Assembly: GCF_006345805.1 (NCBI RefSeq)
Contig: NC_042997.1
Coordinates: forward strand, 169,136,001 to 169,200,000
Reading direction: 5' to 3'
Length of the DNA stretch: 64,000 nt
DNA from: Octopus sinensis
Taxonomy: Eukaryota
The notes beneath the pieces are model-generated. The model was given only the letters and a program-made list of their open reading frames with translations, did not search any database and was not told where the DNA came from. Positions 1 through 64,000 of this stretch are shown in pieces; positions within the stretch are counted from its first letter, which is position 1; each line of letters starts with the position of its first letter. A program made the translations under genes and the position numbers.

Positions 1-1218
1 TACATGTCAGAATAGAACAGCAGACAAAATATATGATGATGATGATGGTAAACATGAAAGTGATTGTTATAAAAGCACAACAGGTGTACTGAAGACGCAA
101 AACCATGGCAGTACTGCAGGGCACTGAACTGTTAGACTGGTTAAACTAACCTCCAAGTGGACCAGAACTGGTATGAAATAATGAGTGGAGTGGCCAGCTT
201 TACCTAGTAATTGGCTGAGAAGGAGCTATTTCTGAAGTCAGGCAAAAGTAGCAAACACATCACCATTGTACTTTATTCTAATTACAATTTGATTATATCA
301 CTCTTCAGTTGCCTATGGAAAGGGTGCATGGCATGGCTGCTGATACACCAACATGTGCATGCGCTGCATCACTTATAGAGAATCCATGATGATTCTTATG
401 TGGATGTTGTTTCTGAGGCACATCTTTCTGCACCTCATTTTGTCAATAGGTCTGCAATCCTGGGTGGGCACCTGACATCTTGACTATCAACAGATGCTCA
501 CTACCTACTACCATGCAAGCATTGAGATTGGTGGAAATTCCACTCTAGCAAACCTTCCTGGAGAAACTGGGTAATGACAAAAGTGAACTGGCTAGTCTGT
601 TCTGAACTGGAGATTACCGTGAATAATTACCAGAAATCCTTAGCCTGACAGTACTTCCAAGGAACACTGCTGGATTAAAATAAACTCTACAAGCATAGAA
701 ATGCTGTCAGAGAGGCACTCAGAGGAATAAAATTGTTCTGCATACACTTGTTCAATGTTCAAGCATTGCTGTCACATGTGGGATAGATCTGGCTATCAGT
801 CAAGTCCATCATGATGATTCTCTCCATTCCTGCCTGCCTCTAACCAGACAGGGAAGGCAGTCTTCCTCTGTCTGGTAGCTATAGTGAAAAAGGTTGTGTG
901 GCTGGAAGGTCTGAGGATAGACAATCTCTCTTTGGTAGAACCCACCTTGACACAATCAAGGTTTACTTGAAAAGCAATATGAGGTTAGGGAGGGAGATGT
1001 TACACCCAAGTGAATTTATACTAAGATGGGTGAGAATTGCATAAAAGGCAAGAATGGATAAGACTGATCTAAATTTACACCTGTAGACAAAAAAAAGAGA
1101 GATGGCGAGAACATTTGCCCTAGGTGTTCTGAGTGATCTGTGAGGAGGTTCCTTGATTGGCCATAGATGTATCAGAGGGACTGTATCATCATCATCATTC
1201 TTCATTATTTATATACTA

Positions 1219-2870
1219 CTAGCAGTATCGCCCGGCGTTGCTCGGGTTTGCTTCAACCCGCTGGAATTGTAATTTTGAAAAGTAAAAATTTTGTGAACAT
1301 TTTTCTGGTCGAAATACACCGAAAAGTGGCGACACAGCAGTGAAAAAATCGTAAAAAATAGGGATTTTCATAGAAAAATGCATCTTTTTGATGTAAATAA
1401 TTTTTGGTGTTAACATGGTCTGATTTGAATTTTATGTTCTACGGAAGGAAGAGCAACCCTTCTTCTACCATACTCTCAATTTTGGTCAACTTGCGCCGCA
1501 GGGTCTCGGAGGAGATAGTGTTAGTTGAAGGTTACCATTCTAGGTGCCTGAGTAACAACCTCGCGGATTTACAGATAAATGAATTAATTACTATTTTACA
1601 GAATAAAATTAAATAATTCTTGAAAATTAATTAATATTAATATTTTTTGAACAAAGTAAATAATTTTTAAAACTTAAATAATAATTTTTTTTACACAAAC
1701 GCGAACGGGGAAAAGGGGGTGGCGAATTCGATTTACATACCTAAATTTTTTCTTTTTCATGACATTGTAGCAAAATAGTAGTGAATTATATAAATACCAG
1801 CAGTACATTTTTTTTCTGGGGTATTTTTTTTCAACTTCGTCACATATTTGCCCCTTTCAATTTAAACAAAGTCTTAATTAAGCAATTACGGCAGCTTAGC
1901 AATGGTTTCAATACAGGCGTGACATCTGTATCTCAATTGTTCAAAACCCTTCGAATTTTTTCGCACGTGATGATATCATAGTGAAAACTTTCAATTACGC
2001 GCGCTTAGAAGTACGCTCGCAAATTAATACTACCAAAATTTTGAAGTTCGCGCTCCGCTTGTGTGTGTGTGTGCGTGCTTTAGGTGTACGTAGGTATGTG
2101 TTTTTGTGTGTGTGTGTCACTGAAGCCATACATACATATATACATACATAACCTATCTCTCTCTTTTCTCTCTCAGTCACTCACTACAAAAAGTGAATAA
2201 AAAAAGTTCAGTTATTTCTGTCTTTCACTCTGTCTGTCTCTTTACACACACTAACAAAAGCACTTCACTTACACACCACACTTTCTGTGTCGCACAACCC
2301 ATCAAACACACACACACACACACACTCACGCACGCACACATGTACATCAATGCTTTCGGAGTGAAATGTTAAAATATTGAGTTTTCTCGAATTTTGTCTT
2401 AATTGGGGGTGAAATTGAAAGAAATATATTATGGCATGACCGAATGGAGTACTTTGAAAAATCTTAGGTAAACTCTAATTGAAGAAATTGTGTGAGGAGT
2501 AAATCGTTATGTATTTATTTGTTTCTGTTTGCTGTGTTTTTTTATTTTTTGAGTAGTGGTTTAAATACTTTCAGTTTAGTCTTCCTCAAATCACTCTGTC
2601 GCTATTTACTTCCATTTTATTCATTGCACACTGTGTGTGTGCGTGTGGTGTAAACCACATTAAGAAAAGCATTTGACATACACACCAGAATGTGAGTTTT
2701 CTGTAAATTTTGCTTAATTGGAGTTTAAATTTTAAAAACTGGACCTGGCATGACCCGATGCATTCTACTCTTAAAAATGCTAGGTAAATTGTAATTGAAG
2801 AAATCCTATATTGTAGATTTCTATAAGTTACAAAGGGAGGCAGATAAAATCTGTCTTTTATAATAAGAGA
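1219..2870 (-). mobile_element. Non-autonomous Helitron
   Basis: Minus strand reads A|TCTCTTATTATAAAAG...CCCGAGCAACGCCGGGCGATACTGCTAG|T: 5' TC, GC-rich subterminal hairpin, 3' CTAG, insertion between A and T, no TSD. No Rep/helicase ORF. Confidence 0.75.
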
Positions 2871-3076
2871 TATATACTTGTATTTCATGACTATTTTTTT
2901 TACCTCATTCAATTTTCTAAGTAAATCCCAACAGTTAATGCATGCCTTTGTAATTGTTTCTCCTCATTTGTTGCATTGGTGGCAAATAAAAGAAATCATT
3001 ATTGCTATCTTTTTTTGCATGAATTTCAAACAGTAAATAATGAAAGTAACAAACTATTAGGAAGCAAAACAATTAC

Positions 3077-3159
3077 CATTTGAGGATACTGACGCTTTCC
3101 AGTTATTCGTCCTGTTGTCGGTGGTGCACCTGTTTGAGAAGGCTGGGGTGGCATGGACA
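3077..3159 (-). CDS. SEC24B: Sec24A/B coding exon 4 (SMPPQPSQTGAPPTTGRITGKRQYPQM)
   Basis: Acceptor tttatattttcag|TG; donor ATG|gtaatt. 83 nt, phase 1 to 0. KRQYPQ resembles the KRVYPQ motif of yeast Sec24. The next exon lies outside the window. Confidence 0.8.
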
Positions 3160-4185
3160 CTGAAAATATAAATGGAAAAATTATAATAAAACTATTATTT
3201 TAAGATAAAATGAAGTAAAAACAAACAAAGATATCTAATATATTTACATAAGAAAACAATTCTGCAAAAGTTTTAAAATTTCAGCTATTGCAGCATGCCT
3301 TTCATAAGTGCATTCAATACTCTTGTCTCATTACCATACAACAAAGCAAGAAATAAATGAAAATCATTGTTGGAAATGAAATATGGCATTAGGAAGGGCG
3401 TCCAGCCGTAGAAACACTGCCAGATTAGACTGGGCCTGGTGCAGCCTCCTGGCTTCCCAAACCCCAGTTGAACCGTCTAACCCATGCTAGCATGGAAAGC
3501 AGACGTTAAAAAATTATGATGATGATGAAGTTTAGTTACATTTTATGCCAGACATGGTTTCTTGAGTTCTAGGTTTAGCAAGATCATGGTGGTATGGAGT
3601 TGCAATTGCTTCTAAGTTCTTGTAATTTCTAAAAGTTTTTCAGTACAGACATGTAAATACATACATCTGTATCTTTTACTTGTTTCAGTCATTAGACTGT
3701 GACCATGCTGAGGCAATGCTTTGAAGAATTTTAGTTGAACAAATTGACCTCAATACTTGTATTTTCAGCCAGGTACTTATTCTATCGATCTCTTCTGCTG
3801 AACCGCTACACTATGGGGACATAAACACACCAACATCAGTTTCAAGCAGTGGTAGGGGACAAACACAAAGACACACACATATATACTACGGGCTTCTTTC
3901 AGTTTCCGTCTACCAAGTCCACTCACAAGACTTTGGTTGGCCCAAGGCTATAGTAGAAGACACTTGCGCAAGGTACCACACAGTGAGACTGAACCCAGAA
4001 CCATGTGGTTGGGAGGCAAGCTTCTTACCACCCAGCCATGCCCAATATGCATACACATAAACATACTCATTTATATAAAAGGAAAACAATTCCCAGTATA
4101 TTTTCTTTCTACTGACATATAAAAATATATAAATATTTTACCGATTGTATTTAAGATTATGACATCATAAAATAAGAATGCTTAC

Positions 4186-4284
4186 TTGGATGACCACTTG
4201 ATGGAGTAAATTGCCCTTCTAGTGCATCATATGACTGACTAGCAATTGGAGATGGCGCTCGTGAAGATTTCTGTGAAGGTGGGC
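4186..4284 (-). CDS. SEC24B: Sec24A/B coding exon 3 (PPSQKSSRAPSPIASQSYDALEGQFTPSSGHP)
   Basis: Acceptor ttatcatttccag|GC; donor CCAA|gtaagc. 99 nt, phase 1 to 1. YDALEG matches the motif recalled from vertebrate SEC24B (YDALEG) and SEC24A (YDEIEG). Confidence 0.82.
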
Positions 4285-7200
4285 CTGGAAATGATAAATA
4301 TATGCTATCAAACATCACCATTGAATTGAGAATGAATAAAATGATTATTTAGAGAGAAAAAAGCATTAATGACAAAAGAAGGGAAACATTTTAAATGACG
4401 TGCAGAGGAATCAGGAAAGCTAAAAGGATAAAAGTTAAAAAAGGAAGGAAGAACAGATAAAGAAAAAGGTGAAGAAAATGAAAATGATAATTAATAGAGA
4501 AGCATGACATTCCAAAGGTACAAAAAAAAGTTATAATGAAAGATTCATTAAACATATCTGGTTCTCTCCAACTAACTAAATTAGAATTACAAACCACTTT
4601 CTTTAAATAATCATGTTAATAAACTACTTCGTTAAAAGCTAACCAGATAATTCTATAATATTAACAACTACAAGTGACTACATATGTTCAGCTTTCAACT
4701 GCATATATATTAAGTTTAAATTAAAGTGAAACATTATTTTCTTAACTTCAGAGTAAGTTGGAGTGTTAATGGATTTTCTAACTTTATGGTTATGCTATAT
4801 TAGCATTTAGGATTTAAACAGCTACTAATCTTTTTTTTTTAAGTTATACAGAATTTGTTAAAGAAGGAATATTTAGCTGCTACATCGATAAACTGAATAG
4901 TTACTAAAAGCCCACTTACTAACAAAAAAAAAATGATAAATTAACCACTGAGGATACAAGAACTCCATATTCTTTAAGAAGACTTCCAGAAATACGTCTT
5001 CTCAAATGCAGGTATCTGTCCTCTCATACGACTTCTTTCATGCAGAACATTCCAATTCTCCAACACTATATACACACAGAAATATTTTTACATCATACCA
5101 GAAACAGGGAAACACTAACAGCAGACATACAACAACAAACTTATTATAGAGAACACTGTCGTAAACAAATTTTGGTTCAAATAAGAACAAAGCACATCAC
5201 CCCATATACTAATCACAAGCAAGACTAAAGAATATTAGTTCAATCCATACATCAGGTTCATTTATCCCTTTTGATATGAACCTGCTTGAGATTGTACCTG
5301 GCCTATGATACAAGATCTGAAAACCTATCACAGTTTCATATCAATTTATGCTCCAAACACCAGCTAAATAATGACAATATTATTTTACAGAATTTTTTCA
5401 TTATTTTTAGAATCAAACAAAGGCAGTGTATTTCAACAAAAATATGGTACTGAAAGGGGTAAAAGTCACCATTCCAGAAGTTCAAAAGTACCACATTTTT
5501 AGGCATCACATGCAATACATCAACATAATTTATGTGACATAATAAAGCAAAACCAATATACTGAGTCTATATCAACTCAGTCCTACCTTGGCTTCCAACA
5601 TGTTCCTCACAAACCACAGAAGTAAAAAAAAAAAAAAAAAAATCAGTAAGCAAATTATCCAATAAGACATTAGTAAATAGCTCTGCCTTCCCTTTTACTC
5701 AAGTTTTCCAGTACTAATTCATGAGTTTGATTTTAATTAACACTAACTGAAAAATGTAAATACAGTCTTGCAATACTTCAGCCTCTTTAGCAATCATAAA
5801 CGAAATATTCATCATGCAAATCAAAACCCACAAAGGATAAATCAGTCTACGTATATAGCCATAGAGTTAAAAAGTTTACTCTTCAACCATATGGCTCAAA
5901 GTTTAATCTTATAATGTAGCAGATATCTTCAATCACAGCCTTGGGTCAACTAAAGCCCTGTCAGTGAATTTCAGTCAGTAGAAACTGTGTGGAATCCCAT
6001 CATATATATATATTTATGCAGAAAGAGAGACAGACAGACAGATGCACACATATTCATTCATCATTAAACATCCATTTGCCATGCTGGCATGGGCTGGCTG
6101 GTTCACCAGGATCCGATGAGTTAGAGGACCACATTATGATCTTCCCAATGTCAATCACATTACGGAGAGTAGTGGGGTACTTTTTTTGTGGCACCACCAC
6201 CAGAGAGGATGTCTTGCAATTTGCAAAACTAAAGGGCTTAAACAAGCCTCTAACGACTGAAGGAGAAAAGATAAGAGGATGTTGAGGAGGTGGAGAAGCT
6301 ATAAGGAAGCAACAGTGACAGAAAAAAAGAGATGGAGGAGTGATGGATAGCAGTAGGATATCAACAGGTAGATGAAAGGGGTCATCAAGGATGCAAAGGG
6401 CGGCAGCAAATATAGGCTTGGCAGCATATATAAATATATATACAGATGTAAATAACCACACAATATATACATACAGAGAGAGAGCCAACAACACATATCT
6501 AATAGGGTTGACTGAAACCAAACTGCTGGCTACTTGTAGTTTCCTTACATGAAAACCCAAATTAAATAACTCTACAGTAATAAGCACTATTTTAGTTTCA
6601 TTTGTTACTAATGTGTGTGTGTGTGTGTGTGAATAAAAACATATACAGGTTAACTGATTACGGGAAGATTCAAATATTTCATGTTGAAAAGATTGTGCTT
6701 GGAAACCACTGCATGGTATCCATTTCAGAAATATGTATGTTTCTATATGATAAATAGACCTAGAAGGCTGAGGAACCAAATTTCACTCAAATCACACTCT
6801 ACAGTCTTAACATGTGCATATATACCAAAATGAACCCAGTGAGACTGATAAAATAAGGAGAGTAGAAAGTAATAGGATAACTAAACAAAAATTGTTGAAG
6901 ATGGAGGTCCAGCATGGCTGCAATCCAAAACTTGAAATCCGTAAAAAGAATAAAAGATATCTGTGTAGAATAGTGATGCTAAACAAATATTTATGACACC
7001 TAATGAACAAAAATATAAATACAATATACTGTTTTGAACTATTACATTCAACAGAGATATAAAGACATGTTCAGAATGTTAAAGATGAAAGCTAACATCC
7101 AAGAAATCAAAATATGAATAGAAATAGAATATGTATATAAAATCAACATTACTAACAGGCAAAAAACAAATCTCTAACAAAGTAATGTCAGATGACAAGC

Positions 7201-7318
7201 ACCAGTGGAGTATGAAAATAGAAAAGGAATTCGAAAGTATTTGATAAAAACATACATTTGAATTAAGCAGCAACTAAACAAAAAAGAAAGATAGGTAAAC
7301 TATCACATCAGAAGTATG

Positions 7319-7363
<45 letters not shown>

Positions 7364-7649
7364 GTACATAGACACTACAACGCATGCATATATAGATACA
7401 CATATAGGTATTAAATAAAAATTTGTAATAAAATAAAGCAGCAGCGCAACAAATTAATAAAAATTAGAATATTTAATAAATAGCAGGGAGGATTCATTTC
7501 AAGCCAAGCTAGAATAGAATCATAGGCAGAAGAACAGCAACAGAATTGGTATTAGCAATAAATAATACAAGCTGGCTAGCAGTTAGTCTTTTTTTTTAAT
7601 TTAATTTTTTTTTTTTGTTGGATTTTTATTTTTATTACTTTTACCCAAC

Positions 7650-7772
7650 CTGAATTGCTGGTAGTCGACAAATAATTTGTGATTTGGTGTGAATACTGGG
7701 CTTGTCCATGGTAAGGAGCAGGTAACTCCTCTGGAGCCAAAGTCGTGGTGATGCTGGGTGGTCTGGCACCCC
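7650..7772 (-). CDS. SEC24B: Sec24A/B coding exon 2 (GARPPSITTTLAPEELPAPYHGQAQYSHQITNYLSTTSNS)
   Basis: Acceptor tttttatttccatgccag|GG; donor TCAG|gttggg. 123 nt, phase 1 to 1, in frame with both neighbours. Confidence 0.72.
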
Positions 7773-9903
7773 CTGGCATGGAAATAAAAACAGTAGCATG
7801 CTACCAATAGGCAAACACATAAAAGCAACATGCAATTATTTTGGGGTTTACAGGGCCAGCACAGCAATAAGAGTAGCAACATATGCTGCATCATGCTGCA
7901 TGGATACATAAAATGCAATTAATTATTCACTCTTTTGTTTCTATATATACAATACATAGTACAGAATTATAGCATGCTCACGAAACTATGCAAATATAAT
8001 TCAAGAACTATTATGTATACTGAGTGGAGTTTATGGCCTAATTACTCAGTTAAAAATCAGTATGCTTTGAACAGTGAAATTATTTGGGACACGAAGGTAA
8101 TTTTTTTTAAAGAGATAAATTCACTAACTTGATTAATACATAGTAGCCATTTGTTTACTACTCCTAAATAAGGGTATAAGCACAGATTAGGTGTAAATAT
8201 AAGCACACATTTTTTATGTATATACAAGCACACATTAGGTGTATGTACAAATACATAGATATCCATCCAGAATATTCTTTTCTACTCTAGGCAGGCACAA
8301 GGCCCGAAATTTTGGGGAGTGGGGTCAGTCAATTAGATCGACCCCAGTACACAACTGGTACTTAATTTATCAACCCTGAAAGGATGAAAGGCAAAGTCGA
8401 CCTCAGCAGAATTTGAACTCAGAACGTAAAGACAGACGAAATCCACCCAGAATATTGCAGAAGCAATATTCTGGGTGAGTAACATACTGGGTTTATTGAA
8501 ATATGCCTCAGTTTACCAAGTGAGAGAATAGGCACTCTATCTTTCCCTGAAAGATTTGGTGTTCCAGACTGTCAACCTATTTAGAAAGAGGTTTGGTTTA
8601 AATTTGTTAAACATCAAAGAAACTGGAGTTTCTTCTCAGTCCTATGAACACAACAGTTTTGGGAACTACTGTTTGTTCTGATCCAAATGTTTGGGAGTTT
8701 AGGGACAGATTTTTAACTGTCACAATTCTTTAATTGGCATAAAAATAAGGCCAGATATAATACAGTTTAATGAATAGAATTAAAAAGTTCATTTATATGT
8801 AAAACAGTTTGGATATTGAAAATTTTCAAACAAAACAAGATATATATATAACACATTGATGCCTACATGTGTGCACGTGCCTACAGATTAGACTAAAAAG
8901 CATAGAGCTGTGTGTATGAGTATATATCTATGCATAGGATAGGTTGGGTAGGCTAAAAACATGTGTGCATATGTGTGTGAATGTATACAAACATACATAG
9001 ATATACATATATATATATACACAAACACACACACATGATAAGCTAAAATGTAAACGTATTCCCCTATATAAATATTTCGAGGAAATAAAAATCAACTTCT
9101 TTCATAATATTTAAATTTATTGTTATCTTGACAAGTTTTTAAAACATCTTATAATTATTACTTAATCTAATGTATAATTAAAATGATTTTCTGCAGTTAA
9201 ACTTGAGAGAACAACTTCAAGAAATACTATTGTGTTATATTATTCCATGACTTTGAAATGGTAAGATTTTAATAAAATGACCGTTACTAAAAACTTTAAT
9301 GTCCTTCAATACTACACTGCTCTCTCTCCCTCCTTTATTACTTTTATAACAGACTACTCTTCAATCACTCAAAATGACCTATTGCATATACTTCTCTGAA
9401 TTTCATCTTCTCCCTCTCACACACACACATCACCATCATCATTAACATGCATTTTCCATAGTGGTTTGGGTTGGATGGTTTGACAGGAGCTGGAGAGCTG
9501 TCAAGGCTCCAATTGTTTGTTTTGGTATGGCTTTTACACCTGGATGCCCTTCCTAATGTCAACCACTTTACAGAGTATATTGGAAGCTTTTTGTGTGGCA
9601 CCGGCGCATAATATATATATATATAGATAGATATAGATATCTGTGTGTGTGTGCACATAAACACACACACACACCTTCCACCAGAAATCATGTAGAGACT
9701 CATTCTGAGAACTGCCATCTTATGAAACACTTTCTCCTATTTCATTTTTGTATTTGGTTGCAAGATTTTTGATGTGAACTCATGCATTAAAACAAATTTT
9801 ATTTATCTTGTGAAGGATCATTACATCAATAATAAATACATACACAGGTCCAATTTCACTTTTTTAAATTATTAGTCAACAGGTTTATTTACCCAGCCAG
9901 CTA

Positions 9904-10415
9904 CAGTAAATCCGCGAGTATAGTCCGCCCTTGAGTATAATACACAGGGGAATTTTAGGGGGCTGTACCTCTGAAAAACCTAAACCATGTGTATAATAAG
10001 CACTCCTTCTCTAACCTGTATCAAGGAGGTCTATATAACGTCCTTGGTTTGTAAAAATATATACAGTAACGTCCTTTATTATTATTGTATATATAACATA
10101 ATGCAAATGTGTAGCTTTTTTGTGCATTTTGTTTGCAGAAAATAAAGAAGTAACAGTAATAATGTTTAATAAATGTTGCTTACTGCAAGTTATGGATTAT
10201 TCTTTTATGACTTCATTGCTTTCAGGCTTAGCTTAAGGTATTTTTGCGCCTGACATCACAAAATGCATCTGAATAAGCATTGCCAGACAGCAAATACAGA
10301 CTCAGACATTGCTTAGAAAATATTTTTCACTTTTAACCTCGTATATAGTACGCACAAGGGATTTTGACCTTTAAATTTGGGGGAAAAAGTGCGGATTATA
10401 CTTGAGGATTTACAG
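9904..10415. mobile_element. Tc1/mariner-superfamily (pogo/Tigger-like) MITE, copy 1
   Basis: TA|CAGTAAATCCGCGAGTATAGTCCGC...GCGGATTATACTTGAGGATTTACAG|TA: TIRs and TA TSD. A close second copy is at 61278-61791. Confidence 0.8.
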
Positions 10416-11571
10416 TAATTGATTGCTTATTTAATCAGTCAGTTGTCTGTCAAAGTTCTTTTGGCACTATTTACCACCTCATCAATTATATGCCCTCCCA
10501 TCTCCAGGTTTGCTTCAAATCTGTCTGGTTAAATGACTAGCCAATTGACTAATAATAAAGTGAAATTGAACCAGTGCATGTTTATTATTGGTATATTGAC
10601 CCTCTCAAGATACAACACTTCAATTTTATATCAAAATCATATACTTTTGATACACAAAATTAACGAAATCAATTTTGTCTCTCACCATCTAATTAATTCA
10701 AAATAACTACCATGACCATTTCTTAGGCAGTACAATTAAAAACAAAAAAAAAAAAAAAAAAAACTTACAAACTACTTTTGTGAAGATTAAATTATGCCCA
10801 TAATATATGTAACTGGAAGTTGTAAAAATTCCCCCAATTAAAACAACTCCTAATAACTGCTCCACCTTACAAAATCCTATATTTATATTACCATTAAACG
10901 ATGATAATGATGATGATTCCTAAGTAGGAACCTAAAAAGAAAAAGCACCAAAAAATTTTTACTCTTTGCCATCATTTTTGATATTATTATTGTGCATCCT
11001 TATATGTTGCATAAATATTTCATTAAGTGCTTGTTAAAACCCTCAGCTCCAGTTGCCCAAGCCACAATTTTAACTCTATGCTGTGAAAAAAAAAACATTA
11101 ATAACTCTAATAATTAAATTCAGCCTATTATCATTATATAAAATTATAAAAATGAATAGAATCTACTTACCAGGAACCAATAATAGCATAACAGTTTAAC
11201 ATCATAAACCTCAATATATCAATATCAAAACTGACTAGACATGGGAACCAATTCTTGCCAGAAAGGAATATTTCAATTGAATTGGCCCTTAGAATAATAT
11301 TTAATTGACCTGAGAAAATTGGAAATAAAATCATTTTGAGAAGATTTCAGGTGAGAATCTGTAAAGAAAGAAAGCTAAATACTGCAAGTTCAGTGCATGT
11401 GCTACCATTTCTGCCAATTCCGCCAACCTGATAGCAATAAAATTCAAAAATAGAAAATGCCAGATTTCATAAATGTATGCTTTTAAAAATCAACCAAAGA
11501 ATTATAGATATTTACCGTTTCAATTAAGGAAAATGCTGTATATAACAATAAAAAGTATGTGTCAACTTTAC

Positions 11572-12433
11572 CTTGCATATGACTTCCTGGAATCTGTCCA
11601 GAAACTGCAGGTGGATTTGGACTATTATTGTACTGAGCATCTGGTACAGGAGGAGTAGCATGTGAAAGAAGAGGAGGTCTTGAACTTGTGGGTGGGGGTC
11701 CAATTCCACCCATGTTACTTGTGGGGAGTGGTGGTCTTGGAGTTCTAGTCATAGGTGGCATACTCCCAATAGCACTGCTGGTGTTTGGATTTACAGGTCC
11801 CATATTATAACCAGGTATTTGCTGATGCTGTTGCTGATTTTGTAATGGTTGAGATGGTAATGGAGGCCTCATAGATCCTGTTGTTGAAGGATGACCGGCT
11901 GCAGGGTAAGTAGGTTTGGACTCACTAGAAAAGGGTACAATATTCTGTGGGGGGCCCATGGAATTTTTAGGATACTGGGCAATGGAATTAGGTTCCATAC
12001 TGCTGGGGCCATTAACAAAAGGCTGTGAAGACATAGGGGGATGAGGAGCACTCACAGAAGAAGGAACTAACATTCGAGGCCCACTATCTGATGGACCATA
12101 TTGACCAAGTGAACCTACATTTTGGGATGAAGCATAATTATATGATTGCCCTGATGACATTCTGGGAGGCCCACTTCTAACTGTGTTCATAGCTTGAGAA
12201 TGACCTATAGATGGAGGGCTACTAAAACCATTATAACTATTTGAGAGTGGAGGCAGTTGACCATGTGATTGTGGATGCTGCTGTTGTGGATGCTGCAACT
12301 GGGTAGGAGGCATTGAAGTCATCCCACTTGGTACACTAGCTTGTGGTTGGTAATTAGACATTGGAACATTCTGTGGTGGACCAAAAACTCCAGGAGGTGG
12401 CCCGCTTTTCATAGGCATAGGCGGTGCTGACAT
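11572..12433 (-). CDS. SEC24B: Sec24A/B-type COPII coat protein, first coding exon (Pro/Ser/Gln/Met-rich N-terminal region)
   Basis: Acceptor tttcttttttcag|CA ATG (exon starts 12435, ATG at 12433); donor CAAG|gtaaag at 11571. Open frame MSAPPMPMKSGPPPG...GSHMQ, ends in phase 1. Identity comes from the downstream exons (YDALEG, KRQYPQ), recalled as SEC24A/B-clade motifs; no database search was run. Confidence 0.8.
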
Positions 12434-12623
12434 TGCTGAAAAAAGAAAAAAAATCAAGAAAATATATATTAGAAAGTCAGAAAATGCTAAATCAATTTTA
12501 TCTTAAATTCTACTTCTACCCTACCCTTCATTTTAACAAAATATTTATACAAACCTTGAATTGCAATTAACCAAGTAAATAAATTTGCAGGTTCACTATA
12601 CAAATATAGAAAGACATTAACAA

Positions 12624-12920
12624 GGCGTAGGAGTGGCTGTGTGGTAAGTAGCTTGCTTACCAACCACATGGTTCTGGGTTTAGTCCCACTGCGTGGCACC
12701 TTGGGCAAGTGTCTTCTACTATAGCCTCGGGCCGACTAAAGCCTTGTGAGTGGATTTGGTAGATGGAAACTGAAAGAATCCCATCGTATATGCTGGTGTA
12801 TTTACATTCCTGTAACTTAGCGGCTCGGCAAAAGAGGTACTAGTCTTCCAAAGAATAAGTCCTGGGTTGATTTGCTTGACTAAAGGCCACAGTCAAATGA
12901 TTGAAACGAGTAAAAGAGTA
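12624..12920 (+). mobile_element. tRNA-derived SINE, family A
   Basis: Head GGCGTAGGAGTGGCTGTGTGGTAAG (A-box) and GGTTTAGTCCC (B-box-like); body GGGCAAGTGTCTTCT; GAGTAAAA tail. Confidence 0.8.
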
Positions 12921-15279
12921 ATTAACTTGTATGATATAAGCTCTAATTTCAAACTGAAAAAATAATCAAGGCCCAGTGTAACAGTTAAAGCAGTCACCAA
13001 ACATGCAACATACAGTAATCATTCGCTATATTACGGTTCACCTATCACGCCCTTAGTATTTTATGGCTTTTTCTGGCTAATATATGTAAATTTATATCAT
13101 GGGTTTCTGTGGCCGATAGGTATTTATATTTTTTTTGGATAAATAAATCTCAGATGAAATACCAGTTTATTGTGTTTTGATAATTTGAAGAATTTCATAC
13201 TAAGTTACTTCAGATTTAACAAGAGCAAAAGCATAAACCAAAGGCAAAGTGCAAGATCCATTTACAAGAGTACGAATGGTATATATATATATATATATAT
13301 ATATATAACTGATCACTAGTTGGAACAAAATACACACACCTTTAGAACATAAATAGATTAATTTATTATCCTATGCAAATTTAAAATTGGCTAAATGCTC
13401 TCTTTTTAAACTAAATTTTCTAATAATAGTCTATTTTTATTTCATACTAAAAATTATTCAATATTTGAAATTGTCATATTTATAAATTTACTTTACAAAA
13501 TAATACATGAAAAAAACATTGCATAATCTGTAGTACATTTTACATTGAAAACTATCTTCTTTTATCTTTCCTTTCTTCCAGTCATTTGATGGTAGCCATG
13601 TTACAGCTTTAGTCAAACAAATCAACCCAAGTACTTATATATTTTAAAGCCTGGTACTTATTCCATTCGTCCCTTGACAGGGATGTAAACAAACCGACAC
13701 AGGTTGACAAGTAACGGGGGGTGGGGTGGGGGCAAACACAGATCATATATACACAACAGGCTTCCACACAGTTTCTATCTACCAAATTCACTCACAAGGC
13801 ATTTGTTGGTCCAGAGTAAAAATTATTCCATGAAAAGTTGCTTGGTAAACAAGTTATTTCAATGAAAAGTAATTCTAATAATGAAATGTTATTCAATGAA
13901 AAATCATTCACTATAGAAACAATAATTTATTGAAATGACTTTTGATAAAAGTCATTTCAATAAATTCTTGTTTCTATAGTCAATCAACAGAGATTCAATG
14001 AAAAGATGTTGCATAAAAGGTCACGGAACCAATGGAACAATAATATCTAATATGGAAATATATAGTTCCCCATTAAACAATGAAATCATTGTTTCACTGA
14101 CTTTCGATACAGAGTAATTACATCTTGTACAGTAATTACCTAAAAGATGGATGAGATCCATCTAGCTGACTGGACCTTAATACATTAATACAAAATTTTA
14201 AAGTGAATTTCCTATAATCCAGTGGTTTCTCTAAACCAGCAATCCACAACCTATTTTGTGCTAAGGACCGGTTTTATGCAAGACAATGTTTCTACAGTCC
14301 AGGGGATCCCTCGCATAAAACACAATAAAGTGCAAAATATATAATTTGATTGTTACATATATAATATATACATGATGCAAAAACAACCTGGAGATAGTGA
14401 AAATCAATAAAATAGAAATGAATAAATTATTCAATGAAAATTTAAATCTTCTATTGAAGCTTCTTAGTCCTCTAATAAAATACAAAGCCTTTTAACCTGC
14501 AACAACAGTGTTTAGAGACACTGGTTGCTCCAAGTGAAGATGTTACAAATCCTTTAGTCAGTTGTATTTTATAGGTGGATGAGAATTGTCTTGCTTTAAG
14601 CTTTTTAAACTCCCATACTACATTTTGCCAATTAAACAAGAGATATCCTTATTTCTCTCTCTGATGGTCACATTGTAGATAATTTTTCTGTCAAGTATTT
14701 GAAGAGAGCACATACTTCCATTGAAACAAGAAGATAAAAGGACAAGCTACATCACCTACAATTTCATACTCAATAGAAAAAGAGAAAAAACAGCTGATGC
14801 AAACACTTGTATAAAATAAACCTCAAAGATAAAATTTACTTTTTTTCAAAAACAGAAAGCAAACAAACAATGAATAGCTGTAGCTGCCAGAAAATATCAA
14901 TCAATAAACACTAATACAAACATTGACTTAGTTCAAAAACTCTTAGCAACAAAGCAAATGTTCAGCATCAAATTCCACCAGTTGAACTCAAAATTCAAGA
15001 GATCAAAAACCAGTTTATTGCAATACTTCTTATATTTCAATTATTGTGATACATTTTATAATATTGTGACACATCTTAAAAATTCGGAAAATAAAACTTT
15101 TATCAATTGATTCCATCAGTTGTTATACTAAGTCTATAACAGTTTCTAAATAATTTAACTATAGACAAGGAAAAGGAGTTAACATATAGACCCATTCACA
15201 ATATTAGGTATGTAGAAGGGAAGTGGCTGAGTAAAAAGTTATTTTGATAACTTTTTATTAATTTCTGAATACAAATCTA

Positions 15280-16539
15280 TTGAGTCATCCCATAAATAAT
15301 GCGGTTTTTTTATACTTCTTTTATTTTTCAAAATTAAGATAGTTCTTTTTTGATTTAAAATATACTCTCCTTCATTTTCTACAATGCTTTTCCATCTACC
15401 CAGTAGACTTGCAAGGCCCCTCTTCCAAAATTCACTTGTCCGTGACAAAAAATACTCCTCGAGTACTGTTCTGACCTCATCTACAGAATTCACATTTTTT
15501 CCATCCAAATGATTTTGAAGACTACGGAATAAGTGATAATCAGATGGGGCAATGTCTGGCAAATATGATGGGGGGGGGGGGCAGTGTTTCCCATTCAAAC
15601 TGCTCCAGTGCCTTTAGAATGTCATCCTTGCTGTATGTGGTCAAGCATTATCTTGAAACCAAAGATGGTTGTTTTTGTACTAGTGCTGACTTAAGCCACT
15701 CAAGCTGCTCGCAGAAAATTTCTTTTGTTATCGTTTGGTTTGGGTTTAAAAGTTCAGAGTGGACCAAACCTTCCATATCCCACCAAACAGATAACAACAC
15801 CTTATGTGGGTGAATACTTTTTTTAGCCTGGGATGCCAGTGTTTCTCCTTTCCCTACCCAGTCTTCAGTGCTTTTATAGAAAACCCATTTCTCATCACCA
15901 CTTACTATTCAGTTCAAAAAAAGTTCATTAGTGAGATGTGACGGCAAAGAAGAGCACACATTCACTCACTGCATGCGATTAGACTTGGAAACTTTGTGAG
16001 GAACCCATTGACCCAATTTGCTGACTTTTCCGATGGCACACAGGTGTCAATGAATGGTTGAATGACCGAATCCATTCAAGCTTCTCTGCTAGTTCCTCAA
16101 CAGTTACAATGGGATTTTGTTCCTCCAGGGTTTACAGGATGTCTTTGTTGAGCTCTACAGACCTTCCAGGACAAGGCTGGTCTTCTAGGCTGTAGTTTCC
16201 AGCTCAGAATTTCTGGAACCACCATTGACACTGGCTTACACTTATTGTCCAATCCTCATATACTGCATTAATATTCCTCGCACTTTTCATTGCATTGTTG
16301 CCTTTATTGACCCCATAAAGCAAAATATGCTGAATATGCTCCTTTGTCACTTACATTATAGCTTTAAAAAAATAACTGTTAAAATTGAACTGCACTCTTC
16401 AAAACTTGCACTAAGAATAAGTACAAGGTAAAATTACTACCTGCTTTTATAGTAAGTTGATACAGGTAGTTTATTCCATTCCCCTCTGACTTTTAGTTCA
16501 TGCAATTGAAAAAAACGCACTATTTATGCAATGACCCAA
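15280..16539 (-). mobile_element. Full-length but decayed mariner transposon
   Basis: TA|TTGAGTCATCCCATAAATAATGCG...CGCACTATTTATGCAATGACCCAA|TA, 1260 bp. The ORF remnant PSYLPDIAPSDYHLFRSLQNHL...RWKSIVENEGEY matches the mariner YSPDLAPSDY motif. The rest of the transposase is broken. Confidence 0.9.
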
Positions 16540-17457
16540 TAATTCAGGCATTAAATTATTCTTGAGCAGAATACTTTATTTTACATCACTTCAGTTCACT
16601 TAGCAGTAGGAAAGAGATCACCTGAGAATGTTACCTGCAACAGACTGACATTCTGTCCTGGGGAAGTTTTATTAAAGCCAAGCACCAGCTCTTTAAAATC
16701 ACTTCAGAGCTCAAGAAGCATTTACGTTTTATATTTACAATAGTAAACATAGTTATAACAAAGAAGTATAACACAGAGGGAAAAAAGCTAGACAGATTTT
16801 GACAATAATTATGACGTACTTAAAGTGAGTGCTTTCACACGCACTAATTAAATTTCATGTCATCTGAATATCACTCGTGTCACATGAAATGATGTTGAAA
16901 TGATAATGTTCCATATAAAGATATCCGAGAAATAATTTAAGTTTGGTTGAGTTATGCTCACTCCTATAAGATAGTGAAATATATTTTAAAATCCTATGGA
17001 GAAAAAAGCATAAAAAAAGAATGTGTTAAATAACCAATCTTAAAGGACACTTAACAAAAGACCAAGAAAAAAATTAAGAACAATTAAGCTGAATAAAACT
17101 GTTAGAACAAAAAAAAAATGCCAATAAATAACAGATTCCAGCAAAGTGATTACCAATGTGTATCTTTTATGATTTGAAACCAGTCGATAAAAAATCCAAG
17201 GTTAACATAACAAATTAGAAGAAAGTTTATCTAGCCAGCTATTAAATAGCTCTGGCTGACATTTGCAAAGCCTACCACGTTAATCTGGTAAAATCAACTG
17301 GAAGATAACATAAACAAATCTATAAAACATTCCTAGCTCTTTATAACATGTAACTAACAACAACATTGGAATATAACCCCTGCCTAGCCTGTGGCAAGTT
17401 ATTCTTTAGATAAAATATTGAGGAATTGCATAGAAGTACTACTTTTGAACAAAGGTC

Positions 17458-18620
17458 GGATCTTTTCAATTTGATGGCCAGATTTTTTAATTATTTTTTA
17501 AAAACTAAACACTTAGAAACTTTGGATACTGGTAGAATGTATCCCATAAAACGGGGTTTACTCTTTACATTTTTGACAAAATTTTGTATTTTAGAAGTTA
17601 TTTCGTGTTAAAGTTGTCGTATTTGGGTAATTTTAACCAATCAATGACATGTATTCAGCTGAAGAGAATTACAGCTGCTGTTTACAAAAAACAACTTCTG
17701 GGTCCCCTCCCCTAACAAAACTTTTCTTTAATAACCCGAAATGTTTTTTATAGCAACATAGGTTTGCTGTATCAGGGTTGATTTGAGGTTAAATAACAAC
17801 AAAATAATTACTGAGACAGACCAACGATGGAGCCTGTATGTGGTTGCATGACCTGCTAGAAAAAGTAGCCAAACTTTTTTTATATACAGAATAGAAAAAC
17901 CTCTCTCCTGTGATATACATGGAGAGACCATTATGTCTGGGACTAAATAACAAATGATGAAGGGAATGAGACGAAGCAACGAGAGAGCCTTTACCTGGTC
18001 ACTCAAGTTGCTAGAAAGAGCAACCAAATCTTGACAAAAATAAAAATGAAATTTCAATCTTCAAGAAAAAAAAAAATAATTCAAGTTTATATTATTTTAT
18101 AATGGTCGCTTAGGAATTCACTACTTCTAGAAAAGAATAAGACAAAATGGTCATGGCTGGAACACTTTTTCTCATAGATTTATCCTTGGTTAAAATAATA
18201 TTCTTCACTGAATGATGAAGCAGCTAAAGTTAAAGAAAAGTTGAAAGAATAAAAGGTAGCAAGTATGAAACTTTGGATACTGGTTGAATGTGTCAGAGGT
18301 TTTTCTATTCTGTACATAAAAAAGTTTGGCTACTTTTTCTAGCAGGCCATGCAACCACATTAAAGAAGGGTTTGTTAGGGGAGTGGACCCAGAAGTTGTT
18401 CTTTGCAAATAGCAGCAGTAAGTTTCTTCAGCTGAATACACATCACTGATTGGTTAAAATTACCCAAATACGACAATTTTAACATGAAATAACTTCTAAA
18501 GTACAAAATGTTGTCAAAACATTAAGAGTAAGTGACACATTCTACCAATATCTGAAGTTTCAAAGTGTTTAGTTAAAAAAAAACTAATTAAAAAATCTGG
18601 CCATCAAACTGAAAAGATCC
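17458..18620. repeat. Long imperfect inverted repeat (foldback)
   Basis: Arms 17458-17731 plus 17838-17905 are the reverse complement of 18295-18620. Confidence 0.85.
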
Positions 18621-19992
18621 CAAAGATCATTGAAAAACTAAGTAAATAAACATCCTTACTAAGTTTCAGTCTCAACTAGAATAAAAAAATAATCTCAAAA
18701 AGAAAAAAAAATATCTATTTATGAAAATTAATATCTTCCTTTGTTGTGTCATTTCACAAAGGGGCTCTGTTACTTGATGCTTGACCTGAACACTACAAAA
18801 TCTTTTGTCTTACTCCCTTTAGAGAGCAGAATAGAGTTTCTGTCCTTGTAATTCTTGCTTAGTTATGATGTTGGGCGTGTTTAAAATTTTTTTTAAACAA
18901 TACAAATTAAATTACAGAAAGAAATTTGTCCTGTACCTATTTTCAATCTCCCTATGTGGGACACTGTCTCAGGTTACATTATCCAATCTGGCTTGGTTGC
19001 CATTTCTAACAGGTTGAGCAAACATATAAAGGCTGCTTCCTTGGTCCATACCTATTTCTTTATTGCCCACAAGGGGCTAAACATAGAGAGGACAAACAAG
19101 TACAGACAAATGGATTAAGTCGATTACATCGACCCCCAGTGCATCACTGGTACTTAATTTATCGACACCGAAAGGATGAAAAGTAAAGTCGACCTCGGCA
19201 GAATTTGAATTCAGAACGCAGCAGCGAACGAAATACCACAAAGCATTTCGCCCGGCATGCTAACAATTCTGCTAGCTCACCATAAACTAAAGAGATTCCA
19301 TCTGCTGTTTGTGGGTCTACTTTCAATGAAGCAAAATATACGCTTCTTATTGAAAACCATAATGACAACATAGCTCAGGTACATTTACCATGCAAGGCAG
19401 GGTATTCTGCTCTGCATATAAATTCTTATTTCAGATTGTATGGTCTCCTAGACCAGTCAGTATGAGAAACAATATATCTGTTGAATGAAAACTGGCAGAA
19501 GAAAAAAAAGATCAAGAAGAATAGGAGAGAGAAGATAAGTCAGTTTAGTTACTGGGAAAAATCAAGACGAATCAAATAATAGGAATTAGTACCAATTATT
19601 TAACGCAAAAGTACTATGCCAGTGGTACATAAAAAGCACTCATGCTGGTGCCACATAAAAGACCTAGCACACTCTGAAAAGTGGTTGGCATTAGGGAAGG
19701 GCATCCAGCCATAGAAATCACACCAAATCAGACTGGAGCTGGATGCAGCTCCCCAGGTTGCCAGCTCTGGTCAAACCATCCAACCTATGCCAGCATGGGC
19801 AATGGACCTTTAATGATGATGATGATGTATGTGTGGGCATGCATGTGAGTGTATATGTACACACACATACACACACACATATATATATATATATAGTTAA
19901 TCTAAACAAGAAAGCACAAAAAACACAACAACGCGAGGACGTGGAACAAATATAGTATTATTGGACACTCAGGAGAGAAGGAGGATATATAT

Positions 19993-20400
19993 ACTCTTTC
20001 TCTTTTTTACTCTTTTACTTGTTTCAGTCATTTGACTGCGGCCATGCTGGAGCACCGCGGGACTTATTCTTTGTAAGCCCAGTACTTATTCTATCGGTCT
20101 CTTTTGCCGAACTGCTAAGTGACGGGGACGTAAACACACCAGCATTGGTTGTCAAGCAATGCTAGGGGGACAAACACAGACACACAAACATATACACACA
20201 CACTTATATATATATATATATATACATATATACGACAGGCTTCTTTCAGTTTCCGTCTACCAAATCCACTCACAAGGCATTGGTCGGCCCGGGGCTATAG
20301 CAGAAGACACTTGCCCAAGATGCCACACAGTGGGACTGAACCCGGAACCATGTGGTTGGTTAGCAAGCTACTTACCACACGGCCACTCCTGCGCTTGCGC

Positions 20401-20401
<1 letters not shown>
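19993..20401 (-). mobile_element. tRNA-derived SINE, family A (near full length, with internal microsatellite)
   Basis: Reverse complement of the family A head, body and tail. Other copies at ~3670-4045, 13600-13800, 20715-20850, 22055-22210, 30360-30725, 38205-38380, 40510-40625, 57750-57915, 60150-60330 and 63500-63745. Confidence 0.85.

Positions 20402-20403
<2 letters not shown>

Positions 20404-20473
<70 letters not shown>
20404..20473. repeat. (TA)n microsatellite
   Basis: Long pure (TA)n. Others at ~7321-7362, 22228-22283, 32500-32540 and 50854-50912; (GA)n at ~24266-24310; (TG)n at ~24610-24660. Confidence 0.95.
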
Positions 20474-20477
<4 letters not shown>

Positions 20478-21605
20478 CGCAGGTGTTATACAAATTCTTT
20501 TACTTCTGACACATGTTTGAAAGATAGCACTGGTATTTTTCTACCTTTAAAACTTTAAAAACATGGTGTTACAACCTTTTTACTTGTGTGATTCTATATA
20601 TTTTTTCCATGTTAATTGTTAACAAGGGGAAAATACACACATCTATTTACATATATATATAGTCCAACTCATACCAACTTGGAAAATGAATGTATGACGA
20701 TGATATACTGGTACAGGCATGGCTGTGTAATTAGGAAGCCTGCCTCTCAACCACATGGTTTCAGGTTCAGACACACTATGCAGCACCCTAGGCAAGGTTG
20801 ACCAAAGCTTTGTGAGTAGATTTGGTAGATAGAAGCTGAAAGAAACCTGACATATGTGAGTGTGCGTGTATTAATATACCCATGTATTGTCAAGTGATGG
20901 TTGTAAGGGAGCCTTACAGTCATACAATGCAGTTCATTTCAAGTCTTCTGTGAAAAATTTGTCTGGCCATGGAGAAATATTGGCTTCAAATTGTGACACA
21001 AGGCCAGCAATTTTGTGGGAGGGAGTTGTGTTCAACTGGTACTTATTTTATTCAACTTGAAAGGATGAAAGGTAGTATTTGAGCCCAGAATGTAAATATG
21101 GACAAAATACCACTTTGCATTTTGTCTGGTGCAGTAACTATTCTGCTGGCTTGCCACCCTGACCATGGCAAAATATTACCTTACTTGGAAACAGATGAGG
21201 ATCGGTGACATCCAATGAAGAAAAAGTTACCTTGGCAAATTCTATCTGACCCATACAAGCATAGAAAAGTGAACATTACAACTAGGATGATGTCTCTCTC
21301 ACACACACACACGTACATAAAAGCAATGGATTGGTATAAACATTTGAGCTTAGAACAAAATTCTTTACAATGTATTTAGTTTCATACTTTTAAGTTTAAT
21401 TCAAATACTGCAGATGTCAACTTTGCCTTTTACTCTGCTGAAATTAAAGAACAAAATACCAGTCAAGTACCAGATTGGTATAACCAACTGCAGATTAGTT
21501 GGCATGTTGTTTAGTAATGGGCAACTGCTGAATATTGTTTACCTACAGATGCCTATGGACACTACATCTAAAAGAATGCATAACAGTTGCCTGAGGGCAT
21601 TATGT

Positions 21606-21641
<36 letters not shown>

Positions 21642-22213
21642 ACAGAGTGTGTGGTTAAGAAATTTCCTTCACAACCACATAGTTCCATGTTCAATCCCAT
21701 TAAGTAGCTTCTACTATTGGAGTTGACAAATACCTCAACAGTTGAATTTGGTAAATAGAAACTGTGCAGAAGTCCATTACACACATGCATATCATAACAT
21801 TTTAATGTCCACTTTTCCATGCTTGCATTAGGCTAGATGGAATTCAAAGAGACAGGTTTTCTGCAGCCAAACACTCCTCCTGTCATTAACACTTACTTAT
21901 AATCAAACCAAGTAATATTTCTCTATGGTTAGACATTTTTCATGGAAGGCTGAAAATGAACAACATTGCTTTTATGATGGTGATGCTCTTTTAACAACTA
22001 TTACATGATACCAAAACAAGGTAACGCATGCACACACACACACACACTAATATACGATGGATTCTTCCGTTCCTAGCCACCAAATTGACTCACAAAGCTT
22101 CAGACAGCCTTGGGCTACTGTAGAAGAAACTTGTCCACAGTACTACACTGATGGAGTGAACCTGAAATCACTTGGTTGGGAAGCAAGCTTGTTAACCATA
22201 CAGCCATACCTAT

Positions 22214-22287
<74 letters not shown>

Positions 22288-22993
22288 GCACACATATATA
22301 CGAACTTATGTTCATATATATGAGTTTACAAACAAGTGAAAAAAAAAAAACTAGATAGGGATAGATGCAAAAACAACTTGTCTTGTAACTATTTGAAGGA
22401 AAATAGGAACAGAAAGTTGTAAAATGATAACTTTTTGCAAGCCAATCTCAATTTTGCCAGCATGAAAAAAAAATTATGTGATACAAGTGTTAAAAATCCC
22501 ATCAGCTGCTAACATACTTGGTAGGTAGCCAGGTTACTAAATGGGGTTTCTGAAGTTTGTCTTACATATGAAGAAATCATTTGATTCACAAGTTTGTACC
22601 CTCCACATTCTCTGTACTATTTACTTATGTTTTTTTTTAACATAGAGGGGCAGTGCCACCACCATTTGTAAGGGCCCTGAGACTGCTAAGGGTGAAAGAA
22701 TGAAAATCACAACTCATAGCTAACCTATGCAACCTGAGTGTTGGATAGAGAACTTAATCTGCAGCTCAGTTTAATACCACTACTTGTCACCTTGAGTGCA
22801 TTAGGCAAAGTCTACTCAGTTGCAAATGATCGGGTCGGGTCTCCTGTTTGAAGATACTTTCCTCCATCCCTGCCACTAATTTTAGAGGCCCTGTAAGCAG
22901 CAGTCCCCAACCATTTTTGCACCACAGGCCAGTTTTCATGCATGACAAAACACATTGAAATGCATAATATATAATTTAATTATTACATATATA

Positions 22994-23385
22994 GGTGCAG
23001 GCATGGTTGTGTTGTAAGAAGCTTGCTTCCCAACCACACGGTTCTAGGTTCAGTCCCAAGGCATGGCACCTTGGGCAAGTGTCTTCTACTATAGCCTTGG
23101 GCCAACCAAAGCCTTGTGAATGGATTTGATAGTTGGAAACTGAAAGAAGCCTGTCGTATATATATGTATATATATTTATGTGTGTATGTGTCTTTGTTTG
23201 TCCCCCACCATCGCTTGACAACCAATGTTGGTGTGTTTATGTCCCCATAACTTAATTCAGCAAAAGATACCGATAGAATAGGCTTACAAAGAATAAGTCC
23301 TGGGGTCAATTACTTAGACTAAAACCCCTTAAGTCAGTGCTCCAGTATGGCCGCAGTCAAATAACTGAAACAGGTAAAAGAGCAA
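22994..23385 (+). mobile_element. tRNA-derived SINE, family A
   Basis: Head, body, internal (TA)/(TG) tract and GTAAAAGAG tail all present. Confidence 0.8.
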
Positions 23386-24264
23386 ACGAGAATGCTAAAA
23401 CACTCTGCAGACTGCCTTAGTCAGTAACAAAAGAAATAAAATTTTTAAATTCATCCTTTCTGTGCATTCCAGTAGTTGGAGAAATCTGTGTAAAGAATCA
23501 CGTGCATTGTTTTTCCACCTGACTAAAAGATAATATATATGTTGGGGGGGGGGGGTTAGTCCTACAAAATTCTTACACAGTCATGCACAGGGTTTGGATC
23601 AAACTAAGGCTATGGTAGAAACTACTACTCAGTAACATCAAACCTGGAACCATGTGAATTATGCAAACTTCTCAATCACATGACCACACCTGTACCCCAT
23701 ACAATTATTACCAATATGTAGCCTTGCATGTAAGTAAATACATTAATATCTGAATGTATCTCAGTATAAGAGGTGAGCATATTCTTTTCTACTCTAGGCA
23801 CAAGGCCCAAAATGTTTGGGGAGGGGGCCAGTCAATTAGATCGATCCCAGTACACAACCGGTACTTAATTTATTGATCTTGAAAAGATGAAAGGCAAAGT
23901 GGACCTCGGCAGAATTTGAACTCAGAATGTAGCAACAAGCGAAATACCATTAAGCATTAAGAGCATATTAGCACCAAATATTTTCTCTCAGTTTGTCTCT
24001 GGTTCATGTGAATAGGGTGGAGAGGGTCTATGAGATGACATGCAAGCCTTAATGGACATAAATTCCGCACAGGCATTGCTGACTATTTTGCAATGGGCTG
24101 CATTAAACTTGATTCAACCAAACCTCTACATTGTTATATAAACCAAATCATTTTCCCTGGTATTCAGAATTCCTATATATTGTTACTTAGATAATTATTC
24201 CCCATTGTTATGTAGTCAGATTTATGACATGACTTAGTGCCACTTAACCTCCAAGCTAATTTTT

Positions 24265-24295
<31 letters not shown>

Positions 24296-24404
24296 AAGAG
24301 AGAGAGAGAGGAGAAAAATCAGCTGAAGATATAGCTCAGTGAGATCTGAGTGTTATATATAACTAAGCATAACAAAACAATTAAAATCAATAACAATTAC
24401 TCAC

Positions 24405-24502
24405 TACTTGGAAGGCCTTAATCTTCAGTCAACTAGAAAATTATCATTCGTTACTGCTTAATATAACTGGATGTATAGTCTACCTTGAAAGGAGCTGTTG
24501 CT
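24405..24502 (-). other. Probable non-coding 5'UTR exon of the Sec24A/B gene
   Basis: Acceptor tttttttttgttgttgttgttgtag|AGC and strong donor AGTA|gtgagt. 98 nt with no long ORF. Would place A at -3 of the start ATG after splicing. Confidence 0.5.
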
Positions 24503-24607
24503 CTACAACAACAACAACAAAAAAAATATGTATTTTAAGAACTACATATTTACTATCAGATTTCTAATGAGAATATTATAATCCTCATGCATCCACTATA
24601 CACACAT

Positions 24608-24652
<45 letters not shown>

Positions 24653-24780
24653 TGTGTGTTTATGTCAAGTTGGGAAAATTTAACATTAAACTGAAGTATT
24701 AGTCCATACTTTTTAGTAGTATACATTTAAGTTTTAAAAGGAAAAGGTTGATAGTGACTTCGAAGTCTTCATCATGTGTA

Positions 24781-24984
24781 GGGGTGGTGCTAAAAAGTCC
24801 CTGACATTAAGGGTTTCGCGAAAGGCCTAGTTGGGGGGCCCCAACCTTCTGAGTCCTTTTACAAGGCTAAGAAAAACTGAATGTCCGCTGTGTGAATCTG
24901 AGAGGGGAATATGTTGAATAAAATCATAATTAACTGATCCTCCTGTGTTTTTTTCTTTTACCCAAAGCTAAGAACTTTTCAGTA

Positions 24985-24992
<8 letters not shown>
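24781..24992. mobile_element. Short non-autonomous mariner-like element
   Basis: Degenerate TIRs GGGGTGGTGCTAAAAAGTCC / GAACTTTTCAGTACCCCCTCG. Confidence 0.55.
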
Positions 24993-25015
<23 letters not shown>

Positions 25016-25566
25016 AGACTTCTGCATTGTACAGTAAGCGACAGAAACACCCATCGTCTTTTTTATTCTTTTTTGCTTTTTTAAACTGTGACGTGTACTT
25101 CCTTTGGAACCGTTTTTACAGCAACAGACAAGCTGCATTAAAAGTCTGTATATAATCACAAAATACAAACGGTAAACATTTGTCTGTATCAGTCAGTTAA
25201 GTATCGACCCAACCAGCTGTGACGTCTCATTGATACATACATGCCTATCCTTAATATATAAGGGAATCCCGAGAGCAGCGACATGCCAAGCGAGGTGTCA
25301 CCCAAATAACCTGTCAGTACAATGGTCATGAGAATGTTAAGACGAAGCTGGAACACTGATACGCCTACGCGCAACATTCGGATCATTAAATAAACTCATA
25401 AGTATCGTAAATCTATCGAGGACAGCCACTTTATATAATCGTAGGTATTATACACACACCACACACACACATATATATAGAGAGAGAGACAGCAGTTTAC
25501 ATAATACACGTTTTCATTAACTTATGCTAAAACATGCAAATATAACAAAATGCATTTTGCATTTAC

Positions 25567-25665
25567 CTCCGCGGCAATCTTTCGTCTCTAGTAGACCTTT
25601 CCGTCGATTTCCGTAAAAAAATTTATTTTTTTTACATATGGGCTTGCGGGAACTTTTGAAGTAAT
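25567..25665 (-). other. Putative first (non-coding) exon of the Sec24A/B gene
   Basis: Donor CCGCGGAG|gtaaat (25561-25566) inside a CpG-rich stretch. The 5' end is not defined. Confidence 0.42.
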
Positions 25666-26002
25666 GAGAGCGAAAGAGACTAAGAGAAAGCGATTGTATG
25701 ACGAGGGAAGTTCTTTTGAAGTTACCGTCCAGGGGAAGCATTGATGTACATGTGTGTGTGTGTGTGTGTGTGTGTTTGATGGGATGTGGGAGACAGAAAG
25801 TATGTTATGTAAGTGAAGTGCTTCTGTTAGTGTGTGTGAAGAGACAGAGTAATGTGTGAAAGAAAGAGATAACTGAAATTTTTTACTCGGTGTATGTGTA
25901 TATGTATGTATATTACTTCAAAAGTTCCCGCAAGCCCATATGTAAAAAAAAAATTTTTTTACGGAAATCGACGGAAAGGTCTACTAGAGACGAAAGATCG
26001 CC
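25573..26002. repeat. Inverted duplication: 93/91-bp arms around a 246-bp spacer
   Basis: 25573-25665 versus the reverse complement of 25912-26002: one substitution plus a 2-nt difference in the A/T run. Confidence 0.92.
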
Positions 26003-27769
26003 AATTCCGCAAATACAGAATACCTCGAATTTTATTTCTTAAAGTAGCACCGAAAGATAAATGTCGACGGTAGGCAGCCAACGATAATATATATTAGATA
26101 CACAAATATGATAATAATTATTATTATTATTCTAGATATGTAGAGCAATCGTTCGATTTTATAGAGCTTGTCCAGTTTCGTGTATTAACTTCAGGCAAAA
26201 TAAATATATAGTCAAAAGCTGCTCCTTGTGTTGCTGATGTGTACGTTTTTTTGTTTTTTTCTATTTTGTTATTTTTTACAGAAAACTGAAACCAAAATAA
26301 AACAGGCGAATGTGCGAGTGTTATTCTTGCCACGCTGTCAGTAACAAGCAGAACTTAATCTAGCCAACGTAGAAGCCACAATGTGGTTACACGAGCTGCT
26401 AGAGATGGTAGCCAAATTCTCTCAAAATCACACCGTATCGTCATAGAAAAGGACAAGTTGGATTATGGGACCCTGGGTTCCAAGTGCAGAGGAAAAAGTG
26501 AGAACAGTTACCGATGGAAAACCGTTTATCCAAAGACCGCTTGATAAGAGCTGTGACCTAGGGCTTAACAACGACGAGAATTAAACGAAGCCATAAAACA
26601 ACTTAAGAGCTAGTTCAAGGTAACAAGTGACAACAAAACAACTGGGAACTCGACATGGTCGCTCGACCTGCTAGAAATAACAGCCAATTATCCACTATAT
26701 CACACATCATAATTTTTTTATAAAAAAAAAAAAGGTAGGACACATTGGTTAATGCAGTCCTAGAATACCCTCAAAAGCAAAAAAGTGGGGATGGCCACGA
26801 ATGGAATACTTTTTTTGTCATTGGAGATCTAACTGGATTAGGAGAGAGTTGGCATGCAGATAAACACTCAAGTGAAGTACTTACGAAATTATCAAAGGTG
26901 CCCGTTACATGAGTCGAAATGCACATTTTTGGGCAACCTGTCATCTGAAACGACCAGGCAATAAATCACTGAACCTAGAATGAAACTTGTACACAGAAAC
27001 GAGCTACTGTTATAAATGTGTACAGCGTAAATCAATAGATAAATTAACGTGGTGTATGTGCGAATGGTGAGCTTAATTTAATTGACACACCAGCACATAT
27101 ACACAAACATTCGTAGACAATATGCGCGCACACACATATGCTCACAGCCAGTGCGAACACACCAAGTCTATACGCGCGCGCGGTTGGGTGATAGAAGTGC
27201 AACGTAAGAAAGTTTTATATATACATACGCACAATATATACACCCCCACATATATATATATATATATATACAGATACATATATACACACATACACATATA
27301 TATACACGCATATGCACACACATACATACTCTTCAATATTGGGTTCTATTTCTCCCGTTTGTACCACAAAGCTCCTCTCGCTCTCTTATAGACATACATG
27401 CAGACACAGTCAATATGCACACATACAATTTACACATACTTGCAGGCATGCACTCACATACATACACGCACGCATTATTTTATTGACCTTGAGTGGACAA
27501 TATAACAAAGTCAGTTCCAATTTAGGATTTAAACCGAGTACAAACTGATAAAGTACTGACCTAAATGGAGGAAAACATCCACTCCTTTATTCCAACATAG
27601 CAACGTCACTCCTCTTATCTAATACATTACATGCAAGTTATTGAGCTATGATATATCAGTAAATAGAATATAATAGATATTATAACAGATTTAGAAAAAA
27701 AGTATCAATTAGATCACAGATAATCAATCAGTTCAATAAGCAACAAGAAAATAAAAACAATATCTTATT

Positions 27770-28800
27770 ATTGGGTAGAAACGTTAGAGCATCAGTAAAA
27801 AAATGATTTGTTCTGATTCTTTACCTTCTGAATTCAAATCCTGCAGAAGTCAACTTTACTATTCATCCCTCCGGGGCCAATAAAATAAAGTACCAGTCAA
27901 GTAGTGGGGACTGATATCAACCCCCAACTCCACTTCAAAACAACTGGCCTTGTGCCAAAATCAGAAACTTATTACATTCCAAGTGCAGTTTCTGTCGGAG
28001 TCAACTTTGCCTTTCATCATTTTAGAGGTGATTAAATAAGTACCAGTTGTGTACTGGGGTTGATGTACTCAACTAGTACCCTCCCCTAAAATTTCAGGGT
28101 TTGTGCCTATTGTAGAAAGGATCGTTATTACTATTATTGAGGCAGCAAGATGGCAGAATTGTTAGAATACTGGACAAAATGCTTTGCAGTATTTTGCTCA
28201 GTTTTATGTTCCGAGTTCAGATGGTGCTTTTTACGTAGGCAGTGAGCTGGCAGAATCGTTAACATGCTGAGCAAAACGATTAGTAGCATTTCGTCTGTCC
28301 TTATGTTCTGAGTTCAAATTCTGCTGAGGTCGACTGTGCTTTTCATCTTTTCAGGGTCAATAAATCAAGTACCAGTGAAACACTGGGTCAATGTAATTGA
28401 CTTGTCCTCTCCCCACAAATTTCAAGCCTTGTGTCTATGGTAGAAAGGATTATAATTATTATTATTATCATCATCATAAGGGCAGCAAGTTGGCAGAACT
28501 GTTAGCATATCAGCCAAAAAAGCTTAGCAGCATTTCATGTCTTTACACTGAGTTCAAATTCCATGAAGTTCAACTTTGCCTTTTGTCTTTTCAGAGTTGA
28601 TGAAATAAGTACCAGTTGAATATTGGGATGGATGTAATCGATTGCCCCACCCCACCCCCAAAATTGCAGGCTTTGTGCTTATAGTAGAAAGGATTATTAT
28701 TATTGGTGGTGGAGGTGGTGGTGTCTGTGTTCAAATTCAGACATTTTAGCAAATTCCACTGCCTATGTCACTCCCAAATAAATTTCTGGCCTATGTGTCA
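27770..28800 (+). mobile_element. Head-to-tail cluster of at least 5 family B SINE copies
   Basis: Repeated GGCAG..GCTGGCAGAA / GAGTTCAAATT / AAGTACCAGT / GTAGAAAGGATT(ATT)n units in the same orientation. Confidence 0.75.
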
Positions 28801-31800
28801 AATTTCAAAATATTACCAGGTTGGTATTTTAAAGAAAATTTGTCTCAAATAGCTTTTCTGAAAAAAGTAAAGTAACTTTGACCTGCCAACAGAGAACCAA
28901 ATTCTTCCCCAGAGAACACATAGGATACCTTGATTCATGACATAATAGACAGCTCAAACAATTTCCCACTAATAGTCATTTCATTTCTTTTTTAAACCAT
29001 AGATGTGTACAGTTGAAAGACAAGCTAATTAAACAAAAGTGTGATCTGTGAATGCAATACCTGTTGAGAGCACATACAAGCATGTATCAGACATAACACA
29101 TCCAACAATGTTGCACTGAGCACTTGTATGTTTTGTACCATTGTCATCATCATGTGTCATATGCTTGCAGTGCACTGACAAAATGAATAGAAACCTTTAC
29201 ATACACACACCCATGCACATAAAATAACTATGCTTGTGCTTTGTCTTTCCCATTAAAGATTTTTATATTTCCTTATCAGTCCTTTGTGTTTTATATAGCA
29301 CAATAGTGTTGCAAAATCTATTTGACCATTAATGTTCCAAGACCTTCTCAGCTACAATGATTAGAACAAAATTATTATAAAGACATTTTGTTTGAACACT
29401 TTGCAGGTGATCATAAAGCAGAGTGAGGAAACCCACGCCCACAAGCGCATTTTATTTTGCTCACAGGCTGAGATACCAGTATGAACAAAATATAGTAAAT
29501 TTTTCAATTATAAAATTTATACAATATTCGTTTGCCTATTTGCAACATAGGTTGCATTTCCAGTATGACTTAAAATGGTTAGACTTGAACAGAAACTCGT
29601 CCAGTAATTGCCATTTGAATGAGACCCAACTACACTCTAGCTGAAAAATATAGAAACCTCATCATCATCATCATCGTTTAACGTCCGTTCTCCATGCTAG
29701 CATGGGTTGGACGGTTCGACCGGGGATCTGGAAAGCCAGAAGGCTGCACCAGGCTCCGGTCTTATCTGGCAATGTTTCTACAGCTGGATGCCCTTCATAA
29801 CGCCAACCACTCTGTGAGTGTAGTGGGTGCTTTTTACGTGCCACCTGCACTGGTGCCAGGCGAGGCTGGCATCCCAAGTAATATTAAGGTCCTAAATTCA
29901 GTGGCAGCATTAATGAAATTGATGTGTGTTAAATTTATCTTTATTAATGTATATTGAATTATACATAGATATACACAAGATTTACACAGATATAGAAGTT
30001 AGAACTTGTGATCTGCCCACAGAACTTTTTCTTTGAAAATTTTTGCCTGCCGCACTAAAAAGATGCCCCACCTGTCATAAAGGAACATGGGAATAAGTGT
30101 TATAACTGATAAAGTTGTCAACACCAGATTTAAAAGTTAGCCCACCAGCTAAATCCAGTATTGATGATTTTTTGCATTAAAACACTATTCAAGCAAGATC
30201 CTTTGCAATCAATAGCAAAGTATGCCAACCAAATGCCATTTATTACCATCACTCTATTCAAACAATGAAGATAAAAAAAGTCCTCAGAACTTAATGTACT
30301 AATGAACTTAGGAACACTATTACTCCAAACTAAACATAAAGGAATAAGGAAATTTTATCTTTTAACCTTTACTTGTTTTGCTCATTGGACTGGAGCCACT
30401 TGAAGGGTTTAGTCAAATCAATCCCAGTACTTATTTTAAAGCCTGGTACTTATTTCATCATTCTCTTCTGCTGAGCTGCTAAGTCATGGGGATGTAAACA
30501 AACCAACAACAGTTGTCAGATGGTAGTAGGGGAAAAAACACAAAGTCACCTGGACAAATATATACATATGATGGGCTTCTTTCAGCTTTTGTCAACCAAA
30601 TCCACTCACAAGGCTTTGGTTGGCCCAAGGCTACAGTTGAAGACACTTGCCTAATGTGGCACATAATGGAATTGAACCTGAGCCCATATGGTTGGGAAGC
30701 TTCTTACCACACAACCATGCCTGTACCTATTAAAATCCTTAATTTAAAAAAAACATTTAAATCATAGTTATGTCATTAATATAGTAATATAATATATTTC
30801 AGAGAAAAGCTGTTCCCTGTTAACACAAAGGTGTGTATATACATACTCACACACATATATGCAAACAGGTGTGAAGAAGACCCCATCCTACACAGCAGAA
30901 GTCTTAAGGCTGTTCCCCCTGGTGAGGAGGATTGGTCTGCAAGAGTCCTGTGCTGGTACCATGTAAAAAGCACCCAGCACACACTGTAAAGTGGTTAGCA
31001 TTAGGAAGGGCATCCAGCCACAGAAACTAAGCCAAATCTGACGAGAACCTAGTGCAGCTTGCCAGCTCCAGTCAAACTGTCCAATCCATGCCAGCATGGA
31101 AAACTAATGTTAGAGAATTATATACACACACACACACACACACAGGGGTATAGGTGAACACAACTTTAGAGTTATAAATTTTAACTTCCTCGTGGCAGAT
31201 ATCAATATAACACTACAAATGAAAAAGCATACACAAATGAGGTGGCTCAATACTGAGAGCAGAGTCAAAATTTACGATGTGGAATGAAGTTGTGAAATAT
31301 GATCTTCAGTTATTGAGTTTCACAGAGGAGATGAAAAATCACAGATTTATGGTGATTTGCTGTGCTGGAGAAGATACATCAAGCTAAGTGAAATTATGGT
31401 CATGGCCAGTGCTGGTGACATTTAAAAGGCACCCATGCCAGTGACACATAAGAGGCACCCCTGATGGTGACACACAAAAGGCACCCCTGTCGATGACACA
31501 AAAGGCCACCAGTAAACTCTGTAAATTGGTGAGCATTAGGAAGGGTATCCAGCTGTAGAAACCATCCCAAAACAGCTCCCCAGCTTACCAGCTCTGGTCA
31601 AACTGTCAAACCCATGCCAGCATGGAAAACAGATGTTAAATAATGATGATGCTCACTGGGACTTGAGGTTTAACTTAACAGCTTATTCAGCTACTTTAGA
31701 AAAGTTCACTTTCCAATGTTTATATAGGAAAACAACAAAAACACTTTATTAAGAGGCAGAGGTATTTAGATCGCATTTCGCAACTGTTTTCCTACATAAA

Positions 31801-32149
31801 ACCAGAAAGTAAGTCTTTCTTTATTGGTTGAGTAAGTCATAAGGTAGAACCTGAAATCCCAGTCAGCACAACATCATCATCATTATTGTTGTTATTACTA
31901 TTATCATCATCATTATTATTAAAGCAGCAAGCTGGCAGGACCATTAGCACACTGGACAAAATGCTTAGTGTCATCTTTATGTTCTGAGTCCAAATTCCAC
32001 TGAAGTTGACTTTGCATTTCCATCTTTTCAGGGTTGATAAATTAAGTACCAGTTGAGAACTAAGGTTGATGTAATCAACTGGGCCCCCTCCCACCAAATT
32101 CCAGGCCTTGTGCCTATAGCAGAAAGGATTATCATCATAATACACACAC

Positions 32150-32179
<30 letters not shown>

Positions 32180-32180
<1 letters not shown>

Positions 32181-32489
32181 CATGTGATCACGTGACCTAC
32201 CAGGCTATCAGATGTTGCTACACATCGCTGGTCACAATGCGCTTCACATTGTTTTAGCCTTCGAATGATGCCACCCTGCTGGCTAAGCAAGCAGACCAAC
32301 AGAAGAAAGAGTGAGAGAAAGTTGCGGCGAAAGAGTACAGCAGGGATCGCCACCATCCCCTACCGGAGCCTCATGGAGCTATAGGTGTTTTTGCTCAATA
32401 AACACTCACAACGCCTGGTCTGGGAATTGAAACCACAATCCTACGACCGCGAGTCCGCTGCCCTAACCACTGGGCCATTGCACCTCCAC

Positions 32490-32490
<1 letters not shown>
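32180..32490 (-). mobile_element. tRNA-derived SINE, family C
   Basis: Head GTGGAGGTGCAATGGCCCAGTGGTTAGGGCAGCGGACTCGCGG with A-box, and B-box GTTTCAATTCC. Confidence 0.75.
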
Positions 32491-32542
<52 letters not shown>

Positions 32543-33219
32543 CACACACACATAGTATATCCATATACAAAATGGCATAGTTAAAAAGATTACTTTGCAA
32601 TGGTTCAGGGTTTCATCCCATGGTTTGACAATGTGGACATATCATCTATTTATACACACCTTTAAGAAAAAATATGTTAGAAAACAGTCTCTCTTGTCTA
32701 AAAAGCTGGATAGTTATGACAGGAAGGCTTTCATAGTGGGACTGCTCAATCACAGTTCCAGACAACATGGAATCTTCATCAATGATTTTCAAACCTTCCC
32801 TAACCATTACTTCTTTGATTTGATTTGATGTGTTGTCCTTCACACTCTTATTTCAATAGAAAAATATACACTAAATAATCTTTTTATAAGAACCCATGTT
32901 ACCATCAACATGTTCACTTTAAAATAGCATGCCACTACTAACACACATGCATTCGAATCACTTAATGATACAAACAAAATCAGTCTTGCTCCCAGAGATA
33001 CAACTTAGGAAGGTTCAGGTTTCCTTATATACACTATTTCATTTACTTGGACAATGCAATATGTATAGATGAAGGCAGTGGCAAGGAGATCAACCAGACA
33101 TAGTAAAATAAAGGGTGAGAACAAAAATAAAAATTTTGAGGTATAAAGATGAGAACAGCAATTGTAATCAGACATAACAGAATAAAATGGTAAAATAGAT
33201 GATGTATAGTATAAATAAT

Positions 33220-33630
33220 CATTATCATCATCATCGTTTAACATCTGTTTTCCATGCTAGCATGGGTTGGACGGTTCGACTGGGAAGCCAGGAGGTTTCG
33301 CCAGGTTCCAGTCTGGTCTGGCAGTGTTTCTACAGCTGGATGCCCTCCCTAACACCAACCACTCTGTGAGTGTACTGGGTGCTTTTTACATGCCACCGGC
33401 ACAGGGGCCAGAGGAGGCTGGCAAACGGCCACAATTGGTTGGTGCTTTTTACGTGTCACCAACATGGATGCCAGTCAGGTGGCGCTGGCATCAGCCACGT
33501 TCGGGTGGTGCTTTTTATGTGCAACCGGCACGGGTATCTTAATTACAATTTCCATTTGATTTTTATTTTGATGTTGGTGTTGACATACTTGACTCAATAG
33601 GTCTCCTCAAGAACAGCAGGTCACTCTATT
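33220..33630 (-). mobile_element. RTE 3'UTR-derived element
   Basis: (CAT)n tail followed by the shared 3'UTR. Similar copies at ~3383-3528, 6050-6200, 9430-9610, 19610-19830, 29660-29880, 30890-31110, 31400-31655, 45076-45320, 47915-48120 and 54515-54860. Confidence 0.75.
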
Positions 33631-33785
33631 ACAAAGGCAAAAAGCTTATTATTGGACATCAACTAAACATTCTACGTCATCAAAAACATCCACAAGTATT
33701 TATCAGAAAGTGAAATTTCACAGAACTGCAACTAATTCCAGTTGTTCTCCTCTAAAATGCCCCATAATATGTATGCATGCTAATA

Positions 33786-33850
33786 TCACAGCAATTTAAT
33801 TCTTTTCTTGAAAAGTCTGCATTGCAAAGTTCCAACAACACCATTGAACT
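33786..33850 (-). CDS. Candidate terminal coding exon of the unidentified gene (FNGVVGTLQCRLFKKRIKLL* if phase 1)
   Basis: Strong acceptor tttctgtctctctag|. All three frames stop within ~33 codons, so the frame is uncertain. Confidence 0.3.
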
Positions 33851-33919
33851 CTAGAGAGACAGAAATTCCTTCCAATGATCTAAATGTGATCCAAATGAAG
33901 AATTACTGTTCATCATATA

Positions 33920-34270
33920 AAGGACTCATGGTGCATAAAAGCACTCACCATTGATAGATGAGTCATCTGCTATGGTTGCCAGAACTGCCAGATCATGTGC
34001 TTTCATTCTGCTATGGGGTTCCTCAGTAACAGATGTCCAACAGTAGCATGACAGCTGACTCTCCCAGCAATATCTGCGACACCAGTGCCAGAATAGACAC
34101 TGATATTCTATATATCACCGACAGGAGATTTGGCTGGTATACTGCTGCTGAACATCTATCACTGAGGAACTCATAGCAGGGTGAAATTACATGATCTGAC
34201 AGTTCCATAGCAGATAGTTTTCATCTTTCAATGATATAATGATAAGAGCTTTTATGCACCACAAGTCCTT
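33920..34270. mobile_element. Unclassified MITE-like element
   Basis: 23-bp inverted termini AAGGACTCATGGTGCATAAAAGC / GCTTTTATGCACCACAAGTCCTT (2 mismatches). Confidence 0.55.
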
Positions 34271-36308
34271 AAGAGAGATCCTCTCAAGGTAGATAATGCA
34301 ATAATTTGTGTTCTAACACAACCTCCACATTAAGTTGGAGATCAAAATGAAATACCGTTCTTTCCTTAATTTGTCACTTTCCTTTCTTACTTATTTTTGT
34401 CTTGGCTTGTTGAAGACAATTCCATCTTCTCTACTTCATTTTTTTGTGTCTCACTTCAAGACAAATTGTTCTTTCATAATCAGATTTATAGTCTCTATCC
34501 ATCATATTGCATTTGTGATTCGTTTGATCTAGCTTTTTCAAATGACCTTCCAATTTAGAAATTCGAGTAAGTTTCACCACTCAAAACCTTGTAGAATTGC
34601 AGGAAGAAGGGGTTTTTTTTTCAATCCAATGATAATTTTTAACCATTTCAAGCACAAACACATTGTAATTAACAGGGAAATAAACATATTTATATTTTTT
34701 CAAAATTAACAAATAGTTAAAACCTCGTTTAATTTTCAACATTTATATTATCCATAAAAAACAAAGAAATTTTAAGAAAACTGACCAGAGGTAAAAACAC
34801 ATAGACCAACAACAACAATTATCAGTTAAAAACATCTTGCAAAACATTTGTTTGATTTATACCTTTGGTGTTTAGAGAAATACTAGTGAAACTTTCAACA
34901 GAGAAATAATGCTTGACACCAACAATTATTACTAATTTAAACATCTATTATTCCCACTTAAAACTTTCAATTAACAAAACTTTTGTCCACAGAAAATAAA
35001 CATACATTACCATCATTGTATTCAATGTCTACATTTCTGTGTTTTGGATCGGATGAAATTTGCTGAGATGGACTTTATAAGACTAGATGTCCTCGTTGCC
35101 AACTCTCACCTATTTACATATGAGGTAATATTTCCTTATTTTTAGGAAAAATTGGAAGCAAAGGACACGACCTGTATGATGGTGACACATGCTTACAGCT
35201 ATTACACACTATCAAGGCAAGGAGACAGTTTCTTGCTTTAGTAAGTATATATTCTTCATCTTAGTATATATAAAAGTGAATGTATGTATGCATAACAGAG
35301 AAAATGAAGTGACAGAAAGAATACAAAGCTGTCCCTTTCACGGAAATTTAAATTTTACTGACTACCACAATTTGCCTTCAATTTCATAAAAAAAGTATAA
35401 ATTTTCAAAAGGAAGTGAATTATGTTAGAAAGAGATCCAAAATGAAAATTAATATTTGAAGGATAGTCTGTGGATCAATTCTTAGTTGATAATTTAATAT
35501 AATCTTTAATCCAATTCTTACCTTTAAAGATTTAAACTTCAAATTAGTCCAGGTTGCAAAAATTATATTCTGCAGTCAAGAAAAGTAGTGCAATCTGTAC
35601 TTGTAGCACAATATAGTAACCTAAGATGACCAACCTAGTACATATAGACAACATATTAGGAACACCAAAAAGCCATTACAAAATATTTGTAGTTGTGGTT
35701 GCTTTTTGCCTCCTATCATCTATCTAGACACACACTTATGTACTTACATAAATGTTTTAAAGGAAGAATACAAACATGTCTTTAAAGGGACACTGTATAT
35801 GTGAGAAATGTACAGATAGAACAAAATATTTGCATTATTTGTAAGAATATATTTTTTGCATAAACTGCACTTAAAATTAGATAATAAAAACTTCTCATAT
35901 AAAGCCAACCTATTCTCATTTAAGATTTTTGATTCGTAAAATTTAATTTTCATTTAAAGATAATACACATACTTCATAATAGAAACCATTTTCTATATTG
36001 ACATACATAAATGGGCAGTGAGTACTATTACAGAATACAATTGATTGTAACTGTTTTTCCCACCACCTAATTCTCTCTTTCCTTTCTTGCTCACTATAAA
36101 ACCAGTTCCCTTTCACAGTCAGTAGTCTTCATTATTAATATATTTAATTTTCTATAATCAGAAATAGACCTGCTTGAAAAGATGTGCCCAACAGCAAAAT
36201 TCCAGCTACAAGTTACATAGGTACAAAATTGTAGTCAGTTTACAATTTGGAGTATGCATTCATACAGTGACAATAAATATTTATATATATTCTCCCCACC
36301 AAACTAAC

Positions 36309-36349
36309 CTTATGAGGACAGCTGAACCCAGCTTAGGGTGATTGATTGT
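36309..36349 (-). CDS. Candidate exon of the unidentified gene (TINHPKLGSAVLI)
   Basis: Acceptor cctatcctttactag|, donor AAG|gttagt. 41 nt, single open frame, phase 0 to 2. Confidence 0.35.
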
Positions 36350-36687
36350 CTAGTAAAGGATAGGTTTACACATGTTGTATCTTGAATAAATTTCCAAAAA
36401 CAGTACTGAATAGGAAGATGTCCCTATTCCTTATACTTATGAAGCAGGAGTTACCTTCATTTAATGTTCAATTTTCTATGCTTGATTGGGTCATATAGAA
36501 TTTGGTGAGGCAGATTTTCAACAGTCAGATACCTTTCCTGTCACCAACCTTCATGTTTCCAAGTAAAGTAATATTGCCTCAAGGCCAGATATGTTTTTCA
36601 CGGAAGACACCACTTGTATGACAATGATGCTCATTTACAACCATCAAAGGCTCTCAAGGCAAGGGTATATATAAACACACACACAGC

Positions 36688-38200
36688 CTCTGTACTTGGC
36701 TTTTGTTGACTTGGAGAAAGCCTTTGACAGGGTCTCCCAATCCCTTATCTAGTGGTCAATGCGGAAACTAGGGATAAACAAGTGGTCAGTGAAAGCTGTA
36801 CAAGCCATGTAGAGGGATGCTACCAGTAAGGAGAGGGTTGCCAATGAGTACAGTGAAGAATTCAGAGTACAAGTAAAGGTTCACCAAGGATTGGTCGGCA
36901 GCCCCTCTTGTTCATCACAGTCCTCCAGGCAATAAAAGAGGAATTTAAGACAGGCTGCCACTGGAAGCTCCTCTATGCTGATAATCTTGTTCGTATAGCT
37001 GAATCACTATCAGAACTAGAGAAGTTTCAGGTATGAAAGCAAGGTCTAGAATCAAAGGGCCTTAGAGTTAACCTAGCAAAAGTCAAAGTCTTAGTAAGTA
37101 GGAAGGCAGGATCACAAATCCCTTCAGGTAGACGGCCCTGCTCGATCCGTAGAAAAGGTGTAGGTAGAAACTCCATAAAATGTACTCAGTGTAAGCTATG
37201 GACACATAAGAGATGCAGCAATATCAGAGGAAGGTTAACAGAGAAAATAGCTTTTGTGTGTGGAGGATGCACAGGTACAACAAACATCAAAAATGTACCG
37301 AAAATAGACTCCATCAACTGCCAGTGGGGTAAGCTAGAAGTAATAGATAGCTTCTGTTATCTAGGTGACCAAGTTATTAGTGGAGGTGGATGCTCCGGGA
37401 GTGTAGCTGTGAGAATAAGATTAGGCTGAGCAAAGTTCAGAGAGCTCCTACCGCTGCTGACAACAAAGGGCCTCTCTCTCAGAGTGAAAGGCAGATTGTA
37501 TGATGCCTGTGTGTAAACAGCTATGTTACACTGCAGTGAAACATGGGCTGTGACAGTTGAGAACATGCATAGGCTTGAAAGAAATGAAGCCAGTATGCTT
37601 CGCTGGATGTGCAATGTCAGTGTGCATGCTCGATAGTGTAAGCATCTTGAGAGAAAAATTGGGCACGAGGCATTAGACAACTGCACTGGTATGGTCATGT
37701 GATGCATATGGACAAGGACAGCTATGTAAAGAAGAGCCAATCTCTAAATGTGGAGGGAACCTGTGGTAGAAGTAGACCCAGCGAGACATGGGACAAGGTG
37801 GTGAAGCATAATCTTCAAACTCTGGGCCTCAGAGGCAATGACTAGTGACTGAGTACCTTTGAGCATTGGGCATCATGGAGGCTAAGTGGTTGATACCAGT
37901 GGCACGTGAAAAGCTTCTTTCAAGTGTTGGGCCTCACAGAGGCAATAACCGAGACCTTTGGTATTATGTTGTGTTTGAAAAGAAGACCCATCAAGCCAAG
38001 TAAAATCACAGTCATGGCAGATACTGGTGTCATACAAATGGCACCCATGTCAGTGGCACATAAAAGCACCCATTACACACTCAGAGTGGTTGGCATAAGG
38101 GCATCCAGCCATAGAAACCATGCCAAATCAGACTAGAGTCAGGTGCAGCCTCCCAGCTTGCCTGCCCTGGTTAAACCATCCAACCCAGGCGAGCATGGAC
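36688..38200 (+). mobile_element. 5'-truncated RTE-clade LINE (RT domain, PHD-like finger, 3'UTR)
   Basis: Translates to LYLAFVDLEKAFDRV, then LYADNL (YADD equivalent), GLESKGLRVNLAK and SFCYLGD, with stops and frameshifts. Followed by the shared GTGCC..GGCAC/TAAAAGCACC 3'UTR. Confidence 0.88.
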
Positions 38201-40909
38201 AACACGTATTCATATATGACAAGCTTCTTTTCAGTTTCTGGCTACCAAATCCACTCACAAGACTCTGGTGAGCCCAGGGCTATAGTAGAAGATACTTGCC
38301 CAAGGTACCATGAAGTAGGACTGAACCCAGGACCATGTGGTTGGAAAGTAAGCTTAACTGTACAGTCATGCCTGCACCTATTTCCCATTAAATACTTTCA
38401 ACCATGGAAGTAGGTGGTTTGACAGATCACACTGCATAGGTTTGGTGTATTCAGGTTAGTATTGTGATCAGCTGAAGCATATGTTTCAGTGAAGCAAATT
38501 TTACATATGATGTAAACTGTAGTCATGAAGATCATCACCAAAGAGTTTGGGTTCTGCATCTTTACTTTCCCTAGCAAGTGTCCTTTTGTATCTAACATGA
38601 GGTACACAGTACACCAATTTAATATACAATTATAAGAAAGAAAGGCAGGCTCTGTACAAACTTACACAAAACCAATTTTTTGTGCAGGTTAAATAACAAC
38701 ACTTTTTATTTGTCAAAGTTCTGTGGCAATGAAGTCAGGCTAATGGAACAGGGAAAGAGATTCACTGACAGTTCTTAGGTCAAGCTTTGCACATGAGCGA
38801 CGTGTTATCGAATATTGATGTTGTTCTTGATGGGAGGGTCTATCATACATACACACACACAATATATTATATACCACCACCTCCCCATATATAATATACA
38901 ATATATAGAATATATATTCTCCTTCATTATAGTTGATGTAAATGTTGGTTGGTTGATTTCTCCAGTCACCACTTTCCATTGTAAAGAGGAGGAAAGAAAC
39001 TAAAAGAGAGTAAATATGAAAGGGGCAGGATGAGTGCACATATTAGGCTTGGTGACAAGCAATGAGTAAATAAATACTCTCCAAACACACACAGTGTTGG
39101 AGAGAAAGAATCAAGATGAAGGAGAAGGAGGGAAGAAAATCACAGCATAATTAAGGGAGGAGTTAAATGAAAATTTGTTTTATTTCATTTTAAGGAAATA
39201 AATATTTTTCTTTTGAAAATTAGTATTCATTTCATCATTTTGTACAAATAAGAGAAATTTGATAAGTTAAATTCTCATTATTGCATGTATACCAAATTTC
39301 CTGGCAGTAAAAGTATATTACTCACCATATGACAAGTAACACTTTAGTGTGTGTATAAAATATACATTACTTGTGTGTATTATATTACAGTGAGTTGTTT
39401 CTGGAAGCTTGTTGAAGACAAACATCACTAACAAGATTGTTTAGAAACAAATCTGTCCAGGTTTGTAAATAATGTATTTCCTACATATACACTGTGATGT
39501 GTAGACTTTTTCAAATATTTAATTTGCATATTTTTCATATAGATGTATATTGTAACTTTGTTGCATATGTTTCATGTAGAAGTTTATCATATATTTGAAT
39601 ACTCTTCAACTACACAATGGGATTGTTCTATACTCCACTAGTATTTTAAATACTATTTATATACAAGTATCATCTTTATTTTACATCTGCTTTCCATACT
39701 GGAAGGGGTTGGATGGGTTGCCAAGTCTTTATATGGAGTTGCTGCCCTTTCAGATGGACCAGATGGAAAAAATTTCACTCATGCATTTCATTTTCAGCAA
39801 GTTTTCTATGGCTGGATTCCCTTTCTCAAGCCAATTATTCTTGGGTTCATTTTATCATAACACCAGCACTATAAAGGTTGTCATGTCCTTGGTAAAATTA
39901 AAAAATCCTTTCTCAGTAGAATTGGTTGCCAATGAGTTTACAGAATGTACTGGGTGCATTTTATCGTGGCACCTTGTCCTAAGCAAGACTAAAGAGTCCT
40001 CTCTGCTCTGTTTCAATTCATTTATGGCAATCATAAAGAATTTAAACAGAAGACAGAATGAACCAAGAAAAAAGAAGGCAAGTATGAATATGATGGAAGA
40101 AAAAATGATAAGAGCAGAGAAAAAAAAAGACAGTGATATGCAGCTACATGTTGCTTGTTGTTAAGGAGACTAAACAGAAAACCACATGAGTGGCATGATG
40201 TGAAAGAGACAGTGACGGGGAGGAGTCATGGAAGTGAGGGACAAGGGTGCTTGTCAACAATGAGTGATAGAAGAGGGTAGTAATGTATGCATGAGATAGA
40301 AAAGAATAGCAATAAAAATAAGTGATAGTAAGAAAGAGTAAAGGATGGATGGTGACAGAGATCAATGATGCTAAGAGAGAATGGTGGATGTCAAAAGAGT
40401 GACACGGGGAGCAGAGAGATGACAAGCAGTAAAGAAGGGTAAAAGCAAGACGATTGAATCAATAACTTAACTGAACTTTTCTTACCCTCACGTTAAAAAT
40501 ATAATATGCAGGCATGGATGTCCAGTTAAGAAGGCTGCATTGTAACCACATGGTTGCAAAGTCTCATTTTGTGGCACCTTGGACAAGTGATTTCTACTAT
40601 AGCCTTCAATACCTTGCACGTGAATTTCATAAGTTAATGGCAGCTCCTTATATATGTGCATGTGAGTGAGTGAAAGTACACATGTATATATGTGAACAAA
40701 TTACTGGACATTTAACAGTATCACTTGTCACCAGCTGAGTGAAATGGTGATATTTACATTCCTTATTGCACTGTACTTTCAAAGACCTGTGAAATAAAAA
40801 AAAAACCCTAAACGTACTCACAGTTGTGCACATCAAGTTCCTGTTATCCCTGATAACCCTAGAGTCTATGAGTAACAATGGTCATGTTATGTAAACTTTC
40901 TTCTTCTTT

Positions 40910-41230
40910 TAGGGCCTCAAAGTCAATACCATTGCCCACACCAAGTTGTTGGAGATGCTGACCAAGTCTTGGATTAGGTGTTGCCTAAAGAAGGCCATAC
41001 ATACACTACCAGGACTCTTCTCCATAACACGGCTCTCACAACCAAAGTGACAAGCCAAGAAATTTTACTATGATGTGACTCCCAACAAGTGACCATCTAG
41101 CTCTCCTGATTTAAATCCCCAGAATTACTATGCTTTGGGTAGTCCTAAATTCACTGATGGTTGCCTTCTAGGATGTGAAAGACAACATAAGAACTATCTG
41201 ATCCTCACATATAGGCACTTTAGTGGCTTT
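40910..41230 (+). mobile_element. Tc1/mariner transposase relic
   Basis: Degenerate translation GLKVNTIAHTKLL...(W)PSSSPDLNP..., with stops. Confidence 0.6.
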
Positions 41231-41419
41231 ACTGAGGCTCAGGATGGTTTTATTCAAGAACCTGTTTCTTGAATATATATATATATATATATATATAAAT
41301 ATATATATAGCTGAACATATATACCATTTTTTCTTGTATTTAATAGCTTTCCTAATATTTTATAATCCCCAATTAACTGTTTTTTATACAAATAAGTGTG
41401 CCTGTGTTCCTGTATATTC

Positions 41420-42000
41420 TTTATCATCATTTAATGTCCATGTTGGTATGGGTTGGACAGTTTGACAGAGATTGCCCACTGCCCAGGCTCCATGTCTGTT
41501 TTGACACGATTTCTATAGCTGGATGCCCTTCCTAACATCAACCACTTTACAGAGTGTACTAAATGTCATTATACAGCACTAGCATGGGTGCTTTTACATG
41601 GCAACAGCACAGATGCATTTTATGTGGTACCAACACCCACAAGCCTGCAAGATTAGGAACGCTCAGCTGAAGTGGGATGCAGGGAACATTCCTGTATGCA
41701 AGGACAACTGCATATCTACTTAGCTTGATGCATCTTCTTAAGCATAGCAAACTGCCAGAAGTCTTGGTCCCCTGTCATCCCCTCTGTGAGGCCCAATATC
41801 TGAAGATCCTTTCTCTCCACTTCATCTATCTTCCAAAGTCTACCTTTTCCACACATTCCTTCCGCAATTAGCACTCAGCTCTTCTTGATACAATTGTCTT
41901 CATACGCATTACATGACCATGCCAGCACAGTCCTCTCTCTTGCACACTACATCTGATGCCTTGTATACCCAGTCCTTCTCTCAAAATACTTACACTCTGT
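41420..42000 (-). mobile_element. Degenerate RTE LINE 3' fragment
   Basis: Shared 3'UTR motif ggatgcccttcctaa and RT C-terminal remnant. Confidence 0.65.
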
Positions 42001-42439
42001 TGTATAGGCACATTTAAAAAAAACTAAGATAACCAAACTTTAAAGCAACACACGCAATATACAAAGTAGAATGGAAATATGTAGAATTGAAATTGATAGC
42101 ACTTATAAACACTAATCAGGTTTCCTTCTTTTTAGAAGTTATCTCACCAGTTTAATTCACTGATTCCATATGCTAAGGGAATTAATATTTAATAACAGAT
42201 TCCAGTTTATAAAGTTACTTATAAAACTAATTTTCAAATATATTCCCTGAGATATGGCTGCTCATTTATTAATAGTTTTATTGGTACAGCAACTTTAAAG
42301 TAATGCAAAATCTCCAAAATATAAATCCCAATATGAAATAAGAAAGATGTAATGGTTTACAACTGAAATGAATTGAAGCTGTTAAAAATAAATAAACTCT
42401 CTGCACAAGCTGTGTAAGAGAGAAATATTCAGTCACAGA

Positions 42440-43590
42440 GCTTCATCATCATCAACGTTTAACGTCCGTTTTCCATGCAGGGATGAGTTGGGTGGTTCAA
42501 CCAAGGTAAGGGAAGCCAGGAGGCTGCACCAGGCTCCAGTCTGATATGGCAGTGTTTCTACAGCTGGATGCCCTTCCTAACGCCAACCACTCCATGAGTG
42601 TAGTGGGTGCTTTTTATGTGCCTCCGACACAGGGGCCAAGGGTGGCTGGCAATGGCCACGATCGGTTGGTGCTTTTTACATGCCACCAGCAACAGAAGCC
42701 AGTCAAGGCAGCACTGGCATTGGCCACGTTCGGATGGTGCTTTTTACGTGCCACAGGCACGGGTATCACAACTACAATTCCCATTTGAATTATATTTTGA
42801 TGTTGATGTACTTGACTCAATAGGTCTCCTCAAGCACAGCAGGTCACCCCATGATCCAAGGTAAGCACAGCAGGCTGTCCTGCAATCCGAGGAACTTTGG
42901 ATGGGCTGGGCTTTTTATGTGAAGCTGGTGCAAGAAACAGCCATGAACTCATGTTATTTGTCGGGTCTTCGCAGTCACAGCATATTTCCAGAGGTCTCAA
43001 TCTTTCGTCATTGCCTCTGTGAGGCCCAACATTCGAAGGTCATGCTTGACCACCTCATCCCATGTCTTCCTGGGTCTACCTCTACCCCGGATTCCTTCAA
43101 CTGTTTGGGAGTGGCACTTCTTCACACATCTCTCCTCATCCATCTCTAGTACATGACCAAACTAGTGCAAACATCTCTCTTGCACGCCACATCCAATGCA
43201 TCTTATGTCCAACATTTCTCTCAGGGTGCTTACACTCTGTCATGTGTGCACACTGACATTACACATCCAGCGGATCATGCTAACTTCATTTCTTTCGAGC
43301 CTACGCATGTCCTGCACAGTCACAGCCTATGTTTCACTGCCATGAAGCATGGCAGTTCACACACATGCGTCGTACAATCTACCTTTCACTCTGAGCGAGA
43401 GACCCTTTGTCACCAGTAGGGATAGAAACTTTCTAAACTTTGCCCAGGCTATTCTTATTCTAGTGGTGACACTCTCTGAGCATCCACCTCCACTACTGAC
43501 TTGGTCACCTCGGTAGTGGAAGCTATCAACTACTTCTAGTTTCTCACCCTGTTTTCTGAGTAGCTGTGGTGTCTATTGCCCCTGTGCATC
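42440..43590 (-). mobile_element. RTE LINE 3' fragment with 3'UTR and (GAT)n tail
   Basis: Reverse complement of the same RT C-terminal sequence seen at 37350-37850 and 62511-62916; tail catcatcatc at ~42445. Confidence 0.8.
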
Positions 43591-43910
43591 TGCCACACAT
43601 GAAAGCTATCTTCTTAGTTAATTTTCCTTTGACGTTGCTCGGTTGTTAAAAACAAAAATCGATTCAGAAAATATAATTAAACTTCATCAAAAACTAATAA
43701 GTATCACAAAGAGCAATCAGATACAAAACACCTACTCTAATACAGTATGATAAATTTAAATACTGTCAAGTTTTATCCATGGTTAATTGAGCCAACACAG
43801 CTGTTGAAGATAATATACATCATTCTTCATTCATATATATCATTGAGTTTTATTGTTAAAAAAAAGTCAATATCATTAAATAATTGTTTTTAATATCATC
43901 CAATGTTAAT

Positions 43911-44474
43911 TATTCATTTATTAATTAGGGCTTATAACAGAACCTAATTTTATTTCCAACAGTGAATTCTTGAATTTAGATAACCACATTGATAAAGCTT
44001 ATATTTCGTTTGCAGATTCTTTATGTGAATTCATGTGTTGAAGCATATTCTGTTGTGTCTGGGGAAAGTTGTTTTCTTTTTGTGCCTTATAATTTAATAC
44101 ACTCACCAGTAAAATTTCCACTTATTCCTAATTTTTATTTTCCTAAAATTTTCATTACGTCTTGCAACCTTTTCAATAGTCTTGACTGTCCATTATTTCG
44201 TTGCAAGACGCAACGAAAATTTTAGGAAAATAAAAATAAGGAATAAGTGGAAATTTTACTGGTGAGTGTGTTAAATTATAAGGCACAAAAAGAAAACGAC
44301 TTTCCCCAGACACAACAGAATATGCTTCAACACATGAACTCACATAAAGAATCTTGCAAACCAAATCCAAAAACGAAATATAATAAGCTTTATCAATGTG
44401 GTTATTTAAATTCAAGAATTCACTGTTGGAAATAAAATTAGGTTCTATTATAAGCCCTAATTAATAAATGAATA
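43911..44474. repeat. Long palindrome / foldback
   Basis: Arms 43911-44168 and 44200-44474 with a 31-nt loop. The ORF track gives near-identical peptides on opposite strands (43989+ and 44173-). Confidence 0.92.
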
Positions 44475-44869
44475 ATAACAATTAAGTAAAAATGAATGTG
44501 TTGGCATTACTTTCTTCTGCTTGTTCATTCCTCCATTCATTTCTCCCATCACATTCACAAGTGCCTTAACTCATATCCATACTAACTTCTCTTAGCTTAG
44601 CATCTCCTGTTTCTTTAGGACGCTACATTTTACTCCACCCACCCTTCCCAATTCCTACTAATGGCATTACTCTGTTGTCTCAGTGTACTAGTAAAAATGA
44701 AGGTCTGCAAAAAAATTACATCATAACCCATGCAACAGAACTCTTTTACCTACTAGTAGATGCATAAGTGGCTTAGCATTATAGCCCTTAATTTAGAAAT
44801 GAAGGTCATGAACATAATATGCAGTCTATGCATATATCCAGTGATCAGAAACCACCAATTGAAATGTTA

Positions 44870-45485
44870 TACTCTTTACTCTTTTACTTGTTTCAGTCAT
44901 TTGACTGTGACCATGCTGGAGCGCCGCCTTTAGTCGAGCAAATCAACCCCAGGACTTATTCTTTGGAAGCCTAGTACTTATTCTATCGGTCTCTTTTGCC
45001 GAACTGCTAGTTATGGGGATGTAAACACACCAGCATCAGTTGCCAAGCGATGCTGGGGGGGGGGGGCAAACACAGACACGACATGTGTAAAAGATTCGAG
45101 CGAGGTCTTTGCCAGTACCGCCTGACTGGTCCCGTGCCGGTGGCACGTAAAAGCATCCACTACACTCTCAGAGTGGTTGGCTTTAGGAAGGGCATCCAAC
45201 TGTAGAAACTGCCAGATCAAGACTGAAGCCTGGTGCAGCCATCTGGTTCACTAGCCCTCAGTCAAATCGTTCAACCCATGCTAGCATGGAAAGCGGACGT
45301 TGAACGATGATGATGATGATACGACAGGCTTCTTTCAGTTTCCGTCTACCAAATCCACTCAAAAGGCTTTGGTCGGCCTGAAGCTATAGTAGAAGACACT
45401 TGCCCATGGTGCTACGCAGTGGGACTGAATCCAGAACCATGTTGTTTGTAAGCAAGCTACTTACCACACAGCCACTCTTACGCCT
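44870..45485 (-). mobile_element. Family A SINE interrupted by an RTE 3'UTR insertion (45076-45320)
   Basis: SINE tail half at 44870-45075 and head half at 45321-45485 flank a plus-strand RTE 3' end with a (GAT)n tail. Confidence 0.7.
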
Positions 45486-45579
45486 ATACACAGCCACTCC
45501 TACGCCTATATGTAAATTTATGATGTAGAAAGTGTTCCATTTCCAGAGATCTTATTTTTTTCCCTTATAAAAAATAAAT

Positions 45580-46150
45580 TATCATCATCATTTAACATCC
45601 ATTGTCCATGCTGGCATGGGCTGGACAGTTTGGCCAGATCTGGCAAGCCAGGAGCTGCACCAGATTCCAGTCTGATTTGGCATGGTTTCTACAGCTGGAT
45701 GCCTTTCTTAATGCCAACCACTTTACAGAGTGTGTTGGGGTGCATTTACATGGCACCACACAGGCACTTTTATGAGGCACTGCCATGAGTGCTTTTCACC
45801 ACCAGAGGGACAAATCTCAACATTTCTGCTGCGGAATACGGGTGCCAAGGTTCTCGGTCCTCAGTCATCTCACCTGAAAGGTTCAACATCTTGAAGTCAT
45901 TGTTCAGTACTTCATCCTATATCTTCCTGAGTCTCCCACTTCTATGTGTTCTATCTACTTTGAGAGACTGGTACCCATTTGAATCACAAAACCAAACCAG
46001 CATAGTCTTCTCTCTTGTACACAACAACTAACTCCTCATGCCTAACTTCTCTCTCAAAACACTAGCACTCTGTCGAACATGTGCACTTACATTACACATC
46101 CAGCAGAGCATACTAGCCTCATTCCTTTCTAACCTTTGCATGTCCTCTGC
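45580..46150 (-). mobile_element. RTE LINE 3' fragment
   Basis: ORF 46028-46270 contains CEMWALNAEDMQRLERNEASMLCWMCNVS; 3'UTR and (GAT)n tail follow. Confidence 0.8.
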
Positions 46151-46666
46151 ATTCAGGGCCCACATCTCACACGTTTCTATTTTATCCAACATTACAATAA
46201 TGTAAAATACCTTACAAAATGATAAAATGTCACAAGTTTTTAAATTAACAACAGGGGCAATGGAAGCCAAAGAGAATAGGGGTTACTAACAAAAAAAAAC
46301 ACACAGACAGAGCAGTCAAAAAGAGATAAACTTTTTGATCCAACAAAAACAATGAATAAAAGGCAGAGAGAATTGAATATAGTAGATGGCAGCCATTACA
46401 AGTAGGAAGTAAAAACAAAAATATACATGCACTTTGTAACCTTCACTGAAATTTCAGTTACTGCTTTCAGAGTAACACTCATAACACCAATCAATTCAGT
46501 CATGTCTTATATTGGACAGTCAATCATAATCAAAACCTGCCAGTCTACCAAGTTTGTGATTATTTCATTTATAGTGACCAAGCAATTGTGTATGTGTATA
46601 CAGTCCTGTTCAAAAGATATTTATTACTATCTAGTCCAAAGGTAAAGAAACAAACAAGTCCATAAC

Positions 46667-46771
46667 CTGTTTAGGATCACCCATATTGATAGAATCGATA
46701 CAGCTCAACTTGAACTTGTGCAGGTTGCAGCTGGCTGCAATACTAGCAGGAAGTTTCACAGAATTATTGTT
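46667..46771 (-). CDS. Candidate internal exon of an unidentified gene (NNNSVKLPASIAASCNLHKFKLSCIDSINMGDPKQ)
   Basis: Acceptor ccttcatcttcag|, donor CAG|gttatg. 105 nt, phase 0 to 0, only one open frame. Family not recognised. Confidence 0.45.
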
Positions 46772-46984
46772 CTGAAGATGAAGGATTGGTAAAGCTATTT
46801 AGCATGCCCCTTGGTGGGAAAAACAAAGTAAGAATGACAAAATGTGAAGGGTTCAAGTATAGGATGAACTTAGATAAGGAAGGGATGCAGCTTACAACTT
46901 CAGAGGATCAGTGCTGGTGAGTGAGGGTTTTGCCATCCAGTCAGATGATCCATTACTGAACAAGATCTAGAATGTGCATGTGTG

Positions 46985-47016
<32 letters not shown>

Positions 47017-47019
<3 letters not shown>

Positions 47020-47196
47020 GGGCAAAGGAAAGTGATTGCGTCACTCATAGCCTCTCCTCTCCAGGTGTAATGATCGCTGCAGAACTTCTACTTGGCTGTG
47101 CCTTGTGGAAAGTTCTTGCTAATGGCCTCTCCTGCACTACTGTGTCCACAGCAGCACCTTCACGCGGTACCCCCTGTTCTCACTGAGCCTGCTGTG
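47017..47196 (+). ncRNA. Putative HDV-like (CPEB3-type) self-cleaving ribozyme
   Basis: P1 GGGGGGC (47017-23) / ACCCCCT (47169-75); P2 CACAGCAGC (47147-55) / G(C)CTGCTGTG (47187-96); P3 ACC/GGT with L3 TTCACGC; J1/4 GT; J4/2 CTGA with candidate catalytic C47183. Folded by eye. Confidence 0.6.
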
Positions 47197-47577
47197 TGGC
47201 GCGACCGGGTGCTTGGCGGTATAACCAGGTGGGCAGACTGGGCTCGTTAGCCTTGGTTGGCAGCCAGTCTAGGAGAAGGAAAACTCTGACTCCAAACCCT
47301 CGCTCCGCTGCCTTGCGGATGCTCTTGGGAGAGGGAAAGGCTATGGAGTAAACCCAGACAGAAAATCCGGAGTGGAGCCCCGAAGGCGGTAGGGTGTCGA
47401 ATCTCGACCCCTTTCCGGCAACTCCTGCAGCCAACCAGACTCCAAACGTACTGCACTGCATTCCTTTGGATTATGTCTGGGGGGCCGAGAGGGAGATTCT
47501 GGTGTCCGGGCAGCCCAGTGTCTTCGTTTCTACCGCCCAGGCTTGCGCCATGGAGAAACTACTCCATCGATGGATGA
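47017..47577 (+). mobile_element. Short non-autonomous RTE-like element inserted in a (TA)n tract
   Basis: GC-rich 560-bp block bounded by (TA)n on both sides. Contains GGCAGCCAGTCTAGGAGAAGGAAAACTCTG, recalled as typical of RTE 5' regions. No RT ORF. Confidence 0.6.
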
Positions 47578-50500
47578 TATATATATATATATATAGTAGA
47601 TCCACCACCCAGATATGTAAATAATACCATACAAATAGTATTTTGACCTTTGTTTAGTCAACAACAGTTTACAGTTACTTAAGTATTTTCTAGCACTGTA
47701 AAATTTAAACCTAGCCCCTGGGAATTGTTCTGCTTATGTTATACAAGTCTTATTTGATTTAGAGCTTTAACATCTAGATTTCAAAGATTTAGACATTTTC
47801 AAAAAAATGCAGAATTTTTGTAAATTATTGGACACTGTTAAACATTATTTAGCAAATTTGAGGAATGTCATTTATGTGTAAAAAATTATGATTATGCTAA
47901 TGCTGGATGTTAAAACATTTTTAGAATGTTGGTGCCACATAAAAAGCACTGGTGCAGTTGCCATGTAAGAAGCACCGAGTACATTCTGTAAAGCAGTTGG
48001 CATTAGGAAGGGCATCCTGCCATAGAAATCAAACCAAAACAGACTTTGGAACCTAGTGCACCTCCTATCAAACCATATAACCCATGCCAGCATGGAAAAC
48101 AGACAAATGATGATGATGGCAGCAAAAAGGAGAAAGTTAATGGAAAGCAAGCTCTGAAGAATTACAATGAACATATCTTGAGATCCGGAAGACTACAAAA
48201 ATCTATATATCTATCTGAGACATAAACACATAATCAATAGCACTGTCCAAACACTGGTCCATTTTTTGGACCTTTCTCTGCATCCTCTACAACCTGTAAA
48301 CTAATAACTGTGTCAAAAATACATTCACTTTGTGTAACCATCTCTTTTACTATCATTAATTTATTAAGTTTCACTTCACAAGCTCCATGTTAAATACTTC
48401 ATCCACATCCTTCTTAAAACCGCATCTCATCTAGCTACAGATTTCCCTTCAATGACCAGCCTACTTAAAATGTAATTCTACAACTAATGAACTAATCTCA
48501 CTATTAAGTTATTCTCATCCTTAAGTCTTTGAGATCCTAAAAAGGACACAGGTATTGAAATCTTTTCCTGTTTTCTTTTTTTTTTATTAATTTTTACTGT
48601 TTTAAATCTGAATCCCCATGCTAACAGAAATAATGGTTTTGTGAAATTAGATATTTTCCTCTTGTATAAGCAATTCTTTTTACAAATGTCTGGTGTTGAC
48701 CATTTAGCTATGACTTAGGTGTAACTGAGTCAAATTTGGATTAAGGTCAAACACAGTGGTCATAGCAAAATTTAAATACATGACCATGCAGTTTGTAGCC
48801 CATGATCAACCTCACAGCTATTGTGCTCCCAAAAGAGACAAAAATCAATGCCTGTATTAAAATACTGATGAACACCCAAGTTAAAATTAGGGAACATTTA
48901 ACTTAAATGTATGCCTTTAGCATCATCATTTCTAGTTTTCCTCTAATATGTTTAAAACATTGAAGTATTGAATGTGATTTTACTACAGGTAAATTGACTC
49001 TTCAAATTCACTTATTCATACCATACTAGAAATGGATTTTATTCTTTCCTTTTCAAGCCATTATCTCTTCTTTATTCTACTAAATTATCACAATGGAGAA
49101 GCATTTACTTTTCAGTGAAATAAACAATGACAAATCTAGTAATATGCTATACTTTTCCATTATTAAGACCATAGCATTATACTGAATATTCTCTAACCCT
49201 TTTGTTACAATATTTCTGTTGAAATACATTGCTTTTGTTTCAATTAATTTTGAAAATAATGAATTTAGTAAAATAAAATTGTCGTCATTTAGCTGGTATT
49301 TAGAACATGACAAGAAATGATGGCTTAAAAACATGTAGTTTGTACTAGAGTACCAAGGATAGTCTCCAATAAGTAGGTATCAAAAGGGATTAAAAATCTT
49401 CATCAGTACAGGTAATTAAAGATTAAATATGCTAAATTTTCAAGCCAACTTATGTACAATATTCTTCAACTATTTCACAATTTTCTTTTTTGTTTCAACA
49501 ACCATGGCAATGTTTTACTGGGAGAGTTTTCTCCCATACTTGCCAAAATTATTAAAGCAATAATAATCACTGTCTTGATGTTATCTTTTCACCGCATAAT
49601 CAATTCTAATTAGGTTTTTGACACTGCTACATTAACATTAGAAGTAAAACTAAGTGCTAAGCAAGGGCACTATATTCTTCAATCTCTGTTAGCAATTTAA
49701 CTTTTTTTATACTTCCAGTCTTAAATACCAATTTAATAATGACAAAGTTACTTTACTAAATTCATTATTTTCCAAATAAACTAAAACAAAGATAAAGTAT
49801 TTCAACAGAAATATGGTAACTAAAAGGCTTGGATTTCACTTAAGGTATGTGACAACATGTCACAACAGAAATATTTTCCAAATTTTAAATATTTTAATGG
49901 CATTTCGAGGATCACAATCATTCCTATAAACTACTGATAAATTCCTTCTTTCTACATTCTAACCAAAATTTTATTTAAAACCATTTGACTAATAACATTT
50001 TAGTCTTTAGTAGGAAAAAAAGGACTGAACATAAATGTAAATTTTGTTTTTAAAATCTCTATATTAATGAATAATTTCGATGTTTTACAAACAAAACAAA
50101 ATACTGATCACTGCTAAATATCGTAAAGTCCCTTTAAAAGAAAAGTCACAACATGATTTTGTTTGATTCAGAGCTGGGGTGGGAATGTCGTTTTAACATC
50201 GTTTATATTACTGTTCTTGGCAAAAGCATGCCAATCACAACAACTCCTGTCTGACTAAAATGCAAAGAATGCAAGAAAGTTACGTGCAAATGTCTTTCCA
50301 TAAGAGTATCCAATGTCAAGTAAACAGCTCTTCCGATATCAAATGTTGATGGAACAGAGCAAAGACAATCTCTCTTATTTTCCCTAGGCCATAGTTACAC
50401 CCATGTCTACACTACCCAAAGTGTCCTCCTTTCAAATCAAGAGGGTGGGATTTGAGGAAGACTTAGCTGCTACTTCTCCTAGGTCGAACGATTGTACAGA

Positions 50501-50850
50501 GAGGATCCCTCGTTCACTCGTCTACAAAGAATGTAAATCTGTGGAAAATGTTTGTACATAAAGCTCGGTACCACATCGAAAAGTTACGTTCAAAAAACAA
50601 CAAAACCTTCGTATAGTAACTTAAATACTTCAAACATATACTAATGACTGGTAAACAAAGTAGCTAATTTGACTTAATGTAGCCAAGCCGGTAAAGTTAG
50701 TTAAGCTTATCATCAAAGTTTAACTGTAATCATTATAATGTTGTACATATAACTAGAACATAGATATTTAATAGTCTAAAGCTGTAACTTATCTGATACA
50801 GTTACTGCTTGCTAGGCATAAAATCTCTAAAATACGCACCGTTTAGAAAT

Positions 50851-50915
<65 letters not shown>

Positions 50916-52699
50916 ATTGGTGGGACAAGCAGGATGATTGGAACTCAATACATGCATCTAAATAATAATTATTATTTTTGATTGGCAGAAAATTACTAAA
51001 GTAATTCATGGACCGAGAATTTCGTGTGTCGGACTTGTGAAAACTTTCGTCCCTTGATTCAATTACATAACTTTCTGCCGATTAAAATTAATAACAATAA
51101 TAATATATAAGTATAGGTATGTCTATAGATTTTACATAAAATCGTGAAAATGGCTGAACTATTTCAATTTTGCAACAGATGCAAATATTTGAAATACACG
51201 TACTATACATGTTTTTTTTTTGTTTATTTTTGTTAAGGATAAACAACCGAGTGAATAGCTGAGTGAACATGGGTGAGGAAACGGAAAATCCAGTGGATAT
51301 AGGCTCAATACCAAAATTTCTTGTAGTGCAGTTAACATTAGTCGTTTCCTCCCTTAACCGTGTTTACACTTTAGGGGATCTAAATTTACGGACTTATCCA
51401 ACTCAAACATGGATCTCAGCATACGTATATCAGACCATAACAAAATACCACCCCACAAAAAACAAAAAAAAAAGAAAGAAAAAAGAGCGAGAAAAAAATC
51501 ATAAATCTGTACCAGAAAATAACCATGGCCAACAACAAGATCGACAATTTCCGATAACCGAAGATTTGTAAGATTACAAGATCATCGACCTAAACTTACT
51601 GATTTGTCAAATATATCGTACAAAAGGGGGTTTGGATTCAGTCTTTAGTCTGTCAAAAAGCGGTGGTACATAATAGCTAATGAGATTTTAAAGGTATGTT
51701 ACATATATGTATTTATTAACGGAGAAATTATTAAATAACACATATTATAAAATGAAAATGTGATTAAGGTGTAAATTATCAAGTAACTCGATCCATTTAT
51801 TGCGAATCAAATCACGAATAACATAAGAATCAAGTTCATAAATTTCGAGTCAACTTTGTTACGAAGCTGACGTGGTGAGACCAAGTCCAACAAATTATGA
51901 TGAAAGATTATTTCTTCTTATTCAATTGTATACAAGTGGATCTACTCCATAATTTTTGCTAGTTTTTATGGGACTCCCTAAAATTTCTCAAAATAGTTCA
52001 TTTTTATTTGTAGATAAGGTAAAAGAAAAACTGTAAAACAAATATATTAGCTATAGGTTAGTAAAATCAGTAATTATCTTGTTTACTTGTCATTCCCCTC
52101 GCTATACAAAAATTAGAACTGTATGAACTAAAGACAATATTATAACATATAAGTAATCAGTAAGAACAAAAATGATTTGTAGGTGAGAGATAAGAAATGA
52201 GAGGAAAATTAGCACATAAACAAGTTCTATTTTTCTCTTGGAAATACCAACAAGTCGCCATATCAACCTAGTGTTAGAAAACAGACAATTTCAATCGGAA
52301 TTAATGGTCATTATCATTTGGAACAAAAATTAATGATGTTCCGTTTTGTAGGTTGTCACGTAAGTTATTTCATCAACTACACTTGGAAATGTCAATCATT
52401 GACAAACTAGGTAAATTTTTTTTTAATATTTTAATTATGAAATAACCAATAAGGGAAAATACGAAGAATTTAATGGCACAGTGTTAATAGATGTGGGTAC
52501 ATCAAACGTTTTACCGAAACTTATACGGGGAGAATTTACATTAAACACCATAGATGTCTTATCAATAAATGTAAAAGAAAATAATAAAATAAAACAAAAT
52601 ACAAACGTGTAATGAGGTATTCCCAAATGGAGAAAAAAAAATGGACAGTTTAAGAGATTGGTAGAGTTTACTTCAGCTGTCTCACCTCAACTTAATAAG

Positions 52700-53150
52700 G
52701 GATCTAAGACAAGAGTATCATCATTATGGGATAAGGGAACTCGAAGTAAGGAGATTACTTACTGCGAATGAACTTCGGGCGCCGTCGTGGGTACAAATAC
52801 GGACCGGTTAGTTAAAAATTCACTGTGAAGTTCTCAGAAGCACCAGAGGGTGTCTCCGTCAACCAGTTGGCTCGCCTATCGGTTCCAAAGCTTACGTGGT
52901 GAAAGTAGGAGTGGGACACGCCGGAACCTTGTTTTTGCGGTTGCACATGCGCGATGCAGACGACGTGGCACTACTTCCTCCCCACTTACCAGATTCCGGC
53001 ATGCATTGCCAACAGCTGGCTGCTACCGGTGCTGGGTGTGTGTGTGTGCGTCAGCAACATTGCTTCCGTTTTCCAAAACCTATTATTAAACACGAACAGC
53101 CACCGCCCTCTCATAAAACGACTCTAAATAAAGAATAACAGAGAGAAATC
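52700..53150 (-). promoter_or_regulatory. CpG-rich promoter / first-exon region of a second minus-strand gene
   Basis: GC/CpG-rich island with ETS-like CGGAAGC (~53062-53068) and NRF1-like GCACATGCGC (~52942). Minus-strand donors gtaagt (52984-52989), gtaagc (52890-52895) and gtaagt (52757-52762). Confidence 0.55.
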
Positions 53151-54869
53151 TGAATTTTGATTCCAGGCAGTTGTTATAGGCCCAAGCGATACAGATATCT
53201 TTGGTTATCCAAAAAGATATTCGGTTTACATCTTGATTTAGAAATGTCTAATACTAAAGTTGAGTGGAACTGAAATTCCATCTCTGACGTAGGAAATCTA
53301 ATAACTGGTGATATAAAGTTTTATTAAATTATGCTAAAATCACTTCCGAAGGTTTTCAAATTATGCAACGACACGATCTTTTTTTGGTGAAAGTATTTGT
53401 ATCTGCTTCCATTCAACTTGTATGTACAACAGGGGTCTGGGGTATACCTACACACTTGTGTCCCCATTATCACCATGACTTTGTTTCCTCCTAACTTGCA
53501 GAAACATGGATATTTTCTATAAGTACCTTTCAGATGATATAGATTCTGATTACATCGGAATTTAATGTGGACAGACAAAAAAAATTATGGGCGCGCCCAC
53601 ATACTGACACGCATCACATAATAAATTAAACATGGAATTTTGAAAAAATAATGCGATCTATAATTATATATGTGTGCACTACCACCATTTTTTTCTTCTT
53701 TTTTCACATTAAATTCCGATATCGTAATTTACACCGTCTGAAACGAATTTGTAGAAAATTTTTTTTGAAAGTTATGAGGAAACAAAGTCGGGATGGAGGC
53801 ACATTCATGTAGTTATGCCAGAGTCAGGAATCCTTGCTTCTTTAGAGATATTTTTGTGTATTTCAAAAAATATTAATCATGCTGACGAGTTGTAATATGC
53901 TTTTACTAAAACTATTTAGTCCTAGTGAGTTCTCTTAACAAGAACGTTTGAGAATTTTTAAAACTTGAGGCCTTAAAGAGAGAAAAGGTGCTTCCTTTTT
54001 TTTTTTACATAACTAATTTGGTGGGTATTTCTTTAAACGATTTTTCCAAAACTGTAAATTGTATAAATTCTAATGCAAGGAAATTTTGTTGAATGCCCCA
54101 GATCAGATATTCAGATATATGTTATTTTATTTTAGTTTATTTTATTTATTTATTATTTTTCAAATAGTGTAGTCCCCGTTTGGAATGAACTTCCAGAACA
54201 TCTACTAATAACAAAAGTTTTGTTTTTTTTTTCCATAAGGACTTAAATAATATAAAATACAAGGTAATTTTCCCAAGAGTTGGCTTCTCGAAGGCAAATA
54301 ATGGTTGTCTTTTCTTTTGATGTATGGATATCTTGTTACAATTATGCTTGATTTAAATACAATGTAAAAAATATTTTATTCAGTTTTTCTGTGCTATTAA
54401 TCACTTGACAAATGTGAGCAGGAAATTCTGATTATATTGAAATTTAATAGGGACAAGAAATAGTGGACGCATGCACCAACTGACATGCATCACACATATA
54501 TATATATATATATATATATCATCATCATCATCGTTTAACGTCCGCTTTCCATGCTAGCGTGGGTTGGACGATTTGATTGAGGGCTGGCAAACCAGATGGC
54601 TGCACCAGCCTTCAATCTTGATCTGGCAGAGCTTCTACTGCTGGATGCCCTTTCTAACGCCAACCACTCCGAGAGTGTAGTGGGTGCTTTTACGTGCCAG
54701 TCAGGCGGTACTGGCAACGACCTCGCTCGAATCTTTTACACATGCCACTGGCACAGGTGCCAGTAAGGCGATGCTGGTAACAATCATACTCGAATGGTGC
54801 CTTTTACGTGTCACCGGCATGGAGGCCAGATAGCCGCTCTAGCAACAATCACACTCGAATATATATATA

Positions 54870-55060
54870 GGAAGAGTTCACGAAAAAATAAAAGACAAAG
54901 ATAGGTGGTGTAGAAAGCAAACAGATGTATTAGTATAATGCTCAGGAATTGAAAAAGTCTTTTACGTTTTGAGCCTACACTCTTCTACAGAAAGGGACAC
55001 AGAAAAAAAACAAGGAGAGAAAAAAAATGTGTAGTGGCTACCAATCTATCATGGCGACTC
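54870..55060 (-). mobile_element. Probable Penelope-like element terminal-repeat fragment between (TA)n tracts
   Basis: T-rich ~190-bp block containing a hammerhead-like arrangement at 54957-54998. The Penelope assignment is an inference from that motif. Confidence 0.4.
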
Positions 55061-55071
55061 ATATATATATG

Positions 55072-55388
55072 TAAAGGGTAAAGACCCCCTTCAGTCATGA
55101 GTGACCATGGGTTTGCACCTAGAGAGTTACCCTCTGAGGCACAAGTCTGGGTAAGGTTGTTTTATGGAAGACCAGCAGTCACCCATGCATACCGGCCTCC
55201 CCTCTCCACGCCACCAGTGTTATCCAAGGGAAAGACAAAGGTCGATACAGCTTGGCACCTGTGACGTCGCAACTCATTTCTACAGCTGAGTGAACTGGAG
55301 CAACGTGAAATAAAGTGTCTTGCTCAAGAACACAACACGCAGCCCGGTCCGGGATTCGAGCTCACAACCTCACGATCGTAAGCTCTAC
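55072..55388 (-). mobile_element. tRNA-derived SINE, a further family
   Basis: Minus-strand B-box-like GAGCTCGAATCCC, central GTGTTCTTGAGCAAGACACTT block, TTTACCC tail. Confidence 0.7.
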
Positions 55389-56169
55389 AAAATTAAACAT
55401 GAAATTATGTAATGTGTCAGTATATATGTGTGAGCCTAGCTTTTTTTTTCTTTTTTTCTTAAATTAAATTCTTATATAATCTACACGATTAGAAAAGTAT
55501 TTGTAGAAAATTTCATTAAAAAAAATATGAATATTTTTGTGCAAGTTATGAGGGAAAAGAGTTGGGGTGGAGGCCCAAGGTGCAATGCAGTGAGACTGAA
55601 CCCAAAACCATAAGATATTTTTGTAATTGTTTTAAATCGTGATTTTCTGTGACTGAATATACCACCACCACAAAATTTCAGGACTTTGATGCACATTAGA
55701 AACTGGATTGGCAGAATTATTAGAGCCTTGGACAAATGTTTCACAGTATTTGTCCTATCGCCCAACATTTTGAATTCAGATCCTGCCTTTCATTTTTTTC
55801 AGGGTAGATAAAATAAAGTGCCTATCTAAGGCACTAAGGTCAAAGATATTATCTGATCTCTCCCACCAAAACTGCTGGCCTTGTACCCACCTGTTATTAA
55901 TAACTATGAAAATGCAAACCATGAAAATAAAAACAACACACCTGTCAATGTAATGATGACATCACCAGCATTAACACTAGAATAATAGTGAAAACATTGC
56001 AACAAACAAATCCACTAGAAGCAGTTTTTCTGACATGATATGGTCAATATCTTTAAGCATTTTAGAAAATGTCCATCAAGAGACCAATTGAAAAATTATC
56101 ATATATAGATGTAATGGAGTGAGAAGCAGAAAAATGGAACAACCAAAGTAGTAACAAAATATATTTCTT

Positions 56170-56380
56170 TACTACTCACAAGGGGCTAAACACAGAGGGG
56201 ACAAACGGATTAAGTTGATTACATCGACCCCAGTGCATAACTGGTACTTATTTATCGACCCTGAAAGGATGAAAGGCAAAGTCAACCTCGGCGGAATTTG
56301 AACCCATAACTTAACAGCAGACGAAATACGGCTACGCATTTCGCCCGGCGTGCTAACGTTTCTGCCAGCTCGCCGCCTCA
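56170..56380 (-). mobile_element. tRNA-derived SINE, family B
   Basis: Minus strand GGCGGCGAGCTGGCAGAAACGTTAGCACGCCGGGCGAAATGC...GGTTCAAATTCCGCCGAGG. Other copies at ~8275-8440, 19060-19285, 23780-23960, 31925-32135 and 55730-55890. Confidence 0.8.
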
Positions 56381-56784
56381 AAATAAAAGTGTCGCAGGTC
56401 AAACTGGGGCATCAAAATATTCCTGGGATAGGAGGTGGAAGATTCAGTATAGTAGAGCTGAGAATGAAGCCAGGAAGCACTCTATATCACCCCTAAAGAG
56501 TGGTGAACTGGGCCATATACCAATCTACTTTAGTTGGTGGGTATCAGTTTTATTTGAAATAGAGGGTAAAAGTACCATATTGCAGGTCCACAGATTGTAG
56601 AAGAAAAATTGTTTGGGTCAAGGGATGGAGTTATTGATCCAGATAGATCAAGAAAATTTGGAAGCTCTTCTAGACTTGCTTCAAGTTGTCAGGTGCCTTA
56701 CAATTGTTCATGATGGTCGATAGTGGAAAGCCAAGGTGTCACTTAAGTGGTGACAAAAATCATTAAATTGTTTACTGTCAACAG

Positions 56785-57408
56785 CAAGGGAGAGGAAAAG
56801 AAAGATCCACTACTGCTATCGATGCTGTCACTACGGCAGCAACAACAGTGGTTAGGGCAGCGGACTCGCGGTCAGAGGATCACGGTTTCGATCCCCAGAC
56901 AGGGCGTTGTGTGTGCTTATTGAGCAAAAACACCTAAAGCTCCACGAGGCTCCAGCAGGGGGGAGGGGCGACCCCTGTTGTACTCTTTCGCTCCAACTTT
57001 CTCTCACTCTTTCTTGTCCCCGACTTCCTACGCAACTGCTGAACCTGGATGTGCATTCATCCATCCATCCATGCTTTCGGTGTCGGGGGTTGACCTGCTT
57101 TCTCTTCTGTGGGTCTTATGAATAGCGAAGGACCATGTTTCGGACTTCTCCCACTGGGAGCTCTGGGACGAAGAACAATCACTCAACAAACAAACAAGCA
57201 GCAACAACAAAACAGTAGCATGTGGTCACAACAACTGAAAAAGTAACAATGGCAGCAACAGTGAAATTAGCAACCACAAAAGAAGTAGTAACAGTAATAA
57301 CAACAACACCAACTGAGGAGGCAACAAAAAAAGAACTGCCTTCAAGGACCACCAACAATAACAGAACAAAAGGACAAACACGCCCACTCCCCACTTTGAA
57401 CCAATCAG
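56785..57408 (+). pseudogene. Possible disrupted Thr-rich exon (SINE insertion plus in-frame stop)
   Basis: Acceptor ttgtttactgtcaacag| and donor TCAG|gtatgt. The same frame continues on both sides of the SINE, with a TAG at 57216-57218. Confidence 0.25.
56848..57197 (+). mobile_element. Family C SINE with 12-bp target-site duplication
   Basis: Same head as 32180-32490 but 5'-truncated; (CAAA)n tail; TSD GCAGCAACAACA at 56836-56847 and 57198-57209. Confidence 0.8.
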
Positions 57409-59239
57409 GTATGTCATGTGACAAAGATATTAAGAAAGAGCTCAAAATGACAGAAAGTGATCAACAATCAAAAAACACACCTACTGGTTCAATATTTAAT
57501 AGTCATGAGTAAACTGTAACCCACTGTACATTGTGAATGGCATGTCAACAAAAAAAAACGACCTTGAATTTTTTAGTAGTGTGGCCCACCTGATGATGAG
57601 TCACGTCTTTTTGAAAGGTTGCCATACCTGCTGTAAAGGAATAAACCTTGATTAAATATTCAGTGTTTGTTACTTTACATCTCCAATGATCAGGTCGACT
57701 ACATTTGCTCATACAAATAAGAAAACAATCTTGGTGAAACATATGAAATATACTGATAGGAGCAGGTATGGTTGTGTAATAAAGAAGCTTTTTATGCAAC
57801 CGCGTAGCTTTGGGTTCACTCCTATTTGGGCAAGCATCTTCGGCTATAGCTCCAGCCTTACCAATGCTTTGTGAGTAAATTTGGTCGACAGAAATTGTGT
57901 GGAAGCCCATTATATCTACCATCTCTCTCCTGCTCCCCTTTGCATTCTTGCTGTCTTTCACTCTCTCTCTTTCCCTTGTTTTTCCCTCTGGCTGGGTGAC
58001 CATGTATCTCCTCTAATCCTTGACCCCCTCCCTCTCTCTCCTTTTCTTGCTCTTCCCTCTGGCTGGGTAACCATGTATCTCCTTTACAACAGCACATCTG
58101 TTTCTGTTCCCATTCTTGTTAACTCTCTCTCTCTCTCTTTCTCTCTAGTTGGGTAGCCATGTACCTCCTCTACAGCATGACAGCAGAAATCTGGTACAGT
58201 CTTCTGCCTGGGCCAGCTCCTGTCAAACCATCCAACCCATGCAAGCATGGGAGGCAGACATTAAATGATGATGTGTGTGTATTTGTGTCAGTGTTTGCGA
58301 GCCCTTCTCCCTGACAACCTCTGTTGGTTTGTTTCATATCCTAATAGTTCAGCAAAAGAACAAAAAAAAAAAACAGAAAGAAGTTCCAGGGTCAATTCCT
58401 CCAACTAAAACTTTTCAAGGCAGTGCCCCAGCATGGCCACAACCAATGATTGAAAAAAGATATCATTCTGCTAGCAACAACTAAGTTAGTTGTAACTATC
58501 TATTTATGTAGTCAACTTTGTCTTTCATCCTTTTGGTGGGTGATGAAATAAAAACCAGTTGAGAACTGGCGATGATGTAAAACCCCTCCTCAAAATTTTA
58601 GGCCTATTATCATTAATATCATTTATACCAGGCCATTAGAAATAACATGACAGTAAACTATATTTCATAAAATTTTGGGTACCAGTGCTATTTTCCTTTG
58701 ATCTTTGGCAAAGATTGAACTTATACTCTAACCCTAATTAGAGTAATAGATTATCAAAACCATATACTTTCAGGCATGATGCAAAACAGCACAAATGATT
58801 GATTTGGGGAAAAGAAAATTCTCTTTTTTTTCACAAAAATCAGCAGCAAGATCCAATCAAATAGAGTACTAGATTTGATGTTTTACCTTCTTTAATTCAA
58901 AGCCTCCACTGTTCAGAGATCAAATCTCACAGAAATTAGCTTTGTCTTCACATTCTTTTTGAGGTCAATAAAATATATGAAGTGTGAAATAGTTTTAATT
59001 ACTTATAATTATGGATTTCTTGTGCAAATCTGTTTGAGAGATAAATCAGATACAGGATTTCAGATGTATCTTAGTTTTATAGCCAGTCATCATTATCGTG
59101 AGGAATTTAGTATTTGAGACATGTGATTCCTAGTTTAAATACAGCAAAATTAAGTCACTGTAACATCCAGGATCTTTCCAAAGCCTCACTTATCTATCAC
59201 CTCATCCTTGATGTATTTCTCTATCTATTTTTGAGTCAG

Positions 59240-59895
59240 AAATCAGGTGTGGCGTGCAAGAGAGACCACTGCACTGGTATGCTTATGTGTTACATATGGA
59301 TGAGGACAGCTGTGTAAAGAAGTGCCAATCTCTAACTGTGGAAGGAACTTGTGGAAGAGGTAGACCCAGGAAGACCTGGGATGAGGTGGTGAAGCACGAC
59401 CTTCAAACATTGGGCCTCACTGAGGCAATGACAAGTGACTGAGACCTTTGGAGATACGCTGAGAAGACCCAGCAAGCTAAGTGAGATCGTAGCCAGTTTA
59501 ACCGGCCCATTTAAGAGTTTCCTTCAATTGTCAAGCAATGTGCTGAGCTATTAAGTCAAGTAAAATAGCTGTCATGGCCAATGCCAGTGCCGCCTGACTG
59601 ACACCCATGCTGGTGGCACGTAAAAAGCACCATATGTGTGTGGTCAATGCCAGTGCTGCCTGACTGACTCCTGTGCTGGTGGCATGTAAAAGGCATCATT
59701 CAAGCATAGCTGATGCCAGTACCACCTGACTGGCACATAAAAAGCACCCACTACACTCTCAGAATGGTAAGCGTTAGGAAGGACATCCAGCTGTAGAAAC
59801 CTTGCCACATCAGATTGGAGCCTGGTGCAGCCTCTTGGCTTGCCAGTCCTCAGTCAAACCATCCAACCAATGCTAACATTAAACGACGATGATGA
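59240..59895 (+). mobile_element. RTE LINE 3' fragment
   Basis: ORF 59254-59442 HMDEDSCVKKCQSLTVEGTCGRGRPRKTWDEVVKHDL; 3'UTR with repeated modules; gatgatgat tail. Confidence 0.85.
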
Positions 59896-61061
59896 TGCTG
59901 ATGAAATCATCATCATCAATCATTTTAGCATCCAATTTTCCAGGCTTGCATGGGTCAGATGGGATTGAAGCATATTTTCTATGGGTAGATGCCCTTCCTG
60001 TTGTCAATCCTTTTGTTTCTAAGCAAGGTAATATTTCCTCAAGGTCAGATATGTTTACACATGCAAAACATTGGAAATGAATGACACTGCATATTGACAG
60101 TGATATATACTCACAACTATCACAAAATGTCAAGACATGCACACACACACACACACACACACATATATACAATGGGCATCTTTCAGTTTCTGTCTACTAA
60201 ATCCATTCACAAGGCTTTTGTCAGTCTAGGGCCATAGTAGAAGATATTTGTCCAATGTGCCATGCAGTAGGACTGAACCTGAAACCATGTGGTTGAGGAG
60301 CAAATTTTTTAACCACACAGCCACACATGTGCCTAGTCACTACAATACAAACCAACTTCTAACTTGCCTTACTTTTGTCTTGAGCCTCTTCTTCTAAATT
60401 CACTCAATAAAAAAGCAAAGTATACATAGTTCCACACTGGATTTGAACTCGGAACCTTCATTTTTAAAGTAAAGGATACAGTCCAAAGGTTATAATCTTA
60501 TAACAACCAAGACGGTCAGATGGCAAAACCTGTAGAGCAGCAGATTAAATAAACTTATAGTATTTGGTTATGTACCTTTACATTCTAAGTTCAAACCCCA
60601 TGCAGATACACTTGATAAAAATAAATACCAGTTGATAAGACAAGTACTTAAGTGTAAGTGACTAGAATGCTGAGACCCAATATGATAGAATATAACCTAT
60701 ATTGACACTTTATTCCCATTTAGTAACTCACTGAAACTAAATGGAATGGTCACGACTGGAATGCCTTTCATTATATAGGTGTGCTCAATGAGAGCTGACT
60801 TGGAGATGAACAAAACAACTCACATATAGATCCAATTTTCAGCCAAATAAAGGTCTTAAAATTATCTGAATGAATAAAATACTGAAAGGCTTATACTAAT
60901 CTTATTAACGACAACAACGTTCCCCTCAAAATGTAAACTACTCTTTCCCTCACATATTCCAATTCTTCTCATACTACAAAGAAATATAATATAATGGACC
61001 TTAATCCTTTCACATATGCTACTAATCTATAATTGATATAAGTAAATATCAATATTTCTTA

Positions 61062-61275
61062 CCTCATACATGTTTACAAAGCAAAACAAATCAGGGTGTG
61101 AATCTACTCAGATCCTGTCAGCTTTGATATAACTAAACTTATTCATCTACATAAAGGAGTATGAGTTAGGAAGATGTTTTCTTACTCATATGTGTAAATA
61201 TTAAGTTTGGCTATATCAAGGCTGACAGAATCCAAGTAGATTGACACTCTGATATTTTGTTTTGTATGTATGAGG
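61062..61275. repeat. ~215-bp imperfect hairpin / MITE-like element
   Basis: TA|CCTCATAC...GTATGAGG|TA. Arms pair over most of the length. Confidence 0.65.
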
Positions 61276-61277
61276 TA

Positions 61278-61791
61278 CTGTAAATCCTTGAGTATAGTCC
61301 ACCCTTGAGTATAATATGCAGGGGATTTTTAGGAGGCTGTATCTCTGAAAAACTTAAACCTTGTGCATAATACGCACCCCTTTTCTAACTTGAGTTAAGG
61401 AGGTCTATATAACGTACTTGGTTTGTAAAAAATGTATACAGTAACGTCCTTTATTATTATTGTATATATAACATAATGCAAACATGTAGCTTTTTTGTGC
61501 ATTTTGTTTGCAGAAAATAAAGAAATAACAGTAATAACGTTTAATAAATGTTGCTTACTGCAAGTTATGGATGATTCTTTTATGACTTCATTGCTTTCAG
61601 GCTTAGCTTAAGGTATTTTCACGCCTGACATCAACAAAATGCATCTGAATAAACATTGTTGGACAGCAAATAGAGACTAGGACATTGCTTAGAAAATAAT
61701 TTTCATTTTTAACCTCGTATATAGTACGCACTAGGGATTTTGACCTTTAAATTTTGGGGGAAAAAATGCGGATTATACTGAGGATTTACGG
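61278..61791. mobile_element. Tc1/mariner-superfamily (pogo/Tigger-like) MITE, copy 2
   Basis: TA|CTGTAAATCCTTGAGTATAGTCC...GGATTATACTGAGGATTTACGG|TA; collinear with 9904-10415 along its length. Confidence 0.8.
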
Positions 61792-62336
61792 TACATTCCA
61801 AGAGTTCCATGACTTTTTTTAGGAGAAGCAGTTATAACAGTCCTAGATTGTTGTTATTTTCATATATCATTACTATATATTTAATAACCTGACTTGCCAA
61901 TTTTTGTTATTCCAAATTGAAGGAGACAGCTGTAACAGCACTCTCAATACACCCTACTAAACACTTCTTGTCACAACTGATTAGTTTGCAGAATACAGCC
62001 GAGATATTTGGAAACTCACTGTGCAGTAAAGTTGTGTTAAACTGGGCAAAAATGCTACAGAAACTTATGAAATGCTCTAGACTGTATATGGATTAACTTT
62101 TTTACTGGTACAAGAGATTCAAGGATGGTAGAGAAGAGGTGAGAGACAATGAGAGGTGTGGAGGGAGAGGGACGTCAGAACATAAGAGCTGGTCGAAAAA
62201 ATTTGCAATTTTCTAGATGAAGTGTGTTGTGTGGCTATAAAGACAATAAGCATACAGTTTGGAGTTAGTGTGGCAATTGTAAAAGAAAATTATTCATGAA
62301 GGTCTGAACGTATGCAAAATGTGTGCAAAGTTTATA

Positions 62337-62500
62337 GGCGCAGGAGTGGCTGTGTGGTAAGTAGCTTGCTTACCAACCACATAGTTCCAGGTTCAGTCCC
62401 ACTGCATGGCACCTTGGGCAAATGTCTTCTACTATAGCCTTGGGCCGACCAAAGCCTTGTGAGTGGATTTGGTAGACGGAAACTGAAAGAAGCCCGTCGT
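62337..62500 (+). mobile_element. tRNA-derived SINE, family A (head half)
   Basis: GGCGCAGGAGTGGCTGTGTGGTAAG...GAAAGAAGCCCGTCGT followed by (TA)n. Confidence 0.8.
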
Positions 62501-62510
62501 ATATATATAT

Positions 62511-63395
62511 AGCCATGCTACATGGTAGTGAAACATGGGCTGTGACTGCTGAGGATATGCGTAAGCTCGCAAGAAATGAAGCCAGTATGCTCCGATTGAT
62601 GTGTAATGTCAGTGTTCATAATCAACAGAGTGTAAGTACCTTGAGAGAAAAGTTGAACCTAAGAAGCATCAGTTGTGGTGTGCAAGAGAGACGTCTGCGC
62701 TGGTATGGGCATGTGACGAGAATGGGTGAAGATAGTTGTGTGCAAAAGTGCCAATCCCTAGCAGTTGAGGGAACCTGTGGAAGAGGTAGACCCAGGAAAA
62801 CCTGGGACGAGGTAGTGAAGCACGACCTTCGAACTTTAGGTCTCACCAAGGAAATGACTAGAGACCGAGACCTATGGAAGTATGCTGTGCGTGAGAAGAC
62901 CCGGCAAGACCAGTGAGAGCAGTCAAAATCAAACCAAATCAACATCAGTGGAAATTGCAGCTGTGGTTAAGCGAACCATCTGATCGTTTGTCCGTTGCCA
63001 GCCTCGCCTGGCCCCCGTGCCGTTGGCACGTAAAAGCACCATTCGTTTGTGTCCGTTGCCAGCTTCGACTGGCCCCCGTGCCATTGGCATGTAAAAGCAC
63101 CATCCGCTCGTGTCCGTTGCCAGCCTCGCCTGGCCCCCGTGCCGGTAGCACATAAAAGCACCATCCGTTCATGGCCGTTTGCCAGCTTTGTCTGGCACCT
63201 GTGCAGGTGGCATGTAAAAAGCACCCACTACACTCACGGAGTGGTTGGCGTTAGGAAGGGCATCCAGCCGTAGAAACACTGCCAAATCTGACTGGGCCTG
63301 ACGAAGCCTCCCGGCTTCACAGACCCCAGTTAAACCGTCCAACCCATGCTAGCATGGAAAACGGACGCTAAATGATGATGATGATATATATGGCC
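62511..63395 (+). mobile_element. RTE LINE 3' fragment with intact C-terminal ORF and modular 3'UTR
   Basis: ORF 62515-62916 MLHGSETWAVTAEDMRKLARNEASML...RRLRWYGHVTRM...GRGRPRKTW. Four ~61-bp modules; (GAT)n tail. A second short 3' end follows at ~63393-63490. Confidence 0.9.
62975..63222 (+). repeat. Four tandem 61-63-bp units in an RTE 3'UTR
   Basis: Units start at 62975, 63038, 63099 and 63160; each has a GTGCCnnnGGCAC-type hairpin followed by GTAAAAGC. Confidence 0.9.
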
Positions 63396-63490
63396 TGGTG
63401 CAGCCTTCGGGCTCCCCAGACCCCAGTTGAACCGTCCAACCCATGCTAGCATGGAAAGCGGATATTAAATGATGATGATGATGATGATGA

Positions 63491-63527
<37 letters not shown>

Positions 63528-63789
63528 TATGTGTGTGCGTGTGTGTATTTTTGCGTGTCTTTGTTTGTCCCCACAACATCGCTTGACAACTGATGCTGGT
63601 GTGTTTACATCCCCGTTACTTAGCAGTTCGGCAAGAGATATTAATAGAATAAGTACAAGGTTTACAAAGAATAAGTCCTGGGGGCGATTTGCTTGACTAA
63701 AGGCAGTGCTCCAGCATGGCCACAGTCAAATGACTGAAACAAAAAAAAAAAAAAAGAAAAAAAAGTGAGCTCAGTAATTAGCATCCTGA

Positions 63790-64000
63790 TAATCAACTAC
63801 CAGACAGAAATAAGCATAAAAACTGTCCTTCACCCTCCCTACAGTTCAGATTTTGCTATCTGTGAATTTTTATTGTTCCCCAGGCTGAAGAAGAGCTTCA
63901 GTGGGGCAGTCATTTTGAAGAGGAATGAAGTTGTTAAAGGGTCTCAGACATCTTCACTTTGGAAGATTTCTATGGGACTTCATTAAGTGGTTGGAGCAAT
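63790..64000 (+). mobile_element. Mariner transposase C-terminal fragment
   Basis: ORF 63765-63986 contains LHPPYSSDFAICEFLLFPRLKK, a variant of the HPPYSPDLAPCDFFLFPKLK motif. Confidence 0.7.

Follow-up and report, generated by a model that had tools for sequence, protein, structure and literature searches.

Eickbush and Eickbush reportedly found, in 2010, an HDV-like ribozyme at the 5' end of R2 retrotransposons. Ribozymes of this kind are also known from the promoter-less RTE and baggins elements (Ruminski et al. 2011, as cited in PMC6765202) and from the 5' end of L1Tc (PMC3185411). In all of these elements—and in the octopus element described here—the double pseudoknot is the very first sequence. 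Cleavage sets the 5' end of a co-transcribed element that has no promoter, and the RTE host has a single ORF for APE and RT, and SSR ends. Long J1/2 domains activate HDV-like ribozymes; in large ribozymes of the drz-Agam-2 type J1/2 forms a P1.2 domain, a long structured insert between P1 and P2 that is expected to bring both helices together, and the octopus site has an insert of this general kind (PMC4908430). Minimal P4-less, or theta, ribozymes, as PMC6326823 summarizes them, come from microbiomes and phages, lack a J1/2 insert, and like the octopus site have a short linker for P4 and keep the catalytic core; activity is established for natural HDV-like ribozymes that lack P4 (Riccitelli et al. 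2014, cited there). The CPEB3 ribozyme (RF00622) occurs as a single copy in a conserved intron, without a J1/2 insert and with a P4 of 7 bp, and in all these respects the octopus site is unlike it. Comparable in another way are the R2 'SIDE' elements (PMC3414825), non-autonomous elements that have lost the ORF but retain from the parent both the 5' ribozyme and the terminal 3' sequence.

The window (the whole 64-kb stretch of Octopus sinensis DNA that was analysed) contains an insert of 561 bp, with a G+C content of 57% against ~37% in the surroundings. It starts at G47017, directly 3' of (TA)16, and its last bases, ATGGATGA, reach 47577 and are followed by (TA)9 (Table 1). We take it, with a probability of roughly 0.8, to be an ORF-less, non-autonomous copy of the 5' end of an RTE element, lodged in a (TA)n tract, the first 180 nt of which are an HDV-like ribozyme. 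Compared with the known ribozymes at non-LTR 5' ends, it belongs to a new host phylum—the cephalopods, with related families in marine metagenomes—and it is undetected by Rfam, has a J1/2 of 123 nt, and has neither a P4 nor an ORF. On this reading the element is a new member of an already known type, the ribozyme-capped RTE, in a new host and in an unusually CPEB3-like form without P4. As a natural retroelement ribozyme, it joins a long J1/2 with a near-absent P4. That J1/2 is unrelated in sequence to those of the drz-Agam-2 type and its effect is predicted only, and the loss of P4, set beside the minimal ribozymes in the form in which PMC6326823 presents them, may be a mutation of this single copy.

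Table 1. Features of the octopus insert and its flanks (positions in the window)
Feature	Position	Strand	Remarks
(TA)16 microsatellite, 5' flank or insertion target	46985..47016	.	Tandem Repeats Finder, sequence reading
Whole insert: RTE-clade LINE 5' end (ribozyme and 5' UTR) plus short tail (probable)	47017..47577	+	Composition; homology to 5' regions of APE+RVT_1 elements
P1, 5' strand GGGGGGC	47017..47023	+	Pairs with 47169-47175; in relatives this strand directly follows the flank
J1/2 peripheral domain, 123 nt	47024..47146	+	Predicted fold of -34 kcal/mol, closing helix AGGA/UCCU
P2, 5' strand CACAGCAG(C)	47147..47155	+	Pairs with 47189-47196
P3 ACC (47156-58) / GGT (47166-68), closing the 7-nt L3 TTCACGC (47159-65)	47156..47168	+	L3 rules from PMC6326823
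P1, 3' strand ACCCCCT	47169..47175	+	Pairs with 47017-47023
J1/4 GU, forms P1.1	47176..47177	+	P1.1 as described for CPEB3
Linker UCUCA, 5 nt, in place of P4	47178..47182	+	Covariance model alignment: 5 nt against 21 model positions
J4/2 CUGAGC, candidate general-acid cytosine C47183	47183..47188	+	Aligned to CUAAAC, invariant in four RTE families, and to CGAAUU in CPEB3
P2, 3' strand CTGCTGTG (as RNA CUGCUGUG)	47189..47196	+	Pairs with 47147-47154
Conserved RTE 5' UTR domain, 3' of the ribozyme, non-coding in this copy	47266..47569	+	blastn, alignments, RNAalifold structure
Tail ATGGATGA, 8 nt, possibly an SSR-type RTE 3' end	47570..47577	+	Without counterpart in the relatives' 5' UTR
(TA)9 microsatellite, 3' flank	47578..47595	.	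Sequence reading

The site was first noticed in a sequence-only reading, and when the sequence was re-read and re-extracted all of the helices proposed there were found in place. Membership of 47017-47196 in the HDV-like double-pseudoknot structural class is confirmed: the segments follow one another in the nested order P1-(J1/2)-P2-P3-L3-P3'-P1'-J1/4-J4/2-P2', with no P4 helix among them. P1 has seven positions, beginning with the wobble G47017·U47175, continuing with five G-C pairs, and ending with C·A at the top; cleavage is predicted between A47016 and G47017. P2 may gain a ninth pair, C47155-G47187, if C47188 is bulged, and U47159 and G47164 agree with the conserved U and G of L3. P1.1 consists of G47176-C47161 and U47177·U47160, and so has a single Watson-Crick pair where the RTE relatives have two C-G pairs. 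J4/2 fits the pattern CNRA. A nearly P4-less core with C47183 as the candidate catalytic cytosine had been proposed, and both points hold, for the linker is 5 nt long and the relatives' CTAAAC aligns C47183 as the J4/2 cytosine.

The relation to RTE elements comes from the sequence 3' of the ribozyme. A six-frame query with the element led to P0038, a 627-aa Exo_endo_phos protein, and the relatives are families from marine metagenomes and sequencing-run assemblies. One of them carries the name 'craniofacial development protein 2-like', shared with a gene family that goes back to BovB, the bovine RTE element. Full-length relatives, on contigs of 3.3–5 kb, have a single ORF of ~1050–1096 aa with Exo_endo_phos and RVT_1, an architecture that the published description of RTE elements matches (PMC2887409). 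By blastn, nt 250-553 of the element (47266-47569) are 71–80% identical to the 5' UTRs of L039, L040, L041, L042, L049, L051 and L052, and nt 347-540 align with positions 4420-4612 of L039, a TARA relative, at 74% identity (E 1e-30). This homology with single-ORF APE+RT elements supports the relation to the RTE clade that had been suggested for the octopus element. Between lineages, the ORFs of P0038 and P0042 share ~48% of their amino acids, and the UTR domain shows 71–80% nucleotide identity; this conserved domain is a candidate translation or RT-binding element. In the octopus copy it is frameshifted with respect to the TARA ORF call, the region of the ORF start being affected, and 47017-47577 holds no APE or RT coding sequence, so that the copy has no ORF of its own and is non-autonomous. 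What had been described as a 560-bp non-coding retro-element is therefore ORF-less indeed, but does not represent a non-coding element in its own right: it consists of an RTE LINE's nt 1 to ~553, with ribozyme and conserved 5' UTR, and of a tail of 8 nt. The earlier reading placed it antisense within a putative second gene; inspection of the window's ORFs by eye turned up no exons of such a gene.

In four related RTE families the 5' end has this double pseudoknot as well, built from different helix sequences. In L039, P1 is GGGGTGT/ACACCCC, P2 CTCACGTG/CACGTGAG, P3 GGC/GCC, L3 TCCACGC, P4 CCGCC/GGCGG and J4/2 CTAAAC, and the arrangement is the same in L047, in L043, and in L042, L051 and L052. 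No ribozyme was found in L040, L044-L046 or L048-L050, where either the contig begins within the UTR or a different family is involved, nor at the apparent 5' end of the related family L044/L049. Covariation in P1, P2 and P3, proposed as a check on the structure, was sought across related RTE families and is present: with one core per family, in an alignment fitted manually to the structure, with five RTE lineages only, 92.8% of cells pair, and both sides change in 10 of 20 pairs, including all three pairs of P3. Slid-alignment controls give 0–5 such pairs and 39–46% pairing. A covariance model, R1, built from the RTE relatives with the octopus sequence left out, has one significant match in the window, 47147-47196 (23.3 bits, E 4.9e-4; the next scores 10 bits, E 3), and its alignment agrees with the P2, P3, L3 and J4/2 read earlier.

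A descriptor drawn from the general rules for HDV and CPEB3 ribozymes gives the same answer. It specifies a 7-nt P1 starting with G, a P2 of at least 6 bp, a P3 of 3 bp, a 7-nt L3 of the form U-Y-C-N-N-G-N, J1/4 as G-G/U, and J4/2 as C-N-R-A-N-N. It matches once in the window, both strands included, at 47017-47196, and once in L039, at the 5' end of the LINE. In 288 kb of unrelated loci it matches nowhere, and neither the 100 dinucleotide-shuffled versions of the window nor the 20,000 shuffled versions of the element contain a full match. Because the descriptor is absent from shuffles and control loci alike, the motif is non-random. The sequence-only reading had proposed a descriptor or Rfam scan, and on the Rfam side nothing was found: at the gathering threshold the window has no match to a ribozyme family, and at E values up to 10 an 801-nt stretch and the 66-nt core match no HDV-type family, RF00622 included. 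The ribozyme sites of the RTE relatives match no Rfam family either. As a control on the search, a true CPEB3-type ribozyme in L006/L008 was detected at 66.5 bits.

That the double pseudoknot lies at the exact 5' boundary of a retroelement, as the earlier reading had it, is borne out by the descriptor, by the covariance model and by the position of G47017 next to (TA)16. L042, L051 and L052—members of one family, from one assembly, with differing flanks—all begin at the P1 G-run, within 1 nt, and L039 begins at G1 of a perfect 7-bp P1. The pair at the cleavage site is G-C, not G·U, in two relatives. J1/2 is 29–99 nt long in the relatives, against 123 nt in octopus, and between them no convincing alignment of J1/2 was obtained; J1/2 and core are 54–60% identical. 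The homology of the ribozyme part rests on position and structure rather than on sequence. RTE 5' ends defined by ribozymes are in this way extended to the cephalopods, as well as to a number of related families found in marine metagenomes or sequencing-run assemblies, none of which any Rfam model detects; the alignment and descriptor are ready for use in annotating such ribozymes.

To judge by the family, a promoter-less RTE element would be transcribed within host or neighboring transcripts. The ribozyme would then cut between A47016 and G47017, so that the element RNA would begin at G1 of P1 with a 5'-OH, and target-primed reverse transcription could yield a full-length cDNA starting at G1. 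Because full-length cDNA would start at the cleaved G, insertions would begin exactly with the P1 strand, and the ribozyme would be retained. In full-length elements the folded ribozyme and the UTR domain at 47266-47569 may aid cap-independent translation, as well.

Self-cleavage by the octopus copy itself is uncertain, given a linker of 5 nt where the relatives have a 21-nt P4 stretch. P4 is absent, P1 contains C·A, P1.1 has one pair, and the C/U-rich tracts of J1/2 are able, in the MFE fold, to pair with the 5' G-run; on these grounds the copy may be slow or inactive. A competing mini-hairpin, CTC-ACT-GAG at 47179-87, had been held up as a further hindrance, and although it exists, it has only 3 bp. 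There is a substantial chance, though we would put it somewhat short of even, that the octopus ribozyme is a dead relic in which the loss of P4 and the weakening of P1 and P1.1 abolished cleavage, the motif recording nothing but the parent's biology. All four related families have a P4 hairpin of 4–5 bp, and the octopus copy has in addition no ORF, a frameshifted ORF-start region, and C·A atop P1 with U·U in P1.1. Yet CPEB3 functions with the same C·A and U·U (PMC4836649), and natural P4-less ribozymes do cleave (as reported in PMC6326823). The positions held to be catalytic are all intact—the G·U at the site, U...CG in L3, C-N-R-A in J4/2, P2 and P3—and the CpG-containing L3, intact in octopus, has decayed in L041, L042 and L047.

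How the short copy arose is a separate matter. It may be an internal-deletion derivative, formed no later than insertion through a jump between templates, from SSR tail to 5' UTR, in the manner of the R2 SIDEs; these, unlike the octopus element, form multi-copy families with a recognizable 3' UTR, whereas one octopus copy is known and its '3' end' is 8 nt long. Alternatively, while both the ribozyme and the derivation from an RTE stand, a later genomic deletion, microsatellite-mediated for example, would have left just these 561 bp, in which case there was never a retrotransposed short element, nor a family of them. We regard this as the lesser possibility, doubtful but worth serious attention. 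The 'ribozyme-SINE family' first envisaged finds no support: the insert is an RTE 5' UTR with an 8-nt tail, and no second copy turned up in the 64-kb window (blastn, word size 7) or in two protein-space searches of its reading frames, in which the 93-aa antisense ORF gave no homologues and the sole match was one related RTE; nor did a full-length octopus parent come to light. The missing copies speak for a later deletion, but weigh little, since the databases searched hold almost no octopus non-coding DNA. Parental 5' UTR homology runs to ~47569 before it breaks off, no more than 8 nt short of the 3' (TA)n, and the TARA relative L039 is likewise truncated: it has the 5' UTR and the endonuclease, yet lacks RT and an obvious SSR tail. 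Against a later deletion, the same (TA)n lies on either side, as expected of one insertion event, and ATGGATGA followed by (TA)n resembles the 3' end described for RTE elements, whose 3' UTRs are very short and built of SSR units (PMC2887409). The relatives end in (TG)n and (CA)n; the L048 contig ends in (CCAT)n, where its 3' end may be cut off. We weakly prefer the internal-deletion derivative.

The sequence-only reading had called the ribozyme CPEB3-like, and in its core it is: 38 of 50 positions are identical to human CPEB3, compared with 28–31 of 52 shared with its own RTE relatives, and 22–26 of 51 between those relatives and CPEB3. Membership in Rfam CPEB3, or in another HDV-type family, does not follow, as the site stays under every threshold with RF00622. 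Three CPEB3 traits named in that reading, concerning L3, P1.1 and C·A, are borne out by the RF00622 consensus used for the comparison (GGGGGCCAcaGCAGAAGCGUUCACGUCGCGGCCCCUGU...CGAAUUCUGCU) and by PMC4836649. In CPEB3, P1.1 combines a G-C with a U-U pair, and nt 30, G in the chimpanzee ribozyme, is A in the human one (PMC4836649); being A, it creates the mismatch C7·A30 in human CPEB3. The two sites have in common a G-rich P1 with G·U at the cleavage site and C·A at the top, a 7-nt P2 strand (ACAGCAG/CUGCUG), L3 UUCACGN (identical at the six positions UUCACG), J1/4 GU, the stretch CCCCUGU, a P1.1 of C-G and U·U, and a J4/2 of CNRA followed by 2 nt. P3 and one pair of P1 differ by compensatory changes.

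Could this likeness reflect common descent, CPEB3-type ribozymes having come from the octopus RTE ribozyme lineage or shared a source with it? The identities just listed, and the greater nearness of the octopus core to human CPEB3 than to the RTE relatives, speak for this, but when each helix is counted once the score is ~24/32 against a baseline of 17/32, a modest excess, and convergence is plausible in so small and constrained a fold. P4, J1/2 and context are unlike those of CPEB3, and RF00622 leaves the site unscored. Intermediates in retroelements are missing as well: a scan of metagenome, prokaryote-genome and viral collections with the pattern CACAGCAG-N3-8-TTCACG-N5-8-CCCCTGT found no copies of the octopus type, but only matches due to chance or lying in coding sequence (one Streptococcus gene in 24 genomes) and the CPEB3-type ribozyme of L006/L008, which occupies a single locus and has no similarity to RTE elements. 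We consider common descent unlikely. Just as unlikely is the fuller scenario that would go with it, in which a cephalopod RTE lineage has a CPEB3-type ribozyme, and the ribozymes of the mammalian CPEB3 intron and of L006/L008 descended from such a retrotransposon 5' ribozyme and were later put to use by the host. If it were true, the CPEB3 ribozyme would gain a traceable origin, and the CPEB3-like core is a concrete lead, if an improbable one, on the source of the mammalian ribozyme.

It is very improbable, finally, that short complementary segments have come together by chance in some other kind of G+C-rich insert—a Naiad Penelope-like pLTR, a minus-strand Helitron, a tRNA-SINE—even though Octopus has Naiads, which insert into (TA)n (PMC8557442), the first bases of the minus strand are TC, with a small hairpin close to the opposite end, and Rfam finds no match, for the shuffles, the covariance model from the relatives, and the homology and covariation results argue strongly the other way. 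A Naiad, of a group that lacks hammerheads (PMC8557442), is ruled out by homology to APE-type RTE elements, with none to GIY-YIG elements, and has only the (TA)n target in common with the insert; flanks of this kind are common in the window, which has ~14 (TA)n tracts, and they lie beside other LINE copies, too. A minus-strand Helitron would suit the TC start and the far hairpin, yet the terminus lacks CTRR, and homology to RTE elements speaks against it; a tRNA-SINE is rejected because ARAGORN finds no tRNA. As a parent for the insert, the window's other LINE family, which has the motif RRLRWYGHV and (ATG)n tails, was rejected in turn: it shares just 24–36% identity with the RTE relatives, in short stretches, and is hence a different family.

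The insert at 47017-47577 (+) is 561 bp long and has a G+C content of 57%, against approximately 37% in its surroundings; at 47577 its 3′ end reads CCATCGATGGATGA, and (TA)9 follows. Judged by sequence comparison, the decisive step in naming it was to concatenate its six-frame translations and use them as a query: the match was P0038, a protein of 627 aa that carries an Exo_endo_phos endonuclease domain and is encoded by L039, a TARA metagenome scaffold. At the DNA level, L039 4420-4612, just inside the start of the called LINE ORF, is 74% identical to element nt 347-540 (E 1e-30). P0038 has 18,475 relatives in the whole library (HMMER), and the full-length ones, on contigs of 3.3-5 kb, comprise a single ORF of ~1050-1096 aa with Exo_endo_phos and RVT_1 domains. 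One relative carries the name 'craniofacial development protein 2-like', that of a gene family that arose from BovB, a bovine RTE element.

Element nt 250-553 are 71-80% identical to the 5′ UTRs of further relatives, and this similarity ends 8 nt upstream of the 3′ (TA)n, so the insert consists of nt 1-~553 of an RTE element—the ribozyme and the 5′ UTR—followed by ATGGATGA. It has no coding capacity, and compared with the TARA ORF call its ORF-start region carries a frameshift. No homologue was found for its longest spurious ORF, and no tRNA was found. The main point of the sequence-only reading, that the RTE-derived insert has its 5′ boundary set by an HDV-like ribozyme, was right, and its description of the ribozyme region matches the sequence exactly on re-reading.

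The same fold occurs in related RTE families (see table). In L039, a G+C-rich LINE starts at 4130, after an A+T-rich flank; L047, L043 and the L042/L051/L052 family, other loci of related elements, share its arrangement with other helix sequences, and L041 represents the L039 family in decayed form. We aligned by hand, without gaps, a single core from each family (octopus, L039, L047, L052 and L043) together with human CPEB3 and the metagenome contig L006. Standard pairs occupy 92.8% of the alignment cells versus 72.7% in shuffles, both sides change in 10 of 20 pairs, and all three P3 pairs covary, while sliding the 3′ partners as a control leaves 0-5 both-side-changed pairs and 39-46% pairing; since the structure guided the alignment, these counts are biased towards it. 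A covariance model built from the RTE relatives only, with P2, P3 and P4 nested and with neither octopus nor CPEB3 sequence, is free of this bias. With filters off, its sole significant match in the window is 47147-47196 (23.3 bits, E 4.9e-4); the next best reaches 10 bits (E 3). The model places P2, P3, L3, the P1 3′ strand and J4/2 as they had been drawn from the sequence, and at P4 the octopus copy has 5 nt versus 21 model positions, that is, P4 is missing.

Features of the octopus insert, of related loci and of the surrounding DNA (window coordinates unless a locus is named)
Feature	Position	Sequence or remark
Octopus 5′ flank	46985-47016	(TA)16, sequence reading
Octopus P1	47017-23 with 47169-75	GGGGGGC with ACCCCCU; G.U, five G-C, C.A mismatch
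Octopus J1/2		123 nt, between P1 5′ strand and P2
Octopus P2		CACAGCAG with CUGCUGUG
Octopus P3		ACC with GGU
Octopus L3		UUCACGC
Octopus J1/4		GU
Octopus linker		UCUCA, 5 nt, between J1/4 and J4/2
Octopus J4/2		CUGAGC
L039 P1	3′ strand 4259-65	GGGGTGT with ACACCCC; perfect pairing
L039 J1/2		96-99 nt, by choice of P2 start (11 or 8 bp)
L039 P2		CTCACGTG with CACGTGAG
L039 P3; L3; J1/4		GGC with GCC; TCCACGC; GG
L039 P4; J4/2		CCGCC-tcagct-GGCGG; CTAAAC
L047 P2		CTCACTTG with CAAGTGAG
L043 P2		CTCACCAG with CTGG(C)TGAG
L042/L051/L052 P1		GGGGGGT with ACCTCCC
L042/L051/L052 P2		CTCACATA with TATGTGGG
5′ UTR domain	47266-47569; L039 ~4340-4620; L052 ~2800-3130; L040 10-117; L049 897-965	3′ of ribozyme
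CPEB3-type ribozyme	L006 4852-4941 (JGI24158J21664_10037919); L008 8811-8900 (Ga0210059_1000457)	RF00622, 66.5 bits, E 1.6e-16
Microsatellites at 5′ junctions	L042 4540-4586; L051 2560-2618	(AAT)n
Microsatellites at 3′ ends	L043 4697-4721; L047 4079-4091	(CA)n; (TG)n
Second LINE family	36594-37842 (+); 42958-43584 (-); 45773-46282 (-); 59212-59439 (+); 62497-63491 (+)	5′-truncated copies

A descriptor written from general HDV/CPEB3 rules and scanned on both strands finds one match in the 64-kb window, the ribozyme site at 47017. It has no match in unrelated loci totalling 288 kb, nor when the window is dinucleotide-shuffled 100 times or the element shuffled 20,000 times. Rfam gives no match at the site, either at gathering thresholds or, with short stretches, at E up to 10; the same tool gives a true CPEB3-type ribozyme 66.5 bits. 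The site thus lies outside every curated Rfam family, and membership of the CPEB3 family is unsupported.

The CPEB3 features given in the sequence-only reading are confirmed by the Rfam consensus and by PMC4836649. The octopus core is identical to human CPEB3 at 38/50 positions and to its RTE relatives at 28-31/52; the relatives match CPEB3 at 22-26/51. When each helix is counted once, the octopus figure is roughly 24/32 over a baseline of 17/32. This excess is suggestive but also fits convergence, the fold being small and constrained. When blocks common to octopus and CPEB3 were sought by a pattern scan, no intermediate forms appeared in retroelements, and we consider common descent of the two unlikely. 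What the scan did find, at a single locus, is a full, true CPEB3-type ribozyme, on contigs L006 and L008 (98.8% identical), with a compensatory change in P1 (GGGGGTC/GACCCCT) and a P4 that is longer than, and different from, that of the Rfam consensus. No LINE ORF lies downstream of it, and it has no similarity to these RTEs; it may be a CPEB3-type ribozyme outside Rfam's mammalian set.

The 5′ ends agree with the fold. L042, L051 and L052 belong to one family in one assembly; their flanks differ—(AAT)n, (AAT)n and unique sequence, respectively—yet all three copies start at the P1-forming G-run, within 1 nt; L039 starts at G1 of P1, and the octopus copy at G47017, directly after (TA)n. The relatives' 5′ ends therefore coincide with P1, as had been proposed. 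By analogy with the ribozymes of RTE, baggins, R2 and L1Tc (PMC6765202), a promoter-less element would be transcribed within longer transcripts, the ribozyme would cut on the 5′ side of G1, releasing an RNA that begins with the ribozyme; a complete cDNA would then begin at G1, which would explain the 5′ boundary of the insert. Long, structured J1/2 domains are known to draw P1 and P2 together and so activate HDV-like ribozymes (PMC4908430).

Self-cleavage by the octopus copy itself is uncertain, to judge from its sequence. The core positions are all intact (G.U at the site, U...CG in L3, C-N-R-A in J4/2, P2 and P3), and its C.A and U.U features are common to active CPEB3 (PMC4836649). In place of P4, which all four related families keep, it has only a 5-nt linker; HDV-like ribozymes that naturally lack P4 do cleave (PMC6326823).

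Why is the copy so short? We weakly prefer to see it as an internal-deletion derivative from reverse transcription, in which the 5′ UTR became fused to an SSR tail, because it ends in SSR-like ATGGATGA and then (TA)n, and has (TA)n on both sides; R2 SIDE elements (PMC3414825) are comparable internal-deletion derivatives. Later deletion of a full-length insertion is a slightly less favored reading. The 'ribozyme-SINE family' suggested earlier is unsupported: no other copy was found in the window or by protein-space search, an absence that carries little weight. L039 4130-6450, itself cut short to ribozyme, 5′ UTR and endonuclease (ORF stop at 6270, no RT domain), is a second case of an intact 5′ end with a missing 3′ part.

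Microsatellites of various units bound the related copies, in line with the reported RTE-SSR link, and the L048 contig ends in (CCAT)n. In the window, (TA)n is very frequent (~14 sites, e.g. 7315, 13280, 20404, 22230, 32490, 41273, 50854 and 63490) and often stands at repeat ends, so a (TA)n flank is not specific to this insert. A literature lead to Naiad Penelope-like elements, whose target in octopus is (TA)n (PMC8557442), was later rejected.

The 5′ UTR domain is 71-80% identical in nucleotides between RTE lineages, versus ~48% in amino acids for the ORFs (one pair compared, P0038 and P0042). Its indel lengths are not divisible by three, and RNAalifold predicts a multi-hairpin fold with a few compensatory pairs. 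We regard the domain as a candidate functional RNA, with translation or RT binding as its possible role. In L043, 19 nt that could form a hairpin (GCTG...CAGC; 708-733) are inserted within L3, an unusual place in an HDV-like fold. The apparent 5′ end of the L044 family (GTAGACGG..., also in L049) has no visible ribozyme, and the 5′ end of the L044 contig (1-145), a perfect inverted repeat of itself, is probably an assembly artefact.

Elsewhere in the window, at least five 5′-truncated copies belong to a second, different LINE family marked by a C-terminal RRLRWYGHVxRM motif. The best-preserved starts directly after (TA)n and ends in (ATG)n and then (TA)n; its 3′ UTR contains 61-bp tandem repeats (62989-63225). 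P0008, which comes from a LINE family of the window other than the insert's RTE, is annotated Octopus vulgaris, in support of the octopus host supposed in the sequence-only reading. By eye, an ORF at 15239-15598 (-) is similar to a mariner-type transposase in its C-terminal part, and a 324-aa Pro/Gln/Ser-rich open frame at 11483-12457 (-) looks like a large host-gene exon.
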